In this document: positions 1 through 64,000 of the stretch, in pieces
Layout: each line of letters opens with the position of its first letter
How positions within the stretch are numbered: position 1 is the first letter of the stretch
Origin: Candidatus Pacearchaeota archaeon
GTDB lineage: Archaea > Nanobdellota > Nanobdellia > Pacearchaeales > GW2011-AR1
Assembly (NCBI GenBank): GCA_018304105.1
Contig: JAGVWX010000019.1
Coordinates: forward strand, 1,411 to 65,410
Reading direction: 5' to 3'
DNA: 64,000 nt
Program-made: the position numbers and the translations under genes
Notes under the pieces: model-generated
The model's database searches: none
What the model saw: the letters and a program-made list of their open reading frames with translations, nothing else
Told to the model about the DNA's origin: nothing

Positions 1-155
1 CTATTTCGCATAGAAAGTTACAAAAGGTGTATATAATGATACAAAATAAGATATCTTGTCCAAATTATAACCATATGTTGTATAAAATATTACAAAATCT
101 GTAACTATAGGTACAAAATAGTAATATTTATAAACTCTAAAGCAGTAGATATGCT

Positions 156-1397
156 ATGGTCACTAAATATGATATCTTTGAGATTATTTATAAAAATAGG
201 GCGTCACTTAAACCAATAGAAGTAGTTAGAAAACTCAATAAAGACGAAAGAGAATATCACGCAATACACAGATGTCTAAGAGAGCTTGTAAATGAAAAAT
301 TGCTGATAAAAAAGAAAGGGGGATTTCAGGCAGAAATCTCAAAGAAATCAGAATCGCTGTATAATTTAATCTTTTATTGTATAAAAAATGGAATAAATTA
401 TAATCTTATTTTAGATAAAAACTTTGCACAGTTTATCAGCAAGGCCTTACAAAAAGAAGAAATTAATTCTAAAAATATAAAACTTAATCCAAGAACAGCC
501 AAGAAATACGTTGATATCTTGGACAAGTACAGCATGATTCTCATAATTTCTGAGAAGCCGCTAAGAGCTAAAATATTTTACAATGTTCTCCTTAACAATC
601 TGCTGATATATTTTGAATACAAACATTCGGTTCTTACTGAAAGTTCAAAAAGTTATACTTCCGAGATAAAGAAAGAATTAGGGATATATAGAAAATTAAG
701 AAAGAAGGATGAATCGAGATATCAGAAGATAATGAGCGAATTTGAGGCATCATTTATTTATCATAGTCTTTCTTTGGAGGGAAATCCTATAACTCTCCCA
801 GACACAATTAAAATTCTGAGAGACAAATTAATGCCTGCAAACTTAAAGACGGCAGATGTTGATGAAATAAAGAATTATCAAGAGGCTATGCTTCAGATGC
901 TAAAAGACGCAAGTGAAAGAAAACCTCTCAGTTTGCAGTTAATTCTAGATTACCACAAGATTGCAATGAGACATCGTTCACATTTAGCAGGAGGGATTAG
1001 AGCAATTCCGGTGTATATTAAAGGAAATCCCGACTTTAAAACTATTCCTCCCGAGAAGATTAGAGAAGAGCTAGAAAAGCTGTTTGATAAGTACAATGAA
1101 TTTATTAAAAAGAAAAACGTGCCTTTAGAGGAAACATTAAAATTTGCAGTTTATTTTCATAATGAATTTCAGCATATTCATCCATTCGAAGATGGTAATA
1201 GCAGAACAACAAGGCTAATTACTTTTCACTTGTTACAATCTTTAGACATTCCTATACTGGATATTCCATTCGGTCTGCTCGATGAATACTTGAACTACGC
1301 AAAGGGCTCAAAAAGTAGAGAAGATACAAAGTTATATCAAAGCTTTCAAAAGATAATCTTATTTAATCTTAAGAAGATAAATAAGAGATTTGATTAG
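156..1397 (+). CDS. Fic/DOC family protein (putative AMPylase) with N-terminal winged-helix-like region
   Basis: 413-aa ORF. HPFEDGNSRTTR matches the Fic core HxFx(D/E)GNGRxxR with one G->S change. The N-terminal ~60 aa look like a wHTH. TATA-like aatatttataaac lies ~22 nt upstream of the ATG. Confidence 0.85.
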   Translation: MVTKYDIFEIIYKNRASLKPIEVVRKLNKDEREYHAIHRCLRELVNEKLLIKKKGGFQAEISKKSESLYNLIFYCIKNGINYNLILDKNFAQFISKALQKEEINSKNIKLNPRTAKKYVDILDKYSMILIISEKPLRAKIFYNVLLNNLLIYFEYKHSVLTESSKSYTSEIKKELGIYRKLRKKDESRYQKIMSEFEASFIYHSLSLEGNPITLPDTIKILRDKLMPANLKTADVDEIKNYQEAMLQMLKDASERKPLSLQLILDYHKIAMRHRSHLAGGIRAIPVYIKGNPDFKTIPPEKIREELEKLFDKYNEFIKKKNVPLEETLKFAVYFHNEFQHIHPFEDGNSRTTRLITFHLLQSLDIPILDIPFGLLDEYLNYAKGSKSREDTKLYQSFQKIILFNLKKINKRFD

Positions 1398-1533
1398 AAA
1401 CTATCTTTACTTCAAATGATTCACTATTATTCTGTGTTGATCCGAATATCGCCGGGAAAATAATTAAAAAAGACCTGCCCAATTTAGAAAAACAAATTAA
1501 GAAGATAAAAGAAGAATTAATAAAGCAAAGCAG

Positions 1534-2031
1534 ATGAATGTTAAAATGAAATATATACTTATTGCAGGAGTTGTAATCGTTTTAGCGTTTTTAGGAGTTT
1601 TATACTTCATCCCTTTAGGAATTGAGCCCCTCACAGAACTATATCTTGAAAACCACACTTCTCTCCCAGTCAACGTTTATCTGAACAAGACATATAATTT
1701 CTCTTTTACAACTCACAATCTGGAATATCAGAAGGTTGAATATGGCTATAGTATTAAATCTTTTGACGTTAATGACATCCTTCTCTTCAAAATTGACGAA
1801 GGAAAATTCATCCTTTTTAATAACGAGAGTAAAACCATCAATGAAGATTATATTTTTAATGAGCCTTTCAACAGAGCAAAGCTCCAAGTTAAAATAACTA
1901 AAAACCTAATCGGAACGCCCGAATTCAAAAGAAGATTATGGTGGCCTGACCCAAATTATCCAACCGAAATAGACATACATTTCTGGGTGGATGAAATCGT
2001 GCAGACAAAGATAATTATTACTCCGGATTAG
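1534..2031 (+). CDS. membrane-anchored hypothetical protein
   Basis: 165-aa ORF with an N-terminal hydrophobic helix (YILIAGVVIVLAFLGVLYFIPL) and N-x-S/T sequons. No recognisable family. Confidence 0.5.
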   Translation: MNVKMKYILIAGVVIVLAFLGVLYFIPLGIEPLTELYLENHTSLPVNVYLNKTYNFSFTTHNLEYQKVEYGYSIKSFDVNDILLFKIDEGKFILFNNESKTINEDYIFNEPFNRAKLQVKITKNLIGTPEFKRRLWWPDPNYPTEIDIHFWVDEIVQTKIIITPD

Positions 2032-2157
2032 ATGTGCGATTCTGTTAAAAATCTTTTTGTGGTTGGTTTAGGAATCCCCCAATTCGAATTTGACCTAACG
2101 GTCAAAAACCCACCTTCCGCCCAGATAGTTTCGACATTTAGTTAATGAGCTACTGTT

Positions 2158-2367
2158 ACGCGCCGCAATTGGACGCCTGTTCAAGAGACAAGGTCAACGA
2201 CATTCGTCGTTGAGGCACTGACGAAGTCATTCGTTTCACTCATGAGGCAGCCAGCTGGCGTCTTAATCATTTGGCTCATTTGAACTTGGTCAACTCCTTT
2301 CAGTCGTTGAGGCACTGACGAAGTCATTCGTTTCACTCATGAGGCAGCCAGTTCGCCAAGCGATGCG
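2158..2367. repeat. copy of the dispersed hairpin element (core aattggacgcc) interrupted by two 49-bp direct repeats
   Basis: The hairpin arms gacgcc (2172-2177) and ggcgtc (2257-2262) are separated by 79 nt here, versus 13-14 nt in other copies. The 49-mer gtcgttgaggcactgacgaagtcattcgtttcactcatgaggcagccag occurs at 2206-2254 and 2303-2351. Flanks are homologous to 51340-51500. Confidence 0.8.
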
Positions 2368-2545
2368 TTAATTAGTTAATTGTCAGTCGAATTATTCGTT
2401 GCAAACGATTCTAATTTTGGTAGTTTCAGAATCTCGCTCGAATTTAACTTTTTTAACCGGTATATAATAACTACATACTGGTAGCTAAAAAACCTATATC
2501 TTGGAAAGTAACAATCCTTATAAATAAATTTGTTATCAAAACATA

Positions 2546-3292
2546 ATGACAAAAAACTCACAGTTTGTTTATATTTTCTTAGTCTTAACAGTTCTCTCCT
2601 TAAATTTAGCAAACGCGCAGGCATTAGTCGCTGGAAAAGTTTACAATGCAGACTTTAGTGATATTCTTTCTGGCGTAAATGTTAAAGTTGTTTGCAATAA
2701 CGCAGAACCTTCGAATACAATCACTCTTGGAGACGGGACTTATGCTGTTCGTTTTGAAGAAACAGAATGCAATGAAAGCGATAGCGTGAGTGTCGTTGCA
2801 AGCAAATCCGGTTTCCAGGATAAATCAGGCTCTGGGACTATAAGTCGATGCGAGGGTACAGATTGCGAAGAGCCATACGTTACAATTATTAATCTGGGGA
2901 TGAAAACTCAGACGTCCAACGGAGGAAATACTGGCGGTGGAAGCAGTGGAAGACACTATTTATGCGGTAACGGAAAATGTGATAGCGGAGAGAGTGTAAA
3001 TACATGTCCTAAAGACTGCAAGACAATCGAACTATTAACGCAAACGACCAACACAACAGCTAATGCAGATGATGAAGAAACAACAGGAACGCAAGCAACA
3101 AGAACTGAAATTCCTGAAGAAACTTTGTCAGAAACAACTAACGCAAGCTCTTTCCCAGGAATAACCGGTGCAGTAATCGGAACTCTAGGAGCTGCCGGAA
3201 CATTTCTCATCATAGTATTCCTAATTGGAATAATTGCTGCTGCCATTACAGTAAGAATTATTAGAAAGAGAAACAGATTTCAGGAATTTTAA
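2546..3292 (+). CDS. secreted, C-terminally anchored surface protein
   Basis: Signal peptide (LVLTVLSLNLANA). Carboxypeptidase-regulatory-like stretch (VAGKVYNADFSDILSGVNVKVV...GDGTYAV). CGNGKCDSGESVNTCPKDC motif, Thr-rich linker, then ITGAVIGT followed by a TM helix and RKRNR. Confidence 0.6.
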   Translation: MTKNSQFVYIFLVLTVLSLNLANAQALVAGKVYNADFSDILSGVNVKVVCNNAEPSNTITLGDGTYAVRFEETECNESDSVSVVASKSGFQDKSGSGTISRCEGTDCEEPYVTIINLGMKTQTSNGGNTGGGSSGRHYLCGNGKCDSGESVNTCPKDCKTIELLTQTTNTTANADDEETTGTQATRTEIPEETLSETTNASSFPGITGAVIGTLGAAGTFLIIVFLIGIIAAAITVRIIRKRNRFQEF

Positions 3293-3299
3293 ATAAATT

Positions 3300-4670
3300 C
3301 TAAGTCGCGCGCCGCAACCAAAACAATCCAATAAACTCGCTTAGAAATATTCTGTTTAGATTTTTGGCTGGGACGACTTCTCTGACTTCTTTAATTCTAT
3401 GAACAAACAGCGTGACGGAAAGAAAACGCAACAGCGCGCTTAGGATGAAAATCCAGACAATCCCGGAAATTCCAAGCGCAACTCCGCTAAATGACGAGAG
3501 TGCCCCGCCGAGGGTTGCGCCGATAAACGCCCCGAGGGAGTTTAGGATTCCAGTGTAAGCAGAAATAAGCGCGAGCCTTTCTCGCGTGATTGCATGAAAC
3601 ATGAAAGTCCACGTTGCCAAATTAAATCCTGCCCAGACAATACCTGAAAAAGATTCAACAAGAATAAGATAAATGACGACGAAAGAGGTATGTAAACTTG
3701 CCATAAAAATTGTCAGCACCCACAACGCCGGAATCACCCATATCAAATAACCGGAGAATTTGAATATGGCGACATTGCCGTACCGCTCAATCAACCTTCC
3801 CCAGAACTGTATAGTTAAAAGTGTCGTGATAATCGGAGCAACCAATATCATTGTGAAGGCAAAATAATTCAAGCCAAGGTTTTTTAATTCATAAACTACA
3901 AAGAACGGCGATGCAACTGCCGTCGAGAAAGAAACCAGCGCCCAAAAAATCGCGAAGCGCCCGAAATTATTCGATGACATCTTTCGCAGAAATTGCCAGA
4001 AACTGAAATAATAGCCCTCGCTATGCTGTAACTTGGGTTCGTATTTTTTCGTGAACATATAAGCAGAGAAACTTCTTCCTAGAAACGCGACAAAAAGAAT
4101 AATCGCAAATCCTGCAAATACATTGAACGGCGTGAGAAAATACAAAACTAATCCGGCAATTCCTGTGCTCAGCAGGCCGACAATTCCGCAAACCTTGCTT
4201 CTTCTCCCAAAATAAGAATCTGCGTTTTTTATGACGATGTCTTTCATCCATGAGCTCCAGGCAGGACCGACAAACGAACCGGCGACGCTTAGGATAGTGT
4301 ATAAAACGATGACTAAAACCGAGCTTATAACGGCGGACAGGCCGAAAAAGAAATATGCTATGCCGACGGCAATGAGGGGAAGCCACAAGATTGCTTGGAT
4401 AGTGACAAACCATAAAAGAATTTTTTTTCTGGAATGTTTTTCGATGGCTCTTGAACCAAATAATTGTGAGATTGTCCCAAGAAGCTGCGGCAGAGCGCTC
4501 AACAAACCAATGTGAGTATTCGTCGCGCCAAGCGCGAGAGCATACGGAGTAATATATTTTGAGCCAAAGCCGTCCATCACGGAAGCGGCACTTCCTTCAA
4601 CGATGCTTATTTCTGCTGCTTTCTCGCGAAGTTTCTCGTCTTTTAATTTTTTCTCTTCCATGACTGGCAT
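3300..4670 (-). CDS. MFS-type transporter
   Basis: 456-aa polytopic membrane protein with about 12 hydrophobic helices. Clear paralog of the partial gene at 63306-64000 (VESFSGIVWAGFNLATW vs LEIFSGFAWAGFNHATA). Confidence 0.65.
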   Translation of the reverse strand: MPVMEEKKLKDEKLREKAAEISIVEGSAASVMDGFGSKYITPYALALGATNTHIGLLSALPQLLGTISQLFGSRAIEKHSRKKILLWFVTIQAILWLPLIAVGIAYFFFGLSAVISSVLVIVLYTILSVAGSFVGPAWSSWMKDIVIKNADSYFGRRSKVCGIVGLLSTGIAGLVLYFLTPFNVFAGFAIILFVAFLGRSFSAYMFTKKYEPKLQHSEGYYFSFWQFLRKMSSNNFGRFAIFWALVSFSTAVASPFFVVYELKNLGLNYFAFTMILVAPIITTLLTIQFWGRLIERYGNVAIFKFSGYLIWVIPALWVLTIFMASLHTSFVVIYLILVESFSGIVWAGFNLATWTFMFHAITRERLALISAYTGILNSLGAFIGATLGGALSSFSGVALGISGIVWIFILSALLRFLSVTLFVHRIKEVREVVPAKNLNRIFLSEFIGLFWLRRAT

Positions 4671-4685
4671 TAATACATAAGTTTT

Positions 4686-4749
4686 GTGCGCTGCAATTGG
4701 ACGCCCTTTTTTGAGGCTGTCGTCTTAATTATTTAGCTCAGCAGCGCAC
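4686..4749. repeat. structured dispersed element (9-bp outer inverted repeat around the aattggacgcc core)
   Basis: gtgcgctgc (4686-4694) and gcagcgcac (4741-4749) are perfect reverse complements. They enclose caattggacgcc...cgtcttaattatttagctca, homologous to 51388-51464. Confidence 0.75.
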
Positions 4750-4847
4750 CAACTTAATGATTTTCCTTTATTTAGAAATGGGAGTTTAAAAATTGTGACT
4801 AATTACAGCGTGATAATCTTTATTAATCTAGAAAGAGTAATGGGAGA

Positions 4848-6872
4848 ATGAAAAAGAGTGGTGCATATTTGCTTTTGGTTTTTTTAGTTGTCGCGGTTGT
4901 GGGAATTGTGGTTTATTCATTTATAGTTTTTAGACCTTCGGAAGAAGCAGGAGAAGAGATTATGCTCGCACCTTTGACAATTCATTTTCCGGCAAATTGT
5001 TCAGATTTTGAGATAAAGGCGGTTTGGGACAGCGTGTTTCTGGTTTCTTCAGATAATATTTACATAGCCACTAATAACACTGGAACTGGTGCCTGTACTG
5101 CATTTTATGCATATAAAAGTTTGAGTAGCAATGCGACTTACGTGATGGGGGGTTATGCAGTCCGCGATAACAGCGGAATAAACGGTCCATATGTGGAAAT
5201 CAATTCGTCTAATGTATTTTATTTTTATGGAAATTTAACTTTTGTTGATACGGAGTTCTTGAATTTTACTTCTGATTTAGTTGGAAATCCATTTTATATT
5301 TTTGCTATCTTGGGTGTTGGCGCTTATTTTGATGCGGGGGCATATAACTGGACTCAGGTTCCAATTGAACCATATGAGAAATTTAAATCACAGTTTAATT
5401 ATATGAATGATTCGGCTTTTGTTTGGTCGTCGCCATTGTTTACGATAGATGAATCGACTTCAATGAGCTCTTCGGGAATTACTGGAACTAACAAAACTCT
5501 TCAAGTTAATTCTACTGTTTCCGCTTTAGTTCATGGTTACAATCAAACTATGGCTTATATCGGATCAACTACTCGTGCAATTCAGTGTTCTCCGAATTGG
5601 ACATGCACAGACTGGGGTGCTTGCAATGGAACTGTTCAAAACAGAACATGCACGGACCAAAGAAACTGCGGTATCGCATATGGCAGACCGTCGCTAACTC
5701 AAAGTTGTAGTTTAGCATGCATGCCGAACTGGACTGCAGTTAACGCGACTACTATATGCAATTCAAATGAAACTTTTGTTATATGGTATAATGACACGAA
5801 AAGGTGCGCGAATATGACGAGGCCGGCAAACACAACAGGATATTGCGATTATGGAAATAACGGTTTGATAGGAAAGCTCAGCGATATAGCGCATGATAAT
5901 CTGGATGTTGACGCCTTGAAGATTAATAACAGCGCAGTTAACTATTCAAAAAATTATACGGGCGATAAATATGTAGAATTGATTGAGGATGTTGATGATG
6001 TTGATATTGTAAGGGTGCGATTTAGATATGACTTTGACGATGGGCCTTTGAATTTGAAGACTGTCAGGATTGAAAAGCAAGACGATGAATCTGAATTTGG
6101 CTATCTTATTGTTGACGGGCTTGATGTCACCAATAAAGATTTTAGAGTTGATAAAATTTATGACTCTGGTGCTGTGTGCGTTAAGGATTACGCAATAACC
6201 AATATTAATGAGATAGATGACGAATGCGAAGGAAATGACGAATATATTATAGTTTGTCCCGGGAAAAGCGGAGAATTTAATTGCAGTGACGGGGGAAGCG
6301 GAACTTATCTCGTCAGAGGATTGGATAATTCAGGGGTTAGAGAGCTAGCAGATACGGTTTCGACTACTACGACAACCACTACAACTGCCTCGCAAGGGAG
6401 CCCGGCTTGCCAAGTAGATTGGGATTGCGGGCTTTGGGGCGATTGCGTTGGAGGAGTGCAAAAAAGACTTTGCACAGACCTAAGCACTTGTCCTGGCACG
6501 AACAAGAGCTACAACCAAACTCAAGCGTGCACTGAAGGCTGCACTCCAAGTTGGAAATGTGGAAATTGGACGTCTAAAGATTGCGGACCGGGAGAGGAGC
6601 AGAACCAGGAATGCACGGATTTGAACGGATGCGAAGCAGATCAAACAAGGACAAGAGACTGTCCTGAGGATGGAGGCGGAGGAATTGACTGGATGCTTAT
6701 CGGAATTGTAATTGCTGCCGCAGTTATTGTATTGGCTGCGATTATATTGATAATTGTTGTGAAAAAAAGGAGAAATGCCAGAGTATCTGAAGAAAATTCT
6801 ATAGTGCTGCAAAAGCCACTCGCGGGAAATTTTAATCCAACGCATTACGGTGGGCAGGGTTTTGGAAGATGA
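4848..6872 (+). CDS. large Cys-rich surface protein with TSP1-like W-x-C-x-x-W-x-x-C modules and a C-terminal TM anchor
   Basis: 674 aa with an N-terminal TM/signal and many N-x-S/T sequons. Four modules such as CSPNWTCTDWGACNGTVQNRTCTDQRNC and CQVDWDCGLWGDCVGGVQKRLCTDLSTC. Poly-Thr tract. C-terminal helix followed by KKRRN. Confidence 0.7.
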   Translation: MKKSGAYLLLVFLVVAVVGIVVYSFIVFRPSEEAGEEIMLAPLTIHFPANCSDFEIKAVWDSVFLVSSDNIYIATNNTGTGACTAFYAYKSLSSNATYVMGGYAVRDNSGINGPYVEINSSNVFYFYGNLTFVDTEFLNFTSDLVGNPFYIFAILGVGAYFDAGAYNWTQVPIEPYEKFKSQFNYMNDSAFVWSSPLFTIDESTSMSSSGITGTNKTLQVNSTVSALVHGYNQTMAYIGSTTRAIQCSPNWTCTDWGACNGTVQNRTCTDQRNCGIAYGRPSLTQSCSLACMPNWTAVNATTICNSNETFVIWYNDTKRCANMTRPANTTGYCDYGNNGLIGKLSDIAHDNLDVDALKINNSAVNYSKNYTGDKYVELIEDVDDVDIVRVRFRYDFDDGPLNLKTVRIEKQDDESEFGYLIVDGLDVTNKDFRVDKIYDSGAVCVKDYAITNINEIDDECEGNDEYIIVCPGKSGEFNCSDGGSGTYLVRGLDNSGVRELADTVSTTTTTTTTASQGSPACQVDWDCGLWGDCVGGVQKRLCTDLSTCPGTNKSYNQTQACTEGCTPSWKCGNWTSKDCGPGEEQNQECTDLNGCEADQTRTRDCPEDGGGGIDWMLIGIVIAAAVIVLAAIILIIVVKKRRNARVSEENSIVLQKPLAGNFNPTHYGGQGFGR

Positions 6873-6909
6873 GGCAGAAGATTTTTAAATGAACTACTGA
6901 TAGATTTTT

Positions 6910-7539
6910 ATGAGAAATTTACATTCTTTGGTTGGCGCGGCTGCAGGGCTTGCGATTTTTGTTGGAAGTTCTGGATGTTATTCGCCGAAGCCGATGCCGC
7001 GTTTTTTACCAGAGCAAATGAGTTATTCGACTGGAGACAGGGAATTAAAAGTTCATGTTGAACCGATTGATACAAAACCTGAGAATGAAATGATTTTCGG
7101 AGAGAATGTAAACGGGAAAGGATTTGCGCCGTTTGTTTTTGTTTTTGATAATCGCGCGGGAGAAAGAATTAGAATTCCGAGGGGAGGAATTGAGTTTATC
7201 AACGGAGATTGTTCGTGGGTTCAGGTTTCTGGTGCGGATGTTGCGCGCGGATATGAATCGAGAGGAAAAATTGCGACGACTGCCACATTTGGCTGGATGA
7301 AACCAATCGTGATGGCGAGTGCAATAAATAACCAAGCTAAGAGAGAAGGAGATTATGATAGAAAGGTAATGGATTCACAAGTCTATGTTGCTGCTGGTTC
7401 GAGTGTTCAAGGGTTGATTGTTTACAAACCGAGAAAAAAAGATGGGAATGTTGATGAGAGAATGAATAGCGGAAGATTTATAATCCCATATTATGCTGGA
7501 GAAGAAAGAAGAGAAACAACTCTTCAACTTGGAAAATGA
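6910..7539 (+). CDS. putative lipoprotein (paralog pair, member 1)
   Basis: N-terminus LAIFVGSSGC is lipobox-like. Shares the V-x-VEP-x-x-TK-x-E-x-E pattern with the next gene. Its stop overlaps the next start by 4 nt. Confidence 0.6.
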   Translation: MRNLHSLVGAAAGLAIFVGSSGCYSPKPMPRFLPEQMSYSTGDRELKVHVEPIDTKPENEMIFGENVNGKGFAPFVFVFDNRAGERIRIPRGGIEFINGDCSWVQVSGADVARGYESRGKIATTATFGWMKPIVMASAINNQAKREGDYDRKVMDSQVYVAAGSSVQGLIVYKPRKKDGNVDERMNSGRFIIPYYAGEERRETTLQLGK

Positions 7540-8246
7540 ATAGAACACTTACGGCGCTGGTGATGGCGACAGGATTGGTTGTGAATTCTGGATGCGGTAT
7601 AACATTAAGAAAAACTCCGAATATTCCTTTTGAGACTTGTGCGAATCGTTATGAAGAGCGCGGAGTTAGAATTGGGGTTGAGCCGTTCGAAACGAAACAA
7701 GAAACTGAAAAGGACTGGTATTGGGAAATTGTCCCTAGAGGTTTTGTGCCGGTTTATGTTTGTGTTCAAAGTGATCCTAACTCTTTTTCTCCGGTTGATA
7801 TTCATGCGACTGAAGCGAGATTTGTTGGCTCTGACGGAACGCAATGGAGTTATGTTTTGCCGTTGGAAATGACTGCGAAGTTTAACAGAAAAGTTGACGC
7901 TGGAAATGTTGCAGTGGCGGTTGCTGGGAGTTTGCTTCTTCCTGGTTTTGGTCTTGGTTTTGCGATTGGAGCGGCGATTGGTGACGCGCAACTTAAAGCA
8001 ATCGAGAGAAATTTTGTCGAGAAAACTTTTAGAGAAAATTTTGAAGTTGCGCCTGGAGGAGAATCGCGCGGATTTGTTATTATGGGGCGCGATGGAATTG
8101 AGCAAGGAGCGCCGGCGAAATTTAGTTATGGCGGAACCGAGGGTGGAACTTTTTATCTTCCTATTGGTTTAGATGGAAAAGTTGAAGAAGTGGAATTTGT
8201 TTTCGGACCCGAGGGAAATGTTTATGACAGAATAGGGAAGAAATAA
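7536..8246 (+). CDS. putative lipoprotein (paralog pair, member 2)
   Basis: N-terminus GLVVNSGC is lipobox-like. IGVEPFETKQETE parallels VHVEPIDTKPENE in the upstream gene. Translationally coupled to it. Confidence 0.6.
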   Translation: MNRTLTALVMATGLVVNSGCGITLRKTPNIPFETCANRYEERGVRIGVEPFETKQETEKDWYWEIVPRGFVPVYVCVQSDPNSFSPVDIHATEARFVGSDGTQWSYVLPLEMTAKFNRKVDAGNVAVAVAGSLLLPGFGLGFAIGAAIGDAQLKAIERNFVEKTFRENFEVAPGGESRGFVIMGRDGIEQGAPAKFSYGGTEGGTFYLPIGLDGKVEEVEFVFGPEGNVYDRIGKK

Positions 8247-8262
8247 TTTTATAAATATTAGA

Positions 8263-8895
8263 TTAGTTCTTCATCCAACTTCTTTCCCAGCTTCTGACTT
8301 CGTGTTCGTCGAGAGAGACATTGAATTTTCTTTTTTTCATGAGAAGTTTTCTGTAAAGGAAGCCGAAGAGGATGCCGAAGAACATTCCAGATAGATGGGC
8401 GATGTTGCCAGTGTTGTTTAATGGGTTGTTTGTGAAGAAGCCGTAGGCGCCGAGGATGTCTGCTGCTGCCCAGACTATTCCTGCGACGAACATTGGCATT
8501 GGTATGCTGTAAACCCAGACGACCATTAACGGGCGGAGGATTATTAAAGCTCCGAGAATTCCGAAAATAGCTCCAGACGCTCCGAGAGAAGAGTCGTAAA
8601 AATTTACCGCGATTAGATTTGCTAAAATTCCTGTTGTGAAAAAGACGACAAGAAATCTTTTGCTTGAGATAAGGCTTTCAAGGATTGAGCCGAAAAGGAC
8701 GAGGGCGAAGAGATTTAGTAGGAGGTGGGCGATGCCGCCGTGAAGGAAAATCGCGGTGACGAAACGCCAAGGTTGCTGCCAGGAAGTTTGGTCTAAGACG
8801 AGAATGTCTATGAAACTGGAGAATAAAATTTGAATTATGAAAATTAAAATCATTAACAAACAGAGTTTGAGTGCGTAAAAGCGGAAGCGTTTCAT
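8263..8895 (-). CDS. rhomboid family intramembrane serine protease
   Basis: 210 aa, six hydrophobic helices. HGGIAHLLLNLFAL, catalytic GASGAIFGILGA (GxSG) and a downstream AHLSG histidine helix. Confidence 0.85.
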   Translation of the reverse strand: MKRFRFYALKLCLLMILIFIIQILFSSFIDILVLDQTSWQQPWRFVTAIFLHGGIAHLLLNLFALVLFGSILESLISSKRFLVVFFTTGILANLIAVNFYDSSLGASGAIFGILGALIILRPLMVVWVYSIPMPMFVAGIVWAAADILGAYGFFTNNPLNNTGNIAHLSGMFFGILFGFLYRKLLMKKRKFNVSLDEHEVRSWERSWMKN

Positions 8896-8940
8896 GTAAC
8901 TTTTAGTGGATGGAGGTTTATAAAATTCTTGGAAGATTGG

Positions 8941-9055
8941 GTTTGTTGAAAATCTTTTCTATAGGGTTTAAGATTCCCACAGGGATTTCACTTTCAGTGA
9001 AAAACCCACCCTTCCTCGCCCACCCCTTTCGCCCCAATCAAAATAGTAAACCTGT
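8941..9055. repeat. dispersed C-rich box module
   Basis: gtttgttgaaaatct...gattcccaca...cccacccttcctcgcccacccctttcgccccaatcaaaatagtaaa. Homologous modules at 16560-16640, 2041-2135, 20741-20790 and 51281-51330. The listed ORF 8910..9143 across it is considered spurious. Confidence 0.7.
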
Positions 9056-9265
9056 AATTTTTGTTTTTTTAACAAAGCCGAAGGATGGGAAATCTTCTAT
9101 TTTGAAACATTATTTCATTTATGAAATAATGTTACTACTTTGATAAAATGCTACAAGTTTATATATTTGAATCTTTTTCTTTTACGAGGAGTGAAAGCAT
9201 GGCGAACGCCATTCAATCAATTGCGTTCAATAAATTTCACACTATTGAAAGGAGGTTGAAAGAAG

Positions 9266-10303
9266 ATGAATAAGTTTTTTATTCTAACACTAACGATTAC
9301 AAGTATTTTACTATTTAGCACGGGGGTTTTTGCTTTTAGCACGACGACTTACTTACAATCTCAGGGAGTTGGTTCTTATGCACAGTTATCTCCAAATCAC
9401 GTAACTTCTGGAGTTCAGTCAGTAGACCTATATGCTCCATTCGATAATGCAAATGGTCCGGAAGGTCGAGTAAGAATACAATTTAATGAACCCGTAACTC
9501 TGAATGATATAGCAAATATTTCTTGGCAGCAATATGTTGCACAAGGATATGCATCCCATGTCGACGTCAAAATTGATACAGACAACAATGGAACCGAAGA
9601 TGATGCATTAGTATTCGAGTATGCTAAAGTTAGTTCTGCTAATTGTGATGCAACACCTTATCCTACTGGACAAATGAATACTTTTGGAACTTTGGGTATC
9701 GTAAATAATGCGGCTATGGCCTGGTTATCATCAGGAGATGCAGGACCCTGCGGCGGCAGTCCGACTTTTTATTGGCATTCGTTAACAGACTGGAAATTAG
9801 GAAATAACACAAACGGTATTAACGGTAGCACCAAGGTAACCGCTTTCGAAATTGAAGTCGATGGATGGATTGAACAATCCGAGGCATTCATTGATGATGT
9901 AATGCTTAATGGGCAGCTCATTCAGAACTTTGAAGGAACGCAAATCGGTTCTGGCGAGGTCGGCACAGATTTCACGTTTTTGGCTAATCCAAATCCATTG
10001 AATTTTGGGACAATCGTTGCTGGGCATTCCGGCGTGGCTGTTTCGACATTAACAGTTGGGGCATCTAATTTGAAAGTTCAGAATGTAGCTGTAACTTCAA
10101 TTATCGGAACTGTCTTTAATGGAACAAATGTGCTTTTTAGTCAGAATGGAGGAATTAGCTACATGTCTGCACCGAGTTGGACACCGTTATCAATTCCCCA
10201 CAATACAGTTTCTAATCTGCATGTGAAGTTAACAATTCCATCTGGAACTCCTTCTGGAGCATTTAGCGGACAAATAGTGTATACTGTTATGGAAGCAATC
10301 TAA
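9266..10303 (+). CDS. secreted hypothetical protein (first of a three-gene surface operon)
   Basis: Signal peptide (ILTLTITSILLFSTGVFA). An SD-like aggagg lies 9 nt upstream of the ATG. No recognisable domain. Confidence 0.55.
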   Translation: MNKFFILTLTITSILLFSTGVFAFSTTTYLQSQGVGSYAQLSPNHVTSGVQSVDLYAPFDNANGPEGRVRIQFNEPVTLNDIANISWQQYVAQGYASHVDVKIDTDNNGTEDDALVFEYAKVSSANCDATPYPTGQMNTFGTLGIVNNAAMAWLSSGDAGPCGGSPTFYWHSLTDWKLGNNTNGINGSTKVTAFEIEVDGWIEQSEAFIDDVMLNGQLIQNFEGTQIGSGEVGTDFTFLANPNPLNFGTIVAGHSGVAVSTLTVGASNLKVQNVAVTSIIGTVFNGTNVLFSQNGGISYMSAPSWTPLSIPHNTVSNLHVKLTIPSGTPSGAFSGQIVYTVMEAI

Positions 10304-10304
10304 T

Positions 10305-11048
10305 ATGAAAGTTCAAATTTTTTCTTTTTTCTTTTTTATATTGGTTTTCTCTAGCTTGGTTGGCGCGTCATTGCAGTTAGACAGGGGAAGCTTGGTTTTC
10401 AGTCTCGGCTTAAACGAAAGAGCTTGCAAGACAGTAAGAATTTCGTCGGGCGATTATTTCGGGGGAATTCAAATCAAAGATATATGGGCGGGGACTCCTG
10501 ACGAAGCAAGGAATTTTGGGGCGTATAATTTTACTTCGGAGGATCATGGCCTTTCAATTTCTTATGCTAAGCCAATTAGTAACCTTCAGAATTCTGTTGA
10601 TGAAGAAGTTTGTTTGGAAGGTTCGAAGCTGGGAGATTACAAAGGAGCGATAATTTTTACTCCAGAATCATCTGAGCAGATTAATGTTGAAATTGGAACA
10701 TGGCTTTTAGTTCATGTTTCCGAAAATCCGCAAGAATTAACTGAAAAACAAATGTCTGTTTTTAGTTCTGGAAGCGGAAGCGGCAGTTCAGCTTTATCTG
10801 GACAGAAAGTGTCTGATGAAACAGTGAGCAAAACGAATGGGAATTTTGACACTTTAGCTTACACACGCGAGGGGCAGCAAGAAGCATCGTCTCCTATAAT
10901 CGGAACAGTTGTTAACGAAGACGGCTCATCCAGAAATACTGTTATTAGCATCATAGTCATATTCATTGTCGCAATTGCGCTTGCGATGTTTTTTATTCAG
11001 CGCAGGAGAAGAATAGCGAGAAATCCATGGTTAAATTCTCAATATTAA
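10305..11048 (+). CDS. secreted protein with C-terminal TM anchor
   Basis: Starts 1 nt after the previous stop. Signal peptide, Ser/Gly linker, C-terminal helix VISIIVIFIVAIALAMFFI followed by QRRRR. Confidence 0.55.
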   Translation: MKVQIFSFFFFILVFSSLVGASLQLDRGSLVFSLGLNERACKTVRISSGDYFGGIQIKDIWAGTPDEARNFGAYNFTSEDHGLSISYAKPISNLQNSVDEEVCLEGSKLGDYKGAIIFTPESSEQINVEIGTWLLVHVSENPQELTEKQMSVFSSGSGSGSSALSGQKVSDETVSKTNGNFDTLAYTREGQQEASSPIIGTVVNEDGSSRNTVISIIVIFIVAIALAMFFIQRRRRIARNPWLNSQY

Positions 11049-11971
11049 TTATAGGCATATTGGTATTCTCAGTAGGAATAGTTGGAGCGGTAGGAAGCAT
11101 CACAGCAACGCAGAACCTTACAGTTATGGTTGTAGGCGCTCTACATGAAATTTTCGTTACATCGCCAGTTGATGGAACGATTTATACTTCCAGAGTTGTT
11201 TGGGTCAATGTAAGCACGGGTGCTGATATTGTTGGCTATATCAAATATAGGGACAATGATAAAAACTCAGAAGTTACTTTGTGCAGAAACTGCAATGCAT
11301 CGTCGAAGAGAAAACCGTTTGACGAAGGATTTCATGATGTTTTATTTAGCGCAGCCATGCCAGAAGGACTGATATACAAGCATGTTAAATTCTGGGTTGA
11401 CAGCAAGGTGCCTGTAATAAAGAAAGTTGGCCCGAGAAAAGGATTCTGGTTTGAGGACTACATGATTCAGTTTTATGAAGTAAATCCGAAGCAGGTTCTT
11501 CTGGCATATGGAAATAACATAACAGGATACAGGACGGAAGAGGTAAACATTTCATTATGCACTGTGAAAAGAGATACTTGGACATGCAATGGCAATGTTA
11601 GTTTAGCAGACTACGATTTGGAAAAAGTAGACTATTGGTTTAGCGTTTATGATATTGCGTCGCACAGCGCTCTTTCAAAAATTAAGACTCTGGACGTTGA
11701 TTCTTCATCGCCAATTATAGAAGATTTGAATTATTCGCTTGATGGGCGGGAGGTTAGTTTTGCGATTGACATTGATGAACTAAATTTCAAAGTAGCCAGT
11801 TACAAGGATAGTTTAATAAAAAAGCCGAAGGAGATTGTTCTGTGTCGGGGCCTGAAGGATGGTAAATGTTTGTCCAATAAAAGATTTGCGAATGGAAATC
11901 ATAGCCTTCTTTTGACAGTCAGAGATAAAGCGGGGAATTCTGCAAACGAGACGATTTTTTTTGTTGTTTGA
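11027..11971 (+). CDS. secreted hypothetical protein
   Basis: Overlaps the previous gene by 22 nt. Signal peptide ILIIGILVFSVGIVGA, N-glycosylation sequons, conserved Cys pairs. Confidence 0.55.
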   Translation: MVKFSILIIGILVFSVGIVGAVGSITATQNLTVMVVGALHEIFVTSPVDGTIYTSRVVWVNVSTGADIVGYIKYRDNDKNSEVTLCRNCNASSKRKPFDEGFHDVLFSAAMPEGLIYKHVKFWVDSKVPVIKKVGPRKGFWFEDYMIQFYEVNPKQVLLAYGNNITGYRTEEVNISLCTVKRDTWTCNGNVSLADYDLEKVDYWFSVYDIASHSALSKIKTLDVDSSSPIIEDLNYSLDGREVSFAIDIDELNFKVASYKDSLIKKPKEIVLCRGLKDGKCLSNKRFANGNHSLLLTVRDKAGNSANETIFFVV

Positions 11972-12023
11972 TTGAACCTACATACGTGGAAATGTTTTTA
12001 TATGGATATTTAATTGAAAGAGC

Positions 12024-12497
12024 ATGCCATTTAAAGACAGATTAGTTGTGGGATTGGGCGGAGGGCCGATTCCGGGAAAGTTTTATTTTCATACTAATGG
12101 GAGAGATGCCTATGGGATGTATGAGTCCAGTCAAGTAATGGGCGCGATGGAACATTTACGAGAAGCTTTAAGGCAGACTGGAGAGCCGAGAGAATTGTTT
12201 TACAAGGACTGGGAGTTTATGGTTGGAGCTATGTGGGGAGACCGTGGACAAAGGGTGATGGATGTTTTCGGGGCGACGGAAAAAGAGATATTGTCCGGAA
12301 ATCCTGAAATTGAAGGCTGGGTTGTAAGGGAAGGTGTTGCCAGGAGGGAAAAGGGCATTTCATGTTTAGAAGGTTTGGGTTTGGCAGTTGCAGAGTTTCG
12401 CCTTAGAGTAAATAGCGACAGTTTATTGGCATATTTGCAAGCAGACATGCCGAAGCTGCCATTTGTTTCTGGCGATACGCATGTAATTAGGATGTAG
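12024..12497 (+). CDS. hypothetical cytoplasmic protein
   Basis: 157-aa ORF with no TM segment and visibly higher GC than its neighbours. No recognisable motif. Confidence 0.45.
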   Translation: MPFKDRLVVGLGGGPIPGKFYFHTNGRDAYGMYESSQVMGAMEHLREALRQTGEPRELFYKDWEFMVGAMWGDRGQRVMDVFGATEKEILSGNPEIEGWVVREGVARREKGISCLEGLGLAVAEFRLRVNSDSLLAYLQADMPKLPFVSGDTHVIRM

Positions 12498-12915
12498 GAA
12501 GTTTTAAAAACTCACAATCTTTTTTTTGAATATGACAACTAAAACTTGGGGGTATCCCCATTGGCATCACAAGAAGTGATTTATTTAGTTGTGACTTTGA
12601 TTGCGAATTTGATACAGATTCTAGCTTAAATTTACAGGTCCCAGCCATCGCCCAAGAAATTGTAATACCTAACTCCTCGTCGGACAGAGTGGTTGTGGAT
12701 GTTTTCAGTTTTGATGGTGTTAGAAGTTTTCTTTTAAGTAATGCAGGGTTTTCGCTTCGCTCAAAAAATTATAATGCCACCAAAAACCCCGAACAGAGGG
12801 GTTGTGAGTTGATGTTTGATTTTTCCTTGAGTTTGGAAGAAGCTGAAGATATCAGACAGTTAAGCGACATAACAAATAATTTTATAATCTCATTTGGAGA
12901 TATAATTAAATATAT

Positions 12916-12988
12916 GGCGATTGTAGTTCAACGGTTAGAACGTACGACTGTGGCTCGTAAGACGAGAGTTCGACTCTCTCCTTTCGCT
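12916..12988 (+). tRNA. tRNA-His (anticodon GTG) candidate with imperfect acceptor stem
   Basis: Cloverleaf by eye. Acceptor GCGATTG/CTTTCGC pairs at 5 of 7 positions, with two U-U mismatches. D arm GTTC-AACGGTTA-GAAC. Anticodon arm TACGA-CTGTGGC-TCGTA. T arm GAGAG-TTCGACT-CTCTC. Extra 5' G at 12916. An AT-rich TATA-like tract lies upstream. Confidence 0.6.
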
Positions 12989-13126
12989 TCGAATGAAATG
13001 AGAAGAGAAAATGATCGGCCGGAGGTCGGGCTTTTCGCTTTCAGCGAAGCTGAACTGGAATGGAAAAATGAAAATGTGCAAGTTTCGCAGCTAAATCTTT
13101 ATAAATTCATGGAGGTTTAATAAAAT

Positions 13127-13309
13127 ATGGCACAAGAAATGAATCTAGACGTGAAGGAAATATTGACCAGGTTGGCAAGGCTTCAGGCAGATGTAGAATA
13201 TATTAAGTCCAATATGAAATTGGAAGACGAACTGAAAGAAGAGATGAAGGCGTGGGAAGAAACGGGCGCGGAAGACTGTGCTAATTTTCTTGAAAAACAT
13301 AATTTATAA
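13127..13309 (+). CDS. putative antitoxin partner of MazF
   Basis: 60-aa helical, acidic protein. Its TAA stop overlaps the ATG of the MazF-like gene by 1 nt. TATA ctttataaat lies ~25 nt upstream. Confidence 0.55.
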   Translation: MAQEMNLDVKEILTRLARLQADVEYIKSNMKLEDELKEEMKAWEETGAEDCANFLEKHNL

Positions 13310-13638
13310 TGGATAAAGGAGAATTGTGGGTTGTGTCGTTTCCTTTGAGAAAGGGAAGGGAGCAGAGCGGAAATCGGCCTGCCGTTATTATGGCGGATAC
13401 GATGACCGATATAGTATTGGCTGTTCCATTAACATCTAACTTGCAGGCTCTAGAAGAGTTTTCTTTTACGCTTGGGATTAGGAAATCTCAGCGAAACCAG
13501 CTGGATAAAGATTCTGTTGCGTTGATTTTTCAATTGCAAGCAGTTGATAAAAAGAGGCTTGTTCATAAAATGGGAAATTTGGAGGATTCCGATTTGGAGC
13601 AAATTAATAAAAAGCTAAGAGATTTATTGAAACTATGA
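13309..13638 (+). CDS. mazF: MazF/PemK family endoribonuclease toxin
   Basis: 109 aa. GELWVVSFPLRKGREQSGNRPAVIM...VLAVPLTSN matches the PemK/MazF pattern. Confidence 0.85.
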   Translation: MDKGELWVVSFPLRKGREQSGNRPAVIMADTMTDIVLAVPLTSNLQALEEFSFTLGIRKSQRNQLDKDSVALIFQLQAVDKKRLVHKMGNLEDSDLEQINKKLRDLLKL

Positions 13639-14864
13639 AAATGGAAGTATCAAAAGTTAAGGGATTTCAGGATGTTTTGCCGCCTGAAAGTCTGAAGAAG
13701 GCAAGAGTGAAGGAAGTTATTGAGAAATGGTTTAGGCTTTATGGGTTTGTGCCTTGGGAGACGCCGGTTGTTGAGTATGACGAGCTGATGAGACCGGACA
13801 ATTTACCTAGCGAAGGAGTTGATGAGGCAGTTTCGGACAGGTTTAAGCTGCAGGACAGGGGAGGAAGAAATCTTGGACTTAGATACGAATTTACTTTTCA
13901 GCTTTCTAGGATTTTGAAAGAGAATCCGAATATGAAAATGCCGATTAAGAGATATCAAATTGGGGAAGTTTTCAGGGATGAGCCGATTTCTGCGAGGAGA
14001 TTCAGGCAGCTCACGCAGTGCGATGTTGATATTATTGGAGACGCTACAATAAATCCGGATGCTGAGGTCTTGGCTTGCTTTGCTGACATCTTGAAAGAGT
14101 TGAAAGTTGAGTTTGAGATTGTTGTGAATAACAGGAAACTTCTTGAGTCGATTATTGACAGTGTTGAAATTCAGAACGTTAAAGGAGTCATGAGAGAATT
14201 AGACAAGATGGACAAGACGGGAATTGATGAAGTAAAAGCTAATTTGAGAAAGTATGCAGAGGCGAATCAGATTATTACGCTGTTGAGGCTGCTTGAGAAA
14301 GATTTGGCTTTCTTCAAAGAGAATGGATTTGATGGGGTTGACGAGCTGGTTGAGTTGATGGAACTTTGCAAAGCTTACGGCGTGAAGATCAATTTTAATC
14401 CTGGTTTAATTAGAGGGTTTGGATATTACACTGGAAATGTTTTTGAGATTAGAGTTAAAGACAGCAAAGATTCTATCGCTGGAGGCGGAAGGTATGATAA
14501 GAGCGTTGGAAAATATCTTGGAAGAGAGATTCCAGCTGTTGGAATTTCATTCGGGCTTGAGAGAGTTACTGAAATGGCGAGTGTGAAAATGGATGGATTT
14601 CCTAAAGTGCTAATTCTAAGTATTGAGCAGGACTTGGCGGCGATTAAACTTGTTGTAAAGTTAAGGAAGGAAGGGATTTCTTCAGGAATTGATTTCAGGA
14701 AAGTCGGGAAAGGAATGGATTATGCGAACGCAATGAAAATTCCTTATGTTGTTTTTCTCGGGGAAAGCGAAGTCGGAAGCAAAAAGTACAAGTTGAAGAA
14801 CATGGAAACGGGGAAGGAAGAGCTGTTGAGCGAATCTGGGTTGATTAAGAAACTGGGGAAGTAG
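13635..14864 (+). CDS. hisS: histidine--tRNA ligase (class II)
   Basis: 409 aa. VKGFQD N-terminus, motif 2 YQIGEVFRDE, HisRS signature AGGGRYD, AVGISFGLERV, C-terminal anticodon-binding-like domain. Confidence 0.85.
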   Translation: MKMEVSKVKGFQDVLPPESLKKARVKEVIEKWFRLYGFVPWETPVVEYDELMRPDNLPSEGVDEAVSDRFKLQDRGGRNLGLRYEFTFQLSRILKENPNMKMPIKRYQIGEVFRDEPISARRFRQLTQCDVDIIGDATINPDAEVLACFADILKELKVEFEIVVNNRKLLESIIDSVEIQNVKGVMRELDKMDKTGIDEVKANLRKYAEANQIITLLRLLEKDLAFFKENGFDGVDELVELMELCKAYGVKINFNPGLIRGFGYYTGNVFEIRVKDSKDSIAGGGRYDKSVGKYLGREIPAVGISFGLERVTEMASVKMDGFPKVLILSIEQDLAAIKLVVKLRKEGISSGIDFRKVGKGMDYANAMKIPYVVFLGESEVGSKKYKLKNMETGKEELLSESGLIKKLGK

Positions 14865-14887
14865 ACGACCTTGTGAGCGATAGATAA

Positions 14888-14904
14888 CGAAAGTGTTAAA
14901 TAAT
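14888..14904 (+). promoter_or_regulatory. consensus BRE/TATA promoter (cgaaagtgttaaataat)
   Basis: One mismatch to the 17-mer shared by 24010, 35046 and 39775. Exactly 20 nt to the ATG at 14924. Confidence 0.6.
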
Positions 14905-14923
14905 CTTGACGTCTTTTAGGAAT

Positions 14924-15127
14924 ATGACAGAAACAGCAAGCATAGAAAAAGTGTATATGGAACTTCTTGCGTTGAAGAAGGAGATAGATTTTATAAAAAC
15001 GCGCATTATGGATATAGAAGTTGTTATGACTTCTGAGGAAGAAGCTCAATTGGAAGACGCTCTTGAGCAGCACAAAAAGGGAAAAACAAAGAAACTGGAA
15101 GATTTGAAAAAAGAATTGGGTGATTAA
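14924..15127 (+). CDS. putative antitoxin partner of RelE
   Basis: 67 aa from the ATG at 14924; the listed ORF starts at an upstream TTG. Helical, acidic. Overlaps the RelE GTG start by 8 nt. Confidence 0.55.
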   Translation: MTETASIEKVYMELLALKKEIDFIKTRIMDIEVVMTSEEEAQLEDALEQHKKGKTKKLEDLKKELGD

Positions 15128-15383
15128 GGTGTTTGAAATTTTCTTCGGTTCTCAGCCAGAAAAATTTCTTAAAAAGGCTGAGAAAGAATTAAGGGAAAGA
15201 CTTTGGGATAAGCTAGATGAATTGAAATTAAATCCGTTTCCCTCTGATGTTGTTAGAGTTGTTGGCACGAAAGAAAAGGCGTTTCGGGTGAGAGTTGGAG
15301 GCTATAGGATACAATATTATGTTTTTCAGGATAAAAAGGAGATACTTGTTTTTGACATTGATAAAAGGGGAAGAGCGTATTAA
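15120..15383 (+). CDS. relE: RelE/ParE family toxin
   Basis: 87 aa. FRVRVGGYRIQYYVFQDKKEILVFDIDKRGRAY is the typical RelE C-terminal pattern. Confidence 0.8.
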   Translation: MIKVFEIFFGSQPEKFLKKAEKELRERLWDKLDELKLNPFPSDVVRVVGTKEKAFRVRVGGYRIQYYVFQDKKEILVFDIDKRGRAY

Positions 15384-15414
15384 TTGTTCTTTCACCCGCT
15401 AAGTTAACAAAAGA

Positions 15415-16278
15415 CTAGCAATCCAAAAGATTGACTTTCATGTTTATTACGTCGAGGGTTTGGCCGTCAATTGAGATTGTTGACTTGGCTTTGTCAAGTG
15501 TTATTACTGCAGATTCTTTGTATGTAACAGAGTGTTCCCTGATTTCCCCGGAGACGTAGAATTTTATTTTGTTCGGGCCGATTTGCTGTGCGCTGTTGAC
15601 GTTATAAGTGTAAGATATTCTGTTGCTGTTTTGGGCCGTGAAGGAACCCCTTCCCAAGGAAGCTTTTCCGGACGGAACATAAAGGTTCAAACGGTTGCGT
15701 TTGGTGTAAGTGTTTTCGCCGATATTTGTGGTGCCGCCGGTTGCTCTGACAGAACAGATTTGAACTGATTTAGGAGAGCGAACTATTATCTCCTTTTTTG
15801 AACTTTCGAGTTCTATGCCGGGTGTTGTTACAAGATACTTCGAAGTGTATTTGCCTGGAAGAAGCGAGACTGAATTAATTGAAACATTGTATTTTAAAGC
15901 GCCGGGAAGATATCCCTGATCGTAACCGTAACCATATCCATAACTATAACCGTATCCAAACTGATAATCGGAAGTTTCAACCTGCTCGATTTCGATTCCA
16001 GGGCAGGAATTAATTAAAGTAGCGTTTGGGAAAAACTCGCAGGAAATTTGCTGCGGGCCGTCAAGAATCAGAGTTAATTTTTGGATGTCGAGAAGTTCTC
16101 CTTCTTTAATTTCGACTGTAATTTGCAAGCCGAGCATCTCGCCCTGGGTGATATCATCGTCGAGGATTGTGAAATTCAAGAAGTATGCGCCGACAGGGCC
16201 AAGCATGAGCAAAGAGAAGATGATGAATAATGTTATGAAAATTGAAATAATCTTTTTATTTAAGAAGTAATTTTTCAT
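15415..16278 (-). CDS. secreted GY-loop surface protein, paralog 1 of 5
   Basis: Signal ending LMLGPVGA. Conserved module ...LTLILDGPQQISCEF...CPGIEI...FGYGYSYGYGYGYDQGY...GALKYNVSI...PGKYTS. Unique C-terminal domain. Confidence 0.75.
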   Translation of the reverse strand: MKNYFLNKKIISIFITLFIIFSLLMLGPVGAYFLNFTILDDDITQGEMLGLQITVEIKEGELLDIQKLTLILDGPQQISCEFFPNATLINSCPGIEIEQVETSDYQFGYGYSYGYGYGYDQGYLPGALKYNVSINSVSLLPGKYTSKYLVTTPGIELESSKKEIIVRSPKSVQICSVRATGGTTNIGENTYTKRNRLNLYVPSGKASLGRGSFTAQNSNRISYTYNVNSAQQIGPNKIKFYVSGEIREHSVTYKESAVITLDKAKSTISIDGQTLDVINMKVNLLDC

Positions 16279-16527
16279 AATTGAAATAATACATTCTTAT
16301 ATATAAATGTATTTCACTTTAAAGAAGTAGTAAAAGTTTAAAAGTTGTTCTTTCTTATTGCCGATTTTTTGTTATTTTTGGGTAATGATTTTTGATGAGT
16401 TTGACTATACGAATTCTCGGTTAAAATAGCTTCAATTGTTATTGCTCACAAGAGACTAGGTCACTCGCTTCGCTCATGAGGCAGCCAGTTCGCTAATTAC
16501 TTTTGACTATTTTGTTGTGGGTAAGAT

Positions 16528-16664
16528 TATGCTCTGTCCGGAATAGGTTTTCTGATTGATTTTATGATTCCCACATATTTCGACTATCGTCGAGTCCCAC
16601 CCTCACCACCCCTCACCTCCGCCCCAAGATGCTAGTAAAATCAATAAACTCCGGACAGAGCATA
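16528..16664. repeat. MITE-like element with 15-bp perfect terminal inverted repeats
   Basis: tatgctctgtccgga (16528-16542) and tccggacagagcata (16650-16664). aagatta is present on both outer sides. The interior carries the C-rich box cccaccctcaccacccctcacctccgcccc. Confidence 0.7.
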
Positions 16665-16740
16665 AGATTAGATAATAATATATGATATTATGGTTTGGGC
16701 TTTATTAATTCTAGGGGCTGTTATTTATTGAGAGAGATAA

Positions 16741-17634
16741 TTATTTTTCTTTTTTGACTGGAGGCATTTGCGGCAATTTTCTGGACTTTCTGGAGCGGAG
16801 ATGGGAATTTTCCCGGACTTTTACGATTATGTTAATTGTTGTTATGATGCAGTTCATCAATAGGAGGATGACGATAAATTGAAGACCTTCTGGTAAACTG
16901 TTGCCCGCAAAATCAATTGAATATCTGGTTTCTGGCTCGATATTGCTTATGCCGAGAGAGTTTAAAGAGGAATCTTCATCCAAGAAGTTTGTGCCGTCTT
17001 CGAGAAGGCAAAGCCTTTCCTGTTCGGGCATTTCTTCAATTTCGCAGGCGTTGAGGTTTCTGTAACATTCTCTGTATTGCATGCCGGCAGAGCAGGATGA
17101 CCAGGAATTGCAGGTCCATTCTTTAGCGCAGGAGCTTCCGTCGCTGTTACCGTCGTCTCTTAATGTTATGGTTTTTCCGGATTGAGTGTAAACTTGGTCA
17201 TTGATTTCGGCTTTGAAAAGAGAGGTATATGTTCCGGGCTTTAGTTTCTTAGTGTCGATTTCAACTTTGTATTTTAAGGTTCCGGGAGCGAAGCCATAAC
17301 CGTAGCCGAAATTATAGTCGTAACCGTAGTTATAGCCAGGATCTTGGATTTTTGTGATTTTTATATTATCGCAACCGTTGAGAGGCTGGCCATCTTTGTC
17401 AAATGTGCATGAAATTTTTTCTCTTCCAGAGAGTTCGAGAATTAATTTATTTATTGAGGGTCTTTCGGTCTGTTCGATGTTTATTTGTGCAGTGAAAGTT
17501 ACCAGCTCGCCTTGTTTGGGTTTTTCTTTGCTTACTAAAAGATTTAACGTGAAACCGTCTACAGGACCAGACATTAGCAATAGAGCTATTACAAATGTTG
17601 TGAATAATAGTGCAAGAATCTTGCTTTTAGCCAT
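16741..17634 (-). CDS. secreted GY-loop surface protein, paralog 2 of 5, with TSP1-like Cys module and TM segment
   Basis: Signal LLMSGPVDG. GYNYGYDYNFGYGYGF loop. GTLKYKVEID...PGTYTS. CAKEWTCNSWSSCSAGMQYRECYRNLNAC. Hydrophobic helix near the C-terminus followed by a basic tail. Confidence 0.75.
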   Translation of the reverse strand: MAKSKILALLFTTFVIALLLMSGPVDGFTLNLLVSKEKPKQGELVTFTAQINIEQTERPSINKLILELSGREKISCTFDKDGQPLNGCDNIKITKIQDPGYNYGYDYNFGYGYGFAPGTLKYKVEIDTKKLKPGTYTSLFKAEINDQVYTQSGKTITLRDDGNSDGSSCAKEWTCNSWSSCSAGMQYRECYRNLNACEIEEMPEQERLCLLEDGTNFLDEDSSLNSLGISNIEPETRYSIDFAGNSLPEGLQFIVILLLMNCIITTINIIVKVRENSHLRSRKSRKLPQMPPVKKEK

Positions 17635-17775
17635 GCCCTTTTAGATTAGGCGAACTTTTTAAATGTTGCGGCTGTTGTAATTATAGAATGGTATCTATTA
17701 TAATTTTAATTGATATGTTACTAAATAGTGGTAGCAAATAATAAAGTTTAAATAGATGTTGTACTTGAGCAGATT

Positions 17776-18231
17776 ATGGTAAATAGAAGCAAAGCGAATA
17801 GTCAGAATTCTTGGATGAAGTGGAGAGAATTCGGAGCAGTCGGAGACAGATACGGAAGAGTAGCCGGAGAAGCATACGCGTTTTTTGATTGCAATGCGAG
17901 CGGTGAGCAAATTGGGCAAGAGCTGCCGACTATCCGAGAATTAGTTAAAACTCCGAAGGGATTGGTGCTTCGCTTGTCTGAGGAAGGGCTGCCATATCTT
18001 GGTCCAAATACTTTTGATGATGAACTATTGAATATTTATTCAGATGCTCAAGAAGCAGGGATGAGATATAGTCTTGCAGCGAGAGGCCTTCCGACTATGA
18101 CTAACCGCCAGACCGCTGACGAATTGGCTGCTATCTTGAATCAGGCTTATCAATCACCGCTGTATGAAGATGGAGAGACTTTCAGGGGAAGAGTTTTTTA
18201 CAAGGATGGGGAAAGATACGAAGATAGATAA
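17776..18231 (+). CDS. hypothetical cytoplasmic protein
   Basis: 151-aa ORF with no TM segment and no recognisable motif. Interrupts the GY-protein cluster. Confidence 0.45.
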   Translation: MVNRSKANSQNSWMKWREFGAVGDRYGRVAGEAYAFFDCNASGEQIGQELPTIRELVKTPKGLVLRLSEEGLPYLGPNTFDDELLNIYSDAQEAGMRYSLAARGLPTMTNRQTADELAAILNQAYQSPLYEDGETFRGRVFYKDGERYEDR

Positions 18232-18285
18232 ACTATAAATAAGGGCTTTAGAGTGAAGACCTTATTAGAATTAAATAAATAGAAT

Positions 18286-18528
18286 CTATAGAAAATATCT
18301 TTCTTCTAAATTAACTTTCATTTTAGAGAGTACAGGATTTTTCACATTAGATTTTATTTTTTCAATCTTTACATCGGGCAAAATCTTTTCCAAATAGCTA
18401 TTAATTAATGAAATATCTCCTCCAGAGGTAACTGCAAAACGAACCGCATTTTCACTATCCCCTGAATTTTCCACTAAAACGTTTTTGTTATTCTCTAAAC
18501 AAAGTTTCCTAATTCTCCCTCTTAACAT
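18286..18528 (-). CDS. small hypothetical protein
   Basis: 80-aa ORF. An in-frame upstream extension of 14 codons lacks a canonical start, so the N-terminus is uncertain. Confidence 0.35.
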   Translation of the reverse strand: MLRGRIRKLCLENNKNVLVENSGDSENAVRFAVTSGGDISLINSYLEKILPDVKIEKIKSNVKNPVLSKMKVNLEERYFL

Positions 18529-18643
18529 GATTTTGGTTAATGGAGACGATTTAGTAGTGATTTCATAAACATCCTAGTCTATAAGTTTTTCTGACATAAA
18601 TTTTAACATCTTTTATTATTAATAAATTTATCAGTTAAAGGTT

Positions 18644-19618
18644 TTAGTAAAACTTGCCAGAGTAGTATGCCGGCCTGTTTTTTAGATGATTTTTTCTTAT
18701 GGCTATTAGAATTGAAAGCCCGCCGATAACAATTACGAAGCCGGCGACGAGCAAAAATAGGTCTGCGATTGAAGCTCTTTGGAATGTGCCTATGACTGCG
18801 CCGGTGATTCTTGAAATTCCTTTTGGAGAATTTTTAGTTTCAGTTACAGTTGGAACGGGGTTATCTGATTCGCCGGATGCTCCGGAATTTTTGGGTTGAG
18901 TGTTTTGAAGAGCGAGGTTTTGTGTTGTGCAGGTTTGTGCGACTGAAGGAACTGAAGGGAAGATGGTGCATGAAGGATTTTCTAACGAGCATGAGCGGGT
19001 TTGGATACCGTTGGAACATTGAGACCAGTCGGTGCAGGACCAAGTAGTTTTACATTGGGTTCTGTGCCCTCTTGAGCCGCCGTTGACTTGAGCTGGAAGA
19101 GCTGAGATTGAGAACGACTCTCCGTTTTCTGAGAATGTGTTTGAATTGTTCTTCATTTTAACTGAGAGTTTTGTTGTGTAATCGCCTAAGGAATAATCAG
19201 TTGTGTCGAGAGTTATTTTGTAAGTTAGTTTGCCTGAGAGCTTGCCGCCATAGCCGTATCCGTAACCGAAGTTGTAACCATAACCGTGAGAGTAACCGTA
19301 ATTGTAACCGTAGCCGTAATCAATCGTGCCGACTCTTTTGATTTCTAATATGCCTTTGCAGCTTCCCATGATTTCACCGTTTGGAGAGAATTTGCATGTT
19401 TGAGATTCAGGTCCTTCAAGAGTTAGGATTAGGAATTCTATTGGAAGAGATTCGCCATTTTGGATGTCAACTTCTACGGTGAACTGGATTTTTTGGCCTT
19501 GGAAGGGGGATGAGTTGTTTACTTTTAGAAAAAGGTCAAAAGCTTGAGCAGGACCAGCTATTACTAAGAGTAGAATTACTGCTGCCGAGACAAACCATGA
19601 TGTTGTTTTGTATTCCAT
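18644..19618 (-). CDS. secreted GY-loop surface protein, paralog 3 of 5, with TSP1-like Cys module and C-terminal anchor
   Basis: Signal VIAGPAQA. DYGYGYNYGYSHGYGYNFGYGYGYGG loop. GKLTYKITLD...GDYTT. CKTTWSCTDWSQCSNGIQTRSCSLENPSC. ITGAVIGT motif, then a TM helix. Confidence 0.8.
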   Translation of the reverse strand: MEYKTTSWFVSAAVILLLVIAGPAQAFDLFLKVNNSSPFQGQKIQFTVEVDIQNGESLPIEFLILTLEGPESQTCKFSPNGEIMGSCKGILEIKRVGTIDYGYGYNYGYSHGYGYNFGYGYGYGGKLSGKLTYKITLDTTDYSLGDYTTKLSVKMKNNSNTFSENGESFSISALPAQVNGGSRGHRTQCKTTWSCTDWSQCSNGIQTRSCSLENPSCTIFPSVPSVAQTCTTQNLALQNTQPKNSGASGESDNPVPTVTETKNSPKGISRITGAVIGTFQRASIADLFLLVAGFVIVIGGLSILIAIRKNHLKNRPAYYSGKFY

Positions 19619-19819
19619 GTCATTCTTTGCCTGCTTATTCCAGAAAACTAAGGTATTTAACTCTTATGTCTTTGCTGTAACTTTGAAATGGTAAATTATT
19701 CTGTAATTGTAAGAAAGGTACAGAAGGTTTAAATAAAAATTTAGGGGTTTTTGCTTTGGTGCGAAATTTTAACACTGTTGCCTCCCTTGGTTTAAATAGG
19801 ATGAAGCTAAGGGAATTTA

Positions 19820-20578
19820 ATGGAAAAGAGAAAACTTGTTTCGGTTTTGGTGACTGCGGGGATTTTGGGAATCCTGCTGATGGCTGGGCCAGCGTTTGCT
19901 TATCTTGTTTCGTTGAATATAGCAGATGATTCTGTCGAAGAAGGGCAGGACGTAGAGTTTACAGCTAATGTTCAAATAGGAAGCGATGAGTTTGTTGATA
20001 TTCAGAATCTGACTCTGGAAGTTTTTGGGCCGGTGAATAGGTCTTGTGTTTTTGATGTTAACGGAAATGAGCTTTCGGGATGCGAAGATGTGGATGTTGA
20101 GCTGGTGTCTGCGCCGAACTTTACTTTTGGGTATGGATATGGCTATGGATTCAATGACGGGAATTTAACTTATAACATAACTGTGAAGGGCGACGGCCTT
20201 GAAGCTGGGAATTATTCAAGTGAAATTATTTTGAATGTTGCAGGAGATGAAAGTAGTTATGCCGGACCCGATTTTGAAGTTCTTGCGAGAAATGAAAAAG
20301 TAGTTGTCTGTCATGTGCCTCCTGGAAATCCTGGAAACGCACAAACTATTAGTATAGGTGAAAGCGCAGTTGCAGCGCATCTTGCCCATGGAGATTATCT
20401 TGGGGAATGTGTTGAAGGTGAAAATAGTTCTAATGGGAACAGCGGGAATAGCCAAGGGAATGGACAGGGGAATAGTAATAACGGAAATGTCGGCGTGAAC
20501 GGCAATAGCGGGGGTAGTAATAGCAATGTCAGCGGGAATGGAAATTCCGGTGGAAATGGAAACGGGAAGAAAAAATAA
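19820..20578 (+). CDS. secreted GY-loop surface protein, paralog 4 of 5, with CHVPPGNP...HGD...GEC motif and N/G/S tail
   Basis: Signal LLMAGPAFA. FGYGYGYGF loop. GNLTYNITV...GNYSS. VVCHVPPGNPGNAQTISIGESAVAAHLAHGDYLGEC, then a Gly/Asn/Ser low-complexity tail ending GKKK. Confidence 0.8.
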   Translation: MEKRKLVSVLVTAGILGILLMAGPAFAYLVSLNIADDSVEEGQDVEFTANVQIGSDEFVDIQNLTLEVFGPVNRSCVFDVNGNELSGCEDVDVELVSAPNFTFGYGYGYGFNDGNLTYNITVKGDGLEAGNYSSEIILNVAGDESSYAGPDFEVLARNEKVVVCHVPPGNPGNAQTISIGESAVAAHLAHGDYLGECVEGENSSNGNSGNSQGNGQGNSNNGNVGVNGNSGGSNSNVSGNGNSGGNGNGKKK

Positions 20579-20902
20579 TTCTTAATCTGTTTTAGGGCTT
20601 TGCTGAAAATCTCTTAGAATTGTTTTACTCGCAACCACGCTTGTTATTATATCTGCAATATCCTCTCGCGTAACATGCTCACTCGCAGCCACGCTCGAAA
20701 TTTGCTAATTACTTGCACTCGCGTAACATGCTCGCCTTTATCACGTCTTCAACCCCGCCCCCAATCAATATAGTGAATCAATAATTTGACTTTTTTAGCA
20801 AAGATTGTAGCTACATAACAGTAAAAGTTATTTGGAAGTACATTAACGCCCATTAACAGAAAGTTTATATAGTGCGAACTTTTGGGTTTCTGAGTAGAGA
20901 AA

Positions 20903-22192
20903 ATGAAATATTCCAAAACATACTCTGGACTTATTGCATTTAGCTTAATTGCAATTTTAGTTCTTGCAGGGCCGGCTGACGCGTTTGTGAGCTCTTTGGA
21001 AGTTGATGATTCGGTTGTTGAGCAAGGAGAGAAAGTCGTGTTCACAGCGAGCGTTGAACTTTCCAAGGGAGAGTTTGAAGGAATAAACGATTTAATCATT
21101 GATGTTAATGGTCCGGAGAATTTGACTTGCGAGTTTTCGGTTGACGGCGAGGTAAAGTCCGGATGTGAAGGCATGAAGATAGAAAGAATATCTGCTCCTG
21201 ATTTTGGATACGGTTATGGTTACGGATACGGCTATGGGTATGGATATGGTTACGGATACGGCGAAGTTAAAGGAAAGCTAGTTTATAAGATTACGCTGGA
21301 TACAGACGGTCTTGACGTGGGAAATTATTCGACTTCCTTAACGGTAAAGTATGGTTTGAGCGAGCAAAAAGTTGAAGGAGAGAGTTTTGAGATAGTCCAG
21401 AAGCACGAGGGGAAAGTAACTATTTGTCATGTTCCTCCTGGAAATCCTGAAAATGCGCACACGATAAAAGTTGGCGCTTCGGCCGTTCCTGCTCATTTGA
21501 TGCACGGAGATCATGTTGGGGAGTGCGCAGAAAATAATGATGACAATAATGAAAGCGAAAAGGAAAATGGGCGCGGTGGTTCGCACGGGGGTGGTTCTGA
21601 ATCTGGAAGTTCTGACGAAGAAGACGATGAAGAAGGAAATATTTACGAAAACTTGACTTATGAAAATGAAACTAATGGGCATGGAAATGGGACTTGGGAA
21701 AATGAAACTCATGAAGATGATGACGGGAAAAATGAGACTAGCCAACATGGAAATGAAGCAATGAAGAATGAAACTCATGAAGACGAACACGACGATGGGA
21801 ATGTAAAAAACGAGACAAGGAAAAACGAAACTGAACAAAATAGAAACGATGACCATGAAGATTCAACAGTAGAAGATTCTCAAGACGATGAGCATGAGGA
21901 TAACGGAAACACAAACGGCAAGGAAGATGAAGTTCAGGAAGAGCAAGGCAATGGAGATAGCAAAGATGGGAACAATAGCCAAGATGAGGAAAGCGACGAT
22001 GACGAAAATGATAGCCAAGATAAGGGGAATAACGGAAACGGAAGTAATGATAACGGAAACAGCAGAAATGTAAAGGTTGAGAAGAGCAATAATGGAAATG
22101 GAAATGATGGTGGGGAAACGGGAAATGGAAATTCAGGAAACTCAAACGGGAATAATGGAAATTCTGGCGGAAAAGGAAAGAAAGAGAAGTAG
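20903..22192 (+). CDS. secreted GY-loop surface protein, paralog 5 of 5, with CHVPPGNP...HGD...GEC motif and long acidic N/D/E/G tail
   Basis: Signal VLAGPADA. FGYGYGYGYGYGYGYGYG loop. GKLVYKITLD...GNYST. VTICHVPPGNPENAHTIKVGASAVPAHLMHGDHVGEC. About 230-aa low-complexity tail. Confidence 0.8.
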   Translation: MKYSKTYSGLIAFSLIAILVLAGPADAFVSSLEVDDSVVEQGEKVVFTASVELSKGEFEGINDLIIDVNGPENLTCEFSVDGEVKSGCEGMKIERISAPDFGYGYGYGYGYGYGYGYGYGEVKGKLVYKITLDTDGLDVGNYSTSLTVKYGLSEQKVEGESFEIVQKHEGKVTICHVPPGNPENAHTIKVGASAVPAHLMHGDHVGECAENNDDNNESEKENGRGGSHGGGSESGSSDEEDDEEGNIYENLTYENETNGHGNGTWENETHEDDDGKNETSQHGNEAMKNETHEDEHDDGNVKNETRKNETEQNRNDDHEDSTVEDSQDDEHEDNGNTNGKEDEVQEEQGNGDSKDGNNSQDEESDDDENDSQDKGNNGNGSNDNGNSRNVKVEKSNNGNGNDGGETGNGNSGNSNGNNGNSGGKGKKEK

Positions 22193-22210
22193 GATTGAGT
22201 TTTGCGAGGC

Positions 22211-22227
22211 AGAAAGGGTTAAATAAT
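22211..22227 (+). promoter_or_regulatory. consensus BRE/TATA promoter (agaaagggttaaataat)
   Basis: 16 of 17 identical to the shared 17-mer. 20 nt to the ATG at 22247. Confidence 0.6.
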
Positions 22228-22246
22228 ACAGGAAAGTGATTTATTT

Positions 22247-22483
22247 ATGAAATCTTTTACGGCGATTATAAGAAAAGGAGAAAAGCAGTTTGTTGCTTTG
22301 TGCCCAGAAGTTGATGTTGTCAGCCAGGGATACACTATAGAGGAGGCAGTTGAAAACCTTAAGGAAGCTGTCGGGCTTTATTTGGAAGAAATGGGCGAAC
22401 CTGAACAATATGGCTCTCAAGATACTTTTGTAGTCAAATTTGAGGTGAAACCATTTGGCAAAGTTACCGAGGCTATCGGGTAA
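22247..22483 (+). CDS. hicB: HicB-like antitoxin (UPF0150 fold)
   Basis: 78 aa. FTAIIRKGEKQFVALCPEVDVVSQGYTIEEAVENLKEAVGLYLEE is the typical HicB N-terminal domain pattern. Confidence 0.75.
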   Translation: MKSFTAIIRKGEKQFVALCPEVDVVSQGYTIEEAVENLKEAVGLYLEEMGEPEQYGSQDTFVVKFEVKPFGKVTEAIG

Positions 22484-22682
22484 AGAAGTTATAAAAGCTT
22501 TGAAGAAAGCGGGATTTATTGAAGTGCGACAGCGAGGAAGTCATGTTATCATGATAAAACAAACAGCCAATGAAAAGATTCCCCTTGTTGTGCCGATGCA
22601 CAGAGAAATTGATACTGGGATGTTGTTGGAAATAATTAGACAATCAAAGATGAATCGTGATGAGTTCCTTGGTCTTCTTTAG
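22455..22682 (+). CDS. hicA: HicA-like toxin
   Basis: 75 aa from a TTG start. LSGKEVIKALKKAGFIEVRQRGSHVIM matches the HicA (YcfA) pattern. Overlaps hicB by 29 nt. Confidence 0.75.
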   Translation: MAKLPRLSGKEVIKALKKAGFIEVRQRGSHVIMIKQTANEKIPLVVPMHREIDTGMLLEIIRQSKMNRDEFLGLL

Positions 22683-22782
22683 TTAATTTGTTCTAATTCT
22701 AGTTAACTCCTGATTGGTTCTTGTGTAACTCTAAAATGGTAAAAAGCACAAGGTTTAAAAGGATTTAATAAGTTTGAGAAAT

Positions 22783-24009
22783 ATGATAGACGTAATGCAG
22801 AGTAGTGGTAAAAGGTTAAAGGTTATTGTCATGAGTCCGGCGTATAATGAAGCGGAGAACATAGCCAAGGTGATTAAAGGAGTGCCGAGAGAGATTCGTG
22901 GAGTTGGGGAAGTTAAGGTAATGGTGATTGACGACCATTCGAGCGATGGCACTGCTATGGTGGCAAAGAACGCAGGGGCAGATTATGTTTTCAGGCAGAA
23001 GCAGCGTTCAGGACTCGGAGCGACTTTTAAGAAAGGAATCGATATTGCTTTACGACTCGGAGCTGATATAATTGTGAATATTGATGGAGACGGACAGTTC
23101 AATTCGAAAGATATTCCGAAGCTTATTGCGCCGATTCTGGAAAATGAAGCTGATATGGTGACCTGCTCGAGATTCTTGCAGCCGGAAATGACTAAGAACA
23201 TGCCTTGGAGCAAGAGATGGGGGAATAAAAGATTTTCAAATTTAATAAGCAGAATAACTGGAGAGAAATTTTCTGATACGCAGTGCGGGTTTAGAGCTTA
23301 TTCGAGAGAGGCGGCTTTGAGGCTGAACCTGAAGGGGAAGTTCACTTACACGCAGGAAGTTTTCATAGATTTAGTTGAGAAAGGAATGAGAATAAAGGAA
23401 GTGCCGTGCGAGGTTCAGTATTTTGAAAACAGAAAGTCGGTAATTTCGAGCAAAAGTTTTACGGGACTTGTGAAAGGATATGGATTCAAGAGTTTGGGAA
23501 TAATCGCGAAGACGACAAGAGATACGCAGCCATTGACTTTCTTTGGGATGCCTGCATTGATGGTTTTTATTTTGGGATTTATTGGAGGAGCGTACTCTTT
23601 TGTTTATTGGCTTATTTACAGCGCGACGACGCCGATTAGAACTTTGTTTAACGTTTCTGTTTTTTTTATGATATTTGGAGTTGCGCTTGGGATTTTAGCG
23701 ATGGTTGCAGACATGCTGAAGACGATAAAAGGAACGCAGGATGAGCTTTTGTACAGGTTGAAGAGGAATGAAGTTGACCAGAGCCATGCGATGAAGACGC
23801 TGAACGGGCATGTTGAGAAAGTCAATGGAACGATGAAGAAGATTAATGGACATGTGAAAGAGATGAAGATGAACGGAAATGGAAGCGGACACGCGGACAA
23901 GAATGATAAAGAGAATGAAGTTGAGATGTTTGCGGAAGGAAAAGATGAAAAGAGTGTTGGATATTATGCGGGATTGAATGCCCATAAAAGACGAATGAAA
24001 GAGCGATGA
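22783..24009 (+). CDS. GT2 family glycosyltransferase (dolichyl-phosphate hexose synthase-like) with C-terminal TM and coiled tail
   Basis: VIVMSPAYNEAENI, VIDDHSSDGT and NIDGDGQF (DxD) motifs, two TM helices, charged tail. The ATG at 22783 is preferred over the listed TTG at 22774 because the TATA aggtttaaaagg lies ~22 nt upstream. Confidence 0.8.
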   Translation: MIDVMQSSGKRLKVIVMSPAYNEAENIAKVIKGVPREIRGVGEVKVMVIDDHSSDGTAMVAKNAGADYVFRQKQRSGLGATFKKGIDIALRLGADIIVNIDGDGQFNSKDIPKLIAPILENEADMVTCSRFLQPEMTKNMPWSKRWGNKRFSNLISRITGEKFSDTQCGFRAYSREAALRLNLKGKFTYTQEVFIDLVEKGMRIKEVPCEVQYFENRKSVISSKSFTGLVKGYGFKSLGIIAKTTRDTQPLTFFGMPALMVFILGFIGGAYSFVYWLIYSATTPIRTLFNVSVFFMIFGVALGILAMVADMLKTIKGTQDELLYRLKRNEVDQSHAMKTLNGHVEKVNGTMKKINGHVKEMKMNGNGSGHADKNDKENEVEMFAEGKDEKSVGYYAGLNAHKRRMKER

Positions 24010-24026
24010 CGAAAGGGTTAAATAAT
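24010..24026 (+). promoter_or_regulatory. consensus BRE/TATA promoter (cgaaagggttaaataat)
   Basis: Identical 17-mer at 35046 and 39775. 20 nt to the ATG at 24046. Starts immediately after the GT2 stop codon (24007-24009). Confidence 0.6.
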
Positions 24027-24045
24027 TGAAAAGAATAAGAACTGT

Positions 24046-24252
24046 ATGGAATATAAAGAAATGAACTTGGCTGAGTTATATAAGAAATTAAGAATTATAG
24101 AACAGTCTATGGTGACGAAAAAAGAGCTGGACACGGCCTTGGAAAGTGTTATGGTTTTCTCAAATGAAGAGACTATGAAGCAGATTGAGGGGAGCGAAGA
24201 AGATATTAAGGCGGGAAGAGTAAGGAAGATTAATTCTGTTAGCGAGTTATGA
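24046..24252 (+). CDS. orphan antitoxin-like small protein
   Basis: 68-aa helical, acidic protein resembling 14924..15127 in composition and layout. Its stop overlaps an ATG (ATGA) that opens only a 9-codon ORF. Confidence 0.5.
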   Translation: MEYKEMNLAELYKKLRIIEQSMVTKKELDTALESVMVFSNEETMKQIEGSEEDIKAGRVRKINSVSEL

Positions 24253-24281
24253 TGGCTTATTACAAACCCGTCGCCATTTAG
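24252..24281 (+). pseudogene. possible remnant of a translationally coupled toxin gene
   Basis: ATGA overlap with the antitoxin stop, as in intact TA operons, but the ORF is only MAYYKPVAI followed by a stop. Confidence 0.3.
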
Positions 24282-24284
24282 TAT

Positions 24285-24530
24285 TTAATCAGAGAAATCA
24301 ATCTCGCTAGGCAGTTTTTTATCTAACTTTTGCAACAGTCTTTTGAGAAGATAAACTCTTTTTCCAAAAGCAAATATTCCGACGCTCTTTACTTCGCTCG
24401 TGTTTTCATCCTTTCTAATGAAAACGCCTTCTTCCGGTTCTTCAGTAAAGCAGGGCGTCGGCTCTCCGAAAAATACCTCTAAAAAATCTGCTTCCTTGTC
24501 GTAATGGATTTCATATATTGTATCTGTCAT
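24285..24530 (-). CDS. DUF2283-like small protein (putative antitoxin)
   Basis: 81 aa. IHYDKEADFLEVFFGE...GVFIRKDENTSEVKSVGI matches the Y-D-x-x-x-D pattern I associate with DUF2283. Confidence 0.65.
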   Translation of the reverse strand: MTDTIYEIHYDKEADFLEVFFGEPTPCFTEEPEEGVFIRKDENTSEVKSVGIFAFGKRVYLLKRLLQKLDKKLPSEIDFSD

Positions 24531-24826
24531 TTTATTTTATCCTCGTAATATGCTGTTACGATGTACCCTTCGCCGTTTAAATATTTAACTAAGACGAGGA
24601 GATATTTGTAAGGCGATGGCCTATGTTTGAAATACTTATAGTAAAAACCGGCTTTCTCATCTAGTTTAGGAAAAGTAATTTTATCGGGCTCTTTTATGGT
24701 CTCTTCTAGTTCTTCTGCGTTTTCAACTTCCGGATGTTTTTTTCTTATATGAGTCCACCTTTCCTGAGAAAGATGAATTCGCTTGCCGGATTTGTCAGTT
24801 ACTTCAAATACGTAACTCATTGTCAA
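24527..24826 (-). CDS. putative toxin partner of DUF2283 (RelE/barnase-like, family uncertain)
   Basis: 99 aa. Overlaps the downstream DUF2283-like gene by 4 nt. The HLSQERWTHIRKKHPEV motif is typical of small nuclease-toxin families. Confidence 0.45.
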   Translation of the reverse strand: MTMSYVFEVTDKSGKRIHLSQERWTHIRKKHPEVENAEELEETIKEPDKITFPKLDEKAGFYYKYFKHRPSPYKYLLVLVKYLNGEGYIVTAYYEDKIK

Positions 24827-24878
24827 GAGATTAAACGTTTGTTAATAAAAGTTAGCTTATGCTTTGCATGTTTTGTCA

Positions 24879-24954
24879 TAACTCAAGAGTTACATAAATC
24901 GTAAGGGTTTTAATGGCTGAGAAGTAAGGATTTTTATGTTAGGAAGCAGTGAAA
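24879..24954 (+). promoter_or_regulatory. duplicated promoter/leader module P1 (copy 1)
   Basis: taactcaagagttacataaatcgtaagggttttaatggctgagaagtaaggatttttatgttaggaagcagtgaaa is nearly identical to 26259-26334. Contains the TATA-like gggttttaatgg and a short uORF starting MLGSSE. Confidence 0.55.
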
Positions 24955-24991
24955 TTGGGATGCTTTGCGTGATTTGCATAGGAGACGAAAG

Positions 24992-25459
24992 ATGAAAGAA
25001 TTTGATTATTATATTTTTATAGACTATTCGGAGAATTTTCTAGGATACTTAATTTTGGATGGCGAAGAGATAAAGACAATTTTGCCGAAGATATCAAAAT
25101 TTGCCCATTATAAAAAACTCAGGCACAAGTCTTTGTATATTCATTCGATTAAAAAAGTCGTCGACAAAATGGAGTTAATAAAATACTTTGTTAAGTTCAA
25201 GATAAAAACGTTAAGGGATACTCCTGAGATTTATGCGGATTTGGTTGAGTTTATCAGGAAGAATGATAATTGCATTATTTTTATTTCAGTAGATGATAGG
25301 CAGTTCTCTAATTTTGAAAGACTGGTTAGAAATATAGACGGGAAAAATAATAAGATTGTGAAAGAGAGCCAATTGAAAAAGGGCTCTGCAGAGCATAGAC
25401 TGAGTTTAGTTTTAGACACGTTATTAAATATGGAGAGATTAAAAAATGAAAGCAAGTAA
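24992..25459 (+). CDS. uncharacterised ~155-aa protein, family X (copy A)
   Basis: MKEFDYYIFIDYSENFLGY...NCIIFISVDD... is about half identical to 28769..29227. The ATG at 24992 is preferred over the listed TTG at 24965. No family recognised. Confidence 0.7.
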   Translation: MKEFDYYIFIDYSENFLGYLILDGEEIKTILPKISKFAHYKKLRHKSLYIHSIKKVVDKMELIKYFVKFKIKTLRDTPEIYADLVEFIRKNDNCIIFISVDDRQFSNFERLVRNIDGKNNKIVKESQLKKGSAEHRLSLVLDTLLNMERLKNESK

Positions 25460-25571
25460 CTTAGAAATTAAGCATAGGGTAAGGAGGTCCGTCAATCCTA
25501 CTAACCGCATCATCGCATTAAGCGAGCACGGGATTCGTCAGGTCCTGTTCCCCTATGATTTGTCTAGTGAC

Positions 25572-25653
25572 TTGAATTATATAAACTTTGCGGATAACGC
25601 TGAATTGGAGGAATTGATATGAGTAAGAGAAAGCTGGTTGTGTTTGCTTCGAC
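25572..25653 (+). repeat. copy of the GT4 promoter plus first 35 nt of the GT4 gene
   Basis: ttgaattatataaa...gaattgatATGagtaagagaaagctggttgtgtttgcttcgac matches 29335-29417 with few mismatches, then diverges into a stop. Confidence 0.85.
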
Positions 25654-25707
25654 CATTTGAAAACCGCTAAAAATATAAACCACTAGCGACTTTAATCTTA
25701 AAAGAGA

Positions 25708-25923
25708 ATGGGAAAAATAGTTCCGAGAACTGCGAAGGACGTGGTAAAAATTCTTGAAAGATTCGGTTTTAAGTTTGTGAGCAGGGGCAGGCATGACAAA
25801 TATAGGAATGAAGAAAGGGGGATTAGTGTTCCTGTGCCCGTGAGCCACGGAGTTATTTCAAGAGGAGTAATTCAATCATTAATTAGACAAACGGGAATAG
25901 CAAGAGAAGAGTTTGAAGTTTAA
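25708..25923 (+). CDS. hicA: HicA-like toxin
   Basis: 71 aa. AKDVVKILERFGFKFVSRGRHDKY resembles the HicA pattern with GSH replaced by GRH. TATA aaaatataaac lies ~25 nt upstream. Confidence 0.65.
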   Translation: MGKIVPRTAKDVVKILERFGFKFVSRGRHDKYRNEERGISVPVPVSHGVISRGVIQSLIRQTGIAREEFEV

Positions 25924-26183
25924 ACGAAGACTCTTGTCAGCATGGGAGCAATTTCAGAAGATTCTTGTTCTATCATAAACGTTCTTTTTTCTTTGGAATC
26001 TTCAAGGACAATTTCTGCGGCGTCTTTGATATTTTCGATAGCTTCTTCTAATGTAAGACCTTGTGAGGCGACGTCCAGTTGAACTCCCTGCGCAACGAAG
26101 AACTCTTTGCCGTTAATCTTCTCTTTGGTTATAACTACGTCCAAGATAGATTCCTTTCTTTTAGCTTTAGATGTTTCTTCCAT
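25920..26183 (-). CDS. hicB: HicB-like antitoxin, convergent with hicA
   Basis: 87 aa. FFVAQGVQLDVASQGLTLEEAIENIKDAAEIVLE. The C-terminus APMLTRVFV parallels NPMISRIFL of 38994..39251. Shares a TTAA stop-stop overlap with 25708..25923. Confidence 0.7.
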   Translation of the reverse strand: MEETSKAKRKESILDVVITKEKINGKEFFVAQGVQLDVASQGLTLEEAIENIKDAAEIVLEDSKEKRTFMIEQESSEIAPMLTRVFV

Positions 26184-26258
26184 TTAGCACCTGTTTTAAT
26201 TATCTCCTGCAACTTTAAATATCTTCTGTTCGGTGGGGGCTGTTATAGAATTTTGTTC

Positions 26259-26334
26259 TAACTTAAGAGTTACAGAAATCGCAAGGTTTTTAATGGCTGG
26301 AAAGTAAGGATTTTTATGTTTGGAAGCAGTGAAA
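26259..26334 (+). promoter_or_regulatory. duplicated promoter/leader module P1 (copy 2)
   Basis: Near-identical to 24879-24954. Here the MFGSSE leader continues in frame into ORF 26316..26879. Confidence 0.55.
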
Positions 26335-26879
26335 AAGCAGATAGTAAAATGAAAAAAAACCATTTTGGCGGGAGAACGATGCACATTGATGTCAGCCGAA
26401 GGTTTTATCAGGAAGGGGACAGCGGAATCGCGTTTAAAATAATTCCTTCTCAGAAACATAAAGGCATGGTTTTGTCGAATAAACTAAAGAAAGAGTTAAT
26501 AAGAGATTTTGAGCTGGATAAAAATTATGCCCAGCTTCATGCAGTCTGCATTTATTATCTCATTCGCGACGAACTTGACTCTTTTGATAATCTCGTTATC
26601 TGCAATGACGAATCTTATTTTGATGTTAAGAGGTATTTAGATATTCTATTTTTAGATAATGAAAAATATCTTTCCAAGTTTATCACATCGTTAAGCAAAT
26701 TAAGAGAGATTACAGGAGACGCGAAAATCCGCTCTTATGCCGACGGCATCGCAAATGTTTACAGAAGGAAGGCGTTGAAGCCAATCAGAAGACGACAGAA
26801 AGGCGTTTTGCTGGATATAGTTCAAATAAACTACAAAATGATTAAAGAAAAATTGGAGGTAACTAAAAAAATTAAGTAA
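26316..26879 (+). CDS. hypothetical protein, possible distant member of family X
   Basis: 187-aa ORF; the start may instead be the internal ATG at 26379 (MHIDVSRRF). HIDVS...GIAFKI and LVICNDESYFDVKRYL loosely parallel IFIDYS...GYLIL and IIFISVDDRQFSNFERL of family X. Confidence 0.5.
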   Translation: MFGSSEKADSKMKKNHFGGRTMHIDVSRRFYQEGDSGIAFKIIPSQKHKGMVLSNKLKKELIRDFELDKNYAQLHAVCIYYLIRDELDSFDNLVICNDESYFDVKRYLDILFLDNEKYLSKFITSLSKLREITGDAKIRSYADGIANVYRRKALKPIRRRQKGVLLDIVQINYKMIKEKLEVTKKIK

Positions 26880-27108
26880 ATGGTATGAATTTTCCCAACC
26901 AATTACACGCATACGCGCTGGATACATCACATACGTGGTGCTTTTACGGGGTTCATTCCACTTACAAGTTATATAGAACATGGAGTTATATAAAACTTTT
27001 GGTTTAGAAAGTATGGAAAAAATTAAGTTAACAGAACCCGATGGTACTGAAACGCGCATCTCAAGGTGCACTGACCAGCAGGCTTTACCTGTTAGTAACT
27101 TCAGGCTT

Positions 27109-27159
27109 TTGGATATTATAAACCTTTCGGGCAACACTGAGTTGGGAGAACTAAGAATG
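27109..27159 (+). repeat. third copy of the GT4 promoter module
   Basis: ttggatattataaacctttcgggcaacactgagttgggagaactaagaATG aligns with 29335-29385 (ttgaattatataaatctttcgggcaacgccgaattggggaaataagatATG). Sequence after the ATG is unrelated. Confidence 0.7.
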
Positions 27160-27264
27160 GAAGGAAATGCTGATTGCGAGAGACGGAGGACAACAGATGA
27201 AGATGAAGAGGGAAAGTTTAAATATCCCAAAGAGGGGATAATATTATCTCATATTTGTAGGAAC

Positions 27265-27873
27265 ATGGAATCAAAAAATCAAAAAGAAATATTGAACTTG
27301 TTCAGGAAGAATGTTTTTCTAAAAGCAAGCATACGGGAACTCTCTAAGAGGCTGAATAAAAAGTCGTATCAGAGGGTTTATGACGCTGTGAAAGAGCTGG
27401 AGAGAAGAAGAATCTTAGAATTGGAAAGGGTCGGAAAAAGTGACATTGTTTCTTTGGAGTTGAATCATCAGTCAGTTTTGCATTTATCTTATCTGGATGA
27501 AATAGAAAGCATGGGGAAAATTCCGAGTTATGAAAAACTTGCTGGCTTGAAAGAAATTTCCAATTATCTTCTTATTGTAACTGGAAGCTATGCTAAAGGA
27601 AACTTTACAAAGAAATCAGATTTGGATTTGGTAATTGTCATTCCAGATAATCAAAAAGCGATTGATGTCCAGAGGAGAGTTGAAAATTTGACTCTCGCAT
27701 TTTATCCGAAAGTCCATCTTTATGTTTTTAATAATAAGGATTTTCTTGAAATGCTTCTTGATAAGAAAGAGAATTATGGGAAGGAAATTTACAGGAACCA
27801 CTTGATTCTTAGAAATGCCCATACATATTATGAAATTCTGAGGGAGGCGCGAGAACGTGGATTCAAAGGCTAA
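27265..27873 (+). CDS. wHTH-fused minimal nucleotidyltransferase (MNT-like)
   Basis: IVTGSYAKGNFTKKSDLDLVIVIP matches the Pol-beta superfamily motif GSxxxGxxxxxSDxDL. The N-terminal RELSKRLNKKSYQRVYDAVKELERRRILE looks like a wHTH. The internal ATG at 27265 is preferred because the listed N-terminal 95 codons run over a duplicated promoter module. Confidence 0.7.
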   Translation: MESKNQKEILNLFRKNVFLKASIRELSKRLNKKSYQRVYDAVKELERRRILELERVGKSDIVSLELNHQSVLHLSYLDEIESMGKIPSYEKLAGLKEISNYLLIVTGSYAKGNFTKKSDLDLVIVIPDNQKAIDVQRRVENLTLAFYPKVHLYVFNNKDFLEMLLDKKENYGKEIYRNHLILRNAHTYYEILREARERGFKG

Positions 27874-28002
27874 GTGGAAAGAAGCTTTGGCGAATGGCAA
27901 AATTTATAAACAGAACGCTCTTGGAAGATTTAGAATGTTCCCCAGTGATCCTATGGGGTCGCTGGATGATTTTATCTTTAATCTTGCTGGAGGTGTCTGC
28001 TA

Positions 28003-28680
28003 ATGGAAGATACATTAGTTTTTGTTGATGAGGGTTTCTTAGATAAATTGACTAAGTTTTTTGGCGAGGGTATTAGACTAAAGTTTGACAAACTCGGCTT
28101 TGCAAGAAGAATCGCCAAGAAGCAGAATTTGTTTTGCAAGCACTTATTTTATTATACCTGCCCGCCGTTTCAGTCAACAAGCCCAACAGATGAAGAAATA
28201 AAGAGAAGAAGAGGATATGATAAATTTGTTTCTTCTATAAAAAAGAACAAAGAAGTTACGGTAAGAGAGGGAAGATTGCAAAAAATAATCAATGAAGCCG
28301 GAGAAATTGAGTTTAAACAAAAAGGGGTTGATACACTACTAACTATTGACTTAGGCCATACAAGAGAGGATTATCCCAGCATTAAGAGAGTAATTTTGGT
28401 CTCTTCTGATACGGACTTTTGCCCGATTATCCAAGACATAAAAAAAAGGGCAGGAATAGAAGTAATCTTGTATAGCTATTTTGATAGAACAAGAAAATCA
28501 AAGTTTTCTCTATCCAACGAATTGCTAAAGTGCTGTTTTAAGTATGTTAAGCTAACGAAAGAAGATTTTACATCCTGCCCGATAAGCAATAAAGACGATG
28601 AAGGAAAGAGAAAGAGCGAGAGCAACGAAAGAGGCAAGGAAAAAGACAATGAAGAGAGGGGTGAGGGAGATGGAGAATGA
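28003..28680 (+). CDS. NYN (LabA-like) domain protein with acidic/basic C-terminal tail
   Basis: LVFVDEGFL...QKGVDTLLTIDL...VILVSSDTDFCPIIQDIKKRAGIEVILYSY reproduces the NYN/LabA acidic residue pattern. Confidence 0.7.
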   Translation: MEDTLVFVDEGFLDKLTKFFGEGIRLKFDKLGFARRIAKKQNLFCKHLFYYTCPPFQSTSPTDEEIKRRRGYDKFVSSIKKNKEVTVREGRLQKIINEAGEIEFKQKGVDTLLTIDLGHTREDYPSIKRVILVSSDTDFCPIIQDIKKRAGIEVILYSYFDRTRKSKFSLSNELLKCCFKYVKLTKEDFTSCPISNKDDEGKRKSESNERGKEKDNEERGEGDGE

Positions 28681-28697
28681 GCGCGGCATTGATGAGT

Positions 28698-28749
28698 ATG
28701 AGTAAGAGAAAGCTGCTTGTGTTTGCTTCGACGTTTCCGAGATGGAAGA
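28698..28749 (+). repeat. copy of the first 52 nt of the GT4 gene
   Basis: atgagtaagagaaagctgcttgtgtttgcttcgacgtttccgagatggaaga is identical to 29383-29434. It then diverges and is fused to the start region of family X copy B. Confidence 0.85.
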
Positions 28750-28768
28750 CGATGAAGGAGATGGGACG

Positions 28769-29227
28769 ATGAAAGACTTTGATTATTATATTTTTATTGA
28801 TTATTCTGAAAATTTAATTGGTTATGCAATAATTGAAGATGAAAAATTGAAAGAGCTTCTTCCTAACCTAACCAGGTTTAAACATTATCGCTCTTCTGGC
28901 GATAGGATGTCTTACCTTCGGCATATTAAAAAGACAATTGAACGCGACGATATAAAATCTTTTTTTCTTAAATTAAAAATAAAAGAAATGCGCAAGAATA
29001 TGGAAATTCATCTTGATGTCCTTGAATTTCTGAAAACGCATGAGAATTGCATTATTTTTATTTCGGTTGATAACAGCCAGTATTCTGCTTTTAGAAAAAT
29101 GGTAAATATTGTTGACGGAAAAGACATAATGATAAAACAAGAAAGCGAATTAAAAGAAGGAACACCAGAATATCAGGTAAGTCTTGTATTGGATAATTTG
29201 CTAAACATAGAGAGGTTAAGAAAATGA
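28769..29227 (+). CDS. uncharacterised ~152-aa protein, family X (copy B)
   Basis: MKDFDYYIFIDYSENLIGY...NCIIFISVDN... is a paralog of 24992..25459. The internal ATG is preferred by alignment with copy A. Confidence 0.7.
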   Translation: MKDFDYYIFIDYSENLIGYAIIEDEKLKELLPNLTRFKHYRSSGDRMSYLRHIKKTIERDDIKSFFLKLKIKEMRKNMEIHLDVLEFLKTHENCIIFISVDNSQYSAFRKMVNIVDGKDIMIKQESELKEGTPEYQVSLVLDNLLNIERLRK

Positions 29228-29334
29228 TAAGTAACAAGTTAGCATACAGGGTAAGGGCGTCCGTCTATCCTACTCCCCATAACAAGATATGGCTTTCGTC
29301 AGGTCGCTTTCCCCTATACAGTTTATTGAGCTGT

Positions 29335-29382
29335 TTGAATTATATAAATCTTTCGGGCAACGCCGAATTGGGGAAATAAGAT
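29335..29382 (+). promoter_or_regulatory. promoter of the GT4 gene (master copy of the duplicated module)
   Basis: TATA-like ttgaattatataaa about 35 nt upstream of the ATG at 29383. Same module at 25572 and 27109. Confidence 0.55.
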
Positions 29383-30597
29383 ATGAGTAAGAGAAAGCTG
29401 CTTGTGTTTGCTTCGACGTTTCCGAGATGGAAGAAGGATACGATTCCGCCTTTTGTTTATGAGTTGAGCAAGAGACTTGTAAAGGGATTTGATGTTACTG
29501 TTTTAGCTCCGAGTTTTCCTGGAGCGAAGGAAGAGGAAGTCATGGACGGAATGAAAGTCAAGAGATTTCATTACGGGCTTGGAAGATATGAAACGCTGGC
29601 GAGCAACGAGGGAATTTTGCCCGCGCTGAAGAAGAGCAAGTGGAATTATTTTAAGATTCCTTTCTTTTTGCTTGGGGAGTTTTTTGCGTTGAGGAAAGAG
29701 ATTAAGGAAAATAGGCCCGATATGATTCATGCGCATTGGATTATCCCTCAGGGTTTTGTTGCGGCGATTTGCAAGAAGTTTTATGGGACGAGGTTTGTGG
29801 TTACGACGCATGGCGGAGATATTTTTGGCTTGAGAGGATTTGTCTCTAGGATGAGCAAGAGATTCACATTGAGAAATGCGGACAAGATAACGGTTGTAAG
29901 CAATGCGATAAAGAAAGAGATTTTGACTACGCTGAATCCGAAGCTGAAAATAGATGTGGTTTCTATGGGAGTTGACAGCAAGAAGTTCAATCCGAGGCAG
30001 AGAGACGACTCCATAAAGAAGAAGTACAAGATTGGCGAGGAGTTTTTGCTTTTTGTCGGGAGACTTGCGGAGAAGAAAGGAGTTAAGTATTTGCTTGAGG
30101 CGATGCCGGATGTTTTGAAGAAATTTCCGAAAGCAAAACTTTTAATTGTGGGCAGTGGTCCTTTGGAGAAAGAGCTAAAGGAGATTCACAAGAATTTGAA
30201 ACTTAAAGACAGCGTGGTTTTTACAGGCGCGATAGCAAATGCAGAACTTCCGAAGTATTATGCAACAGCAGATATTTTTGTTGGGCCTTCAATTGAAGCG
30301 AGAGGAGGGGATAAGGAAGGGTTAGGCCTGACTTTCGTTGAAGCTGGAATGTCTGGAGCATTAGTTATTGCAACCGATTTGGAAGCTATAGCAGATGCTA
30401 TTCAAGATGGCAAGACTGGGTTTATTGTTAAGCAGAAAAATTCTAAAGAGATTGCCAAGAAGATTATTTCTTTATTGGGTTCTAAAGACAAGATGGGCAA
30501 AATGCAGAAAACAGCGAGGGCAGAGTTGGTAAAGAAGTTTGACTGGGATGTTGTGAGCAAGAGATACGATGAAATTCTTGGAGGGGTGGGGAGATGA
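29383..30597 (+). CDS. GT4 family glycosyltransferase
   Basis: 404 aa. GT-B pattern with GGD, GRLAEKKG and the EGLGLTFVEAGMSGALVIATD (E-x7-E region). Confidence 0.85.
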   Translation: MSKRKLLVFASTFPRWKKDTIPPFVYELSKRLVKGFDVTVLAPSFPGAKEEEVMDGMKVKRFHYGLGRYETLASNEGILPALKKSKWNYFKIPFFLLGEFFALRKEIKENRPDMIHAHWIIPQGFVAAICKKFYGTRFVVTTHGGDIFGLRGFVSRMSKRFTLRNADKITVVSNAIKKEILTTLNPKLKIDVVSMGVDSKKFNPRQRDDSIKKKYKIGEEFLLFVGRLAEKKGVKYLLEAMPDVLKKFPKAKLLIVGSGPLEKELKEIHKNLKLKDSVVFTGAIANAELPKYYATADIFVGPSIEARGGDKEGLGLTFVEAGMSGALVIATDLEAIADAIQDGKTGFIVKQKNSKEIAKKIISLLGSKDKMGKMQKTARAELVKKFDWDVVSKRYDEILGGVGR

Positions 30598-31559
30598 AAA
30601 TGTCTATTATCGTTCCAGTATACAATGAAGAAGAGATGATCAAAACCTGTTTGAAGGCTTTGTCGGAAATTGATTATCCTAAAAGAGATTACGAAGTTAT
30701 CGTTGTTAACGATGGAAGTACAGACAGGACGAAGAAGAGTATAGAAGATTTTATCAGAAAAGAAAAGAAGACTAAATTTAAACTTGTAAATCAGAAAAAC
30801 AGCGGGAGAGCATTGACTCGCGAGAATGGTGCGAGGCTTGCCAAGAACGAAAACTTGTTGTTTACAGACTCTCGATGCACAGTTCATTCCGACATTCTCA
30901 AGCAGGTTGCTAAGTCAAAATATAAGATTATCGTCGGTAATCCTCTGACTGACAAAGAGAGCGCACTTGGCCGGTTCGGTTATTTGTTTAGGAAAAAATT
31001 GTTCAAGGGGTCCTTTGAAAATTTTAAGTCCATCGAGATAAATAAAGCAAACTTTGATGATATTAGTAAAGGGACTACTGTTTTATTTTGTAAGAAGAAA
31101 TTGTTTTTGTCTTCGCAATTAGATAATCAGCAAAGCAAGGATAATTCTGACGATACAAAGCTTTTGTGGAATCTGTTAGAAAAGGCCAAGATTGAGAAAA
31201 ATCCTGATGTTAAGGTAACCTATCATCCGAGAACTTCGTTAAAGAATCACATTAAGCATACTTACGAAAGAGGACCAAAATTTGTTGACTACTATTTCAA
31301 GCCAGGGAGAAAATATTTTCCTTACATACTCTCTATGCTGTTTGCGTTAGCGATTTTGTTAGGCCTTTTGATGTTTTATCCTGTTCTGTTTGGATATTCT
31401 CTGTTGACTTTATTAGCCCTGGATATTTTGGTTTCTGTTTATTTATCTGAGAAATTTTCTGACTTCACAATCTTGGCAACTTTAATGCCCTTGACAGGGG
31501 CTATGTTTACACTTGGAATTTTGAAGGGAATCTTTATGAAGATTCTTGGGAGATATTAA
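30594..31559 (+). CDS. GT2 family glycosyltransferase with C-terminal TM helices
   Basis: SIIVPVYNEEEMI and VIVVNDGSTDRT, with C-terminal hydrophobic helices. 4-nt overlap with the GT4 gene. Confidence 0.8.
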   Translation: MKMSIIVPVYNEEEMIKTCLKALSEIDYPKRDYEVIVVNDGSTDRTKKSIEDFIRKEKKTKFKLVNQKNSGRALTRENGARLAKNENLLFTDSRCTVHSDILKQVAKSKYKIIVGNPLTDKESALGRFGYLFRKKLFKGSFENFKSIEINKANFDDISKGTTVLFCKKKLFLSSQLDNQQSKDNSDDTKLLWNLLEKAKIEKNPDVKVTYHPRTSLKNHIKHTYERGPKFVDYYFKPGRKYFPYILSMLFALAILLGLLMFYPVLFGYSLLTLLALDILVSVYLSEKFSDFTILATLMPLTGAMFTLGILKGIFMKILGRY

Positions 31560-31560
31560 A

Positions 31561-33129
31561 ATGAAATACAAGGAGATATTCTTTTGGATAACAGTTATTT
31601 TGTTTGCGTTTCTTATTTCGATTATTACAAGACAAACTAATGCAACACCTTCTCAGCTTTTAGATGCAAATCAAAATTTATTTTTCTCTAAAAATATTCT
31701 TGTATCGGGAGATTTGAGTTATGTAAATCCTTACAATGAAAAATATTCTCAAATTTTTGGGTTTAGAACAACATTTATCGATGGTGGTGGGTTAAACTTA
31801 CCCGCAACACATTTGGGGTATATTTACGTTTTGTCTATTTTTAGGCTTGCTCTATTAGATGAAATTTTTTTCATCACGTTTTTTCTGTTGGTACTCTCTG
31901 CAGCATATGTAAAGAAGCTAGCTACTTTGTTATTTGATGCGAAAACAAGTTATATTGCTGTTATAGGATTTTTATTTTTCTCTTCAGTAATCTATTGGTC
32001 AACAGCTTATATCAATGATGTTGCGGCATTATTTTTCTTTATCGTTGCAATGTATTATTTTTTCAGATATTTAGAAAGTGAAAGACAGATTGAAGGAATT
32101 CTGTTTGCTCTTTTTTATTTTGTAGCTGTCTTCATTCGGTTTTCCTATTTACCTGTTCTGGTGTCATTTGTAATTGCGTTTGTCTTTGTAAGAAAACCAA
32201 ATAAGAAAGCACTATTTGTCGGATTATTTTTGTTTGTTAATATTCTTTTGTTGTTTATCTTTAATTTTTTTAATTACAATTTTTTTCTAGGCCCCGTCAG
32301 TAATCAAGTTTTAAGAAGACTCTCTCCAAATATAATCAGTAAAGATTCACTAGAAGGTGTTTCTTTAGTTTCTAATTTTTTTGTGTTTTCGAATTCTGAA
32401 GTTTTTATTAACAATATAAAGAATTATCTGCTAGGTTTGCAGATAGTATTTTTCTTTGTGCCAAGTCTTATAACGGTTTTTAAGGGACTACAGAAGAAGA
32501 ATAGAAATTTGCTTCCCTTTTCTTTGTTCTTTGTTACAACTGTTTTAATTTTGGCCTCTTTATATCTTGGAAAAGAATGGTCTGGATATAGTTCTACTTT
32601 TTTAATAAATTCTATGTACACCAGATATCTTCTACCGATGTATCTATTATTCATTATTGCCGGGAGTTATTCTTTAAGAAAGTATCTCTCTAGGTTCAGT
32701 AAAAGTTTTGCAGTAGTCTTTTTAGTTGGATTTATAATTATGTTTATGGCCATTAACTTTCAATTAGTTTCTCCTCAGTTAAATTATAACTCGGGTCTTG
32801 ATTTTGAGAGGAAATTTAGTATTGATGTAATTAATAATACAAATGGGGATTCGGTTATTTTCACGACCTATTTTGATAAATACTTATTTCCTACTAGGCA
32901 AACGGCAATATATACTACTTTCGAGAAAGACACAAGAAAAGAAAATACAGCTAATTTAATTAAAGATTTGTTAGCCGATGGTAAGGAAGTTTATTTTATT
33001 GATGAAAATTATTTAAAAGATTACGATGAGTTTACTTTGAAGGATGATTATTTTCCATATTTTACAAAAGCCGGTTTAGAACCAAAGAATGTTTCATTTA
33101 GGCTCTACAAAATAGAACTTACAAAATGA
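31561..33129 (+). CDS. polytopic membrane protein, possible GT-C type glycosyltransferase
   Basis: More than 10 TM helices followed by a soluble C-terminal domain, within a glycosyltransferase operon. Function is inferred from context only. The ATG at 31561 is preferred to the listed TTG. Confidence 0.5.
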   Translation: MKYKEIFFWITVILFAFLISIITRQTNATPSQLLDANQNLFFSKNILVSGDLSYVNPYNEKYSQIFGFRTTFIDGGGLNLPATHLGYIYVLSIFRLALLDEIFFITFFLLVLSAAYVKKLATLLFDAKTSYIAVIGFLFFSSVIYWSTAYINDVAALFFFIVAMYYFFRYLESERQIEGILFALFYFVAVFIRFSYLPVLVSFVIAFVFVRKPNKKALFVGLFLFVNILLLFIFNFFNYNFFLGPVSNQVLRRLSPNIISKDSLEGVSLVSNFFVFSNSEVFINNIKNYLLGLQIVFFFVPSLITVFKGLQKKNRNLLPFSLFFVTTVLILASLYLGKEWSGYSSTFLINSMYTRYLLPMYLLFIIAGSYSLRKYLSRFSKSFAVVFLVGFIIMFMAINFQLVSPQLNYNSGLDFERKFSIDVINNTNGDSVIFTTYFDKYLFPTRQTAIYTTFEKDTRKENTANLIKDLLADGKEVYFIDENYLKDYDEFTLKDDYFPYFTKAGLEPKNVSFRLYKIELTK

Positions 33130-33827
33130 ACAATAAAATTACTACGGCAATCGACGGAAGACTAAAGAAATCAATCGTCTTATTGGGAGATTTGACTGGC
33201 AAGAAAATATTAGACGTTGGGTGTAAGGCAGCGTGGCTGGAAAACTATCTCAACGACCACAAGACAAAACTTAAGGAAATGCATTCGTTTGACGTAGAGA
33301 ATTATGATTTTCCTAAACTTGGAAAGAAGTTTCATTTTGCTATTGATTCAGTATTGGATATGAAGAGATATTTCGGAAAAGATTTTGATGTGGCTACATT
33401 CTTTGAAGTGATAGAACATATACCGAAGAATACAGAGTTACAAGCTTTGACGAACATAAGGAAAACTTTGAAGGTTGGTGGGAAGCTTTATTTGTCGACT
33501 CCAAACAAAAGTCTTTTTTCAAATGCTCTTGATCCAGCTTGGTGGCTTATAGGCCATAGACATTACTCCGAGAAAGAACTGAGGAAGATGTTGGAAAAAG
33601 TTGGTTTTAAGATAGTTAAGTCAGAAGTCCGAGGAGGATTTACGGAGTTGATCGCTATGGACACTTACTATTTATTCAAGAATGTGTTTAGAACGAAAAG
33701 GTTTGGTTCTAACTTGTTTAAGGATAAAAGAAATAGTGATTATTTAGATAAGAACAAGAAAGGATTTGCTACTCTGTTTATCGTTGCAGAAAAGACTAAG
33801 GAAAAGAAAAATAAAACTCTCCCCTAA
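33126..33827 (+). CDS. class I SAM-dependent methyltransferase
   Basis: ILDVGCKAAW (motif I-like), FDVATFFEVIEHIP, GGKLYLSTPN. The last four codons and the stop are contributed by repeat element R1. Confidence 0.65.
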   Translation: MNNKITTAIDGRLKKSIVLLGDLTGKKILDVGCKAAWLENYLNDHKTKLKEMHSFDVENYDFPKLGKKFHFAIDSVLDMKRYFGKDFDVATFFEVIEHIPKNTELQALTNIRKTLKVGGKLYLSTPNKSLFSNALDPAWWLIGHRHYSEKELRKMLEKVGFKIVKSEVRGGFTELIAMDTYYLFKNVFRTKRFGSNLFKDKRNSDYLDKNKKGFATLFIVAEKTKEKKNKTLP

Positions 33828-33910
33828 ACCCTTAATCTCAACAGCAGTTCTCATCTCAAATGGGACGGACGCCAATTTAGTTCTGGTTAGCTCTGGTTAG
33901 TTCTGCTGGC
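33814..33910. repeat. cassette-boundary element, copy R1
   Basis: aaactctcccctaaacccttaatctcaacagcagttctcatctcaaatgggacggacgccaatttagttctggttagctctggttagttctgctggc. Near-identical copies at 36018, 36889 and 37692. Confidence 0.9.
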
Positions 33911-34060
33911 TGTGTTGTGATTTGCTTGGTTCTGCTTGGTTCTGCTTGGTTCTGCTTGGTTCTGCTTGTCTTGCTAATTGCCTTACTTGCTTTGTCGTGA
34001 TTTGCTGACGATGTGAACGACATGTGAATGACTTGTGAGTGAGGAGAAGAACGAAGTGAA
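33881..34060. repeat. phased 10/11-bp degenerate tandem array upstream of a promoter
   Basis: ttctggttag ctctggttag ttctgctggc ... tttgcttggt (tctgcttggt x3) tctgcttgtc ... then gatgtgaacga catgtgaatga cttgtgagtga ... agtgaacga. The top strand is almost free of A over 33881-33970. Confidence 0.85.
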
Positions 34061-34076
34061 CGAAAAACATAAATAG
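34061..34076 (+). promoter_or_regulatory. BRE/TATA promoter variant (cgaaaaacataaatag)
   Basis: Identical 16-mer at 38958. 20 nt to the ATG at 34097. Confidence 0.55.
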
Positions 34077-34096
34077 CCGAGATTGCTGAATGAGAG

Positions 34097-34438
34097 ATGG
34101 AAAAACGGAAGTTTGTCTTCATGTATGATGATTTCTCAGATAGGCTGCTAATATCATGCAAAGATAAAAATGAGACCATTTCTGGGAGTGCGAGGGTTCT
34201 GAATCTTGTTCTTACATTTACAACCAATAATAAAGTTGTTGGCATAGAGCTAAAAAATGCCTCTAAGTATCTGGAATCACTAAGAATAAACCCTAAGATA
34301 TTGAATAATCTAAGCAACGCAGAGATTGTTTTTCAGCAGCAAAGAGATGGGTATCTGATTTATTTTATTCTTTATGCAGGAGAAGAAGTGGAAAGAGTCC
34401 CCTATAACGTAATATCTAGAGAACCTATCCTGAATTAA
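34097..34438 (+). CDS. DUF2283-like small protein
   Basis: 113 aa. FVFMYDDFSDRLLISCKD...VVGIELKNASKYL. Paralog of 39811..40158. Confidence 0.65.
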   Translation: MEKRKFVFMYDDFSDRLLISCKDKNETISGSARVLNLVLTFTTNNKVVGIELKNASKYLESLRINPKILNNLSNAEIVFQQQRDGYLIYFILYAGEEVERVPYNVISREPILN

Positions 34439-34770
34439 CTTTTCTTGAGTCTTTTATCCAGACTTCTTTTATACTCTACTGCATGGATGATTAAAACTCC
34501 CTTGTCTTTAGGGCAGGTGGCAATTGAGAAATAGGTGCCGTTGCTTAAATTGTAAAATAATTCATAGCCTATGTCTCCATATTTTAATGTGTCTTTTTCT
34601 ATTTCAGTCACTTTATCAAATTGGGGGAATACTTCAAGCACTTTTTTATGTTCAATTCCCTTCTCAGCAATGCTTAATCTGTAATAGCTTGTAAAAATTA
34701 ATTTCTTTCCTTTGATTTTCTCTGTGATTATCTTCTGGATTTCCTCTTTTTCTGAGATGATTTCAGTCAT
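34435..34770 (-). CDS. convergent partner of the DUF2283-like gene (DUF4258-like, putative toxin)
   Basis: 111 aa. YYRLSIAEKGIEHKKVLEV loosely resembles the HA-x-x-R-x-x-ERGI region of DUF4258. TTAA stop-stop overlap with 34097..34438. Own TATA (tttataac) ~24 nt upstream. Confidence 0.5.
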   Translation of the reverse strand: MTEIISEKEEIQKIITEKIKGKKLIFTSYYRLSIAEKGIEHKKVLEVFPQFDKVTEIEKDTLKYGDIGYELFYNLSNGTYFSIATCPKDKGVLIIHAVEYKRSLDKRLKKS

Positions 34771-34854
34771 CTCTTTTTTGACTTATTCAGAGTTATAAAT
34801 TTTCCCTATAAAATTTTTATAGCCCATAATTATTCTAGGCAAACTTAGAAAATA

Positions 34855-35045
34855 AAACTCTCACTTAAATCCATCATCTCTTCTTCCCAATAGGACTCAC
34901 CATGCTTCGAGGCTGTGAGTCTTGATTATTGCCCGCCCCTAAATCCATCATCTCCCCTATACTTCAATAGGACGCCTGTTTTATTTTGCTGACGAATTGC
35001 TGACGAATTGCTGACGATGTGAGGGGTTTGTGAATGAGAGGGGAA
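34855..35045. repeat. cassette-boundary element, diverged copy R6, with covarying hairpin and 3 x 11-bp repeats
   Basis: aaactctcacttaaatccatcatctc... Hairpin gactcac (34894-34900) / gtgagtc (34915-34921) followed by ttgattatt. ttgctgacgaa x3 at 34986-35018. Confidence 0.75.
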
Positions 35046-35062
35046 CGAAAGGGTTAAATAAT
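35046..35062 (+). promoter_or_regulatory. consensus BRE/TATA promoter (cgaaagggttaaataat)
   Basis: Identical 17-mer at 24010 and 39775. 20 nt to the ATG at 35083. Confidence 0.6.
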
Positions 35063-35082
35063 AGAACAACAATAACAACAAC

Positions 35083-35208
35083 ATGACAAAGAAGAAATTA
35101 ACGGGGAAGAATGAGAGAAAGGTTGAAGAGTTGAAGGAAATTATTCTTTCTATTAGAAACGATCCTGTGGCTATGAAACAAGTTAAAAAGTTAGCTGTTG
35201 CCTGTTAA
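35083..35208 (+). CDS. 41-aa small ORF downstream of the consensus promoter (not in the supplied ORF track)
   Basis: MTKKKLTGKNERKVEELKEIILSIRNDPVAMKQVKKLAVAC. Sits at the exact promoter-ATG spacing seen for seven other genes. Converges on, and overlaps by 18 nt, the PIN gene. Confidence 0.4.
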   Translation: MTKKKLTGKNERKVEELKEIILSIRNDPVAMKQVKKLAVAC

Positions 35209-35664
35209 GAAACTTCTTTTTAGATCCTTATATGTGTAAAAGGTTGGAGTTCTTATCTTTTTTCTTAGGTTAATTATCTTATAAGCATTTATTGCCCTTG
35301 GATGTTTTAATGTTTTTTCATCGTCAGAGAAGATTAAATCAAAGTTATACAAACTGGCGCAGGCAACAATTTTGAAGTCATTTCCGATGTTTGCCCAGTT
35401 CTTCACGCCATTGTTTGCTTTGTATTCTGAAAAATACTGCTTTGCCAGTTCTTTAATTTGTTTGTTCTCTTGAATCATTGTCCCCTTAACTAACTTATCA
35501 TATACTCTTAGGATACTTGGAGCTTTCCTTAGCTCATCTCTGATTAGCCTGAAATTATGAATTACGAATCGATTATCTGGAGCAATTTTTTCAACGAGGT
35601 TTATACCTTCTGCATCTTCAATTATTTTCCCATAGATATTTGTGTCTAATAATACATTCGCCAT
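35191..35664 (-). CDS. vapC: PIN domain protein (VapC-like toxin)
   Basis: 157 aa. N-terminal VLLDTNIY with the first PIN aspartate, and a later FDLIFSDDEK acidic cluster. Own TATA atatatttaaac ~28 nt upstream. Confidence 0.65.
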   Translation of the reverse strand: MANVLLDTNIYGKIIEDAEGINLVEKIAPDNRFVIHNFRLIRDELRKAPSILRVYDKLVKGTMIQENKQIKELAKQYFSEYKANNGVKNWANIGNDFKIVACASLYNFDLIFSDDEKTLKHPRAINAYKIINLRKKIRTPTFYTYKDLKRSFLTGNS

Positions 35665-35743
35665 CTTTGAACATAGAAACAGTCTGATTGTTTAAATATA
35701 TTTACATTGGTAAACCATTTAATCACTACAGAAGCGTCGAGAA

Positions 35744-35929
35744 CTACCTCTTTTGTCTCCATTTCATTATTTCGTCTTCGCCTTTCCACGAACCGCTTTT
35801 TTTACTGAGCGCATTTTGGGCGCTTACAGCCCTTGTCAGATTATTTTTCTTTCTCAATCGCCCGGCTACCAAAATCTCTATTTTATTTTTTAAGAGGCGC
35901 AATTCTTTGCCATTTATTTCCTGTTCCAT
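35744..35929 (-). CDS. VapB-like antitoxin candidate
   Basis: 61-aa basic protein immediately upstream of the PIN gene on the same strand. The SGSWKGEDEI motif is typical of small archaeal antitoxins. Confidence 0.5.
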   Translation of the reverse strand: MEQEINGKELRLLKNKIEILVAGRLRKKNNLTRAVSAQNALSKKSGSWKGEDEIMKWRQKR

Positions 35930-36017
35930 TGCTTGCTAACAGCATCATCGCATATAAATTTTTGGTTATCTTAGTTTTGCTTGGATATTACGATGTTGAA
36001 GTTGTTGCCCCTTAAGG

Positions 36018-36116
36018 AAACTCTCCCCTAAACCCTTAATCTCAACAGCAGTTCTCATCTCAAATGGGACGGACGCCAATTTAGTTCTGGTTAGCTCTGG
36101 TTAGTTCTGCTGGCTG
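36018..36116. repeat. cassette-boundary element, copy R2
   Basis: Near-identical to 33814-33910. Confidence 0.9.
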
Positions 36117-36167
36117 CGTTTGGCTTGTGAACGAAACAATTAAAAGCATTTGAAAGCAAACTATTGT

Positions 36168-36383
36168 ATGGCTGCTAGTGTATCTCCTTCGGAAATGAAT
36201 TATGAGTTTTATGTAGAAAGTGATATGAGCAAATACATCGGAGAATGGGTTGCGATTTTTGAGGGGAAAGTAATTGCTCACGGAAAAAATATAAAATTGG
36301 TTGCTGAAGAAGCAACAGCCTTAGCGAAAGGAAGAAAAGTCTTGTTTGCTCGCGTGCCAGATAAAGCAGCGATGATATTTTAG
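36168..36383 (+). CDS. DUF5678-like small protein
   Basis: 71 aa from the ATG at 36168 (TATA caattaaaag ~25 nt upstream). YIGEWVAIFEGKVIAHGKNIKLVAEEA...ARVP matches my recollection of DUF5678. Confidence 0.6.
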   Translation: MAASVSPSEMNYEFYVESDMSKYIGEWVAIFEGKVIAHGKNIKLVAEEATALAKGRKVLFARVPDKAAMIF

Positions 36384-36384
36384 A

Positions 36385-36813
36385 ATGACTATCACGTTTA
36401 AGTATAAGAGAATAAGACGACCTGACAATTCAGAGATTAAGACGCCTTCTATTTTAGTAACTTTTGGTGGAGCCGGAGCAAAATACGACTTTATGGTCCT
36501 TGTTGATTCTGGTGCAGATGTTTCGGTTATTCCGAAATCCATAGCGGAATTACTTGGACTGAACTTGGCGGGAGAGGAAGAAGAGGCGTCTGGAATAGGC
36601 GGTGTTGTCCCTGCGGTAGAAAGCAGTGTGCAGATAGAAATACATAAAGGGCATGAACATTATTCTTTTGTCCTTCCTGTTAAAGTTATCCTTGACGACA
36701 GCGATTTTCCAATTCTTCTGGGAAGGGAAGGATTTTTTGATAAATTTGTTGTAACATTCAATCAGTCAGAAGAGAAATTAATTTTAAAGAGAGTTCAAGA
36801 GGGCAGTTATTAA
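36385..36813 (+). CDS. retropepsin-like (clan AA) aspartic protease
   Basis: 142 aa. FMVLVDSGADVSVIP contains the D-S/T-G-A catalytic motif. ILLGREGFF is a flap/dimer-type C-terminal motif. Starts 1 nt after the DUF5678-like stop. Confidence 0.75.
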   Translation: MTITFKYKRIRRPDNSEIKTPSILVTFGGAGAKYDFMVLVDSGADVSVIPKSIAELLGLNLAGEEEEASGIGGVVPAVESSVQIEIHKGHEHYSFVLPVKVILDDSDFPILLGREGFFDKFVVTFNQSEEKLILKRVQEGSY

Positions 36814-36888
36814 GCCGATTATCTGTTGAAATTCTTTGGCAGTTTTCTCTTGAGTTTATTCTTCTTTGAGGTCTCGGAACAGAAAATG

Positions 36889-37079
36889 AAACTCTCCCCT
36901 AAACCCTTAATCTCAACAGCAGTTCTCATCTCAAATGGGACGGACGCCAATTTAGCTCTGGTTAGTTTTGCTGGTCTTGCTCGCTTTGCTTGTTAATTGC
37001 CTTACTTGCTTTGTCGTGCTTGTTTTGCTGGCTGTGTTGTGATTTGCTGACGATGTGAGGGGTTTGTGAACGGCTATGG
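36889..37079. repeat. cassette-boundary element, copy R3, plus phased array
   Basis: Core near-identical to R1, followed by ctctggttagttttgctggtcttgctcgctttgcttg...gatttgctgacgatgtgaggggtttgtgaacgg. Confidence 0.9.
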
Positions 37080-37096
37080 GAAAGAGTTTAAATAAT
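37080..37096 (+). promoter_or_regulatory. BRE/TATA promoter variant (gaaagagtttaaataat)
   Basis: 19 nt to the ATG at 37116. Confidence 0.55.
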
Positions 37097-37115
37097 ATAC
37101 ACGACTGGATAAAAC

Positions 37116-37334
37116 ATGGAGAGAATTGTAATAAACAATGAAGTCTTGGCAGGGAAGCCCATAGTGAAGGGAACAAGAATATCTGTAGAATTTATATTGG
37201 AAATGCTGTCTTCAGGAATGAGTATCGAGAGGATTTTGGAAGAATACCCTCATCTGAAGAGGGAAGATATATTGGCCGCTTTGGAATATGCAGCAAGGAT
37301 TTTTAAAAGAGAAGAATTTTACAGACTTCAATAA
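37116..37334 (+). CDS. DUF433-like antitoxin candidate
   Basis: 72 aa. LAGKPIVKGTRISVEFILEMLSSGMSIERILEEYPHLKREDILAALEYA is the characteristic DUF433 pattern. Confidence 0.75.
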   Translation: MERIVINNEVLAGKPIVKGTRISVEFILEMLSSGMSIERILEEYPHLKREDILAALEYAARIFKREEFYRLQ

Positions 37335-37335
37335 A

Positions 37336-37692
37336 ATGAAATTCCTTACTGATGAAAATGTGGCAGTTTCCGTCGTTGGATTCTTAAGGCAAGAAGGATT
37401 TGATGTGAAAGACGTAAAGGAAGAGTTGTTGCATGGCTCTCCAGATAGAGAAATTTTCGAGCTTGCAAAGAAAGAAAATAGAGTTGTTCTAACGCATGAC
37501 AAAGATTTCTTGGAGATTGTAAAGAATTACACTTCTGATTTTGAGGGGATTATTTTAATAAAGTGCAAAAAACAAAGTCCAGAAAACGTTATCGCAACTT
37601 TAAGCAAACTCATAGACTCTGAGGCAATTAAAAAAATTAAAAATAGTCTGTTTATTTTGAATGAAGAAGAATTAGTAATAATTAGAAAATGA
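37336..37692 (+). CDS. DUF5615-like (PIN-like/Mut7-C type) toxin candidate
   Basis: 118 aa from the ATG at 37336 (MKFLTDENV...LTHDKDF). Typical partner of DUF433. The listed upstream start overlaps the DUF433 gene and is rejected. Confidence 0.7.
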   Translation: MKFLTDENVAVSVVGFLRQEGFDVKDVKEELLHGSPDREIFELAKKENRVVLTHDKDFLEIVKNYTSDFEGIILIKCKKQSPENVIATLSKLIDSEAIKKIKNSLFILNEEELVIIRK

Positions 37693-37790
37693 AACTCTCC
37701 CCTAAACAAATCATCTCAACAGCAGTTCTTATCTCAAATGGGACGGACGCCAATTTAGTTCTGGTTAGTTCTGGTTAGTTCTGCTGGCTG
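37692..37790. repeat. cassette-boundary element, copy R4
   Basis: aaactctcccctaaacaaatcatctcaacagcagttcttatctcaaatgggacggacgccaatttagttctggttagttctggttagttctgctggctg. Begins at the stop codon of the preceding gene. Confidence 0.9.
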
Positions 37791-37927
37791 CGTTTGGATG
37801 GTACGTTTACAGACGCTGATTAACGCTTTGTTGAAAATCTGTCTTTTCTTGGCTGTTTGCTACTCACCAGCCACATTTAAAATCCTTGCCACCAAAATCT
37901 TTTAAACTTCAATAAACTGAACAAATT

Positions 37928-38839
37928 ATGGAAAAAGAGAAAGATGAAGTTGAAGACAGGAAAGAAGGTGACAGGGAAAATGACGAGGAAGACGGCACCC
38001 ATATTGCCATTTTTAATGGGAAACGCATAAGAAAGCGAATGGTGAATGGTGAATGGTTCTTTTCTATCGTAGACATTGTCGGAGTCTTAACTGAAAGTTC
38101 TCGCCCTAGAAAATATTGGTCTGATTTAAAATCTAAGTTAATAGACGAAGGTTCAGAGTTGTCCGCAAAAATCGGACAACTGAAATTTAAGTCTAGCGAT
38201 GAAAAAGATTATCTAACAGATTGTGCCAATACAGAAACTATTTTCAGAATAATTCAATCAATTCCTTCTAAAAAAGCAGAACCTTTCAAAAGATGGCTGG
38301 CAAGAGTTGGTTATGAAAGAATTCAAGAAATAGAGAATCCCGAGTTGGCACAAGAAAGAATGAAAAAATTGTATGAACTAAAAGGATATTCTAAAGACTG
38401 GATTGAGAAAAGATTGAGGGGAATTGCAGTTAGGCAGGAGCTTACAGATGAATGGAAAAATAGGGGGGTTAAAAAAGAAATAGAATTTGCTATTTTGACC
38501 AATGAAATAAGCAAGGCAACATTTGACAAGACTGTTGAAGAATACAGGAAATTCAAAAAGCTAAAACGCGAAAACCTGAGAGACCATATGGACGACTTGG
38601 AACTTATTTTTACTATGCTGGGGGAAGCAGCAACAACCAGAATTACTAAAACAAAAGATGTTCAAGGTTTTCCGGAAAATATAATCGCCGCAAAACAAGG
38701 CGGGGAAGTCGCAGGTAATGCACGAAGAGAATTAGAAGAAAAGACGGGAGAGAGTGTTTTATTAGAAGATAATTACTTAGACATTCCGGAAAAGCTAAAG
38801 AAAAAGAGGAAAAAGCTAATAGAAAACTTAAATGGTTGA
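37928..38839 (+). CDS. Bro-N domain protein, DNA-damage-inducible protein D (DinD)-like
   Basis: 303 aa. GEWFFSIVDIVGVLTES..PRKYWSDLKSKL, PSKKAEPFKRWLARVGYERIQE, GYSKDWIEKRL, NLRDHM. This pattern matches Bro-N/DinD-like proteins. Confidence 0.7.
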   Translation: MEKEKDEVEDRKEGDRENDEEDGTHIAIFNGKRIRKRMVNGEWFFSIVDIVGVLTESSRPRKYWSDLKSKLIDEGSELSAKIGQLKFKSSDEKDYLTDCANTETIFRIIQSIPSKKAEPFKRWLARVGYERIQEIENPELAQERMKKLYELKGYSKDWIEKRLRGIAVRQELTDEWKNRGVKKEIEFAILTNEISKATFDKTVEEYRKFKKLKRENLRDHMDDLELIFTMLGEAATTRITKTKDVQGFPENIIAAKQGGEVAGNARRELEEKTGESVLLEDNYLDIPEKLKKKRKKLIENLNG

Positions 38840-38957
38840 AACTGGCTTTAGTAATCAACAAAGCCGGATTTGCTGAAATGGGATGCATTTGCGACGCTGG
38901 AACTGCAACACTAGAACTTGCGATATAACGATGTGAATGACTTATGAACGAAGGGAA

Positions 38958-38973
38958 CGAAAAACATAAATAG
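38958..38973 (+). promoter_or_regulatory. BRE/TATA promoter variant (cgaaaaacataaatag)
   Basis: Identical to 34061-34076. 20 nt to the ATG at 38994. Preceded by gatgtgaatgacttatgaacgaaggg repeats. Confidence 0.55.
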
Positions 38974-38993
38974 TCTAAATTGCTGAGTAAAAG

Positions 38994-39251
38994 ATGGAAA
39001 AGAAAATTGAATTGGATATTGTAATTTATCCAGAGGGCAAGGGAAAAGATAAAGTTTACAGCATAAGCTCTGTTCAGGTACCTAATGTTGTAACGCAAGG
39101 AGATACAATCGAAGAGGCAATAAGCAGGTTAAGAGAAGCTTTAGAATTATACTTTGAGTCTGTTCCCTATGAAAAAGATAATTTGATAAAAATAACGGAA
39201 GATGAACAAGAGGGCTGTAATAACCCGATGATTAGCAGGATCTTTCTTTAA
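38994..39251 (+). CDS. hicB: HicB-like antitoxin
   Basis: 85 aa. VVTQGDTIEEAISRLREALELYFE. The C-terminus NPMISRIFL is paralogous to 25920..26183. Confidence 0.7.
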   Translation: MEKKIELDIVIYPEGKGKDKVYSISSVQVPNVVTQGDTIEEAISRLREALELYFESVPYEKDNLIKITEDEQEGCNNPMISRIFL

Positions 39252-39496
39252 TATCTTAGTAATTCATTTAACTCTTTTAAAATTTCTTCGTTTATTCCAG
39301 CTTCCCTGCAATTGCGGATTAAATTTTGTCTAACTATATTTGATGGTTGTTTTACATTGACTAAAATGATTGGTCGTTTCAAAGGAGGATTTCGATTGAG
39401 CTTAATATGATCGCCCCTCATGTGTTCAACATAGAATCCCTGTTTCTCCAAAATAGAAATCACTTTACTTATTATCGGTTTGAAATTATACTTCAT
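39248..39496 (-). CDS. hicA: HicA-like toxin, convergent with hicB
   Basis: 82 aa from the ATG at 39496 (TATA agtttataat ~22 nt upstream). VISILEKQGFYVEHMRGDHIKL resembles the HicA pattern. TTAA stop-stop overlap at 39248-39251. Confidence 0.65.
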   Translation of the reverse strand: MKYNFKPIISKVISILEKQGFYVEHMRGDHIKLNRNPPLKRPIILVNVKQPSNIVRQNLIRNCREAGINEEILKELNELLRY

Positions 39497-39559
39497 CTTT
39501 TTATTACTCAGAGGACGATTATAAACTTTTTCTATAATTTTTTGTAGTTGCAACCCTCG

Positions 39560-39706
39560 TATTTTTTATTCCCGCATTAAATCGTCAATCATCTCAGCAC
39601 TCGTCCTCATCTCCTAAGCTCTTCACTTCAACAGCAGTTATTATCCCAAATTGGACGCCAATTTAATTCTGGTTAGCTCTGGTTAGTTCTGCTTGGCTAT
39701 TACGGA
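39560..39706. repeat. cassette-boundary element, diverged copy R5
   Basis: ...cttcaacagcagttattatcccaaattggacgccaatttaattctggttagctctggttagttctgcttggc. Contains the perfect palindrome aaattgg-acg-ccaattt. Confidence 0.8.
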
Positions 39707-39774
39707 TAGATACAATCATCGAGGGATTTTGCTCATTTCATTTGCGTGTGAGAAAACGAGGAGAACGGCGAGGG

Positions 39775-39791
39775 CGAAAGGGTTAAATAAT
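39775..39791 (+). promoter_or_regulatory. consensus BRE/TATA promoter (cgaaagggttaaataat)
   Basis: Identical 17-mer at 24010 and 35046. 20 nt to the ATG at 39811. Confidence 0.6.
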
Positions 39792-39810
39792 CTTCATCAT
39801 CAATATAATC

Positions 39811-40158
39811 ATGAGTAGCAGGTTTTATTATGATGCTGATACGGATGATGTTATCATCTCGAATAAGCTGGACGATGAAAAAGTGAAAAAGAACTATATT
39901 TTTGATGATTTTGTTATTAGTGTTGCTGGAAGCGGGAAGATTGTTGGATTAGAGATAAGGGATGTTTCCAAGTTTCTTAAGGATTCTGGTTTAGACCTGG
40001 GCTTTTTCAAGGATATAAAAGAAGTTGAGTTAGTAATTGTTCCTAAAAGAGATTCTATCGGAATCTATATTTATCTGACAATCTTTTGCAAAGAGGGGAC
40101 TTTTGAGAGAAGGATTCCCATTACTCACCTACCTGCAGAAATTGTAGCCAGCAATTAA
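39811..40158 (+). CDS. DUF2283-like small protein
   Basis: 115 aa. FYYDADTDDVIISNK...IVGLEIRDVSKFL. Paralog of 34097..34438. Confidence 0.65.
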   Translation: MSSRFYYDADTDDVIISNKLDDEKVKKNYIFDDFVISVAGSGKIVGLEIRDVSKFLKDSGLDLGFFKDIKEVELVIVPKRDSIGIYIYLTIFCKEGTFERRIPITHLPAEIVASN

Positions 40159-40439
40159 ATCATCTTCTTCCAATATCTTTTTGCCACTGCTTTTGCAAAA
40201 TTCTTGAAGTTCTTTTCTGCGGCAAAAGCATTTATCAATTCTGGCGGCTTTTTGTCTAGATTAATGGCATAGACGAGATAAGTTCCATCTTCCTTTTCAT
40301 AATGGAAATCGTAATTGTTGTATCCAGACGGCCTTTTCCTGTAAAAAATCATCTTTATTTTTTCAAACTTTGGAAAATAATTTCTTAGTTCGTCTTCGTT
40401 CGTGTTTTTTTCTGCAACGGAAACTTCATAATACTGTTT
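40155..40439 (-). pseudogene. 5'-truncated copy of the convergent DUF2283 partner
   Basis: The reading frame extends upstream of the listed Met to a stop at 40440-40442 with no start codon. The extension (KQYYEVSVAEKNTNEDELRNYFPKFEK) aligns with residues ~28-55 of 34435..34770. The shared promoter block ttataaattttccctataaaa is still present at 40487-40507. Confidence 0.6.
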
Positions 40440-40575
40440 CTATTGTTTCCTCTGTTCTCATTTTTATCTGACGATTTTAAATATTATAAATTTTCCCTAT
40501 AAAATAATTATAGTTACTTTAGTTAAGGCCCTTGATTTTGCGAAGTTTTAAAAACCATTTTATTTCAGTAGTAAC

Positions 40576-41727
40576 ATGGCAAGGGTCAAACAACTTATTT
40601 CAGTTGGAATTATCCTGGTTTTTCTAGCATGGCTTGGATACTACGGCTATGCTCACAGAAGTGATTTTGCTGAATTGACACTCGTAAGTCCGTGGCTGAT
40701 TATTGTTTTGGTATTGGGAACGCTGGTTTCGTATCTGGCTATAAGCTACTTGAATAACGTCCTCATGCAATCATTCGGCGTGTACATGAAAATGGGCGAG
40801 AGCTTCATGCTGTCGGTTGTGACGGGCTTCTACAACTTGATAACGCCATTCCGAGGGGGAATGGCGGTACGGGCGGTGTATTTGAAAAAGAGATATAGCT
40901 TTGCGTATGTGAACTTTCTTGCTTCGCTTTCTGCGGTTTATGTTCTGACTTTCCTTGTTGCCTCGCTTCTTGGAATTGTCTCAACGGTTTGGATTTATTA
41001 TCAAACTGGAATGTTCTCTTGGATACTCTTTGTGATATTTGATGTTGTGTTTATTGGAATGGTTGGAATTATATTTGTGTCGCCGAAGTTTAAGGAATAT
41101 GATATTAACCCACCCTCCTCGCGGTCACGCTCGCAAGTTGTAGATAAAATTCACTCGCGTGACACGCTCGCCCACCCAGACGGAAAATATAGCACCAATA
41201 ATTATAACGCCAGAAATTACAACGCAAATCTTAAGAGCAGGGGCAGAAGAGATAATGGGAATGGAGATGATAATGGAAATAGCAATTGGAAAACGGGCTT
41301 GAGAAAATGGCTGAACAGATTTATTAAAGTTATTAATGGATGGCATTTGATTAAGAAGAACGGGAGAGTGATTTTAGTTACTAGCTTTGTGACGCTTGTG
41401 CAAATCTTGCTTGGAAGTTTGATGCTCTGGTTTCAGTTTAAAGTTTTTGGTGTGGATATATCGTTCATGGCTGCGATATTTTTGTCTGCGATTGGTTCGT
41501 TAAGCATTTTGATTGGACTAACTCCCGGGAATCTTGGAGTTCAGGAAGCGATTACTGTTTTCTCGGCTGCGACGATTGGAATTTCAACTACTGAATCGCT
41601 TTCTGCTGTTTTGCTTGGTCGCGCGGTTGGCTTGGTTGTGCTTTTTGTTCTTGGGCCGATATTTTCTTATGTTCTTATGAGAAGCAAAAAGAAAGGAGAT
41701 GTGAAAAATGTCAGACGAAAGAAGTAA
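40576..41727 (+). CDS. UPF0104/flippase-like (lysylphosphatidylglycerol synthase TM region-like) membrane protein carrying an in-frame repeat insertion
   Basis: 383 aa, about 8 TM helices. RGGMAVRAVYLKKRY and LTPGNLGVQEA motifs. The central loop, encoded at about 41104-41300, is made of dispersed-repeat sequence. Confidence 0.65.
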   Translation: MARVKQLISVGIILVFLAWLGYYGYAHRSDFAELTLVSPWLIIVLVLGTLVSYLAISYLNNVLMQSFGVYMKMGESFMLSVVTGFYNLITPFRGGMAVRAVYLKKRYSFAYVNFLASLSAVYVLTFLVASLLGIVSTVWIYYQTGMFSWILFVIFDVVFIGMVGIIFVSPKFKEYDINPPSSRSRSQVVDKIHSRDTLAHPDGKYSTNNYNARNYNANLKSRGRRDNGNGDDNGNSNWKTGLRKWLNRFIKVINGWHLIKKNGRVILVTSFVTLVQILLGSLMLWFQFKVFGVDISFMAAIFLSAIGSLSILIGLTPGNLGVQEAITVFSAATIGISTTESLSAVLLGRAVGLVVLFVLGPIFSYVLMRSKKKGDVKNVRRKK

Positions 41728-43495
41728 TAGCAATCTCAAACAAGGAGTGAAAGGAATTTTTAGCAGCACGTTTTGGCAGCTTGTCGTGGTTTATACTGCG
41801 CTAGTTGTGCTGATTTCATTCAGCTTGTTTTGGAAGTATACTCTACACTTTGAGCTATTTGCGGTTGTGATTGCGGTGATTGGAGCCATGGCATTGTATC
41901 ATAGTGAGGACGATGAAAAAGAGAAGCTGGACAAGCACCTGCATTACATGCTTTTGGCGCTTGGGATTTTAATTGTTTTGACTTTTAGAATGATTCCTTA
42001 TCTTAACGGAAATACAATTCCTCTTGGATATGATGCCGGAATTTACAAATACGGAATTGAGAGCTTTTCTGCCCAGGGATTTGGTGTTGATGATTGGGTT
42101 AAGAGTGCGATGTCTCCGGGATTTTTGTATCTGCTTGTGCCTCTTTTGAAAATGGGAGTTTCAAGCGAATTTATTTTGACATGGGCTTTTATTTTCTTTG
42201 GAGTTTTGCTTGGAGTTTCAATTTACTTTGCGGGGAAGGCTTACTTTGGAAACAGAACTGCTGTGATTGCGTTGCTTTTGTATGCGGTTTCAGCGATTCA
42301 GTTTAAGGTTTTCACTTATATGTATTACAAGAACGTTATAGCGCTCGCGTTTTTGTTTTTTGCACTGTATTTTCTTAAGCGGAACGAGGATTTTCGTGCT
42401 TCTGTTTTCTCTGGTGCCCACTCCGTTCATAAGCAAAGGGTTTCTGTTGTTAGTGCCCACCCTCCCGCCCTGAAACGTGATGGTAATGATAATAGTTATT
42501 CCGAGTCTGGTGGGGCAGGGAAATGGGAGAGCGAGAGCAAGAGTGGAGAAGGAACGGAAAGGCTAAAAGGATGGAACTTTTACAGATTCTTCTTCATTGT
42601 GTTTGGTGTGCTTGTTGGAATCATGCATTTGCCGACTTTCTTTATTTTTGGAGTGGCGTATGTGCTGTTTATATTTTATAATAGAAAGAATTTTGGGAAG
42701 AAGTTTGTTGACGGAGCACTTATTCTCGGATTGACGCTTCTGCTTTATGTTGGGTTTTGGAACGAGGCGATTTTGCCTTTGATTAAACCTGTGGCGGAGA
42801 GTTTTGTTGAGCCTGGAACTGCGCCCGGAACTTTTATTTCGTTTTTTGTTTATCAGTTTTCAACGCTTTACATTCTGCCATTTGCGATTCTGGGTTTTGC
42901 GCATCTGTTGTGGCAGAGGAAGTTTGACATGCTGTTTTTCTTGACGCTTGTCACAGGGATTATTGTCTATTTCCAGTTTTTCTTTTTTAACAGGTTTATT
43001 ATTCATCTGGATGTGTTCTTGATTGTTCTGGCTGCTTCGGCGTTTTCGCTGATGATTGCAAATTCTAAGAAACTGGGAATTGCGATTTTGGTTTTGATGC
43101 TTGTGTCTTCGGGTTATGTGGCGTTTCAGGATTCTGTGAATGCAAAGCCCTTGATAACAGAAGAAAGCTTGAATTTGATTAAGATGATTAATTTGAATGT
43201 TGAAGGCGACGCAAGAATTATGGTTGTTTCTTCAGAGTATTCGCCTTGGGTGCTGGCTTACTCAAACAGAGGGACGATTGCGCCTGGGCTGTTTGAGGAA
43301 AATAAATGGACTCAAGCTGACTGGGAGAAGTTTTGGAATAGCAATAGTACAGACGAGACTAAATCTTTAATGAGCGTTTATCCGAAGGGAGAACAGGTTT
43401 ATATTTTTGTCGGAACCAAAAGCTTTAACAATCCATGTTTCAGTGAATTTTTATCTAATGGAAGTAGTAAACTCCTGAGGTATAACTGTGAGTGA
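41708..43495 (+). CDS. polytopic membrane protein, possible GT-C glycosyltransferase, carrying an in-frame repeat insertion
   Basis: 595 aa with more than 10 TM helices and a C-terminal soluble domain. The loop at about 42390-42570 contains the C-rich box gcccaccctcccgccc. Function is inferred from context only. Confidence 0.55.
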   Translation: MSDERSNSNLKQGVKGIFSSTFWQLVVVYTALVVLISFSLFWKYTLHFELFAVVIAVIGAMALYHSEDDEKEKLDKHLHYMLLALGILIVLTFRMIPYLNGNTIPLGYDAGIYKYGIESFSAQGFGVDDWVKSAMSPGFLYLLVPLLKMGVSSEFILTWAFIFFGVLLGVSIYFAGKAYFGNRTAVIALLLYAVSAIQFKVFTYMYYKNVIALAFLFFALYFLKRNEDFRASVFSGAHSVHKQRVSVVSAHPPALKRDGNDNSYSESGGAGKWESESKSGEGTERLKGWNFYRFFFIVFGVLVGIMHLPTFFIFGVAYVLFIFYNRKNFGKKFVDGALILGLTLLLYVGFWNEAILPLIKPVAESFVEPGTAPGTFISFFVYQFSTLYILPFAILGFAHLLWQRKFDMLFFLTLVTGIIVYFQFFFFNRFIIHLDVFLIVLAASAFSLMIANSKKLGIAILVLMLVSSGYVAFQDSVNAKPLITEESLNLIKMINLNVEGDARIMVVSSEYSPWVLAYSNRGTIAPGLFEENKWTQADWEKFWNSNSTDETKSLMSVYPKGEQVYIFVGTKSFNNPCFSEFLSNGSSKLLRYNCE

Positions 43496-45158
43496 ACCTA
43501 AAGATTATAGAGAGAAGAACTGGGACGAGAAGTTTGAGCAGTGGAAACACAAAAGAGAGAACGAGAAATCTAAATCTGAAGATGGTGCCCACCCTCTAGC
43601 TCTAAATAGTTTTGGTAGAGAAATTAAAGAGAGCGTCGAAAGGATAGAGAAAAGTGCTGAAAAGACAGTTGAAGAAGTTGAAGAAGAAATTAAAGAAGTT
43701 GAAAAAGGAATCAAAGAGTATGAGAAAAGCAGGCCTCGGCATGTTAAAGTTTTTAGATTCCTTGCGGTTTTGATTCCTGTTTTGATTGTTCTGTATTTGA
43801 TTAGCGCGAATTTTCTTGTTGCGCAGGATTTTGAGTATACTTATAACCTTGGAGAAAGCGGGGAAAATTATCTGACGCCTGCTGAAAGGGTTTCGCAATC
43901 GGCGAGCGACAATGGAGTTTCGTACAAGAATTTGACTGGCGGTTTAGTTTATTTTGATGTGCCGATTGCGCGGGGCGCGGAGAATGTAAACGTTGAAGTT
44001 AAATTCAAAGATAACTTTCCCGAGAACGCGAAGCTTAGCCTTGGGGCGAGAGATCAGGAGGAATGGCATTATCTTTACAAGGGATTGTATAATCCTTTAA
44101 TTGATTTGGGGAGTTATGAACACAAAGGAAGGGTTTATCGATTGAATGACAATTTGCCTTTGGTTGACGAAGTTGGATTGGAAAATCTTGACGGAGTTAC
44201 TATTGCAAGCGAGGATTTTACGCCAACAATGAACAAGGTAGATGACTATGAAAATAGCGAGATAGAAATTAACGTGACTTTGAGAGGGAAGCACGTGTTT
44301 TACATTTACGCTTCGCAGGAACTGGAAGTTGAAGTAGAGAAGAGGGATATTAATTGGTATGAAGGGAGCGACGAGTTGTTTATTATGCTGTATGATTCGG
44401 ATGGGGTGCTGGTTGAGATGACACAGATTGGAGATGATGGAGTTGTTGATGCGAGCAAGGCTTTGGGAAAGAAGCAGAAAATTGTTTTGAAGGCAAGCGG
44501 ATTGAACGAGGGAGTTTACAGGCTTGAGCTGAGCGATTTTGACGGACTGGTTACGAATCTTAAGATAAATTCGAACAAGGTAGTTGCGGAGAAAGTTTTC
44601 CTGGCAGATAATGAGATTTACGGAGCTGAAACGAAGGAAAGCAAATTGTATTTTGATTACACTAAGAATGTGACTTTAAAATTAACAACTTATCATAAAG
44701 AAGGGCTGCAGAAAATTCTTTTCAATCATGGGGGAAATGTTGAAGGTTTTAGCTTTGATGTTGAAGATGCAGCTGTTTACAAGAAAGTTGCGGAGGGAAA
44801 TTATGAAGTGACATTCACAAAGAATGATATTGTTATTGAAAGCCCCGAGTATTTTGCTTTTACGCCGAGCGGATATTTCAGGCCGTTCAGGCAGAAAGTT
44901 GTTTCAGTCAGTTCGCCAGAATGGGTGATGGACAGCGCGGATTATTTGATTACAGATTATGCCGTGCCGCAGAAGGAGGGGGATTGGATTATCGCCTCGA
45001 CGGATTTTGATATTGCCAAGGAGAATTTGTTTGTGACTGAGAAGGGAATTTTAAGCTTTGTGTTTAACACGCCGCATTTGGCTGAAGCTGGAAGCAATTA
45101 TACGATTCCTGTTGATTGGATAAAAATAAAAGTGCACAAGCCGGGAGTGTTTGGATAA
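43488..45158 (+). CDS. single-pass membrane protein with large extracytoplasmic domain
   Basis: 556 aa. Charged N-terminal coil, one TM (FLAVLIPVLIVLYLISANFLV), then a beta-rich domain. 8-nt overlap with the upstream gene. Confidence 0.6.
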   Translation: MSEPKDYREKNWDEKFEQWKHKRENEKSKSEDGAHPLALNSFGREIKESVERIEKSAEKTVEEVEEEIKEVEKGIKEYEKSRPRHVKVFRFLAVLIPVLIVLYLISANFLVAQDFEYTYNLGESGENYLTPAERVSQSASDNGVSYKNLTGGLVYFDVPIARGAENVNVEVKFKDNFPENAKLSLGARDQEEWHYLYKGLYNPLIDLGSYEHKGRVYRLNDNLPLVDEVGLENLDGVTIASEDFTPTMNKVDDYENSEIEINVTLRGKHVFYIYASQELEVEVEKRDINWYEGSDELFIMLYDSDGVLVEMTQIGDDGVVDASKALGKKQKIVLKASGLNEGVYRLELSDFDGLVTNLKINSNKVVAEKVFLADNEIYGAETKESKLYFDYTKNVTLKLTTYHKEGLQKILFNHGGNVEGFSFDVEDAAVYKKVAEGNYEVTFTKNDIVIESPEYFAFTPSGYFRPFRQKVVSVSSPEWVMDSADYLITDYAVPQKEGDWIIASTDFDIAKENLFVTEKGILSFVFNTPHLAEAGSNYTIPVDWIKIKVHKPGVFG

Positions 45159-45538
45159 TGAAACTGTTTAAAGGACATCATGCTGAACTTGTAAATCATA
45201 TCTTTCAAACGTTGTTGGTTACGTATTTAGTTTTGTTGCTGATTGAACAATTGTGGGAAGGAGTTGTGAGCGTTTACCTGAATTTGAATTATCTTTTGAT
45301 TGCGGTTATTGTTGCGGGGATTGTGGATGTTTTTTCGGAAGTTCCCTACAAGATGCATGAACGCGTAAAGACAAAAAATTATTGGTTTGTTTTTGCACTT
45401 GGAATTTTAGGATTTTTCATTATTAAGTTTAAGACTTCAAGCCTTGGATGGCTGAGCTGGGTGATTTCTTTGATAGCTGGAGTTTTGATTATTTTACTTT
45501 CGATGCTTGTTTTGGAGGAAGAAGATGAAAGGCATTAG
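45158..45538 (+). CDS. small integral membrane protein
   Basis: 126 aa from the ATG at 45158, which overlaps the previous TAA by 1 nt. Four hydrophobic helices. Confidence 0.55.
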   Translation: MKLFKGHHAELVNHIFQTLLVTYLVLLLIEQLWEGVVSVYLNLNYLLIAVIVAGIVDVFSEVPYKMHERVKTKNYWFVFALGILGFFIIKFKTSSLGWLSWVISLIAGVLIILLSMLVLEEEDERH

Positions 45539-45905
45539 CTGGATTTTTGGAGGAATTGCAGTTTTTATCGTGCTGGAAGTTGTTACGGTAATTCTCGGGG
45601 TTGCGACGGAGATGACTTATCTTGAAAGCTTTAGGGTTATTTTTGGGAGCGTGTATGTTTTGTTTGTGCCCGGACTGGTCTGGAGCTTTGTGTTTTTTCC
45701 TTTTGGGGAAAAGAAAGTAGACATTATTGAAAGAATTGCGCTTTCGTTTGCACTGAGCATTGCAATTGTTCCGTTGGCTGTTTTCTATTTGAATCTAATT
45801 GGACTGAAGATTTCGGCGTGGAGCAGTTTTCTTGTTGTTCTGGTTTTGATTATTGCCGGGTTGTCGGTTGTAATTTTGAGACGGAAGCGCCGTGTTTTTG
45901 AATAA
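45507..45905 (+). CDS. small integral membrane protein
   Basis: 132 aa with four hydrophobic helices and a basic C-terminus RRKRR. Last gene of the 40.6-45.9 kb membrane operon. Confidence 0.55.
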   Translation: MFWRKKMKGISWIFGGIAVFIVLEVVTVILGVATEMTYLESFRVIFGSVYVLFVPGLVWSFVFFPFGEKKVDIIERIALSFALSIAIVPLAVFYLNLIGLKISAWSSFLVVLVLIIAGLSVVILRRKRRVFE

Positions 45906-48900
45906 GATGGGCAAGTTCTGTTTTCCAGAGAAGAATTATTATTGTAAATCCCAGGATAGTCGCGAGAGTCACTGCAGAGATTAAAAATATACGGTCCAAC
46001 GAGGTAGATTGTTTTTCGGTTATTTGTTCAGTGTCGTTAAGTAGTTCCGAAGTGTTTGATGGCTGCTCCCCGGAAATGCATTCTAGCGTTGTGAGCGGTT
46101 TATTTGTTTTGATGGTGCAATTTTTGCTGTCTGCGCATGTTCTTGTTTTTTGATTGAACGAACTGCATTCTGTCCATTCTGTGCATGTCCAGTTTGAAAT
46201 GCAGGCTGAGGTTCCTCCAGGACTGTCATTGTCATCCCCATCATCGCCGCCATCTGAAGGACAGCTTCCACAATCTGCTGAACACGAAGAGCAACTTTCT
46301 CCGTTGTTGCAAGAGCCGTCGCCACAAAATTCTATTCTTGTGACATTCGTCGTTGCGTTTGCTTCATTTGTATAGCTTGAATCTCCGATGGCATTATAGG
46401 CTTTGATTCTATAAAAATAAGTTGTGTTAGATTTGAGATTTTCATCAACTAAAACTTCTATATTCTGATTCGTTACAGTTATTTCACTATATATTTCTGT
46501 TTCATTTTTTCTTTCTATTTTGAAACCATCTTCATTGTCGCTGTTATCAGTCCAGTTCAAAGTTAACGATTGATTGGTTTCATTGAAAACATTTAAATCT
46601 GAAGGAGCCAACGGCGCTGTCAATGGCGGGCTTCCTGTTTCTATAATTGTGTAAGATGAAAAATGCGAGACAAAAACCTTGACATATTCGCTAGTTCTTT
46701 CTTCAACAACGCAAACTGGAGGAAAACACTCATCGCCGTTATCTTTCAAAATTTTTGGCGAGTAATAAGTTCCGTAGAAATAAATTTCCGCGCTCTTGTT
46801 GAATTGCGAGTACGCATACGCAGATGTATTTACTGAAATGCTCGTATCGTTTATCTCGAATACTTTGCTAAGATTTAATGGTTCTTCAATATTGAAATAA
46901 CAGCATTCCGAATAAGAATTGCCAGAATAACGTTCATAAATTTTAACTAAGGAAATGTTATTTAAATATTTAACACGAGTTTTTTGGTTAAGCGAGAGAT
47001 TAAAATCGACTGAGCGCAGGTCAACAAAATTATCTAATGCCGGAACGTCAAAATTTTCTGTTAACGGCCTAATTGTGTCAAAGAGCGTGACGTTGCTCCA
47101 ATTAACGTAATAGTCGTCCCAGCTTCCTTCCTTGGAGCCCAAATTAAAGTAGTCGTCTTTTCCTAATAAACATGTAGAAGAAGGTTCATCAATTCCATCC
47201 TTGTCATCGTCTTTGCAAATCGAGGAGCAATAATCGGCACAATCGAAATCATCGCAATCGACTAATTCATCTCCGTCGTTATCTACGCTATCGCCACAAT
47301 ATTTTTCTTTTTCATATTCGCAAAGAACTGGTGAAACTTTATACAAAAAGTATCCTGGCGGCGCCGCAATCTGATTGCCGATTATTTTTCCATCGCAGTT
47401 TTTATATGCACATTTTGAAACTCCTGCTGGTGGAACAATACTCTCACATTGAGTTTCGCAAACATTTCCGCAAGAGTTACCGCAATCAACTCCAGTCTCA
47501 TCGCCATTCCGACATTTATCGTCACATGCAGAAGTTTCACAATCAGGGTCTTGCTCATGTGAACAACGCGGCGAACAAAAACCATTACAACCATCAGAAT
47601 GACACTGCTCTAGAACATCGGGAATTTTGTTTGCATTAAAATCGTCAAGAGAACTAATATTGAATTTGTAAATATTTCCGCCGACGCTGATTCCGAAAGA
47701 GCCGTTTCCGAAAGCAACCACGCCCCCAACTTCACCGTAAAAGTTGTAGTAAGAATAACTCGCTCCAGAGTCTACGGGCATTACTTGTTCGTAGAGCCAC
47801 TCGCCGCTTTTTGTATAAATTTGCGCGCGGCGGCTGTAAGGGTCGGATACAAAAGTTAAATTTAATTCTGAATCAACCGCAATCGAATATGGATAAATGA
47901 ATTGTCCTTGTCCATATCCTTTTTCGCCCCAAGAGCGCAGGAAATTTCCATTTTTATCAAACACTTGAATTCTGTGATTTCCCGCATCAGCGACGTATAA
48001 CTCGCTGTTTTTATCTACCGCTAGCGTTTGAGGAAATTCAAATTTTCCGTTTGCTTTTCCGCGTGAGCCGATAGCTCTTAACAAGATTGGAAAACCATTG
48101 GCGTCAAACGATGTAGCGTCGTAAACTCTGATTCTGTGGTTCATTGAATCAGAGACGTAAAGCAGCGCATTTGTTTCATCAATCGCGAGCCCCATAGGAA
48201 ATAGAAAGCCGCCTTTTTGAGGCAGGGTAATTGTGAGTGTCGGAACAGTAATTCCGTTTTTAGTGATAGTTGGTTTGTAATGTATGGTCTGGTTTCTCAT
48301 GCTTTGATTAAACACTTGGACTCTTCCGGAATAAGTTGCAAACGCTGCGCCATATCCCGCTATGTAATCTGCAACATAAACTTTTCCGCGAATATTGTCT
48401 ACTGCGACAGCGCTAGGCAATAATAAATAGTCCCAATAGTTTCCCCAGACATCTTGAACATTATAAAAGTCAGTTTCATTGCGAATTAATACTTTTTCAA
48501 GAACTGTTGCTGGCTGATAAAGATAATTGTCTTTGTCTAAAGCCATCTGCCCACCGAAATGTCTTCCATAAGGCGAGCTGTAAGTTACAGAAAGAGTCCA
48601 GCTGTTATTCAAGGGGCGCATAGAGAAAACATCAGAATTAATAGCAGGATAGCTTAGTGAGACATTAATTCTCTGCGCCGGATTCTCATCGAAGTTTCCG
48701 TTAGTATATGCGTAAATTTTTCCCGGCGTTTCTATAAATATAATCGCGTTTCCGTTTTCCAAGAAAGTCATTTCTGCGACTTTGTATTCTGCACTTTCTC
48801 TCGAGAATAGAACTTCCGAAGAAGACCAAACGTCGTTGTCTTTTTTTATCAGATAAATATTACTATCATTTGATTTTTTGTAAACTAACCAAATTGAGCC

Positions 48901-50106
48901 TGAAGAATTTACTTCAGCGGAGAAAGAAGTTATTTCTGAATGTAATAATTCTTGATTTGACCAAGATGACGAAACGAGATTGTAAGATGTTTCGTAAATT
49001 GCAGAATTCCAATTTGTAATGTAAGAAATTCCCTCATTAGTTAAGCCAAAAAAATCTTCCGGAAAATGATTAACATTTGTGGAGATAAAAGGAATATTAA
49101 AAGAGCCGCCAGAAACGTCAGTGCATTCTCCAAAATCTGAAGGAACCCAGCTTCCATTCCATAACTGCCATTGGTCTGGAAAGTCAAGCGAATAGCGCGC
49201 GGCGCACACTATTTTTTTATTAGGATAAAGTTGAATATTAACATCAAAAAGAACAATATAAGACCTGTCATCTGGAAGGTAAATGATTCTTGGCTGGTAA
49301 ACAGAAAAAGTTTCATTGTATGGTGTTTCATTAAAAACAATTGAGGAACGAGCGCTTAAATCAGATGACCAAATGTTTCCTTCTGCTCCGTTCCAAACTT
49401 TCCAAGTTAAATCGTTTTCTGAATAAACATATTTGGCAGCGGCGATTCTACTGACTCCGTTTATGCCGTCAGTATCAAAGGCAGCAACTGCGATAAGAGT
49501 ATCATTTCCATTTGTTGCAATGTCGCCGCCATGCTGGGCGTAAGCAGAAATAAGCGGGGCGCTTGAATATTCTCCATAAGTGCTTGTTCCGTTTTTACGC
49601 GTGAAATTCTCGCCATTAAACATAAACGGGCGCAGCGCGTCGTGTGTATCAAGAGTTATGCTTAAGGTTTTTGTAATTCCAGAATAAATTCCCATGATAT
49701 TTTTTGACGCTGCAAACTTCAGTGGTTTCAGGAATACTATATTCTCGACAAAAGTCATTGGCTTTGGCAATGCTGCGTTGTTTGTCCAACCGCCATCTGA
49801 TAAAACTTCCCAATTTCCCGAAGACAAATTAAATCTATGAATTTCCTGCATTGAAGATTGACCTGCGCCATAGATAAACATGTAAGTTGTTTCGTTAATG
49901 GTAATCGGGCTGATTTTTACATCAAATGGATAGTTTTGTATTGGGATTAAATTAATCATGTTGGCTGAGTTCATAATGGTCCATTCTCCATCTGGACCGA
50001 GCATGGGGGAGGCTCTAGGGGTTTTCAAGATTGTTGCAAAAGTTGCTGTCATGCAAACGAGAATAAAAATAGTGAACAGAATCTTGGTTTTCTTTTTTAA
50101 GGGCAT
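45850..50106 (-). CDS. giant multidomain surface protein (beta-propeller-like region, NHL repeats, Cys-rich and Ca-binding-like modules, FN3, TSP1-like module, C-terminal TM anchor)
   Basis: 1418 aa. Signal peptide. NHL-type repeats (YVSDSMNHRIRVYD, YVADAGNHRIQVFDKNGNFLRSWG). Cys-rich block. DNDGDELVDCDDFDC. FN3-like APSDLNVFNETNQSLTLNWTD...YFYRIKAYN. CGDGSCNNGESCSSCSADCGSCP. CISNWTCTEWTECSSFNQKTRTCADSKNC. TM helix near the C-terminus. Confidence 0.8.
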   Translation of the reverse strand: MPLKKKTKILFTIFILVCMTATFATILKTPRASPMLGPDGEWTIMNSANMINLIPIQNYPFDVKISPITINETTYMFIYGAGQSSMQEIHRFNLSSGNWEVLSDGGWTNNAALPKPMTFVENIVFLKPLKFAASKNIMGIYSGITKTLSITLDTHDALRPFMFNGENFTRKNGTSTYGEYSSAPLISAYAQHGGDIATNGNDTLIAVAAFDTDGINGVSRIAAAKYVYSENDLTWKVWNGAEGNIWSSDLSARSSIVFNETPYNETFSVYQPRIIYLPDDRSYIVLFDVNIQLYPNKKIVCAARYSLDFPDQWQLWNGSWVPSDFGECTDVSGGSFNIPFISTNVNHFPEDFFGLTNEGISYITNWNSAIYETSYNLVSSSWSNQELLHSEITSFSAEVNSSGSIWLVYKKSNDSNIYLIKKDNDVWSSSEVLFSRESAEYKVAEMTFLENGNAIIFIETPGKIYAYTNGNFDENPAQRINVSLSYPAINSDVFSMRPLNNSWTLSVTYSSPYGRHFGGQMALDKDNYLYQPATVLEKVLIRNETDFYNVQDVWGNYWDYLLLPSAVAVDNIRGKVYVADYIAGYGAAFATYSGRVQVFNQSMRNQTIHYKPTITKNGITVPTLTITLPQKGGFLFPMGLAIDETNALLYVSDSMNHRIRVYDATSFDANGFPILLRAIGSRGKANGKFEFPQTLAVDKNSELYVADAGNHRIQVFDKNGNFLRSWGEKGYGQGQFIYPYSIAVDSELNLTFVSDPYSRRAQIYTKSGEWLYEQVMPVDSGASYSYYNFYGEVGGVVAFGNGSFGISVGGNIYKFNISSLDDFNANKIPDVLEQCHSDGCNGFCSPRCSHEQDPDCETSACDDKCRNGDETGVDCGNSCGNVCETQCESIVPPAGVSKCAYKNCDGKIIGNQIAAPPGYFLYKVSPVLCEYEKEKYCGDSVDNDGDELVDCDDFDCADYCSSICKDDDKDGIDEPSSTCLLGKDDYFNLGSKEGSWDDYYVNWSNVTLFDTIRPLTENFDVPALDNFVDLRSVDFNLSLNQKTRVKYLNNISLVKIYERYSGNSYSECCYFNIEEPLNLSKVFEINDTSISVNTSAYAYSQFNKSAEIYFYGTYYSPKILKDNGDECFPPVCVVEERTSEYVKVFVSHFSSYTIIETGSPPLTAPLAPSDLNVFNETNQSLTLNWTDNSDNEDGFKIERKNETEIYSEITVTNQNIEVLVDENLKSNTTYFYRIKAYNAIGDSSYTNEANATTNVTRIEFCGDGSCNNGESCSSCSADCGSCPSDGGDDGDDNDSPGGTSACISNWTCTEWTECSSFNQKTRTCADSKNCTIKTNKPLTTLECISGEQPSNTSELLNDTEQITEKQSTSLDRIFLISAVTLATILGFTIIILLWKTELAHLIQKHGASVSKLQPTTRQ

Positions 50107-50175
50107 CTTTAAGGTAGGGTTTTATGATTTATAATATTACTTATTGGTTGATATTGCTTTAGATATTTAATAATC

Positions 50176-51153
50176 TTATTCGCGTTCGTCTTCAGTTTGG
50201 GATTGAAATTTTTTCTCTGAAAAGGCATTGGCCCTTTCTGGAACTTCATTATCTTCTTCGGTCTCTTGATCTTTTTTGTAGGAATCTTCCTGCTGTTGTT
50301 CTAATAAATCTTTTTGCATCTCTATTTCTGCTTCTCTTTTCATTTGCTCTAGTTCTGCTGCGAATTTTTTATTGTGGGTTTCTTTCATCCAGACGTAGAT
50401 TTCTTCAAGGTGCTTTTCTTGTTCGAGAAGGACTTTGTGCTGGGTGTCGAGATGCAGAAGCGGAACGAAATGATTGATTCTTTCTTCTTTGATGCCGTGT
50501 TTGTCTCCGAGAAGTTCGGTGAAGGTTACAGGGCGCTCTCTTTCAGGGGTGAAGAAACTTTTTAGTTTGCCATAGACGTTTTTCACTAAGTCTTTAAGAT
50601 TAATTGTTCCTTTTGGGATGGCAATTGCGGTTTCGATTTCCTGTTGTTTTGCTGTGACGACTTTCTGGATTCTGCGGTTTTCGGTTGTGACTGCCTTGCC
50701 CAACGCGGAGAGCAATTCCTGAAGAGAAACTTTTCTATGCCTTGGAAGAGGAGTTCTTTGAACTAAATCTGGAATGTCCTCTTCAAGTTCAATACGCTCT
50801 TGCTCGTAGCGTTTTTCTTCTTTTTTCCCGAAAAGTACATCGTCCAAGGAAGGGAGGTCTTGGTTTAGAATAATTTCTGATTTAATTCTTAAAAGAAGGG
50901 CTGCGGCGAAAAGAACTTTTGATGACACGAAGAGATTTGCTTCTTCGAATTGGCGGATTTTTCCCAGGTATTTGTTTGTCAGAACGACAAGGTCAATGTC
51001 CCATGGGTCAAGTTGTTCGGAATTGATTAAATCTAAGATGATTGCCTGCCAACTAAGCTGGTCGCCGAATAAGAGGCCGTGAATTTGCTCCTGCCCGACT
51101 TTGTCTTTTTTTTGAACGATTATTTGTTCTGTCTTTGAAGATTCAGAATCCAT
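50176..51153 (-). CDS. scpA: segregation and condensation protein A (kleisin)
   Basis: 325 aa. LDPWDIDLVVLTNKYL and VLFAAALLLRIKSEIIL match the ScpA N-terminal pattern. Acidic C-terminus. Confidence 0.75.
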   Translation of the reverse strand: MDSESSKTEQIIVQKKDKVGQEQIHGLLFGDQLSWQAIILDLINSEQLDPWDIDLVVLTNKYLGKIRQFEEANLFVSSKVLFAAALLLRIKSEIILNQDLPSLDDVLFGKKEEKRYEQERIELEEDIPDLVQRTPLPRHRKVSLQELLSALGKAVTTENRRIQKVVTAKQQEIETAIAIPKGTINLKDLVKNVYGKLKSFFTPERERPVTFTELLGDKHGIKEERINHFVPLLHLDTQHKVLLEQEKHLEEIYVWMKETHNKKFAAELEQMKREAEIEMQKDLLEQQQEDSYKKDQETEEDNEVPERANAFSEKKFQSQTEDERE

Positions 51154-51387
51154 CTTTAGTCTTAGAAAAGTGGATTTAAATTAGTTTTGATTGTTCATAT
51201 ATGTTGAAAGTCTTTTTATGAATTGTTTGCTACTCGCGATCACACTCGCGAATTAATTGATATACTGCTCGTGCAATGCGCTCGCCCACCCTCCCTGCTC
51301 CCGACCTGGCTCGTAAATAATTTTTAGAATACTCTCGCTAAGTCGCTCGCCCAGACAGTTTCGACTTGAAATTAATAAATCATTGTC

Positions 51388-51464
51388 GCGCGCCGCAATT
51401 GGACGCCCGTTAGTGAAGCTGGCGTCTTGATTATTTGGCTCATTTCGTTCGCCTTGCGGCGCGC
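51388..51464. repeat. 77-nt structured dispersed element (11-bp outer stem, inner hairpin)
   Basis: gcgcgccgcaa (51388-51398) and ttgcggcgcgc (51454-51464) are perfect complements. Inner hairpin gacgcc (51402-51407) / ggcgtc (51421-51426), then ttgattatttggctca. Confidence 0.8.
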
Positions 51465-51933
51465 TAAATTTAAGTCGAATTATTTATCGCAAACAATTCT
51501 AATTTTTTGTAGGTTTAGGATTCCCTCCCCGATTTGACTTTTCAATGGAGTTTGAAAGTTCGCAAAATATTTAAAGGCAAATAGCCGAGGATAATTGTTT
51601 TAAACGAACTCGGTATACTGAGATATACTACTAAAGAAGGGCGTGTTAACACTGTTCCCATTGAGAAGTTACAACAAACCGAAAAGTTTAAATACCTTTT
51701 ATGACTCTATTTACTATCACCTCTTTTTGCCCGGGAGAGGACGTTTAGTTCATCTATTTTAGCTTGAATTAAACCTCCTCTTCAAGGGTTTGAATTTTGT
51801 TATAAATCTCCAACAAATCATATTTCTTAAGAAGAAAATGATGGCATCCGGTCTAGAATCCGGCACTACATCTTTTTTATTTTTATTCTTTTATAATTAA
51901 TTTATCTAGAAAATACTCTTTTTGCCCGGAAGA

Positions 51934-52287
51934 CTAATATTGATAGTCGTAAATTGCCGCGATTGGTCTAGCATGCATTTGAAGATAAGACATTTGGTAA
52001 GAGTAAGGATAACGAACCATCATTAATTTTGGCCGCTCGACTTTAACTCTGGCTTCGCGGACTTGAACTATTTTGGTTGTGATTGGGCATGACATTGCGT
52101 CACAATATGTTCGGTAAGCGTTGAACGGGGTGTAGAAAATGTCTGCTTTTGGGGCAAAATCTGGATGGAGATACATTGAGTCGTCATAGTTTTGGATGTT
52201 AGTTGAAGAAGTTTGAGTGTAATAATCTGCTGAAGCAAAGCCCGAAAGCAGAATTAACGTGAATACGAGGAGCATTGCTTTTTTCAT
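51934..52287 (-). CDS. small secreted protein
   Basis: 117 aa. Signal peptide (MLLVFTLILLSGFASA), Tyr-rich mature part. Confidence 0.55.
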   Translation of the reverse strand: MKKAMLLVFTLILLSGFASADYYTQTSSTNIQNYDDSMYLHPDFAPKADIFYTPFNAYRTYCDAMSCPITTKIVQVREARVKVERPKLMMVRYPYSYQMSYLQMHARPIAAIYDYQY

Positions 52288-52421
52288 CTCGTTTTAAGAG
52301 CCAAGGAGTTAATAAAGATAATTGTGATTTTTTATGCATATTTGTTGTCATTCAAATTGATGAAAAAACAGAAGGAACCGAAAGTCCATAGAATTAATAA
52401 GTTAAAAATGCATAAAGCTGT

Positions 52422-52955
52422 ATGAAAAAAACAATTATCGTTTTGGCTTTGCTGGTAGTTTTAGTCCTTGTCTTGTTTAATTATACTCCTGTCGGGAGCT
52501 GGGTTAACAGTGTTCTGGAGAGCGGTGTGGCCCGATGGGGATACATTGGACTTTTTATTTTGGTTTTTATTTTGGAGTTTGTGCCTCAGCCTTTGATAAG
52601 CTCGCTTTTGCCGGTTTCTGCGGGGCTCTTTCTTAAATTGAATTTTACGTATGTCCTTCTTATTTCAGTGGTGGCCGCTGTGCTCTCAAATTATTTTTCA
52701 TATTTTTTTGGGAGAGTTTACGGAGAGCCAATCGCCCGTTATTTTGTAAGCGAGAAGAATTATCTTAAAACTAAACAGTGGTTTGAGAAATATGGAATTA
52801 AAGCATTTTTTGTCCTTGCGCTTTTACCTTTACCATATTTTCCGATAATGGCCGGAATTTTTAATATCAAACCGAGGGAACTTACTATTTATGCGATTAT
52901 ACCAAGGATATTCCATTTTGTTATTTTCACTTACCTGATATCGCTGGTGGTGTAA
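52422..52955 (+). CDS. DedA/VTT-domain family membrane protein
   Basis: 177 aa. GYIGLFILVFILEFVPQP and YFFGRVYGEPIARYF are typical of DedA/SNARE-associated proteins. Confidence 0.55.
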   Translation: MKKTIIVLALLVVLVLVLFNYTPVGSWVNSVLESGVARWGYIGLFILVFILEFVPQPLISSLLPVSAGLFLKLNFTYVLLISVVAAVLSNYFSYFFGRVYGEPIARYFVSEKNYLKTKQWFEKYGIKAFFVLALLPLPYFPIMAGIFNIKPRELTIYAIIPRIFHFVIFTYLISLVV

Positions 52956-52966
52956 AAATAGTTAAA

Positions 52967-53245
52967 TTGGAGATAGATAGAATAAAGATGAAAAAAAGGC
53001 AAGTAACGAAAGTTCTTTTGATTGCGGCAGTTGTTGCAGTGACGCTTTTTATTGTTTTTAATGTCAACGCTTTTTTGAGAATGAAAGATTTTCGAGGGGT
53101 AACCAAGGCAGCATGCGGGAACTTTGTTGAAGGCGATAATTGTGAATTTACTTTGAGGAACGCGATAATAAACGGGAGCTGCGTCAAGGAAAAAAATGGC
53201 GAATTGACATGCAGGCCCAGCGATCCGGTATTCAGAAAAAAGTGA
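52967..53245 (+). CDS. small single-pass membrane/secreted protein
   Basis: 92-aa ORF (start possibly the MKKRQ Met at 52988). One TM helix, four Cys in the C-terminal part. Confidence 0.4.
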   Translation: MEIDRIKMKKRQVTKVLLIAAVVAVTLFIVFNVNAFLRMKDFRGVTKAACGNFVEGDNCEFTLRNAIINGSCVKEKNGELTCRPSDPVFRKK

Positions 53246-53381
53246 GTTAAGCTGCGTTGTTAAAAATTTATTCAAAAATGCGAAGGTTCTGTTGAAAATC
53301 TATTTTAGCTGGTTTATAGAAAAGTTTTGATTATTATAATTGACCAAGATATCTGGCTTTTAATAGAGTATATTTTTTTTA

Positions 53382-54827
53382 TTAGTATTCTCTTCGCCTT
53401 TCTCTTCTTGCCTGACCTCTAGACTGTCCGTCTGAAGAACTGCTTGACTGAGTACGTTCCCGGCTTCTGTAGGTACTGCTTTTGTTGTTTTTGTAGCCTC
53501 CGTCGCTGTGACCGCTTTCACTTTTGCCATAGCTGCTTTTATTGCTTCCACTGTAGCTCCCACTGCGATTGCTGCCGCCATAACCGCCCCTGCTGCCACT
53601 TCTTTGACTTCCACCACCGCCGCCATAGCTTCTTCCTCCACCGGATGAACTTCTGCTATAGCCTTGCCTTCTATTCATTCTTTCGCCTCTTTTCTCAGGC
53701 ATCCAACGAATTCTTGTGCGTTCGATGTAAGGGGGTTCTTCTTTTTTGATGTTAAAGTCACCCAGCATAATTTCCTGGAAGTTTTCGTAGTCGCGGCTGG
53801 ATACAAGATTTATGACTTTGCCTTCTTTGCCTGCTCTTGCTGTTCTTCCGATTCTATGGGTGTATTCTTCGATTGACTTTGGAGAGTCGTAGTTATAAAT
53901 GTGCGAGACGCCTTTGATGTCTAATCCACGAGCAGCGACGTCGGTCGCAACTAAAATGTGAACTCTTTTAGCGTGAAAATCTGCAATCATTTTGGTTCTT
54001 TTTTCCTGCGAGAAACCGCCATGTAATGGAAGGGTATCAATGCCGTTGAATCTTAAGTTTTTTACGACGAAGTCAACGTTTTTTCTGGTGTTGCAAAAGA
54101 CCATAACTAGATTTGACTTTTCGTTTTCAAGCAGATGTTTCAGAAGGGAATATTTCAAATTGTTGTCAATATCGTAGTAAACCTGCTCGAGTTTTGTCGG
54201 GTCGACGTATGGCTGTGCATTAATTTCGACGGGGCTTTTCATGTGTCTTTTTGAAAGGAATGAAATGTCTGGGGAGATTGTTGCGGAGAATAGCATGGTT
54301 TGTCTTTCTTGCGGGCATTCTGAAACGATTCTGATTACGTCGTCGCGGAAACCCATGTCGAGCATTCTGTCCGCTTCATCCAGAACTAAAGTATTAATGT
54401 GAGAAAGGTCGATTGATCTTTTGTTTATGTGGTCGAGAATTCTTCCTGGGGTGCCAATTACAATATCCGCAGTTTCTAGTTTTCTCACTTGATTTTCAAA
54501 AGAAACGCCACCATAAACTGCGAGAATTTCGAGATGTTTTGGCTCTGAGAATTCTGAAATTTCTTTTGCGATTTGTTCTGCGAGTTCACGAGTTGGAGTT
54601 AAGACGAGCCCTTTGATTCCGTGGTTTTTTGTAGCATTGTTTATCAGGCCTGCAGCGAATGCGAGAGTTTTTCCAGAGCCCGTTGAAGCTCCGCCGATTA
54701 CATCTTTTCCTTCTAAGATTAGCGGTATTGCCTTCTCTTGTATTTCTGTTGGTTCTTGGAAGCCTCTTGCCCGAATTGTTTTAAGCAAAGGACTATCTTT
54801 TCCCAATAGTTGTTCGAATTTATCCAT
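53382..54827 (-). CDS. DEAD-box ATP-dependent RNA helicase with C-terminal RGG/Ser/Tyr-rich tail
   Basis: Q-motif region GFQEPTEIQ, motif I ASTGSGKT, PTRELA, VLDEADRMLDMGF, SAT, HRIGRTARAG. The last ~110 aa are low-complexity G/S/R/Y. Confidence 0.9.
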   Translation of the reverse strand: MDKFEQLLGKDSPLLKTIRARGFQEPTEIQEKAIPLILEGKDVIGGASTGSGKTLAFAAGLINNATKNHGIKGLVLTPTRELAEQIAKEISEFSEPKHLEILAVYGGVSFENQVRKLETADIVIGTPGRILDHINKRSIDLSHINTLVLDEADRMLDMGFRDDVIRIVSECPQERQTMLFSATISPDISFLSKRHMKSPVEINAQPYVDPTKLEQVYYDIDNNLKYSLLKHLLENEKSNLVMVFCNTRKNVDFVVKNLRFNGIDTLPLHGGFSQEKRTKMIADFHAKRVHILVATDVAARGLDIKGVSHIYNYDSPKSIEEYTHRIGRTARAGKEGKVINLVSSRDYENFQEIMLGDFNIKKEEPPYIERTRIRWMPEKRGERMNRRQGYSRSSSGGGRSYGGGGGSQRSGSRGGYGGSNRSGSYSGSNKSSYGKSESGHSDGGYKNNKSSTYRSRERTQSSSSSDGQSRGQARRERRREY

Positions 54828-55050
54828 GTAATATTAATAGTTAAGAAATAGCAAACGTATTTCTTTAACAGTTTAATAAACTAATTTGTAAAAGAGGGTT
54901 TTTATGTGTTGCGGTTATGTAATTTTGTTGAAAATCTTTTTTTGTGAGTTGTTTGTACCCGCCCCAGTCACTAAAAATATTATACTATCACCCCGGACCG
55001 AGAAAGATGAGTTTTCTATTTTTTGGTCAGACTTTTGCGTTCTGTAAAAT

Positions 55051-55593
55051 TTATTCGTCTTTATGGCTCCTGTCCCAGATTATTTTTTTGTTCAGATTGT
55101 AGAGGCCCATTTTTTCCATGCCTTCGAATTGTTCATCGGAAAATTCGACGTATTGGATTTTGAAATTGTACTTTCCGTCTATTTCCTTGATAATTGCAGT
55201 CACCTTGTCAGAAGGAACGGGGTTGCCGACAATTATTATCTTTGCCCCGTCATCTGTTTTAGACTCAAGAATTATTTTTTTTATCTTCGGAATTTCTTTT
55301 ATCTTTTCTATGAAATCTGTGATGTGTTCTTCTTTTTTCAGGAGGCGATTGAGGGCGATTGTTTTTTCCCCGGGTTTCAACTTGTAGAATTTTGATTTCC
55401 CCATAAGAGTTATTTCTACTATTTCTTTTTTGACAAGCCGTTCTAATATTCTGAGGGTTGTAGCAACGTTGACTTTCGACATCGAAGAAGTTTGTGTCAG
55501 GGAAAAATGTTTTTCCGGTTCATCTAAGAAAATGTTGATAATTTTGATAATTTTTTCGTCAAATAGCTCCCTCAAAACATCTGATTTTTTCAT
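55051..55593 (-). CDS. winged-helix transcriptional regulator with C-terminal domain of unknown function
   Basis: 180 aa. FSLTQTSSMSKVNVATTLRILERLVKKEIV looks like an HTH followed by a wing. Confidence 0.5.
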   Translation of the reverse strand: MKKSDVLRELFDEKIIKIINIFLDEPEKHFSLTQTSSMSKVNVATTLRILERLVKKEIVEITLMGKSKFYKLKPGEKTIALNRLLKKEEHITDFIEKIKEIPKIKKIILESKTDDGAKIIIVGNPVPSDKVTAIIKEIDGKYNFKIQYVEFSDEQFEGMEKMGLYNLNKKIIWDRSHKDE

Positions 55594-55788
55594 GTATTTT
55601 CAGAGTTTTAAGAATATATAAATTTATCATCTTGTATATTTTTTTTGAGAACTTTGCCTGTTTTTTTATTTTTGATGAATTATTTCAAAATTGGAAAACA
55701 GTCCAGGTTTGTGATATTCTTCTTTTACCGACGGTGTTTGGCGAACTCCCTGAAATTTAGTGTTTATGGTGCAGGGCTCTGCGAGCAC

Positions 55789-56961
55789 TTAAACTTTTTT
55801 CAATTGCTTTAAGATTTCATTAAGACTAATTTTCTTAACTGTTGTATGCTTGTCTCCGGCGCCTGAATAAATCAAAATATCGTTTCCTTCAGGAATTGCT
55901 GCGGTCGGGAAAACGACCCTCTTATTTTCAAATGTGACCTCGTATTTTTTTCTTGGGGCAATTATAAATTTTTTAGTTTTTGCAATCAGTTTTTCTGGGT
56001 TGTTTAATTTGAAGAGGGCAGCACCAACTGAGTAAATGGCTATTTTCTTCATTGCTTCTTTCTTTAGTTTTGATAATTTTTTAAGCAGATTTTCCGGGGA
56101 GTTTATCATTTTTTTTATATTTGTTAAAATTTCTTCTTCGCTTTCCTGGGATTCGGTTACTGCGTGATACAATAGCAGCCATCCTTTTTTTGTTTTGATT
56201 GGCGGCGGGCCTGCGCCGTTTCTTGGGCAGAATCCTGCTTCTTCGTAGACGCAGTCGATAGGTTTTAAGTCGCCCCAAGAAACTAAATCGTTTGAGTACG
56301 CAATCCAAATATGGGGCTGGGTGAACTGAAAAGAGCCCTCTGGGCGGTTGAATGCGACATATCTTCCGTTGACTTTTTCGGGGAAGACAACAACGTCTTT
56401 GTCTTGCTCACCGAAGATTATCCCTTTTCGTTCCCAGTTCAGGCAGTCGTAAGAAGTAGCTATTGCAGTTGAAATGTTTTGTTCGATGGAAAGACTTACA
56501 TATGTCATAACGTAAAGATTGTTTATTTTTGTAATTCTTGGGTCCTCAATTCCGAGTTCGCCGTCTGCTGCAGTTCCGAAGAAACTTGGTTTTTTATCAA
56601 TTGAAATAATTTTGAAACCGGATTTGTCCAGCATGATTTTTCTCAAATGGGAGACGAATGTTAGTCTTTTTGTGCCGTCGCCGAATACAAAATCAAGGTC
56701 AGTGTTGGTGGTTACTTTTTCTCTTTTGAATTTGTCTATTTTAACCTTGAATTTGTTTTTTCCGACCATGCGCGGAGAGTAAAAGTATTTTTTGTCTTCT
56801 GTTTTTTTTAGCTTTTCTATCACTCTGACATAAGCAATTATTTTTCCATCCGGGAGTCTTACTGCTCCGGGATTGAGCACTCCGAGAACTTTGAATTTAT
56901 TTGACGATGGCTTTATGTCTTTTGGAGATAGAAGTATCGCCTCTTTCTTTACTTTTATCAT
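55789..56961 (-). CDS. GH130 family glycoside hydrolase/phosphorylase-like protein
   Basis: 390 aa. GVLNPGAVRLPDGKI..YVRV, GIEDPRITKINNLYVMTY and later beta-propeller-type repeats match the GH130/DUF377 pattern. Confidence 0.7.
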   Translation of the reverse strand: MIKVKKEAILLSPKDIKPSSNKFKVLGVLNPGAVRLPDGKIIAYVRVIEKLKKTEDKKYFYSPRMVGKNKFKVKIDKFKREKVTTNTDLDFVFGDGTKRLTFVSHLRKIMLDKSGFKIISIDKKPSFFGTAADGELGIEDPRITKINNLYVMTYVSLSIEQNISTAIATSYDCLNWERKGIIFGEQDKDVVVFPEKVNGRYVAFNRPEGSFQFTQPHIWIAYSNDLVSWGDLKPIDCVYEEAGFCPRNGAGPPPIKTKKGWLLLYHAVTESQESEEEILTNIKKMINSPENLLKKLSKLKKEAMKKIAIYSVGAALFKLNNPEKLIAKTKKFIIAPRKKYEVTFENKRVVFPTAAIPEGNDILIYSGAGDKHTTVKKISLNEILKQLKKV

Positions 56962-57006
56962 TTTTTTAAAAGTGGACTTTAAAGTATATAAACGTAGCGG
57001 GGCATT

Positions 57007-57594
57007 CTAATTGGCCGTGTAGAATAGGAGGCCGTTGATTATTGTAATCTCTAAAATTATCCAAACTCCTGAAGTAATCATAACTATTTTGTTTTTGTAA
57101 TAAAGCCCGTATCCAAACCATGCTGCGGCTATTGCAAGATAGGCACCCCAATAGACGATTGAAATTCCTGAAGCTATTCCCATATAGAAAATTTTCCAGG
57201 CCTGGATTATTGCGAAAGTCATGCTCAAAAAGCTTATGATGTATGTAAATTTATTAAATTCTTTTTTTGATTGCTCTTTTCGCAAAAGCACGGATTCATT
57301 TATTCTTTCTACATCTCCTTCGATATTCTTTCCAGTGAATTTTTTTGTAGCTTTTAGTTTTCTGTCTTTTTGAAATACTGTCGCCACTAAGACTGCTGAC
57401 GTGGTCGCAAGTAATAGCATTGAAAAGAATATTGGGCTTGTAAGACCTGCCGCCGGCAGCGCAACTTCAGGAGATAAAAAGATATTTTGAGGAGCAAGGA
57501 ATAAAAAAACCGCCCCCAATGTATAAGCAATAAGAGAAACTACTGGCAGAACCTGCCTCTTTTTTTTGTCTTGGTTGTTCTCATCATTACTCAT
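57007..57594 (-). CDS. integral membrane protein
   Basis: 195 aa, five to six hydrophobic helices. No family recognised. Confidence 0.55.
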   Translation of the reverse strand: MSNDENNQDKKKRQVLPVVSLIAYTLGAVFLFLAPQNIFLSPEVALPAAGLTSPIFFSMLLLATTSAVLVATVFQKDRKLKATKKFTGKNIEGDVERINESVLLRKEQSKKEFNKFTYIISFLSMTFAIIQAWKIFYMGIASGISIVYWGAYLAIAAAWFGYGLYYKNKIVMITSGVWIILEITIINGLLFYTAN

Positions 57595-57723
57595 CTCTTT
57601 TTTTAGTTAATCGGGATTTATAAAATTGTTGATGTTATTGGGTTGCTTCATTGATGCGGCCATAACGTGTTTCAGGCGATTTTGCCTTCGGGGATTTCTA
57701 TGTCTGGAAAACATTTAAATAGG

Positions 57724-57743
57724 GTATATACATAAGTATATAC
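57724..57743. promoter_or_regulatory. tandem 8-bp palindromes between TATA box and ATG (candidate operator)
   Basis: gtatatac-ataa-gtatatac. Lies between the TATA catttaaatagg and the ATG at 57746. Confidence 0.4.
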
Positions 57744-57745
57744 TA

Positions 57746-57952
57746 ATGGCACAAGAGCGGATTGAAAAAAATTTCGAGAAACTCAAGAAACAACTTGAAG
57801 GGCTGAGCAAGGAACTTGAGAAGTTTGTTCCTTATGCGATTGTAAAGGAAACGAGCGCCTTCGGGAATTCGTCGCACATTGTTCTTTCAAAGAATTTTCT
57901 GGATAAAAAAGTCGGCGTGATAATCTTGGGAGACAAGGGGGAAGAACGATGA
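57746..57952 (+). CDS. AbrB/SpoVT-like small DNA-binding protein (DUF2080-like)
   Basis: 68 aa. KETSAFGNSSHIVLSKNFLDKKVGVIIL resembles the swapped-hairpin AbrB/MazE-type motif. Confidence 0.4.
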   Translation: MAQERIEKNFEKLKKQLEGLSKELEKFVPYAIVKETSAFGNSSHIVLSKNFLDKKVGVIILGDKGEER

Positions 57953-58158
57953 TTCATTTTAATGAAGCAATGAATAATTATAAGGGGGTTTGGCATGATA
58001 TTTTCAATCAGTGAGTACCTTGGATTCGACGATGACGAGATTTTAAGAATTTTCCGAGAGGAAGATATTGAAATTTCTGCAATCAGAGAGCCTCAAGAAT
58101 TCCAGCAAGCATTTTCCGTTCAAAGAAACTAAAAATTTTGTTTTTATTTTCTGTTAAT

Positions 58159-58368
58159 TTATTTTTCTGTGAATTCTGTGTAGTGGCATTTGCCGCAATA
58201 GGCTCTGCCTTTGTGTTCGGCAAGAAATGTTCCTGGGCCGCATCGCGGGCAGGTTTTCTTTTTCTTCTTCCCGTCCTGGTAGTGTGAGTATTTCTTGCTG
58301 GTTGGCTTGTTTTTGTGTGGCTTCTTGCCTTTCTTTTCTTTTGTTGCTCCGCCCTTTACTGTTGCCAT
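58159..58368 (-). CDS. rps27ae: 30S ribosomal protein S27ae (eS31)
   Basis: 69 aa. Basic N-terminus and the zinc ribbon [22 protein letters not shown]. Confidence 0.9.
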
Positions 58369-58640
58369 TATGCACTTGCTCCGGATTTTTTTGCTTTTGG
58401 TTTAGGCTCTATTCTTTCTTTGTCTGTCAAGGATTCGTAGATAAAAGCTTCTATCAAAAAGTCGTTTGTGCCGAAATTGTTTTTTATTGATTTGATTGCT
58501 ATGTTGTCCAGTTCGGTCTTGAATTTTTCTGCAAGGTGTTTTTTTGAATCATTGAATCCGGGATTTGAAGCCGAAGGTAACGAAACGAGAAGTTCTCTTC
58601 TTTTAAGCAGGGTGTTTTTGTTTTCGTTCAGGATTTCCAT
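58368..58640 (-). CDS. rps24e: 30S ribosomal protein S24e (eS24)
   Basis: 90 aa. [15 protein letters not shown]...[15 protein letters not shown] fits S24e. Located in the conserved operon position. Confidence 0.8.
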
Positions 58641-58641
58641 T

Positions 58642-58827
58642 TTATGTTCTTATTGCGTATTCTCCTTTTTCTTTTATTTTTAGCTTTTCTGAGATTTCGG
58701 ATTGTTCTGGGTTTAACATGACAATTTTGCCTTTGAAGGCGTCAGTCGCTTCTTCAGAACCACATTTGGGACATTTCGCCCCTGTGAAAATTGTTTTGCA
58801 TTTTTTACAAGCTTTTTGTTTGGCCAT
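58642..58827 (-). CDS. spt4: transcription elongation factor Spt4 (RpoE'')
   Basis: 61 aa from the internal Met. Zinc ribbon ACKKCKTIFTGAKCPKCGS. Its start overlaps the Rpo7 stop (TAATG). Confidence 0.85.
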   Translation of the reverse strand: MAKQKACKKCKTIFTGAKCPKCGSEEATDAFKGKIVMLNPEQSEISEKLKIKEKGEYAIRT

Positions 58828-59426
58828 TATTTTTTGTTTCCTTTTGTTTTTTTCTCGGATTTTTTGACCGCTTTTTTTGTTGCGGCGTCTTTTTTCTTTT
58901 TTTCTTCTTCCATCCATTTGATTTCTCCCAAGCCTGCTTGCCTCATTGTCAGGCCAATTTTTGGGATGCCGGCTTTATAGCTTATGGCAACGACTCTTGC
59001 CAGGCAGTCATCGCCTTTTCCGAGAGAGCGTTTTGTGGACTTTCCGGAGAGAGTTCCTGTTTTGCTTAATGAAACGTAGTCTTCCATTGTCTGTGAGATG
59101 TGGACCATTCCTCTTGCTGGGCCGATCTGAATGAACGCGCCGAAGTTTGTTATTTCAGAGAGTGTGCCATAAACTAATTCATGGAGTTCTGGTTTCCAGA
59201 CTAAGATTTTGAATTTTGTGTTGTAGTAAGCGGCGCCGTCTCCGGGAATAATCACACCTTCGTCTATTTCATTGATTTCCAAGACTGCTATTGCGTAACC
59301 AAATTCCTTAGTGATTGAACCAATAAAGTTTTCTTTAAGCTGCCTCTCTATTGCTTCGTTGGTTGGCAAACCAAAATGCTTGGGTTCAACCCGAACGTGG
59401 TCTTCAACATCTAATATGTAGAACAT
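58827..59426 (-). CDS. rpo7: DNA-directed RNA polymerase subunit Rpo7 (E')
   Basis: 199 aa. N-terminal MFYILDVEDHVRVEPKHFG, S1 domain GTLSEITNFGAFIQIGPARGMVHISQ, Lys-rich tail. Confidence 0.9.
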   Translation of the reverse strand: MFYILDVEDHVRVEPKHFGLPTNEAIERQLKENFIGSITKEFGYAIAVLEINEIDEGVIIPGDGAAYYNTKFKILVWKPELHELVYGTLSEITNFGAFIQIGPARGMVHISQTMEDYVSLSKTGTLSGKSTKRSLGKGDDCLARVVAISYKAGIPKIGLTMRQAGLGEIKWMEEEKKKKDAATKKAVKKSEKKTKGNKK

Positions 59427-59504
59427 TTTACTCCTTGATATAGTTTTTCAGATAAGTTGGTTTTTAAAGTTTACTGAGTGATGAACTTTATGGAATTAGA
59501 GCGT

Positions 59505-59520
59505 TAAACCTTTAAATAAC
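59505..59520 (+). promoter_or_regulatory. BRE/TATA promoter of the tRNA-Ser transcription unit
   Basis: taaacctttaaataac. The TATA ends ~25 nt before 59545, the first gcccacatggcaca copy, and ~79 nt before the intact tRNA. Confidence 0.5.
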
Positions 59521-59598
59521 GGGAGTTTTAAGCTTTTAGAACAAGCCCACATGGCACACACAAGTTGCGCCATGAGGATAATGAAACACAAAATAATA

Positions 59599-59680
59599 GC
59601 CCACATGGCACAACGGCACTGCGCGAGTCTCGAAAACTCGTTTCCTTCGGGATTTCCAGGTTCGATTCCTGGTGTGGGCG
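59599..59680 (+). tRNA. tRNA-Ser (anticodon CGA)
   Basis: Cloverleaf by eye. Acceptor GCCCACA/TGTGGGC. 3-bp D stem GCA/TGC with a GG-containing loop. Anticodon arm CGAGT-CTCGAAA-ACTCG. Long variable arm tttccTTCGggattt. T arm CCAGG-TTCGATT-CCTGG. Discriminator G. Confidence 0.85.
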
Positions 59681-59742
59681 TTTCTGCTAATCAGGGATAT
59701 CCTCGTTCCTCGGACATACAGGTTCGATTCCTGGTGTGGGCG

Positions 59743-59748
59743 TTTTTT
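59743..59748 (+). terminator. oligo-T terminator after the second tRNA 3'-half copy
   Basis: A T6 run immediately follows the ...ggtgtgggcg copy at 59723-59742. Confidence 0.45.
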
Positions 59749-59837
59749 ACTATTAGTTGGAGAATAAATTTTTGGTACATAGTTTAAATATAAGTTCGCA
59801 TTATTGATGTAAAGAGAAAATTAGGAGAAAATAGAAA

Positions 59838-60746
59838 ATGACACGGTTGGCAGTGCAAAAAAATCCTGTTCCAGAAAATATAGGAATCAAACCAGTCGAC
59901 ACACATTTTTTTTCTGTGAGGACGGATGAAGTTGGCGTTGCATTTAGCTGGGGCAAACCGACTTTACTTGGGCCCGGAGGTCATTTTAGATTCGGATTTT
60001 TTCCGCAACATAGTTATGTTAAGATGGTTGATATGCGTGAGTTTTGCAAAAATGTTAGAATGCCTGTTCAAAGTAGAGATAATTTTGAGTTTGATGTTGA
60101 AGCAGATGTACGCATAAGACCAAAAGATGCATTGTATATCGCTCAAAATGAAGATAGAATTAATGGCTTTTTAGAAAGAACGATTCAAAAAAATTTAAAT
60201 GAAATTTCTTCTACAATAGCCGAAAGTGAAGGATGGGTCGGTAATGTTTATCAGCATGCTAAGAGTTTAGAAGAGCAAATGGCTATCGAACTAGGCGGCG
60301 ATGGGGTAATGTATCGTGATACTTCTATGAGGATTTATTGTCCTGACCAATTTTTGGCTGTTGCTTCTACAAGATATGGACTAAAACACTATTTGGAATT
60401 TGATATGCAACTGAAACAGCATTTCTTTCAATGGATTGAAAAAGAATCGAGGCTTAAAGTTGAAGTAAGAGAAAGAATAGTTAATGCAATTGGAAAACAT
60501 CCCCAAATGCTTGTTCTGGGAACATTTAGTGAGATATTCGATAGGGAATGGCCCAAGGATTTGCAGGATCCTGAATATCGCTTGGTGCGCCCATATGTTC
60601 GAGGATTTTTACAAACGGAAGTTGCGAAGAGAATTACTGAAGGATATAAGAAAGGAGAAGTATGCCCTGCAGCCATGCAAGATGCACTAGATTTTTCGTG
60701 GGGAAGCTTTATGCTAAACCTTCTTCCGAGGGGGCGTTCACGTTAA
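59838..60746 (+). CDS. SPFH/band-7-like domain protein
   Basis: 302 aa. VRTDEVGVAFSWGKPTLLGPGGHFRFGFFP...VKMVDMRE...VQSRDNFEFDVEADVRIRP follows the SPFH N-terminal pattern. No TM helix seen. Confidence 0.5.
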   Translation: MTRLAVQKNPVPENIGIKPVDTHFFSVRTDEVGVAFSWGKPTLLGPGGHFRFGFFPQHSYVKMVDMREFCKNVRMPVQSRDNFEFDVEADVRIRPKDALYIAQNEDRINGFLERTIQKNLNEISSTIAESEGWVGNVYQHAKSLEEQMAIELGGDGVMYRDTSMRIYCPDQFLAVASTRYGLKHYLEFDMQLKQHFFQWIEKESRLKVEVRERIVNAIGKHPQMLVLGTFSEIFDREWPKDLQDPEYRLVRPYVRGFLQTEVAKRITEGYKKGEVCPAAMQDALDFSWGSFMLNLLPRGRSR

Positions 60747-60747
60747 G

Positions 60748-61464
60748 ATGGAAGATGTTAGAGCAATAAACTTGGAAAGAGAAAAAAGACTTAAAGAATT
60801 ATATGAAAAAGGCAGGAACATGAGAGAAGAGCAACCGCCCGTTACTTTTGTTCCAGGGAGAAACGTTTTAGCAAGATTGGCTTTAGCAGGAACTCTTGCA
60901 GTTATAAGTTTAGCTGGTCTTGTTGGTTATGGGTGTTATAGCTGTTATGCTTACCGAGGACATGGGCAACAGAGTCGAGAAGTTTCAACCGGGGCGACTG
61001 CAGGACGAGAACAAACTAAAGCAGAAGAATATTTGCCCGGTACTAATATAATTAGACGAACTTACTTAGTGAAAGGTACGGATACTATAAATGGGGTTCT
61101 TAATCCAGATGCGAAAGTCACGGAATTAATATTTCCAGAGAATTTTAGTTCTGAGCAATATGGGCTAATAAAAACAGGCATTTATTTAAGAAAAGAACGT
61201 CGCGGTTTAGTTAGGGTAAGTTCTAATTGTTATTTTCAAGCGCAAATTGGAAAAAAATTTTTTGTGAGTGCTAGACCAGGACCGCCACAACCAATAAAAG
61301 AAGTATCCATTTGGGAAGAAGAGGGTGTATGGCCTTCTACTCCTACGGATGTATATTTAGGAAATGGGGAATTAGAATTGTATTTAACTAATATCACAGA
61401 GAACAGTGAACCAAGAGAAAATCATGTTAGAGCTGAAATAGTAGAAGTGCCTCCGCCTAATTAA
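60748..61464 (+). CDS. single-pass membrane protein
   Basis: 238 aa. Starts 1 nt after the previous stop. One TM (LALAGTLAVISLAGLVGYGCY) and a C-terminal beta-rich domain. Confidence 0.55.
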   Translation: MEDVRAINLEREKRLKELYEKGRNMREEQPPVTFVPGRNVLARLALAGTLAVISLAGLVGYGCYSCYAYRGHGQQSREVSTGATAGREQTKAEEYLPGTNIIRRTYLVKGTDTINGVLNPDAKVTELIFPENFSSEQYGLIKTGIYLRKERRGLVRVSSNCYFQAQIGKKFFVSARPGPPQPIKEVSIWEEEGVWPSTPTDVYLGNGELELYLTNITENSEPRENHVRAEIVEVPPPN

Positions 61465-61507
61465 ATTTTTTACAAAAATAATTAAACTTCATGTTCTTCT
61501 AGTGCGG

Positions 61508-62026
61508 ATGATAATTGGTTTGAGCGGGCCGTATTGTGCGGGAACAGACACTGTCGGAAAGATTCTTGTTGAAAAGGGTTTTGTTTGGTTTTCGTATTCT
61601 GATATTATTGAACTTACGAGGAGAAATCTGCAGGATTTGGGGGATGAACTTCGGCTGAAGCAGGGGCTTGGGGTTTTATCTAAGATTTTAATTGAGAAGA
61701 TGGAAGACGGAAAAAATTATGTTGTTGGAAATATTCGGAATCCGGGAGAAGTTGAGGAATTGAGGAAATGCAAAGATTTTATTTTGGTGAATGTTGATGC
61801 GCCGAAAGAACTTAGGTTTGAGAGAATGCTGCAGCGCGGACGGGAAAAAGATGCGAAGACGTTTTCTGATTTTTTAAGGTCTGAAGAAAAGGATTTTGGG
61901 ATTGGGCAGGGAAAACATGGACAGCAGCACGCGGCAGTTTTTGAAATGGCAGATACTAAGATAATTAACGATGGAACTGTTGAAGAATTGAGAGAGAAGG
62001 TTGAGAGGATTTTGAAGATAGACTAA
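61508..62026 (+). CDS. P-loop nucleoside/nucleotide kinase-like protein with atypical Walker A
   Basis: MIIGLSGPYCAGTDTVGKIL sits where GxxGxGKS/T is expected; the Lys is replaced. Overall layout resembles small dNMP/CoaE-type kinases. The ATG at 61508 is preferred to the listed GTG. Confidence 0.45.
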   Translation: MIIGLSGPYCAGTDTVGKILVEKGFVWFSYSDIIELTRRNLQDLGDELRLKQGLGVLSKILIEKMEDGKNYVVGNIRNPGEVEELRKCKDFILVNVDAPKELRFERMLQRGREKDAKTFSDFLRSEEKDFGIGQGKHGQQHAAVFEMADTKIINDGTVEELREKVERILKID

Positions 62027-63054
62027 TTATCTTTTTTGACTTCTTTGCTTGGAGAAGGAATTTCTTTGCTTTGATTCTGAATTGGCGGGAGCGAACCTTC
62101 CTTGCCGATGTCTTTGCCGAGGTCCTGGCTTAGTTCTTTTCCGACTTCCTTGCTGACTTCTTTTACGCCCCTTACCAGCTCATTGACGCCTAAGTTTTCT
62201 TTGAGGCCTTCAAGAAATTCTTTGAATGGGTGGCCACTGGCCAGCTGAATTTTTTTGATGTGACGTTGTGCGTAATATCTTCCTTTACCGATTAGAGCTT
62301 TTGACTGGGAGAAGTCGAATCCGTCTATTTTTTCCAGGTCGATATTTATTACTATGTCTGCTTTTTCGCCTAAAAGGTCTGCTTCGCTGATTTGGCATTC
62401 CCTGATATGCAGAGATTTCATGACACTCTGGTAAATGCTTGGGAGATTTTTCTTTGATTGTTTCGGAACGGCTCTTGCGTTTAATAATGGTTTTTTGTCT
62501 TTCATGTAGTTTACGTTTACTGCGATTATAATGTCTGCGCCCATTTTGCGCAGGATTTCGGTGGGGATTGGATCTCCGACAGCGCCATCAACGAGCACGC
62601 GATCCTTGTTTATTACAGGGATGAAAATACCAGGAATCGAGATACTTGCCCTTACTGCTTTTGCGACGCTGCCGCGGTGGAAAATTATTTCTCTGCTATT
62701 TCCTAAATCAAATGCGGTTATGTAAAGCGGGATTTTCAAGTCCTTGAATTCTGTGTCACCGATTGTATCTTCTAAAATCTTCTCTATTTTTTTGCCTTTT
62801 ATCAGGCCATGCCTTGGAAATGTGTAGTCGAATAATTTTTCATCCTTGAGTTTCATAACCTTCCTTTCTATTTTTTTTGCATTTGGCTCCATTGCGTATA
62901 GCGCTCCAACCAAGGCACCCATGCTTGTGCCTGCAATCAGGTCAATCGGAATATTGTTTTGTTCCAGGATTTCAAGAACGCCTATATGGGCGAGGCCACG
63001 CGAACCTCCGCTGCTTAGTGCCAGACCCACTTTTTTTCTGTTGAAAATCGGCAT
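62023..63054 (-). CDS. patatin-like phospholipase
   Basis: 343 aa. Oxyanion GLALSSGGSRG, nucleophile elbow GTSMGALVG (GxSxG), catalytic Asp in VDGAVGD. Confidence 0.85.
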   Translation of the reverse strand: MPIFNRKKVGLALSSGGSRGLAHIGVLEILEQNNIPIDLIAGTSMGALVGALYAMEPNAKKIERKVMKLKDEKLFDYTFPRHGLIKGKKIEKILEDTIGDTEFKDLKIPLYITAFDLGNSREIIFHRGSVAKAVRASISIPGIFIPVINKDRVLVDGAVGDPIPTEILRKMGADIIIAVNVNYMKDKKPLLNARAVPKQSKKNLPSIYQSVMKSLHIRECQISEADLLGEKADIVINIDLEKIDGFDFSQSKALIGKGRYYAQRHIKKIQLASGHPFKEFLEGLKENLGVNELVRGVKEVSKEVGKELSQDLGKDIGKEGSLPPIQNQSKEIPSPSKEVKKDN

Positions 63055-63305
63055 GGATGAATAAACAAAACTATGGATTTAAATGTTTTTGATTAGGGGA
63101 TTTTGAGATAAGCTATTATTTGGGCTTGCAGATTTGTTATTTCCCCCATCCGCCACTAAATAAATAATGACCAACCCCATCCGACCGACTTGTGCGTTAG
63201 GATTATTGTAATAGATATAAAATTGTATTGACTTGTGAACAGATTTCCTAATTGGTTATTGTGTTTAATTAATTGATAAGTTATTTAATTTTAACACGTC
63301 AGAGG

Positions 63306-64000
63306 TTAGTGGCTATGAGGAGGGGTTAGCTTGATGGGCTTGAACCCGAAGAGCCGCCAGAACTGAGTTGTGAGCATTGCCTTGTCTTCTTCGAAGTGAT
63401 GCTTTATGCTTTGCTTAAATGAGAAAGGGGTGATGGGTTTTACTTCTTTTATCATTGGCAAGAAAATAATAATAGAAATGATTCTTAGAACTCCGCTTAT
63501 GAGGAAGGTGAACAAGATAGGGGTTAAGCCGAAGGGTACGCTGGAAAGAGACGCGATGTATCCTCCGAGCATTGCGCCGGCAAATAATCCGATTCCGGTA
63601 AGAATATTGAAGTAAGTCATATAGTAAGGCATTTTTTCTTTTGAAACTGCATCGAAAATGAACATGGCGGTGGCGTGGTTGAAGCCAGCCCAGGCGAACC
63701 CGCTGAAAATTTCCAGGATGAAAAGGTAAAATATTAAGTGAGTGTAGCTGATTGAAAGGAATAATGGGGAAAGCATCCACAGCAGAGGTATGGTTGGGAT
63801 TAGGTAGCCAGTTATTTTGAGAATTTTTACGTTTCCATGGACATCTGAAAATTTGCCCCAGACCGGAAGAAAGGCGAGGGTTGAGACTATCGGGCTGATT
63901 ATTATAAGGGTGTAAGAAAGATAGTCCATGCCCAAGTCCTTTAACATGTAGACCGCGAAGAACGGGCCGGCGACTGTTGTTGCAAGAGATATAATCGAGA
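63306..64000 (-). CDS. MFS-type transporter, 5' end beyond the window
   Basis: The frame stays open upstream of the listed Met to the window edge (...SLATTVAGPFFAVYMLKDLGMDY). Paralog of 3300..4670. Confidence 0.65.
   Translation of the reverse strand, partial: SIISLATTVAGPFFAVYMLKDLGMDYLSYTLIIISPIVSTLAFLPVWGKFSDVHGNVKILKITGYLIPTIPLLWMLSPLFLSISYTHLIFYLFILEIFSGFAWAGFNHATAMFIFDAVSKEKMPYYMTYFNILTGIGLFAGAMLGGYIASLSSVPFGLTPILFTFLISGVLRIISIIIFLPMIKEVKPITPFSFKQSIKHHFEEDKAMLTTQFWRLFGFKPIKLTPPHSH

Follow-up and report, generated by a model that had tools for sequence, protein, structure and literature searches.

A 64-kb stretch of DNA (the window) from a Pacearchaeota (DPANN) archaeon raises the question of how seven small, unrelated gene modules came to be stacked at one glycosylation locus, and of what the repeat that separates them represents. 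A repeat search and blastn reproduced the near-identical repeat at four sites and the two diverged copies that the initial annotation had described. The element is approximately 100–115 nt long, and its four near-identical copies (33810–33924, 36014–36128, 36885–36999 and 37688–37802) are 92–99% identical; the 115-nt family from the repeat search showed 77–100% identity to its reference, and the copies found by blastn showed 99%, 97.5% (81 nt) and 93.6%. A diverged copy (39606–39698, 82%) falls within junction J6, a weak diverged copy lies at 34846–34880, and a blastn search of the window with the element as query revealed no further copies beyond the array. The placement of the copies relative to neighbouring genes was also as first described: the first copy contains the end of the methyltransferase gene (...N K T L P *), including its final four codons and stop, the DUF5615 stop (37690–37692) overlaps the ATG of the element, the copy at 36885 starts about 72 nt past the protease stop, and those at 34846, 36014 and 39575 come after the starts of minus-strand genes. 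An extra flippase-derived fragment at 35930–36013 was absent from the earlier list. The seven modules are bordered by the intact flippase-like gene together with six clear copies of the element and what may be a relic of another (Table 1).

Table 1. Features of the array and its flanks, in window coordinates
Feature	Position	Strand	Description
Methyltransferase, left flank	33126–33827	+	Class I SAM; Methyltransf_23 5e-17
J0	33805–34045	+	Pseudo 5′ end of flippase-like gene; pseudo-start ATA 33811; canonical copy 33810–33924; 10-nt slippage arrays 33877–33968; DFAEL-motif relic GATTTGCTGA ~34000
Module 1 promoter	34046–34096	+	Purine-rich upstream stretch and BRE/TATA
Module 1	34097–34770		DUF2283-like (34097–34438, +) and convergent 111-aa partner (34435–34770, −)
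J1	34846–35020	+	Diverged pseudo 5′ end; tandem partial copies 34866–34898 and 34938–34973, then GCTGACGAATT x3 (expanded DFAEL codons)
Module 2	35083–35929		41-aa ORF (+), PIN-like 157 aa (35191–35664, −), 61-aa upstream ORF (35744–35929, −)
J2a	35930–36013	+	Separate, differently diverged fragment; flippase codons ~11–24 (..FLVILVLLGYYDV..)
J2b	36014–36128	+	Canonical copy; 99% identity with J0
Module 3	36168–36813	+	DUF5678 (36168–36383) and retropepsin-like aspartyl protease (36385–36813)
J3	36880–37075	+	First 81 nt canonical; ATG 36887; reads MKLSPKPLISTAVLI; beyond 81 nt, T/G-rich expanded remnants and GATTTGCTGACGATG
Module 4	37116–37692	+	DUF433 antitoxin-like (37116–37334) and DUF5615/PIN_10 (37336–37692)
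J4	37683–37802	+	Canonical copy; reads MKLSPKQIISTAVLI; other frame LVLLAAFGWYVY (codons ~15–26)
Module 5	37928–38839	+	Single Bro-N/DinD-like gene
J5	38837–38993	+	Possible relic and promoter; TTGAAACT overlaps Bro-N stop; GGATTTGCTGAA at 38866
Module 6	38994–39553		HicB-like (38994–39251, +) and convergent HicA-like (39248–39496 or 39553, −)
J6	39575–39755	+	Pseudo 5′ end to codon ~38; reads KSSIISALVLIS / STAVII / VLLGYYG*IQSSRDFAHFICV
Module 7	39811–40470		Second DUF2283-like (39811–40158, +) and truncated partner (40155–40352, −; remnants to ~40470)
Flippase promoter and leader	40540-75	+	36-nt leader shared with L013 and L016
Intact flippase-like gene (LPG_synthase_TM)	40576–41727	+	PF03706 4.5e-31; closes array

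Sequence comparison traced the repeat element to the flippase-like gene: it is a decayed duplicate of the 5′ end of this gene, spanning about −8 to codon ~36. A DNA profile built from 21 flippase 5′ ends, all from other genomes, placed the real gene first in the window (2e-22) and five element copies at ranks 2–6 (4e-4 to 0.12), each of these five being a + strand match that keeps register with the pseudo-start. Individual matches were obtained for J4 (E 4e-4), J3 (E 0.002, model 1–45), J6 (E 0.006, model 52–102) and the segment 33814–33855 of J0 (model positions 4–45), and J2a ranked eighth (model 44–73). When a protein profile of 84 orthologue N-termini was searched against the six-frame window, the J4 reading MKLSPKQIISTAVLI was the top non-self match (E 0.009, model positions 1–15). 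The segment 39691–39733 was 84% identical (44 nt, E 1e-5) to the real L013 gene. By cross-genome blastn, J1 matched both a verified 5′ fragment, L016a (83%, E 1e-4), and a real 5′ end in L036 (77%, E 3e-4), and matches to J3 and J4 were also found; part of J2a (35963–35992) is 77% identical to 40616–40645 within the real gene (repeat family D9). The E-values of the individual window copies are modest, and the case for homology rests on rank, register, position and much stronger fragments in other genomes. J5 had no DNA-profile match and was called from sequence reading and alignment. It bears on the HicB/HicA module, which had been described as lacking the element: the possible relic at 38837–38886 speaks against this, so that the module may not be entirely without one, although the relic is not profile-significant.

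The initial annotation had likened the array to an integron-like platform, of a non-classical kind. Folding of both strands in a check for attC-like bulged hairpins revealed no single-strand structure beyond that of shuffles (z = +0.2 to +1.8); no terminator-like structure was seen, and no Rfam family matched even at E ≤ 1. With neither a fold nor an Rfam match, and with homology to a coding 5′ end, the element can be taken neither for a terminator or RNA nor for an attC-like site; what is repeated is a duplicated flippase 5′ end that has decayed, and not a dedicated recombination site. An integron or CALIN, in which the element would be an attC-type structured site and the integron integrase would be encoded elsewhere, is contradicted by the fold test and is extremely unlikely. 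The resemblance to integrons and CALINs, reported also from Nanoarchaeota (Ghaly et al. 2022, PMC9668308), lies in a one-site stack of short, unrelated, repeat-bounded and TA-enriched cassettes whose separating repeat is more alike within than between genomes. However, the repeat here is a fragment of the neighbouring gene, the cassettes carry their own promoters and run in both directions, and neither attI nor IntI was found, the latter in 84 kb searched. The proposed integron-like cassette platform holds for the repeat-bounded, inserted, promoter-bearing modules but not for an attC-like site.

The phased short repeats were verified with TRF as period-10 and period-11 arrays at 33877–33905, 33923–33968, 34011–34038, 34986–35017, 36081–36109, 37755–37783 and 39668–39691. 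One 10-nt repeat unit is variable across samples, and J0 is longer than the L002 version by one such unit. The phased repeats are slippage expansions in dead flippase coding sequence, with no evident regulatory array. That the element is itself functional, whether as terminator, insulator, small RNA or a regulatory array serving the TA promoters jointly from upstream, is very improbable: its position upstream of promoters and its 10–11-nt phasing would suit such a role, but it folds no better than random, matches no RNA family, differs in repeat number between samples and decays at unequal rates among its copies, and TA modules located elsewhere in the window have this promoter but no copy of the element. 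The modules do possess their own promoters as reported, with BRE/TATA-like boxes 20–30 nt 5′ of every first ATG. Within the array, the 16-mer GAAAGGGTTAAATAAT is found without mismatch at 35047 and 39776; outside it, at 22212 and 24011. The module 1 promoter is 88% identical to that of module 6 (38946–39001) through the ATG (repeat family D8), and its stretch also matches the L016 promoter region; promoter stretches are mosaic across modules (repeat families D7, D8, D10, D12 and D13).

Comparison with relatives revealed an empty site in three genomes, in which the upstream gene overlaps the flippase start: the methyltransferase stop overlaps it by 11 nt in L006, and the overlaps in L009 and L008 are 4 nt; in L009, too, the overlapping gene is the methyltransferase orthologue. 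Downstream of the flippase-like gene lies a conserved operon (PMT_2-like, 556 aa, 126 aa, DUF1616). The three empty sites thus identify the 6.7 kb as an insertion within one conserved glycosylation operon, exactly at a former methyltransferase-stop/flippase-start overlap. The array was gained by insertion at one spot, and the supposed two glycosylation clusters on its flanks are instead one operon split by the insertion.

All seven modules had been assigned to TA or defence families. Pfam searches confirmed the family for DUF5678 and Asp_protease_2 of module 3 (1e-10 and 2e-7), DUF433 and DUF5615/PIN_10 of module 4 (3e-25 and 2e-24) and Bro-N of module 5 (4e-8). The HicB-like and HicA proteins of module 6 (both 2e-5), DUF2283 of module 1 (4e-4) and the weak PIN match of module 2 (4e-3) fell under Pfam's own cut-offs. 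No family match was obtained for the 111-aa partner in module 1, the 41-aa ORF and ‘VapB-like’ 61-aa protein of module 2, or the second ‘DUF2283-like’ protein of module 7, which is 25% identical to that of module 1. A PADLOC search matched module 5 strongly to candidate defence family PDC-S13 (8e-119) and module 3 weakly to PDC-M52B. The description of the region as unrelated TA or defence modules stacked between repeats was supported. The module 4 stop overlaps the J4 pseudo-ATG (ATGA), and L001 has a 42-nt deletion allele in module 6. In a second island of the window (24.0–29.4 kb), duplicated 5′ ends of two other genes occur at module borders.

Cassette content varies among related genomes. 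The module 3 pair type adjoins the flippase gene in L010 and L011, a DUF2283 and PBECR2 pair is present in L019, and the module 1 partner is 38% identical to the 162-aa L013 partner. Module 7 has an orthologous cassette in L013 (72% nucleotide identity, 79/115 aa, full 162-aa partner), located there on the other flank of the flippase gene; its divergence matches that of the flippase genes (74–75% nucleotide identity). Further Pace-, Woese- and Nanoarchaeota genomes show the gene-end-fragment signature as well, there bounding other TA/defence modules. L016 carries three extra 5′ fragments (E 1.6e-16, 1.4e-13 and 2e-3) among HepT, MNT/HepT and ParE modules, and L033 carries 5′ fragments among Fic, AAA_14-DUF4143 and AbiEi/AbiEii modules; 3′ fragments occur in L013/L020, L045 and L019, the last with four among PIN, DUF2283+PBECR2 and MNT modules. 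The outer end of every fragment is the gene end, and the inner end points vary, 5′ fragments stopping at codon ~36, 41, 46 or 55 and 3′ fragments beginning at model position 137, 201, 231, 259, 261 or 279. Two L016 fragments are without stops over 43–57 codons yet unlike the resident gene, and one of them is similar to a functional 5′ end from a different lineage, L023, which indicates a foreign origin. These observations bear on an origin in situ, in which tandem ‘flippase 5′ end + promoter’ duplications would arise by unequal crossing-over or replication slippage, small genes would later be placed or replaced behind the promoter copies, and gene conversion would keep four copies near-identical. 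Such an origin is improbable, as it leaves the arrival of unrelated genes unexplained, the L016 and L033 fragments are too diverged and stop-free for local duplicates, and module 7 has switched sides relative to the gene in L013; it would nevertheless account for the close identity and identical borders of the four copies, the mosaic promoter similarity through the start codon (D8) and a ‘fragment / purine-rich promoter’ junction common to L016.

The array was assembled at 99.9–100% identity in independent ENA, NCBI and JGI assemblies, which excluded an assembly artefact. Cassette polymorphism within the population, which the initial annotation had led us to look for, was not found: among 24 contigs for each of two flanking genes, neither presence/absence nor order polymorphism was seen. 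No circular form or excision product was observed, and every population contig has the same array. The reported lack of an integrase in the window was confirmed and extended, with no integrase or transposase domain in the 64 kb plus 10 kb beyond each end (84 kb), and neither the modules themselves nor 17 kb of L033 contained an integrase. A search for viral contigs bearing LPG had no hit.

The array was probably built by serial ‘insertion with long target duplication’ at the flippase 5′ end. Each incoming module would recombine inside the first ~40 codons of the flippase-like gene and supply its own BRE/TATA promoter, every event leaving one intact gene to the right of the insert and a truncated 5′ copy to its left; the right end of the last module would supply the promoter from which the flippase gene and the remainder of the split operon are now expressed. 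Selection would retain only events that keep an intact gene, which may be why every fragment extends to the end of the gene. This kind of insertion has been described for bacterial restriction-modification units (Nobusato et al. 2000; Furuta et al. 2010, PMC2853133); the screen in PMC2853133 retained no case from archaea. Shared features are a selfish unit without a mobility gene and flanking direct repeats that range from tens to hundreds of bp, vary in length and align to a single-copy target in insert-free genomes. Here, in contrast, the cargo is made up of TA or defence modules, only gene ends serve as the target, up to seven iterations at one gene produced an array, and the same gene recurs across several DPANN lineages.

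Site-specific integration as in e14/icd, in which small integrative elements would use a core in the first ~40–57 flippase codons as attB, is possible but rather unlikely. Each element would bring a replacement 5′ end and displace the previous one, the recombinase acting in trans or having been lost. This would suit the targeting of one gene in several distant lineages, the five window junctions that end at one point beside the most conserved N-terminal motif DFxxL, and the stop-free, foreign-looking L016 5′ fragments, which resemble functional replacement ends; e14, between icd and an icdC fragment, is a precedent (PMC13626634). As in the icd insertions of prophage e14 or phage 21 (icd / icdC) and the tandem accretion of islands at tRNA genes, integration would be in-gene, the element would supply a replacement end, a displaced gene-end fragment would mark the far border and site reuse would yield several partial target copies. 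However, those elements are 10–100 kb long, encode an integrase and have a fixed core at the 3′ end, whereas the modules here measure 0.6–0.9 kb and have no integrase, insertions occur at both 5′ and 3′ gene ends, and the fragments differ widely in their inner end points. One and the same cassette type is linked to a 5′ fragment in this array but to a 3′ fragment in L013, and the unsuccessful searches for an integrase and for an LPG-bearing viral contig also argue against such integration.

For insertion with long target duplication, the favoured route, to which we assign about an even chance, would involve circles with one cassette and one gene-end fragment that integrate by a single homologous (Campbell-type) crossover. 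Such circles could form through recombination between two adjacent fragment copies, and could enter any sufficiently similar gene copy by host recombination with no dedicated integrase. Campbell-type insertion-duplication is used for laboratory gene disruption and also underlies plasmid integration; we know of no documentation of it as a natural TA-cassette stacking route in archaea. Its predicted geometry matches exactly, a 5′ fragment giving truncated copy, insert and intact gene, and a 3′ fragment giving intact gene, insert and truncated copy. The variable inner ends, the foreign L016 fragments, the side switch of module 7 and the lack of an integrase in 84 kb would favour a homologous mechanism. 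Against circles stand the uniform population contigs, a crossover with just ~50–130 nt of 60–85% identity, mosaic promoter stretches between modules, which the simple model does not predict, and the borders shared on the left (−8) by four copies and on the right (GATTTGCTGA/CGATGTGA) by five junctions. The shared borders would also fit a fixed recombination core or the spread of one ‘fragment + promoter’ unit within the array. With seven modules stacked at the start of one membrane-protein gene, the locus is a capture hot spot that operates without integron-type sites or a visible integrase.

The genes on either side of the array were found to belong to one operon, and not to two glycosylation clusters as the initial annotation had it. 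In L006, one of three empty-site relatives, the genes for a GT4, a GT2, a 526-aa membrane protein, the methyltransferase (70% identical) and the flippase-like protein follow one another without a break, the stop of the methyltransferase falling 11 nt within the flippase gene. In the other two, L009 and L008, the flippase start is overlapped by 4 nt by the upstream gene, and both share with the window the genes that follow (PMT_2-like, ~540 aa, 126 aa, DUF1616, then ScpA). Since these operons are uninterrupted, the 33.8–40.57 kb stretch is, on comparison of the sequences, an insertion placed precisely where the flippase-like gene begins. Modules whose last gene is on the + strand adjoin the following pseudo-start in the manner of operon genes, for instance by the ATGA overlap at 37689–37692. 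The promoter and leader of the intact flippase gene were also present in L013 and L016, loci of other genomes, and absent from the empty-site genomes; the split operon is thus probably re-driven from the right end of the last module. The window has a G+C content of ~38% with archaeal BRE/TATA promoters, and its genes have their nearest relatives among sequences annotated as Pacearchaeota, Woesearchaeota or Nanoarchaeota; one window protein is identical to the hypothetical protein J4233_04650 of a Candidatus Pacearchaeota archaeon.

Two further features of this neighbourhood could be observed. In the window, the flippase-like protein (383 aa) is interrupted at residues ~175–245 by a low-complexity insert of ~70 residues (N/G/R/S-rich), which is missing in most orthologues (~310 aa), with a comparable extension in L008 protein P0124 (429 aa). 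A 1418-aa surface protein gene lies between DUF1616 and ScpA; as these two are nearly adjacent in L008 and L009, it represents a further insertion near this operon that is specific to the lineage.

The array contains seven modules: 1, DUF2283-like; 2, PIN; 3, DUF5678 and protease; 4, DUF433 and DUF5615; 5, Bro-N; 6, HicB/HicA; and 7, a second DUF2283-like. The initial family assignments held in part. DUF5678 with the aspartyl protease, DUF433 with DUF5615/PIN_10, and Bro-N could be confirmed using Pfam and PADLOC, HicB, HicA, DUF2283 and PIN matched only below the Pfam cut-offs, and several small partner proteins had no match in Pfam, NCBIfam or PADLOC. Module 4 is a type II TA pair of recognised families, while HicB/HicA, PIN with its small ORF, and DUF2283-like with its partner are sub-threshold as such pairs. 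Module 5 consists of one candidate defence gene only (PADLOC PDC-S13, 8e-119). Minus-strand genes occur in four of the seven modules, and each module has its own promoter, as first described: a BRE/TATA-like box closes each junction 20–30 nt upstream of the first ATG, with a different module following each time.

The repeated element between the modules was recovered at the positions first reported using a repeat search and blastn, with no additional copy within the 64-kb window; one additional fragment and a possible relic lie beyond the original list. The short repeats downstream of the copies were likewise recovered by TRF as period-10 and period-11 arrays. The coordinates are collected below.

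Positions of the array, its repeats and other features in the window
Feature	Position	Remark
Fic gene	156–1397	
SEQ4-type promoter, 16-mer	22212; 24011; 35047; 39776	one mismatch at 14889; also L013 1601
(GY)n-repeat secreted protein	15415–16278 (−)	
(GY)n-repeat secreted protein	20903–22192 (+)	long acidic N-rich tail
GT2 gene	22774–24009	
Second island	24010–29434	
187-aa gene, promoter and 5' end	26251–26334	repeated at 24871–24954, 89%
Gene X paralogues	28769–29227; 24992–25459	152 aa each
GT4 upstream region	29248–29377	repeated at 25476–25614, 81–89%
GT4 5' end	29382–29434	100% repeat at 28697–28749; first 37 nt again at 25618–25654
GT4 gene	29383–	
Methyltransferase gene	33126–33827	Methyltransf_23
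Element, direct repeats	33810; 36014; 36885; 37688	~100–115 nt, 93–99% identical
Element, weak copy	34846–34880	
Element, diverged copy	39606–39698	82%
Additional fragment	35930–36013	
Possible relic	38837–38886	
10-nt unit array	33923–33968	varies between samples
Junction J2b	36014–36128	
Junction J4	37683–37802	
ATGA overlap	37689–37692	
HicA-like gene, variable stretch	39327–39368	varies between samples
Promoter and leader of flippase gene	40540–40575	
Flippase-like gene	40576–41727	LPG_synthase_TM
Low-complexity insert	41090–41310	
NHL/fn3 surface protein gene	45850–50106 (−)	1418 aa

Translation of the element from its ATG (36887, 37689) gave MKLSPK(P/Q)(L/I)ISTAVLI, which is the consensus N-terminus of the flippase family (compare P0141, MKPNKKLISTAVILIL). 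A protein profile was built from the first 45 residues of 84 orthologues, with the window's own protein left out, and run against the window translated in all six frames (2,938 fragments); it ranked the real gene first and the 37686 copy second (E 0.009, model positions 1–15). With stops masked, the profile also recovered LVLLAAFGWYVY (codons 15–26) in the 3' half of the 37688 copy, FLVILVLLGYY at 35960 and SIISALVLIS at 39585. The in-frame reading of 39684–39749 is VLLGYYG*IQSSRDFAHFICV, and 39691–39733 matched the real L013 gene with 84% nucleotide identity (E 1e-5). Local alignment of the element DNA to the 5' end of L006 under harsh scoring (+2/−3) was tried first and gave nothing above shuffles; the similarity emerged only from profiles and from comparison in register. 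When 21 flippase 5' ends, every one from other genomes, were combined into a DNA profile, the real gene ranked first (2e-22), followed at ranks 2–6 by the copies at 37689, 36886, 39683, 36017 and 33814 (4e-4 to 0.12), all on the + strand and with model position 1 falling on the pseudo-start. The weak copy was matched at 77–83% identity by the flippase 5' ends of L016, L023 and L036. Upstream of most promoters, the motif GATTT(T)GCTGA(A) corresponds to the DFAEL codons, the most conserved N-terminal codons of the family.

Judged by these matches, the element is the duplicated 5' end of its target, the flippase-like gene, and the phased repeats, which lie between flippase landmarks, arose when slippage expanded T/G-rich codons for the first membrane helix. 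The initial reading as a cassette platform therefore stands, while its dedicated recombination element does not. An integron-like attC hairpin had been suggested; folding of both strands as ssDNA (six copies/strands) gave one z value of −0.74 and otherwise values of +0.19 to +1.78, with no fold better than shuffles. The same folds gave no indication of a terminator, and a terminator scan stayed at background level. At gathering scores, Rfam returned only two tRNAs in the window, far from the array, and at E ≤ 1 nothing in 33.7–40.7 kb, so that a known RNA was rejected; a tRNA-derived att site was likewise dropped, since ARAGORN showed no tRNA near the array. Xer/dif (pdif-type) modules carry 28-bp XerC/D-type inverted binding sites at their borders; a repeat search of the window revealed no conserved inverted repeat at the module borders. 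A likeness between the methyltransferase 3' end (33770–33813) and the DUF5615 3' end (37644–37691) was judged to be chance, because both C-termini are native to their own families.

The same sequence was assembled in many samples. The methyltransferase was indexed in 56 collection blocks, the contigs reaching 148 kb in length, and 24 of them were read. Only two differences between samples were seen. The GGTTCTGCTT unit is present five times in the window and L004 and four times in L002, L003 and L005, other assemblies of the locus; this one 10-nt unit is the sole difference between the window and L002 across 8 kb. One JGI contig, L001, has a 42-nt in-frame deletion in the HicA-like gene. Neither circles, excision nor array polymorphism were visible in the assemblies of this population. 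Exact-pattern scans of GTDB genomes revealed the element nowhere else, its only match in JGI metagenomes was L001, the same locus, and a scan of viral contigs gave no copy; a flippase relative encoded on a viral contig was not found either.

The comparison with related genomes, called for at the outset, gave empty sites and differing fragment-bounded modules. A total of 43 loci, some of them redundant and 34 fetched as flippase loci from GTDB species representatives, were scanned with N-terminal and full-length profiles. L016 has three extra 5' fragments (E 1.6e-16, 1.4e-13 and 2e-3), placed between HepT, MNT/HepT and ParE modules that flank the intact gene on either side. In L033, a distant Nanoarchaeota MAG, 5' fragments lie between Fic, AAA_14-DUF4143 and AbiEi/AbiEii modules immediately upstream of the intact gene, and downstream a TA module is bordered by a duplicated 3' end (the last ~10 flippase codons and a TATA box, after the insert). 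Downstream of the intact gene in L019, four 3' fragments (model starts 201, 137, 231 and 261) are found among PIN, DUF2283+PBECR2 and MNT modules, and L013/L020 and L045 have one 3' fragment apiece. In every case the outer end of the fragment is the gene end, and the inner end varies: 5' fragments stop at codon ~26–57, and 3' fragments begin at model position 137–279. An orthologue of module 7 (72% nucleotide identity, 79/115 residues) occurs in L013 beyond the other end of the flippase gene, bordered by the intact 3' end and the 3' fragment; its partner is full-length there and truncated in the window. Two L016 fragments are stop-free over 43–57 codons and strongly unlike the resident gene, and one of these two is similar to the functional 5' end found in a different lineage, L023. 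This points to evolution of the stop-free fragments as parts of functional genes in other lineages.

Some relatives have TA-type modules at the flippase/PMT_2 junction and not upstream (L008 11315–12291, L010/L011, L033 8945–9540), including MNT + 146 aa, DUF5678 + 139 aa, DUF6847 and a RelE-like pair. L014, which covers the 10 kb before the window start, carries a type I R-M locus whose HsdR, HsdS and HsdM genes have NYN and NOV_C genes set among them; the Fic gene comes next, and a close homologue of it is a fragment-bounded module in L033.

The observed geometry is the product expected of a single crossover by a fragment-carrying circle. A circle with a gene-end fragment and the chromosomal gene would yield a truncated 5' copy, the insert and the intact gene; with a 3' fragment on the circle, the order would be intact gene, insert and truncated 3' copy. 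That only gene-end fragments are seen would be due to selection. This homologous route is favoured, at about even confidence. The chief alternative, site-specific integration in which the gene end is replaced, as by e14 in icd (PMC13626634), we consider rather unlikely. Repeated use of the same gene and the border common to five window junctions speak for it; J2b, J4 and the L016, L019 and L033 fragments end elsewhere, although later deletions may account for that. Against it, the inner end points vary, both the 5' and 3' gene ends are used, and one cassette type is tied to a 5' fragment in the window and a 3' fragment in L013. Moreover, no integrase could be found in the 84 kb around the array or at the other loci. 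As first noted, none was detected among the window proteins scanned (larger ORFs, Pfam); the 10 kb past each end gave none either (precomputed Pfam). Elements of the e14/icd type encode their integrase, whereas no fragment-bounded module of the window, L016, L019 or L033 does. In a more far-reaching reading, which we hold to be somewhat doubtful, end fragments of a conserved host gene in DPANN would act as portable recombination handles. A cassette with one fragment would loop out through recombination between neighbouring fragment copies, and the excised circle would re-enter any genome with a similar gene by ordinary homologous recombination. The outcome would be an integrase-free, "homology-addressed", integron-like pool of TA/defence cassettes, common to Pacearchaeota, Woesearchaeota and Nanoarchaeota.

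A second island between the GT2 and GT4 genes, with PBECR2, HicA, MNT, NYN and other modules, shows the same logic; at this spot L008 has only ~1.1 kb. Two paralogues of a family named gene X here (48% identical) adjoin its duplications, and the non-coding stretch between X and GT4 is conserved at 81–89% nucleotide identity between its two copies, versus 48% aa identity for the adjacent X coding sequence. Gene X had no Pfam or NCBIfam match; it is a highly conserved DPANN protein with >500 homologues (65–79% identity) in Pacearchaeota, Woesearchaeota and Nanoarchaeota, and invariant residues include D11, S13, D101, E125, E134 and D142. Its AlphaFold model (pLDDT 89) has an RNase H-like fold, nearest to archaeal RNase HII (Foldseek E 3e-5, TM 0.52–0.57). 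As nothing connects it with recombination, gene X was dropped as a candidate recombinase.

The 16-mer promoter GAAAGGGTTAAATAAT (7 matches, a number reached by 0/100 shuffles) heads TA modules at five places, mostly directly after a + strand host-gene stop, such as a RelE-like pair behind HisRS and HicB/HicA behind a 429-aa surface protein. It may be a cassette-borne promoter or simply the consensus of the lineage. The two secreted proteins with (GY)n repeat tracts are probably surface proteins.

Integrons and CALINs carry attC sites, which are imperfect hairpins in ssDNA; integrons have the IntI tyrosine recombinase with an adjacent attI (optional for CALIN), and their cassettes are mostly promoterless, in one orientation and expressed from Pc. 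The array is alike in outcome, a one-site stack of TA-rich cassettes, but differs in that the element lacks an attC fold, no IntI was found (window and 10 kb on each side), and the cassettes bear promoters and run in both directions. Closer is insertion with long target duplication, a process reported for R-M units of bacteria and with a mechanism that is not settled (PMC2853133). The array agrees with it in all three respects: border direct repeats of >30 bp align to a single-copy site without insert (the flippase 5' end of L006, L008 and L009), the insert has no transposase, integrase or other mobile element (all module proteins against Pfam, NCBIfam and PADLOC), and the repeat length varies among events. 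New here are the TA/defence cargo, the archaeal host, the gene-end restriction, up to seven iterations and the recurrence at one gene across lineages. The arrangement was not found described in the incompletely covered literature on DPANN TA islands or TA loci with flanking repeats.

The genomes of DPANN archaea are tiny, few recognisable mobile elements are known from them, and the ways in which defence and TA genes are acquired and exchanged there are poorly understood. The locus offers a concrete, recurrent route: stacking at the ends of one conserved membrane-protein gene recurs in at least five other genomes, with a fossil left per event and no integrase seen. These fossils make the order of events readable, and orphan gene-end fragments are a simple search key for such islands in metagenomes. 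They also account for assembly breaks in such regions; L001 begins just past one copy, and L004 ends within a junction. If homology-driven, the process would be a recombinase-free analogue of integron cassette capture and would extend insertion with long target duplication from bacterial R-M units to archaea and TA systems.

Follow-up and report, generated by a model that had tools for sequence, protein, structure and literature searches.

Introduction

That repeat DNA can colonize genes in frame is known from textbooks as a curiosity of Rickettsia and Wolbachia, and a few other bacteria have been reported to show it. Intragenic elements of the ERIC type were reportedly described by Delihas in 2007. 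The closest described system is that of the Rickettsia palindromic elements (RPEs; Ogata et al. 2000, 2002), which, as outlined in PMC10969869 and PMC3733652, are dispersed repeats that occur between genes and also in frame within housekeeping genes; 44 genic copies are reported for R. conorii. Prokaryotic MITEs, including the archaeal ones of Sulfolobus and Haloquadratum, were reviewed in PMC10969869, and the BOX repeat of Streptococcus pneumoniae is built as boxA-boxB(n)-boxC according to the summaries in PMC10969869 and PMC3184786 (Croucher et al. 2011). In the reviews of prokaryotic repeats that we searched, no archaeal case of in-frame genic repeat copies was found.

Here, we analyzed a 64,000-nucleotide stretch of contig JAGVWX010000019.1 (hereafter, the window) from a tiny groundwater archaeon of the Pacearchaeota (DPANN). 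A sequence-only reading of the window had proposed that dispersed-repeat DNA was inserted in frame into loops of two adjacent membrane-protein genes, and that a process analogous to that of RPEs may operate in this organism. Our analysis shows an event of a known kind, in-frame repeat insertion, occurring here in a DPANN archaeon and with a non-palindromic modular element.

Results

A modular C-rich repeat family

The genome contains a modular, C-rich dispersed repeat that is lineage-specific and mostly intergenic. Using self-BLAST of the genome and graph clustering, we assigned approximately 190 regions to this family (192 linked by self-BLAST), nearly all of them between genes; nhmmer searches with single short module sequences as queries gave too few matches for iteration. 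Full intergenic copies are 77–281 bp long, non-coding and delimited by inverted ends (GAATTGTTTGC...GCAAACAATTC), which measure 11 bp where perfect and up to about 30 bp where imperfect, and their interior is a variable mosaic. The core has a constant order: a C-box (defined as CCCACCC or CCCGCCC), boxA (CTCGCRRYCACGCKCG), about 19 nt, boxB and another C-box. A regular expression for this core matched 39 times in the genome, and the boxA pattern occurred 22 times, compared with 0 for the reversed control. Between the C-box and the arm modules, the boxA-boxB unit (52–54 nt) is present in 0, 1, 2 or 3 copies, so that ordered modules with a middle unit of variable number, typical of BOX-like repeats, are seen here too. 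Within the window, CCCACCCTC was found five times, on the + strand only, whereas 0.22 occurrences were expected. Motifs with four C-tracts numbered 30 in the genome against 0–6 in Markov-shuffled genomes, and 14 of the 30 were 15-mers of the form (C3N1)3C3.

Several intergenic copies, all on the + strand of the window, were read directly from the sequence. The copy at 20593..20803 contains two boxA-boxB units (regular-expression matches; self-BLAST depth 20), and that at 8936..9077 consists of a hairpin module, C-boxes and the right arm (self-BLAST depth 9). The copy at 51202..51500, also examined by folding, has inverted ends (GAATTGTTTGC at 51220 and GCAAACAATTC near 51500, paired over C17:52630-52910) that enclose boxA, boxB, a C-box and a nested hairpin repeat. 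A search of the window against Rfam returned two tRNAs only and no family matching the repeats. Intergenic copies had no fixed orientation relative to flanking genes and were scarce between convergent genes. In a six-frame test, their boxA-boxB units were open in only one or two of three frames on either strand; therefore, the family shows no general adaptation to coding. Besides, it was found in only 4 of 21 genomes of the genus, the other 17 being without it, and when representative genomes from GTDB and metagenomes from JGI were scanned for the type-2 core, only this organism and one relative were detected.

Inserts in two adjacent membrane-protein genes

Gene 1 (40576..41727, + strand) is an open reading frame for a 383 aa flippase-like membrane protein, LPG_synthase_TM, which matched Pfam PF03706 (E = 4.5e-31) in a single stretch covering residues 7–360. 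Ortholog alignment, frame and AlphaFold models located a lineage-specific in-frame insert at 41098..41304 (+), translated as YDINPPSSRSRSQ...NWKTGLR. It amounts to 66 codons, with 69 codons facing 3 (RKN) in orthologs. Nothing separates SPKFKExxN from KWLNRF in 13 of the 16 orthologs aligned; for example, the empty site in the ortholog of L003 reads KERKN directly followed by KWLNRF. The insert contains a repeat core at 41108..41180 (+), identified by alignment, self-BLAST and an exact boxA match. It reads CCCACCCTC-CTCGCGGTCACGCTCGCA-19 nt-CTCGCGTGACACGCTCG-CCCACCCAGA and includes a left C-box (41109-41117), boxA (41118-41133), a spacer of 19–20 nt, boxB (41153-41170) and a right C-box (41171-41177); a weaker likeness to the right arm of intergenic elements extends to approximately 41205. 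When the core was aligned with the intergenic copy at C6:28404 over 73 nt, the score was 74 compared with a shuffle maximum of 24 (z = 26), the copy at 20593-20803 gave z = 15, and seven other copies in the genome matched 41108-41177 by self-BLAST at E ≤ 1e-3. The similarity of this segment to intergenic repeats, noticed in the sequence-only reading, was thus borne out.

The insert has no stop codon in the host frame, compared with 2 and 12 in the other frames. In the AlphaFold model, residues ~179–234 form coil with pLDDT below 50 between helices 149–168 and 236–261. Records of the insert-bearing protein come from 28 contigs, which derive from several sources, and thus the insert is not an assembly artefact; the same inserts are present in independent assemblies, both these 28 contigs and JGI metagenomes. 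Two of the three amino-acid polymorphisms of gene 1 lie within the insert, in line with relaxed constraint. In the gene tree, insert-bearing orthologs were not sisters, yet the AU test was compatible with a single origin (p = 0.33 and 0.17). Precise excision, hinted at by the free tree, was dropped, as this test does not reject a single origin.

Gene 2 (41708..43495, +) encodes a 595 aa GT39/PMT_2-like membrane glycosyltransferase (Pfam PF13231, E = 3.8e-06), whose orthologs are named "glycosyltransferase family 39" in their source records. Orthologs, AlphaFold and frame delimited a lineage-specific loop of about 63 codons (RNEDFRASVFSGAHSVHKQRVSVVSAHPPALKRDGNDNSY...TERLK) at 42380..42568 (+). 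This loop is variable and occurs in the nearest orthologs only. It is absent from more distant ones, where FLKKEK is directly followed by RYLF, and three of the genomes that lack it belong to the same genus. Residues 238–287 had pLDDT below 50 and lie between helices 207–236 and 291–306, and the loop contains 0 stops in frame versus 2 and 7 out of frame. Only 27 of its ~189 bases are recognizably repeat-derived. This remnant, TTGTTAGTGCCCACCCTCCCGCCCTGA at 42447..42473 (+), was identified by alignment, 15-mer count and the ortholog of a relative in the same genus (G006), whose loop contains a full core at the corresponding site. The remnant combines a double C-box with 6 nt from the inner edge of the inverted end, and is identical to the intergenic copy at C8:28772 at 25 of 27 positions (z = 13.8). 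Its 15-mer CCCACCCTCCCGCCC occurs six times in the genome, the other five occurrences being intergenic. The sequence 5' of this C-box is also present in a copy within the Bud32 gene (see below), and a second, degenerate C-box, GGTGCCCACTCC, is located at 42413-42424.

In gene 2, the segment that matches a repeat, 42447-42473, is thus much shorter than the stretch of about 42390-42570 given in the earlier proposal; the counterpart suggested there, at 9005-9055, was a weak match (z = 2.4), and the true counterpart is a "solo" C-box element at C8:28833-28847. As the same proposal had it, both reading frames are open and both segments fall in loops, and alignment with orthologs, named there as a check, found sequences lacking each insert. 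The loop DNA is homologous to the repeat, with a match far above chance in both genes, and the comparison with orthologs shows both loops to be additions to older genes in which the frame was preserved. The models place the inserts in disordered loops between helices.

Additional host genes and shared properties of the inserts

In-frame repeat copies were found in at least six genes (genes 1, 2 and 3 and those for FtsY, Bud32 and MnmA), at about 7–9 sites. The Bud32 kinase has copies at two sites, both between conserved blocks, and each insert is missing in 13–15 of 18 relatives. FtsY has an in-frame copy that is 86% identical to a Bud32 copy over 73 nt, and FtsY orthologs without the insert exist. 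MnmA contains an in-frame copy of a second repeat module. Gene 3 (43488..45158, +) is an open reading frame for a membrane-anchored protein of 556 aa with a sub-threshold Pfam match only. A decayed copy (GGTGCCCACCCTCTAGCTCTAAATAGTTTTGG, translated as DGAHPLALNSFG) is located at 43584..43615 (+), as indicated by a match to CCCACCCTC and by TGCCCACCC contexts; the gene 3 ortholog in G006 has a full core in the same place, after the WDEKFEQWK motif, and those in G003 and G031 have no core. This third host had gone unmentioned in the sequence-only reading.

All genic copies have the same orientation, with the C-rich strand being the sense strand. They are core fragments that lack the inverted ends, of whose inner edge no more than 6 nt is kept. 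Over the 300 codons of inserted segments, the host frame contains 0 stops, as opposed to 10 and 27 in the other two, and from frame preservation alone we infer that the segments are translated. RNA folding of genic cores was not significant relative to shuffled sequences (z = -1.0, -1.4 and +0.7). Since they fold no better than shuffles, the label "palindromic" was dropped for genic cores.

Full cores at the gene 2 and gene 3 sites of the sister species G006 correspond to mere remnants in the present genome. The inserts in these two genes are shared with other species and hence old, and they are partly decayed here. C-boxes outlast the boxA-boxB middle in decayed copies (genes 2 and 3 in this genome, FtsY in G006), and full and solo states are reciprocal between G000, G006 and G014 at the gene 2, gene 3, FtsY and Bud32 sites. 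We also considered a clean indel of one "54-nt cassette" at each of the sites; base-by-base comparison of genes 2 and 3 spoke against it.

Discussion

Comparison with known repeat systems

Like RPEs and the related Wolbachia palindromic elements, the family described here has both intergenic copies and in-frame copies in unrelated housekeeping genes of a host with a small, reduced genome. In both systems, orthologs without inserts exist and the encoded peptides occupy loops, where they are apparently tolerated; in our case, fold-compatible loops or surface regions were seen in the AlphaFold models of genes 1 and 2 and at the Bud32 sites. Several features are different. The hosts are DPANN archaea instead of alpha-proteobacteria; the genic core is non-palindromic and has no significant fold, so that the hairpin of RPEs is not found in it; of the larger mosaic element, no more than an internal module occurs in genes; the inserted DNA is rich in C and carries direct C-box repeats at either end; and genic copies are fewer than the 44 of R. 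conorii. Sequence homology to RPE-1 to RPE-10 is very unlikely, because the family is confined to those four genomes of one archaeal genus.

Full copies between genes resemble MITEs in being short, non-coding, multi-copy and bounded by terminal inverted repeats, GAATTGTTTGC pairing with GCAAACAATTC. Unlike MITEs, they have a variable mosaic inside, and the genic copies have no inverted ends. No inverted-end pair flanked a transposase, no transposase partner was found for the intergenic elements, and no target-site duplication could be defined; the borders of genic inserts could be set only approximately. With BOX and ERIC the family has in common a modular build and the in-frame fusion of some copies to open reading frames; however, the sequences are unrelated and belong to another domain of life, and the modules are C-rich boxes that do not form hairpins.

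Origin and fate of the inserts

We think it very probable that C-rich repeat cores became in-frame parts of genes, and that copies breaking genes were lost while the survivors became disordered loops. We conclude that a process like that of RPEs operates in this lineage of archaea, because the loop DNA matches the repeats, G006 has full cores and four more genes are hosts. The analogy drawn beforehand thus applies to in-frame repeat copies and to orthologs without them, but not to a palindromic element. In this clade of groundwater Pacearchaeota, the GC-rich core of MITE-like elements located between genes would have joined coding genes repeatedly. The survivors keep the frame, without a stop, at sites tolerating extra residues, namely loops on the cytoplasmic side that join membrane helices (genes 1 and 2), linkers near the N-terminus (gene 3 and FtsY) and turns between strands (Bud32 and MnmA). 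Once translated, inserts would form hydrophilic, disordered loops and then decay; in this genome, the core is still complete in gene 1, whereas C-box remnants are all that is left in genes 2 and 3. They are presumably neutral passengers for the most part. As to the route of entry, whole elements may have inserted and then lost their AT-rich arms by erosion, or a patch may have been copied in via recombination or gene conversion between copies; ordinary whole-element MITE transposition is not shown, because the genic copies lack inverted ends.

More tentatively, and with a rather low probability in our opinion, the double C-box, whose complement GGGCGGGAGGGTGGG is a G-quadruplex motif, might serve as a landing pad at which an 18-codon boxA-boxB cassette is gained or lost by recombination between copies. 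The reciprocal full and solo states fit such a model, and ordinary decay by deletion fits them too. If the model is true, essential proteins such as FtsY and Bud32 would have entire peptide segments in one sister species that are missing in another.

The persistence of C-boxes amid decay could mean functional retention rather than passive junk. It is accordingly conceivable, though we regard it as unlikely, that C-boxes function as a signal at the DNA or RNA level, which selection maintains both in and between genes, and that the loops exist for the sake of this signal, which would still be compatible with an insertional origin. The signal could be the four-tract G-quadruplex motif with 1-nt loops formed by the complement of CCCACCCTCCCGCCC, or a protein-binding site. 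The excess of four-C-tract motifs over Markov-shuffled genomes, the survival of C-boxes in copies that have lost the boxA-boxB middle and the single strand orientation of all genic copies are consistent with this possibility. On the other hand, the family is wholly absent from most orthologs and from 17 of the 21 genomes of the genus, no relationship is seen among the host genes or among the insertion sites, and intergenic copies have no fixed orientation to neighboring genes.

Removal of the inserts before the mature protein is formed, either as an RNA similar to the introns cut by splicing endonuclease or as an intein-like peptide, would leave the proteins unchanged, but this appears highly improbable. 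The two borders are each rich in C and unable to pair as the bulge-helix-bulge of archaeal introns, and no such pairing was found across them; genic cores do not fold beyond the level of shuffles; and the frame is kept in every insert (0 stops in frame versus 37 out of frame), which would be needless if they were spliced. Inteins are further opposed by the length of the inserts (26–73 residues, far too short) and by the lack, on inspection, of Cys/Ser...His-Asn borders. Finally, the idea that the likeness is compositional or convergent, as in ordinary fast-evolving C-rich linkers, or that intergenic repeats were copied from gene fragments, was tested and is not supported, and we give it almost no credence: although low-complexity stretches in both loops (NGNGDDNGNSN and SESGGAGKWESESKSGEG) match no repeat copy, alignment scores are far above those of shuffles in both genes, four modules keep their order and spacing, loops and repeats have exact 15- and 16-mers in common, and dozens of intergenic copies with inverted ends of their own stand against single genic sites that are missing in most orthologs.

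Implications

The insertion of repeat cores into genes of this lineage shows that in-frame colonization depends neither on the hairpin repeats of bacteria nor on the transposases of those repeats. Even in the smallest archaeal genomes, repeat DNA remodels essential proteins, here the SRP receptor FtsY, the KEOPS kinase Bud32, the tRNA thiolase MnmA and envelope glycosylation enzymes. It also explains lineage-specific low-complexity loops of the "AHP..." type, which would otherwise be mistaken for fast-evolving linkers. The G-quadruplex-type 15-mer provides a testable feature of the repeat, and the presence or absence of inserts offers markers for dating splits among these uncultured archaea.

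A modular repeat family

Inspection of the places named in the sequence-only reading, together with a regex census, revealed repeat modules in a fixed order in this genome (G000; 1.06 Mb, 23 contigs, 39% G+C), in which the window represents C17:1411-65410. Behind a left arm (GGCTTTGTTGAAAA...GAATTGTTTGC) and, in some copies, a hairpin come a C-box (either CCCACCC or CCCGCCC) and boxA (CTCGCRRYCACGCKCG); after ~19 nt, boxB (CTCGCGTAACATGCTCGCC, with variants) follows, then more C-boxes and the right arm. The segment from C-box to C-box that includes boxA and boxB is referred to as the core. The family is real: self-BLAST of the genome joined 192 regions, almost all intergenic. Full copies of one subtype were 77-281 bp long with inverted ends (GAATTGTTTGC...GCAAACAATTC), and the boxA-boxB unit (52-54 nt) was present 0 to 3 times per copy. 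Genome-wide, intergenic copies were frequent between tandem and divergent genes and rare between convergent genes (1-2 of ~23), suggesting that most of them reside in promoter-containing spacers.

The distribution of the family was narrow. BoxA occurred 22 times in G000 and 11, 5 and 4 times in the same-genus relatives G009, G006 and G014, respectively; it was absent from the remaining 17 genomes of the genus, and a reversed control pattern had no occurrence in any genome. Among 185,579 species representatives and JGI metagenomes, matches to one core subtype were confined to the G000 organism and one relative, and the family had no match in Rfam. An exact 15-mer containing a double C-box, CCCACCCTCCCGCCC, was found six times in the genome, once within gene 2 (window 42456-42470) and five times between genes (C6:44610, C8:28833, C13:37616, C19:27288 and C21:2121). 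Its complement, GGGCGGGAGGGTGGG, matches a G-quadruplex motif of four tracts separated by 1-nt loops, and 30 four-tract motifs were present in the genome, compared with 0-6 in Markov-shuffled genomes.

Repeat-derived segments in two adjacent membrane-protein genes

The sequence-only reading proposed that repeat DNA had entered two neighboring membrane-protein genes in frame, and nucleotide alignments confirmed this for both. Gene 1 (40576-41727), whose product is a flippase-like protein of the Pfam family LPG_synthase_TM (E=4.5e-31), carries an insert of 69 codons (41098-41304). The core within it (41108-41180) aligned over 73 nt with the intergenic copy at C6:28404, with four modules alike in order and spacing (score 74, shuffle maximum 24, z=26). 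By eye, the 3' part of the insert resembled a right arm, and the whole insert matched a full element in length. We found that 13 of 16 aligned orthologs had only three residues at this site (SPKFKE-RKN-KWLNRF). Two relatives also had inserts there; for example, the insert DNA at locus L001 was homologous (gcccgccctgacggaaaatatgtagccaa vs gcccacccagacggaaaatatagcaccaa) and lacked boxA and boxB. Insert-bearing proteins were not sisters in a tree built with the insert columns left out, and their single origin was not rejected by an AU test (p=0.33 and 0.17). AlphaFold modeled the insert as coil of low confidence, with helices 149-168 and 236-261 on either side, and the basic residues flanking it suggest that the loop is cytoplasmic. 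The protein, including the insert, was recorded on 28 contigs (NCBI, JGI, Logan and ENA), and two of its three amino acid polymorphisms across these assemblies fell inside the insert.

Two close gene 1 orthologs, P0007 and P0002 (loci L001 and L003), had low-complexity C-terminal extensions of 40-60 residues (e.g., ...STSAAHSPNKIVELPLLKKKKEGDKIVELPL); the 3' end of the gene may have gained repeat sequence here as well. Besides, the flippase-like genes were accompanied by toxin-antitoxin-type genes (HepT, nucleotidyltransferase and ParE) in the window (33814-40520), L001 and L002.

In gene 2 (41708-43495), coding for a GT39/PMT_2-like membrane glycosyltransferase, a repeat segment of 180 nt had been proposed, of which only 27 bases (42447-42473, TTGTTAGTGCCCACCCTCCCGCCCTGA) were recognizable as repeat; they matched a "solo" intergenic element without boxA-boxB (C8:28772) at 25 of 27 positions (z=13.8). 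The surrounding loop (approximately residues 225-287) was present only in the nearest orthologs, with variable length and sequence, and missing in remoter ones, including three same-genus genomes. Residues 238-287 had pLDDT below 50 and were again flanked by helices (207-236 and 291-306). Decisive is the G006 ortholog, in which this site is occupied by an entire core (ggtGCCCGCCCTACTCGCGACCACGCTCGC...CTCTCGCGTGGTGCGCTCGCCCACCC; peptide GARPTRDHARNDIGNYSRVVRSPTHNR). C-rich remnants were present at the site in G003, G009 and G031, and the gene 2 insert is thus old, common to several species and eroded to a remnant in G000.

Further host genes

Gene 3 (43488-45158), which adjoins gene 2, contains a decayed in-frame copy at 43584-43615, GGTGCCCACCCTCTAGCTCTAAATAGTTTTGG (DGAHPLALNSFG). 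In the G006 ortholog, a full core occupied this position, behind the WDEKFEQWK motif, and the orthologs in G003 and G031 had no core; this event, too, is old and common to other species. Two essential genes located 5 kb apart in G000 were additional hosts. FtsY (C19:24454-25791) has an in-frame core with SAHPARDHAPQHAEKYSSPNRSPALK, and Bud32 (C19:29585-30508) has inserts at two sites, after the glycine-rich strand and between HGDLTTSNMIW and YFIDFG, each missing in 13-15 of 18 relatives; the first of these sites contained a full core in G014. The FtsY and Bud32 cores (AHPARDHA...SPNRSPALK) were nearly identical, with 86% identity over 73 nt. The C-box-plus-boxA junction was found only in G000 (FtsY and Bud32) and G006 (gene 2 and gene 3). 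MnmA (C11:4319-5485) had another module in frame: an antisense copy of the hairpin repeat whose core is aattggacgcc, also seen at window 51366-51442, occupied residues 323-356 in its C-terminal barrel, and the alignment of most same-genus orthologs ended at residue 323.

Reading frame and origin of the genic copies

The comparisons show homology between the loop DNA and the repeat, and addition of this DNA to older genes with the frame kept. All insert lengths were divisible by three, and the conserved downstream protein halves were in frame. Over 300 codons of six inserted segments, the host frame had no stops, whereas the other two had 10 and 27; along with the orthologs lacking inserts, this supports the suggested analogy with Rickettsia palindromic elements. 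Intergenic boxA-boxB units, on either strand, had just 1-2 of 3 frames open, indicating that the genic copies are survivors of selection rather than products of a coding-adapted element. Also, the sense strand was the C-rich strand in every genic core copy, whereas intergenic copies had no fixed orientation.

The palindromic character of the proposed element did not hold for the genic cores, which folded no better than shuffles. The C-rich borders of these cores are unable to pair into a splicing helix. The genes hold only core fragments of the element, without inverted ends. Whole elements might have been inserted and their AT-rich, stop-rich arms lost later; alternatively, core patches might have been copied in through recombination between copies.

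The palindromic elements of Rickettsia and Wolbachia are the closest known kind, and in-frame fusions of bacterial BOX, ERIC and REP repeats are also close to the G000 case (PMC10969869, PMC3184786, PMC3733652); no archaeal case of in-frame repeat copies was found in the literature searched. Overall, the sequence data suggest that the host proteins tolerate the genic copies as passengers, which would be translated into disordered loops.

Follow-up and report, generated by a model that had tools for sequence, protein, structure and literature searches.

A structured intergenic repeat of narrow distribution in a Candidatus Pacearchaeota genome

Short hairpins of the REP/BIME type are recognised as structures and vary in their stems by compensatory change; they are mobilised by RAYT (HUH/Y1) transposases, both REP and RAYT are bacterial, and hairpin elements derived from IS200/IS605 are termed 'PATE'. 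Archaeal examples of MITEs are found in Sulfolobus. Prokaryotic MITEs, including archaeal ones, have been surveyed (PMC11602168), and archaeal integrons and attC clusters without integrase exist in Nanoarchaeota, where they are often associated with toxin-antitoxin cassettes (PMC9668308). Here we describe a hairpin repeat from a stretch of 64,000 nucleotides (the window) of an uncultured DPANN archaeon, Candidatus Pacearchaeota (assembly GCA_018304105.1, contig JAGVWX010000019.1, positions 1,411 to 65,410). The same DNA is present in the ENA assemblies ERZ27254749 (148-kb contig) and ANAN16-1, and its proteins recur in some 50 sample blocks. Neighbouring genes in the window include those for Spt4, Rpb7/RpoE, S24e and S27e, and the closest homologues of its ScpA and MFS proteins carry the source labels Nanoarchaeota or Candidatus Pacearchaeota.

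The family consists of three full copies (A, B and D) plus fragments, all of them intergenic (Table 1), the full copies measuring 80-170 nt, plus inserts in A. The repeat resembles MITEs in being small, non-coding, intergenic, present in several copies and foldable via inverted repeats, and also in that the segment carrying copy D is absent from the homologous site in relatives. Unlike in MITEs, its inverted repeats are internal and not terminal, its arms differ between copies by paired changes, a target duplication is doubtful, and a search of the window's ORFs revealed neither a transposase nor a parent insertion sequence. Going by their description, REP/BIME elements share with it a short imperfect palindrome whose structure is conserved via compensatory changes (three outer and two inner pairs), the combination with other short motifs into mosaics, and an orientation bias compatible with a single-strand (lagging-template) mechanism, but our repeat lacks a GTAG-type 5' tetranucleotide, its copies do not form inverted pairs and neither a Y1 transposase nor TnpB was found in the window. 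With attC it has in common a site of 60-80 nt that folds as a single strand, its stems stacked in two levels and its terminal loop variable, as well as the proximity to accessory and toxin-antitoxin cassettes. It differs from attC in that the R''/R' consensus is missing (the outer arms read GCGCGCCGCAA / TTGCGGCGCGC in D and GTGCGCTGC / GCAGCGCAC in B, without RYYYAAC / GTTRRRY), in its asymmetric internal loop, in the lack of an array of sites and of IntI in the window, and in that the cassette boundaries of the window are unstructured direct repeats. Paralogous small-RNA families are matched by the conserved single-stranded segments between co-varying stems and by the downstream T runs, but not by the missing shared promoter, the missing Rfam family, the lack of conservation in sister genomes and the tolerance of large insertions. 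The hairpin repeat is an element of a kind already known, of which it is a new member with a very narrow distribution.

That a core motif recurs in this DNA had been noticed in a sequence-only reading, and it does so far beyond expectation. AWTWGGACKC matches the window exactly at six positions (2167, 4695, 34889, 34966, 39649 and 51397), all on the + strand, where shuffled sequences predict 0.97 matches and none of 100 shuffles attains six. The heptamer GGACGCC occurs ten times against 2.2 expected, and nine of these occurrences lie inside hairpin-repeat elements on the + strand. Four of the six core sites, namely those in A, B, D and the truncated copy at 34889, belong to structured copies as had been proposed; the remaining two (34966 and 39649) turned out to be core fragments and not structured copies. 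The claim of a dispersed repeat with a two-level stem is borne out by the homology of A, B and D, which are about 80% identical: B and D share 81% identity across 72 nt (E 4e-15), A and D 80% across 64 nt (E 3e-12) plus two further blocks. The homology between A and D reaches well past the stems and overshoots the 9-11-bp inverted repeats by ~40 nt leftward (5') and ~55 nt rightward (3'). ORFs within the copies comprise 20-36 amino acids only, and none is common to the copies. A micro-ORF in a frame shared by D and B (TTG...AIGRP...) was ruled out, as A has no start codon for it and the stems co-vary. Every full copy, fragment and boundary core is oriented on the + strand, even beside - strand genes, which is the situation of D, and a gene start is found within 16-235 nt of every copy. 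GC skew is positive over the entire window, so that the uniform orientation fits a replication-linked single-strand mechanism, with only three independent loci behind this argument.

Table 1. Positions of the hairpin repeat and associated features in the window
Feature	Positions	Strand	Basis
Copy A, long form	2118..2430	+	Homology, covariance model
Copy B, short form	4669..4759	+	Homology, fold, covariance model
Module M, third copy (CAAGAGAC.AGGTCA...CTCATGAGGCAGCCAGTTCGC)	16446..16496	+	Similarity to inserts in A
Truncated copy	34889..34931	+	Inner hairpin; weak covariance model match, 9.2 bits
Core fragment AATAGGACGCCTGTTT	34966..34981	+	15/16 positions match CAATTGGACGCCTGTT of copy A
AAATTGGACGCCAATTT in last cassette boundary	39647..39663	+	11-mer AATTGGACGCC common to A, B and D
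Noncoding segment containing D, ~340-350 nt	51195..51558		Alignment/reading of L030, L031, L033, L052, L053
Copy D, long form	51348..51521	+	Homology with A over whole span
Core of D	51388..51464	+	Sequence, folds, covariance model score 109.6 bits

Copy D has a 5' extension (CGCCCAGACAGTTTCGAC...), a two-level hairpin core and a 3' tail with a terminal T6 run. Its outer stem is perfect over 11/11 bp (51388-51398 / 51454-51464), and its inner hairpin is formed by GGACGCC (51401-51407), a loop of 13 nt and GGCGTC (51421-51426, the arm reaching 51427 in one delimitation), next to which lies the conserved unpaired segment CTTGATTATTTGGCTCA (51426-51442). In B, nine of nine outer pairs form between 4686-4694 and 4741-4749, a stem that extends with mismatches to 4676-4759, and the inner hairpin (4699-4705 / 4719-4724) contains a single C/T mismatch at 4720. 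Read directly from the sequence, all stem coordinates given before proved correct, including the perfect outer repeats of B and D (9/9 and 11/11); what had been overlooked is that A possesses an outer stem too (2158-2166 / 2360-2368), with 8/9 pairs, one of them G-T. The inner hairpin of A (2171-2177 / 2257-2262) has a loop of 79 nt. The outer arms lie 46-55 bp apart, ~190 bp in A, and the internal loop is strongly asymmetric, with 2 nt on one side versus 13-26 nt on the other (2 versus 26 in D). Palindromes of the family comprise CAATTG, AAATTGG-ACG-CCAATTT and a GC-rich inverted repeat.

As RNA, the core of D folds with -38.1 kcal/mol (z -3.55) and B with z -3.24; DNA folds of D and B reach z of about -3.1, and the complementary strand of both folds equally well. 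Pairing is retained through two-sided changes, as had been claimed. When A, B and D are aligned, three of the nine shared outer pairs are changed on both sides (one from G-C to A-T, two from C-G to T-A), one further pair has become G-T and one is broken. The inner stem is identical in A and D, and in the truncated copy at 34.9 kb two of its pairs are changed on both sides with pairing kept. In a shuffle control, 20/500 shuffles attain the observed covariation, three sequences affording little resolution. G-T (G-U) pairs occur on the + strand only: all four copies have one at the base of their inner stem, and A has another at 2162/2364. Conservation in unpaired segments matches that of the stems, and the best-conserved stretches of the copies are unpaired.

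Resident copies are not protected, as is evident from inserts in A, from a loss of 97 nt in the same copy and from a SNP in a stem of B. The sequence-only reading had reported an insertion of 79 nt in the loop of A; the loop size is correct, and the insertion itself resolves into two copies of a separate 62-69-nt unit, module M, which interrupt A at 2192-2259 and 2288-2356 and of which a third copy is found elsewhere in the window. In L047, a different assembly of this organism, A is 97 nt shorter, and the missing part includes the inner hairpin's 3' arm together with the conserved tail. This difference (window 2192-2356; L047 12037-12107) could stem from recombination between two 69-nt direct repeats or from assembly collapse. 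Two strains compared over 6.6 kb differ at seven positions, made up of four SNPs and one 3-nt deletion, and one of the four SNPs is position 4720, which breaks or restores the inner stem of B: strain L049 has a G there, restoring the pair, and the window has T. Copy A is situated behind a Fic gene and beside a type I restriction-modification island, and B adjoins the start codon of a divergent MFS gene (4670), beginning two bases within the codon. A and B are direct repeats that bracket a block of two genes (2546-4670), one encoding a protein of 248 aa and the other the MFS protein; the latter is at most 56% identical to any relative, and the 248-aa gene has a different neighbourhood in its closest relative. 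No strain without the A-B block was found, and among strains L001, L002 and L047-L049 no presence/absence polymorphism of copies was detected.

The site of copy D can be compared with five relatives (L030, L031, L033, L052 and L053), all of which lack the D-containing segment at the homologous position. Upstream of ScpA, these five genomes have a nearly invariant noncoding block plus a TATA-containing sequence, followed by the ScpA promoter, and the D segment lies between the conserved TATA-containing block and that promoter. The spacing between these landmarks is ~12 nt in L030, ~32 nt in L033 and ~62 nt in L031, and an ORF of 87 aa occupies the site in L052 and L053. Since spacing and content vary in this way, D sits in a lineage-specific segment at a variable site. 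A derivation of the segment from the 87-aa ORF of L052 was ruled out, as the two share no similarity. The segment is composite, with a copy of the recurrent motif TGTTGAAAGTCTTTT on the left; the second part, module U, is homologous to a stretch located elsewhere in L052 that is missing from its close relative L053, and the right part consists of the hairpin repeat, a T run and GGTTTAGGATTCCC. Its flanks GTTGAAAGT (51204-51212) and GTTTGAAAGT (51549-51558) are a possible, yet doubtful, target duplication; the left one is part of the recurrent motif and the empty sites of the relatives are highly diverged. The ends of the 340-nt segment are not inverted repeats.

The nearly invariant noncoding block itself, of ~145 nt, occupies 51640-51790 (- strand) of the window, 9735-9880 in L030, 7183-7330 in L031, 9722-9870 in L033, 3238-3375 in L052 and 723-860 in L053. 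It reads AAACCCTTGAAGAGGAGG...CCGGGCAAAAAGAGGTGATA...AAAAGGTATTTAAAC...ATGGGAACAGTG and is near-invariant across these six genomes, in which ScpA differs by 13-19%. A long hairpin is predicted for it and a strong TATA box lies inside; the sequence beyond the block shows no conservation as protein and keeps a hairpin with some covariation. A search of the block against Rfam in E-value mode yielded no match. The block is a candidate ncRNA or regulatory region.

Fragments of the repeat occur in an array of toxin-antitoxin-like cassettes (33806-39800; DUF2283, PIN, DUF5678, DUF433+PIN_10, Bro-N and HicB/HicA), which is inserted between methyltransferase and LPG-synthase genes that are neighbours in L033. 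Different toxin-antitoxin genes are located at the same position in L031. In the truncated copy, GGACTCAC (34893-34900) pairs across a 14-nt loop with GTGAGTC (34915-34921). Compared with D, this hairpin has two compensatory pairs and is one pair longer; GAGGCTG is its loop motif and CTTGATTATTG its tail, and no outer stem is present. Region 34841-34990 is chimeric: the left half of a cassette-boundary element runs directly into the truncated copy, with the repeat's inner hairpin and tail, and a second partial unit comes next; the core fragment at 34966-34981 lacks a 3' arm. The cassette boundaries are direct repeats of ~115 nt, 77-100% identical, four of which contain AAATGGGACGGACGCC (33858, 36062, 36933 and 37736), with AAATTGGACGCC in its place in the fifth (39647), where the core forms a perfect 7-bp palindrome with a 3-nt spacer. 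Sequences to the left and right of the shared core AAT.GGAC combine differently between sites. Folding of the boundaries (33806-33925 and 39596-39710) is no better than that of shuffled sequences (z +0.2 to +1.3), and an attC-like nature of the boundaries was therefore ruled out. The link between repeat and boundaries that had been drawn from the letters is accordingly weaker than claimed: it amounts to a shared 11-mer and one chimeric copy, with boundaries that are themselves unfolded. The short core common to both may be a recombination or binding site. As a separate observation, a tandem 10-nt repeat (GGTTCTGCTT, ~5 units) follows the first boundary (33916-33966), and related TG-rich repeats, CTGGTTAG and GCTGACGA, follow the others.

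A covariance model, R1, recovers A, B and D at 80-110 bits and detects nothing else in the window apart from the weak match at the truncated copy. No further copy lies in the flanking DNA, of which ~9.8 kb on the left side and ~9 kb on the right side were covered. Neither R1 with filters off nor blastn nor a descriptor of hairpin plus tail found anything in L030, L031, L033 and L050-L053, that is, in ~101 kb from seven Nanoarchaeota/Pacearchaeota genomes with ScpA 69-87% identical. The 19-mer GTCTTRATYATTTRGCTCA gave 24 matches in GTDB species genomes, from unrelated bacteria and contexts and none with a hairpin; the pattern GCAATTGGACGCC N8-38 GTCTTRAT gave 13 chance matches in JGI metagenomes, two exact-pattern scans of IMG/VR only three, and blastn against phages and plasmids none. 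One IMG/VR contig (3300037124_000040; L027 407-445) carries AAATTGGACGCC-gtatgcgtatat-GGCGTCTTGATC, in which the 5' core and the beginning of the tail agree with the repeat and the hairpin is complete, and this match in a GC-rich viral contig is probably a chance product of the search pattern. The sequence-only reading had counted a restriction of the copies to this stretch against its own proposal, and the outcome comes close to it, in that flanks, seven relatives, GTDB, JGI, IMG/VR, phages and plasmids provided no copy. On present evidence, only a single population harbours the family.

Genes in the window are mostly leaderless, with BRE/TATA elements placed very regularly from -31 to -22 relative to the ATG. 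This promoter (CGAAA..TTTAAATA-like), found ahead of the majority of first genes, ends ~22 nt before the ATG, for example at 39768-39791, 35042-35061 and 34057-34076, which implies leaderless mRNAs. A promoter matrix built from 27 leaderless promoters of the window revealed no site common to the copies on either strand and scored 2.4 at most at the shared TTAATRA box, and a shared promoter inside the element was consequently ruled out. D alone shows a moderate TATA-like site (score 6.4) with a predicted start at ~51351, where the homology between A and D begins. The MFS gene starting at 4670 is without a canonical TATA, and copy B fills its upstream region. The lack of a shared promoter, together with the start of B within the MFS codon, argues against self-contained RNA genes and is compatible with read-through transcripts. 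T runs follow the copies at 20-45 nt (T6 at 51503-51508, T4 at 2412-2415 and T4 at 4761-4764). At the gathering threshold, Rfam recognises two tRNAs only in the whole window, and ARAGORN finds tRNA-His and tRNA-Ser and nothing else; in E-value mode the best match for D and B is a weak CRISPR-DR46 (E=2). No match to a known RNA family, which would have told against the element proposed from sequence, was thus obtained. Features of C/D-box or H/ACA guide RNAs are missing from D, which has no CUGA and in which UAAAUUU, not ACA, follows the stem, and no complementarity of the seed to other sites in the window was found. A retron, a DGR or a CRISPR repeat was ruled out, with no reverse transcriptase, array or regular spacing present and CRISPR-DR46 at E=2.

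The sequence-only reading had left the choice between a small RNA, a folded single-stranded signal and a MITE-like parasite, and the evidence leans towards a repeat that is mobile or recombining at the DNA level, RNA being compatible. We tentatively favour a lineage-specific, non-coding, non-autonomous structured intergenic repeat of MITE/REP-like character that would spread or recombine as DNA. Dispersed intergenic copies of ~80% identity count for this view, as do the absence of the D segment from five relatives at a variable site, the position of the copies next to accessory or variable DNA (the Fic/restriction-modification island, the MFS and 248-aa genes and the toxin-antitoxin array), the unprotected state of resident copies, the lack of a shared promoter and a density of three full copies per ~83 kb of genome (window plus flanks), which is high for paralogous RNA genes in such a genome. 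The five paired stem changes speak for dependence on the fold, and the rearrangement of modules F (see below) and U in this genome and in L052 and L053 for a mobile or mosaic nature. On the other side, no transposase, integrase, HUH protein, Y1, TnpB or RAYT was found among the ~60 window ORFs scanned, the repeated unit extends beyond its inverted repeats, any target duplication is doubtful, copies do not vary in presence among L001, L002 and L047-L049, and no other genome or metagenome searched contains one. The mobile reading is further weakened by the fact that conservation is highest in unpaired segments, as an RNA seed or a site bound by protein would equally show, and by the small number of independent loci (three) behind the orientation argument.

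Mobility, a single-stranded step and an acting enzyme are what we infer beyond these observations. Spread of the repeat would depend on a folded single strand, whose outer GC-rich stem, inner GGACGCC/GGCGTC hairpin and conserved unpaired GCAATTGG and CTTRATYATTTRGCTCA would be recognised by an enzyme whose gene lies elsewhere in the genome; HUH/Y1 transposases and tyrosine recombinases would be candidates. Copying would be restricted to repeats with an intact fold, and this may be why the stems differ by paired changes; once arrived, a resident copy would decay freely, which may account for A with its insertions, for the SNP of B and for the copy truncated at 34.9 kb. The hairpin repeat would then represent one module within a wider intergenic mosaic (F, U and M) that is shuffled between loci.

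Among the alternatives, the main rival takes the copies for paralogous genes of small non-coding RNAs on the + strand, in which stems would stabilise the molecule and the unpaired CUUGAUUAUUUGGCUCA would be a seed or protein-binding site. Such genes would explain compensatory stem changes, G-T (G-U) pairs confined to the + strand, unpaired segments as the most conserved parts, a T run 20-45 nt after each copy and a TATA-like site (6.4) in D that predicts a start at ~51351, right at the onset of the homology with A. We nevertheless consider them unlikely, given that no promoter stands at a common position, in a genome whose protein genes have a regular TATA at -31 to -22, that B begins two bases within the MFS start codon, that Rfam has no match, that D has neither a CUGA D box nor ACA after the stem, that no target complementarity exists within the window and that relatives do not conserve the element, not even at the same locus. 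Moreover, A tolerates insertions of 79 nt and 68 nt and lacks the 3' arm and conserved tail in one assembly, and the complementary strand folds equally well. If the copies were instead functionless, decaying duplications, the perfection of their inverted repeats would be owed to templated (quasi-palindrome) replication mutation and not to selection; very few copies in one population, visible decay in A, B and the 34.9-kb copy, and stems in D and B as perfect as templated correction would make them are in keeping with this idea, which is, however, quite improbable given that the presence of copies at four or more loci, separated by 2.5 to 47 kb, requires some means of copying and that unpaired segments match the stems in conservation.

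A structure-specific recombination site, attC-like without being attC, might mark junctions of accessory cassettes and offer its folded strand to a tyrosine recombinase. A and B as direct repeats around the 2546-4670 block, with genes that are poorly conserved or elsewhere in relatives, a terminal loop varying from 13 to 79 nt with the stems kept, the truncated copy and core fragments at junctions of toxin-antitoxin cassettes, and the differing combinations of flanks around the core AAT.GGAC all point in this direction, and Nanoarchaeota do have integrons and integrase-less attC clusters, often with toxin-antitoxin cassettes (PMC9668308). The stems, however, contain no attC R-box consensus (RYYYAAC / GTTRRRY), the internal loop is asymmetric (2 nt versus 13-26 nt), no integrase is encoded within the window, regular cassette boundaries are unfolded and the A-B block is present in every strain compared, which makes such a site rather doubtful as an explanation. 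It is very improbable that the palindromes act as double-stranded operators or insulators binding a dimeric regulator near promoters: all copies do lie 16-235 nt from a gene start, a perfect 7-bp palindrome spaced by 3 nt makes up the core at 39647, and B is placed between divergent genes, of which the MFS gene lacks a canonical TATA, but outer arms 46-55 bp apart (~190 bp in A) are too distant for a simple operator, a protein that reads sequence needs no paired changes of the arms, and the neighbouring genes are unrelated in function.

One might imagine that DPANN genomes possess a hitherto undescribed system of structure-specific single-stranded DNA sites, distinct from attC and from bacterial REP, at which a trans-acting recombinase or HUH enzyme moves accessory gene blocks and small modules from one intergenic site to another; we think this improbable as it stands. 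In such a system the enzyme would recognise the two-level hairpin and would act on the lagging-strand template, hence the uniform orientation of the copies. Should the repeat be mobile or recombinogenic, it would be among the first non-autonomous repeats with a structure to be reported from Nanoarchaeota/Pacearchaeota, whose genomes are very small, and could help to explain the shuffling of toxin-antitoxin, defence and transporter cassettes there. At present, its main value lies in model R1 as a seed for searching complete genomes of the lineage.

The window contains other intergenic modules as well. Module F, in which TGTTGAAAATCTTTT and then GGTTTARGAWTCCC precede a short hairpin and AAAACCCACC, is found repeatedly between genes, at 2043-2125 and 8944-9040, with variants at 20601, 36824, 37829, 51202, 53290 and 54926, and is also found in L052 (2900-2970, -) and L053 (500-570, -). 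Eight of its nine good matches are on the + strand, independent of gene orientation, and its small hairpin differs between sites by paired changes (GACC/GGTC, CACT/AGTG and CGACT/AGTCG). The longest inverted repeat of the window (16522-16670), with 21-nt arms (TAAGATTATGCTCTGTCCGGA) that are 90% complementary, encloses 107 nt with F-like and C-rich (CCCACCCTC...CCGCCCCAAGATG) motifs and has a module M copy beside it; possibly this repeat is a further element bounded by a hairpin.
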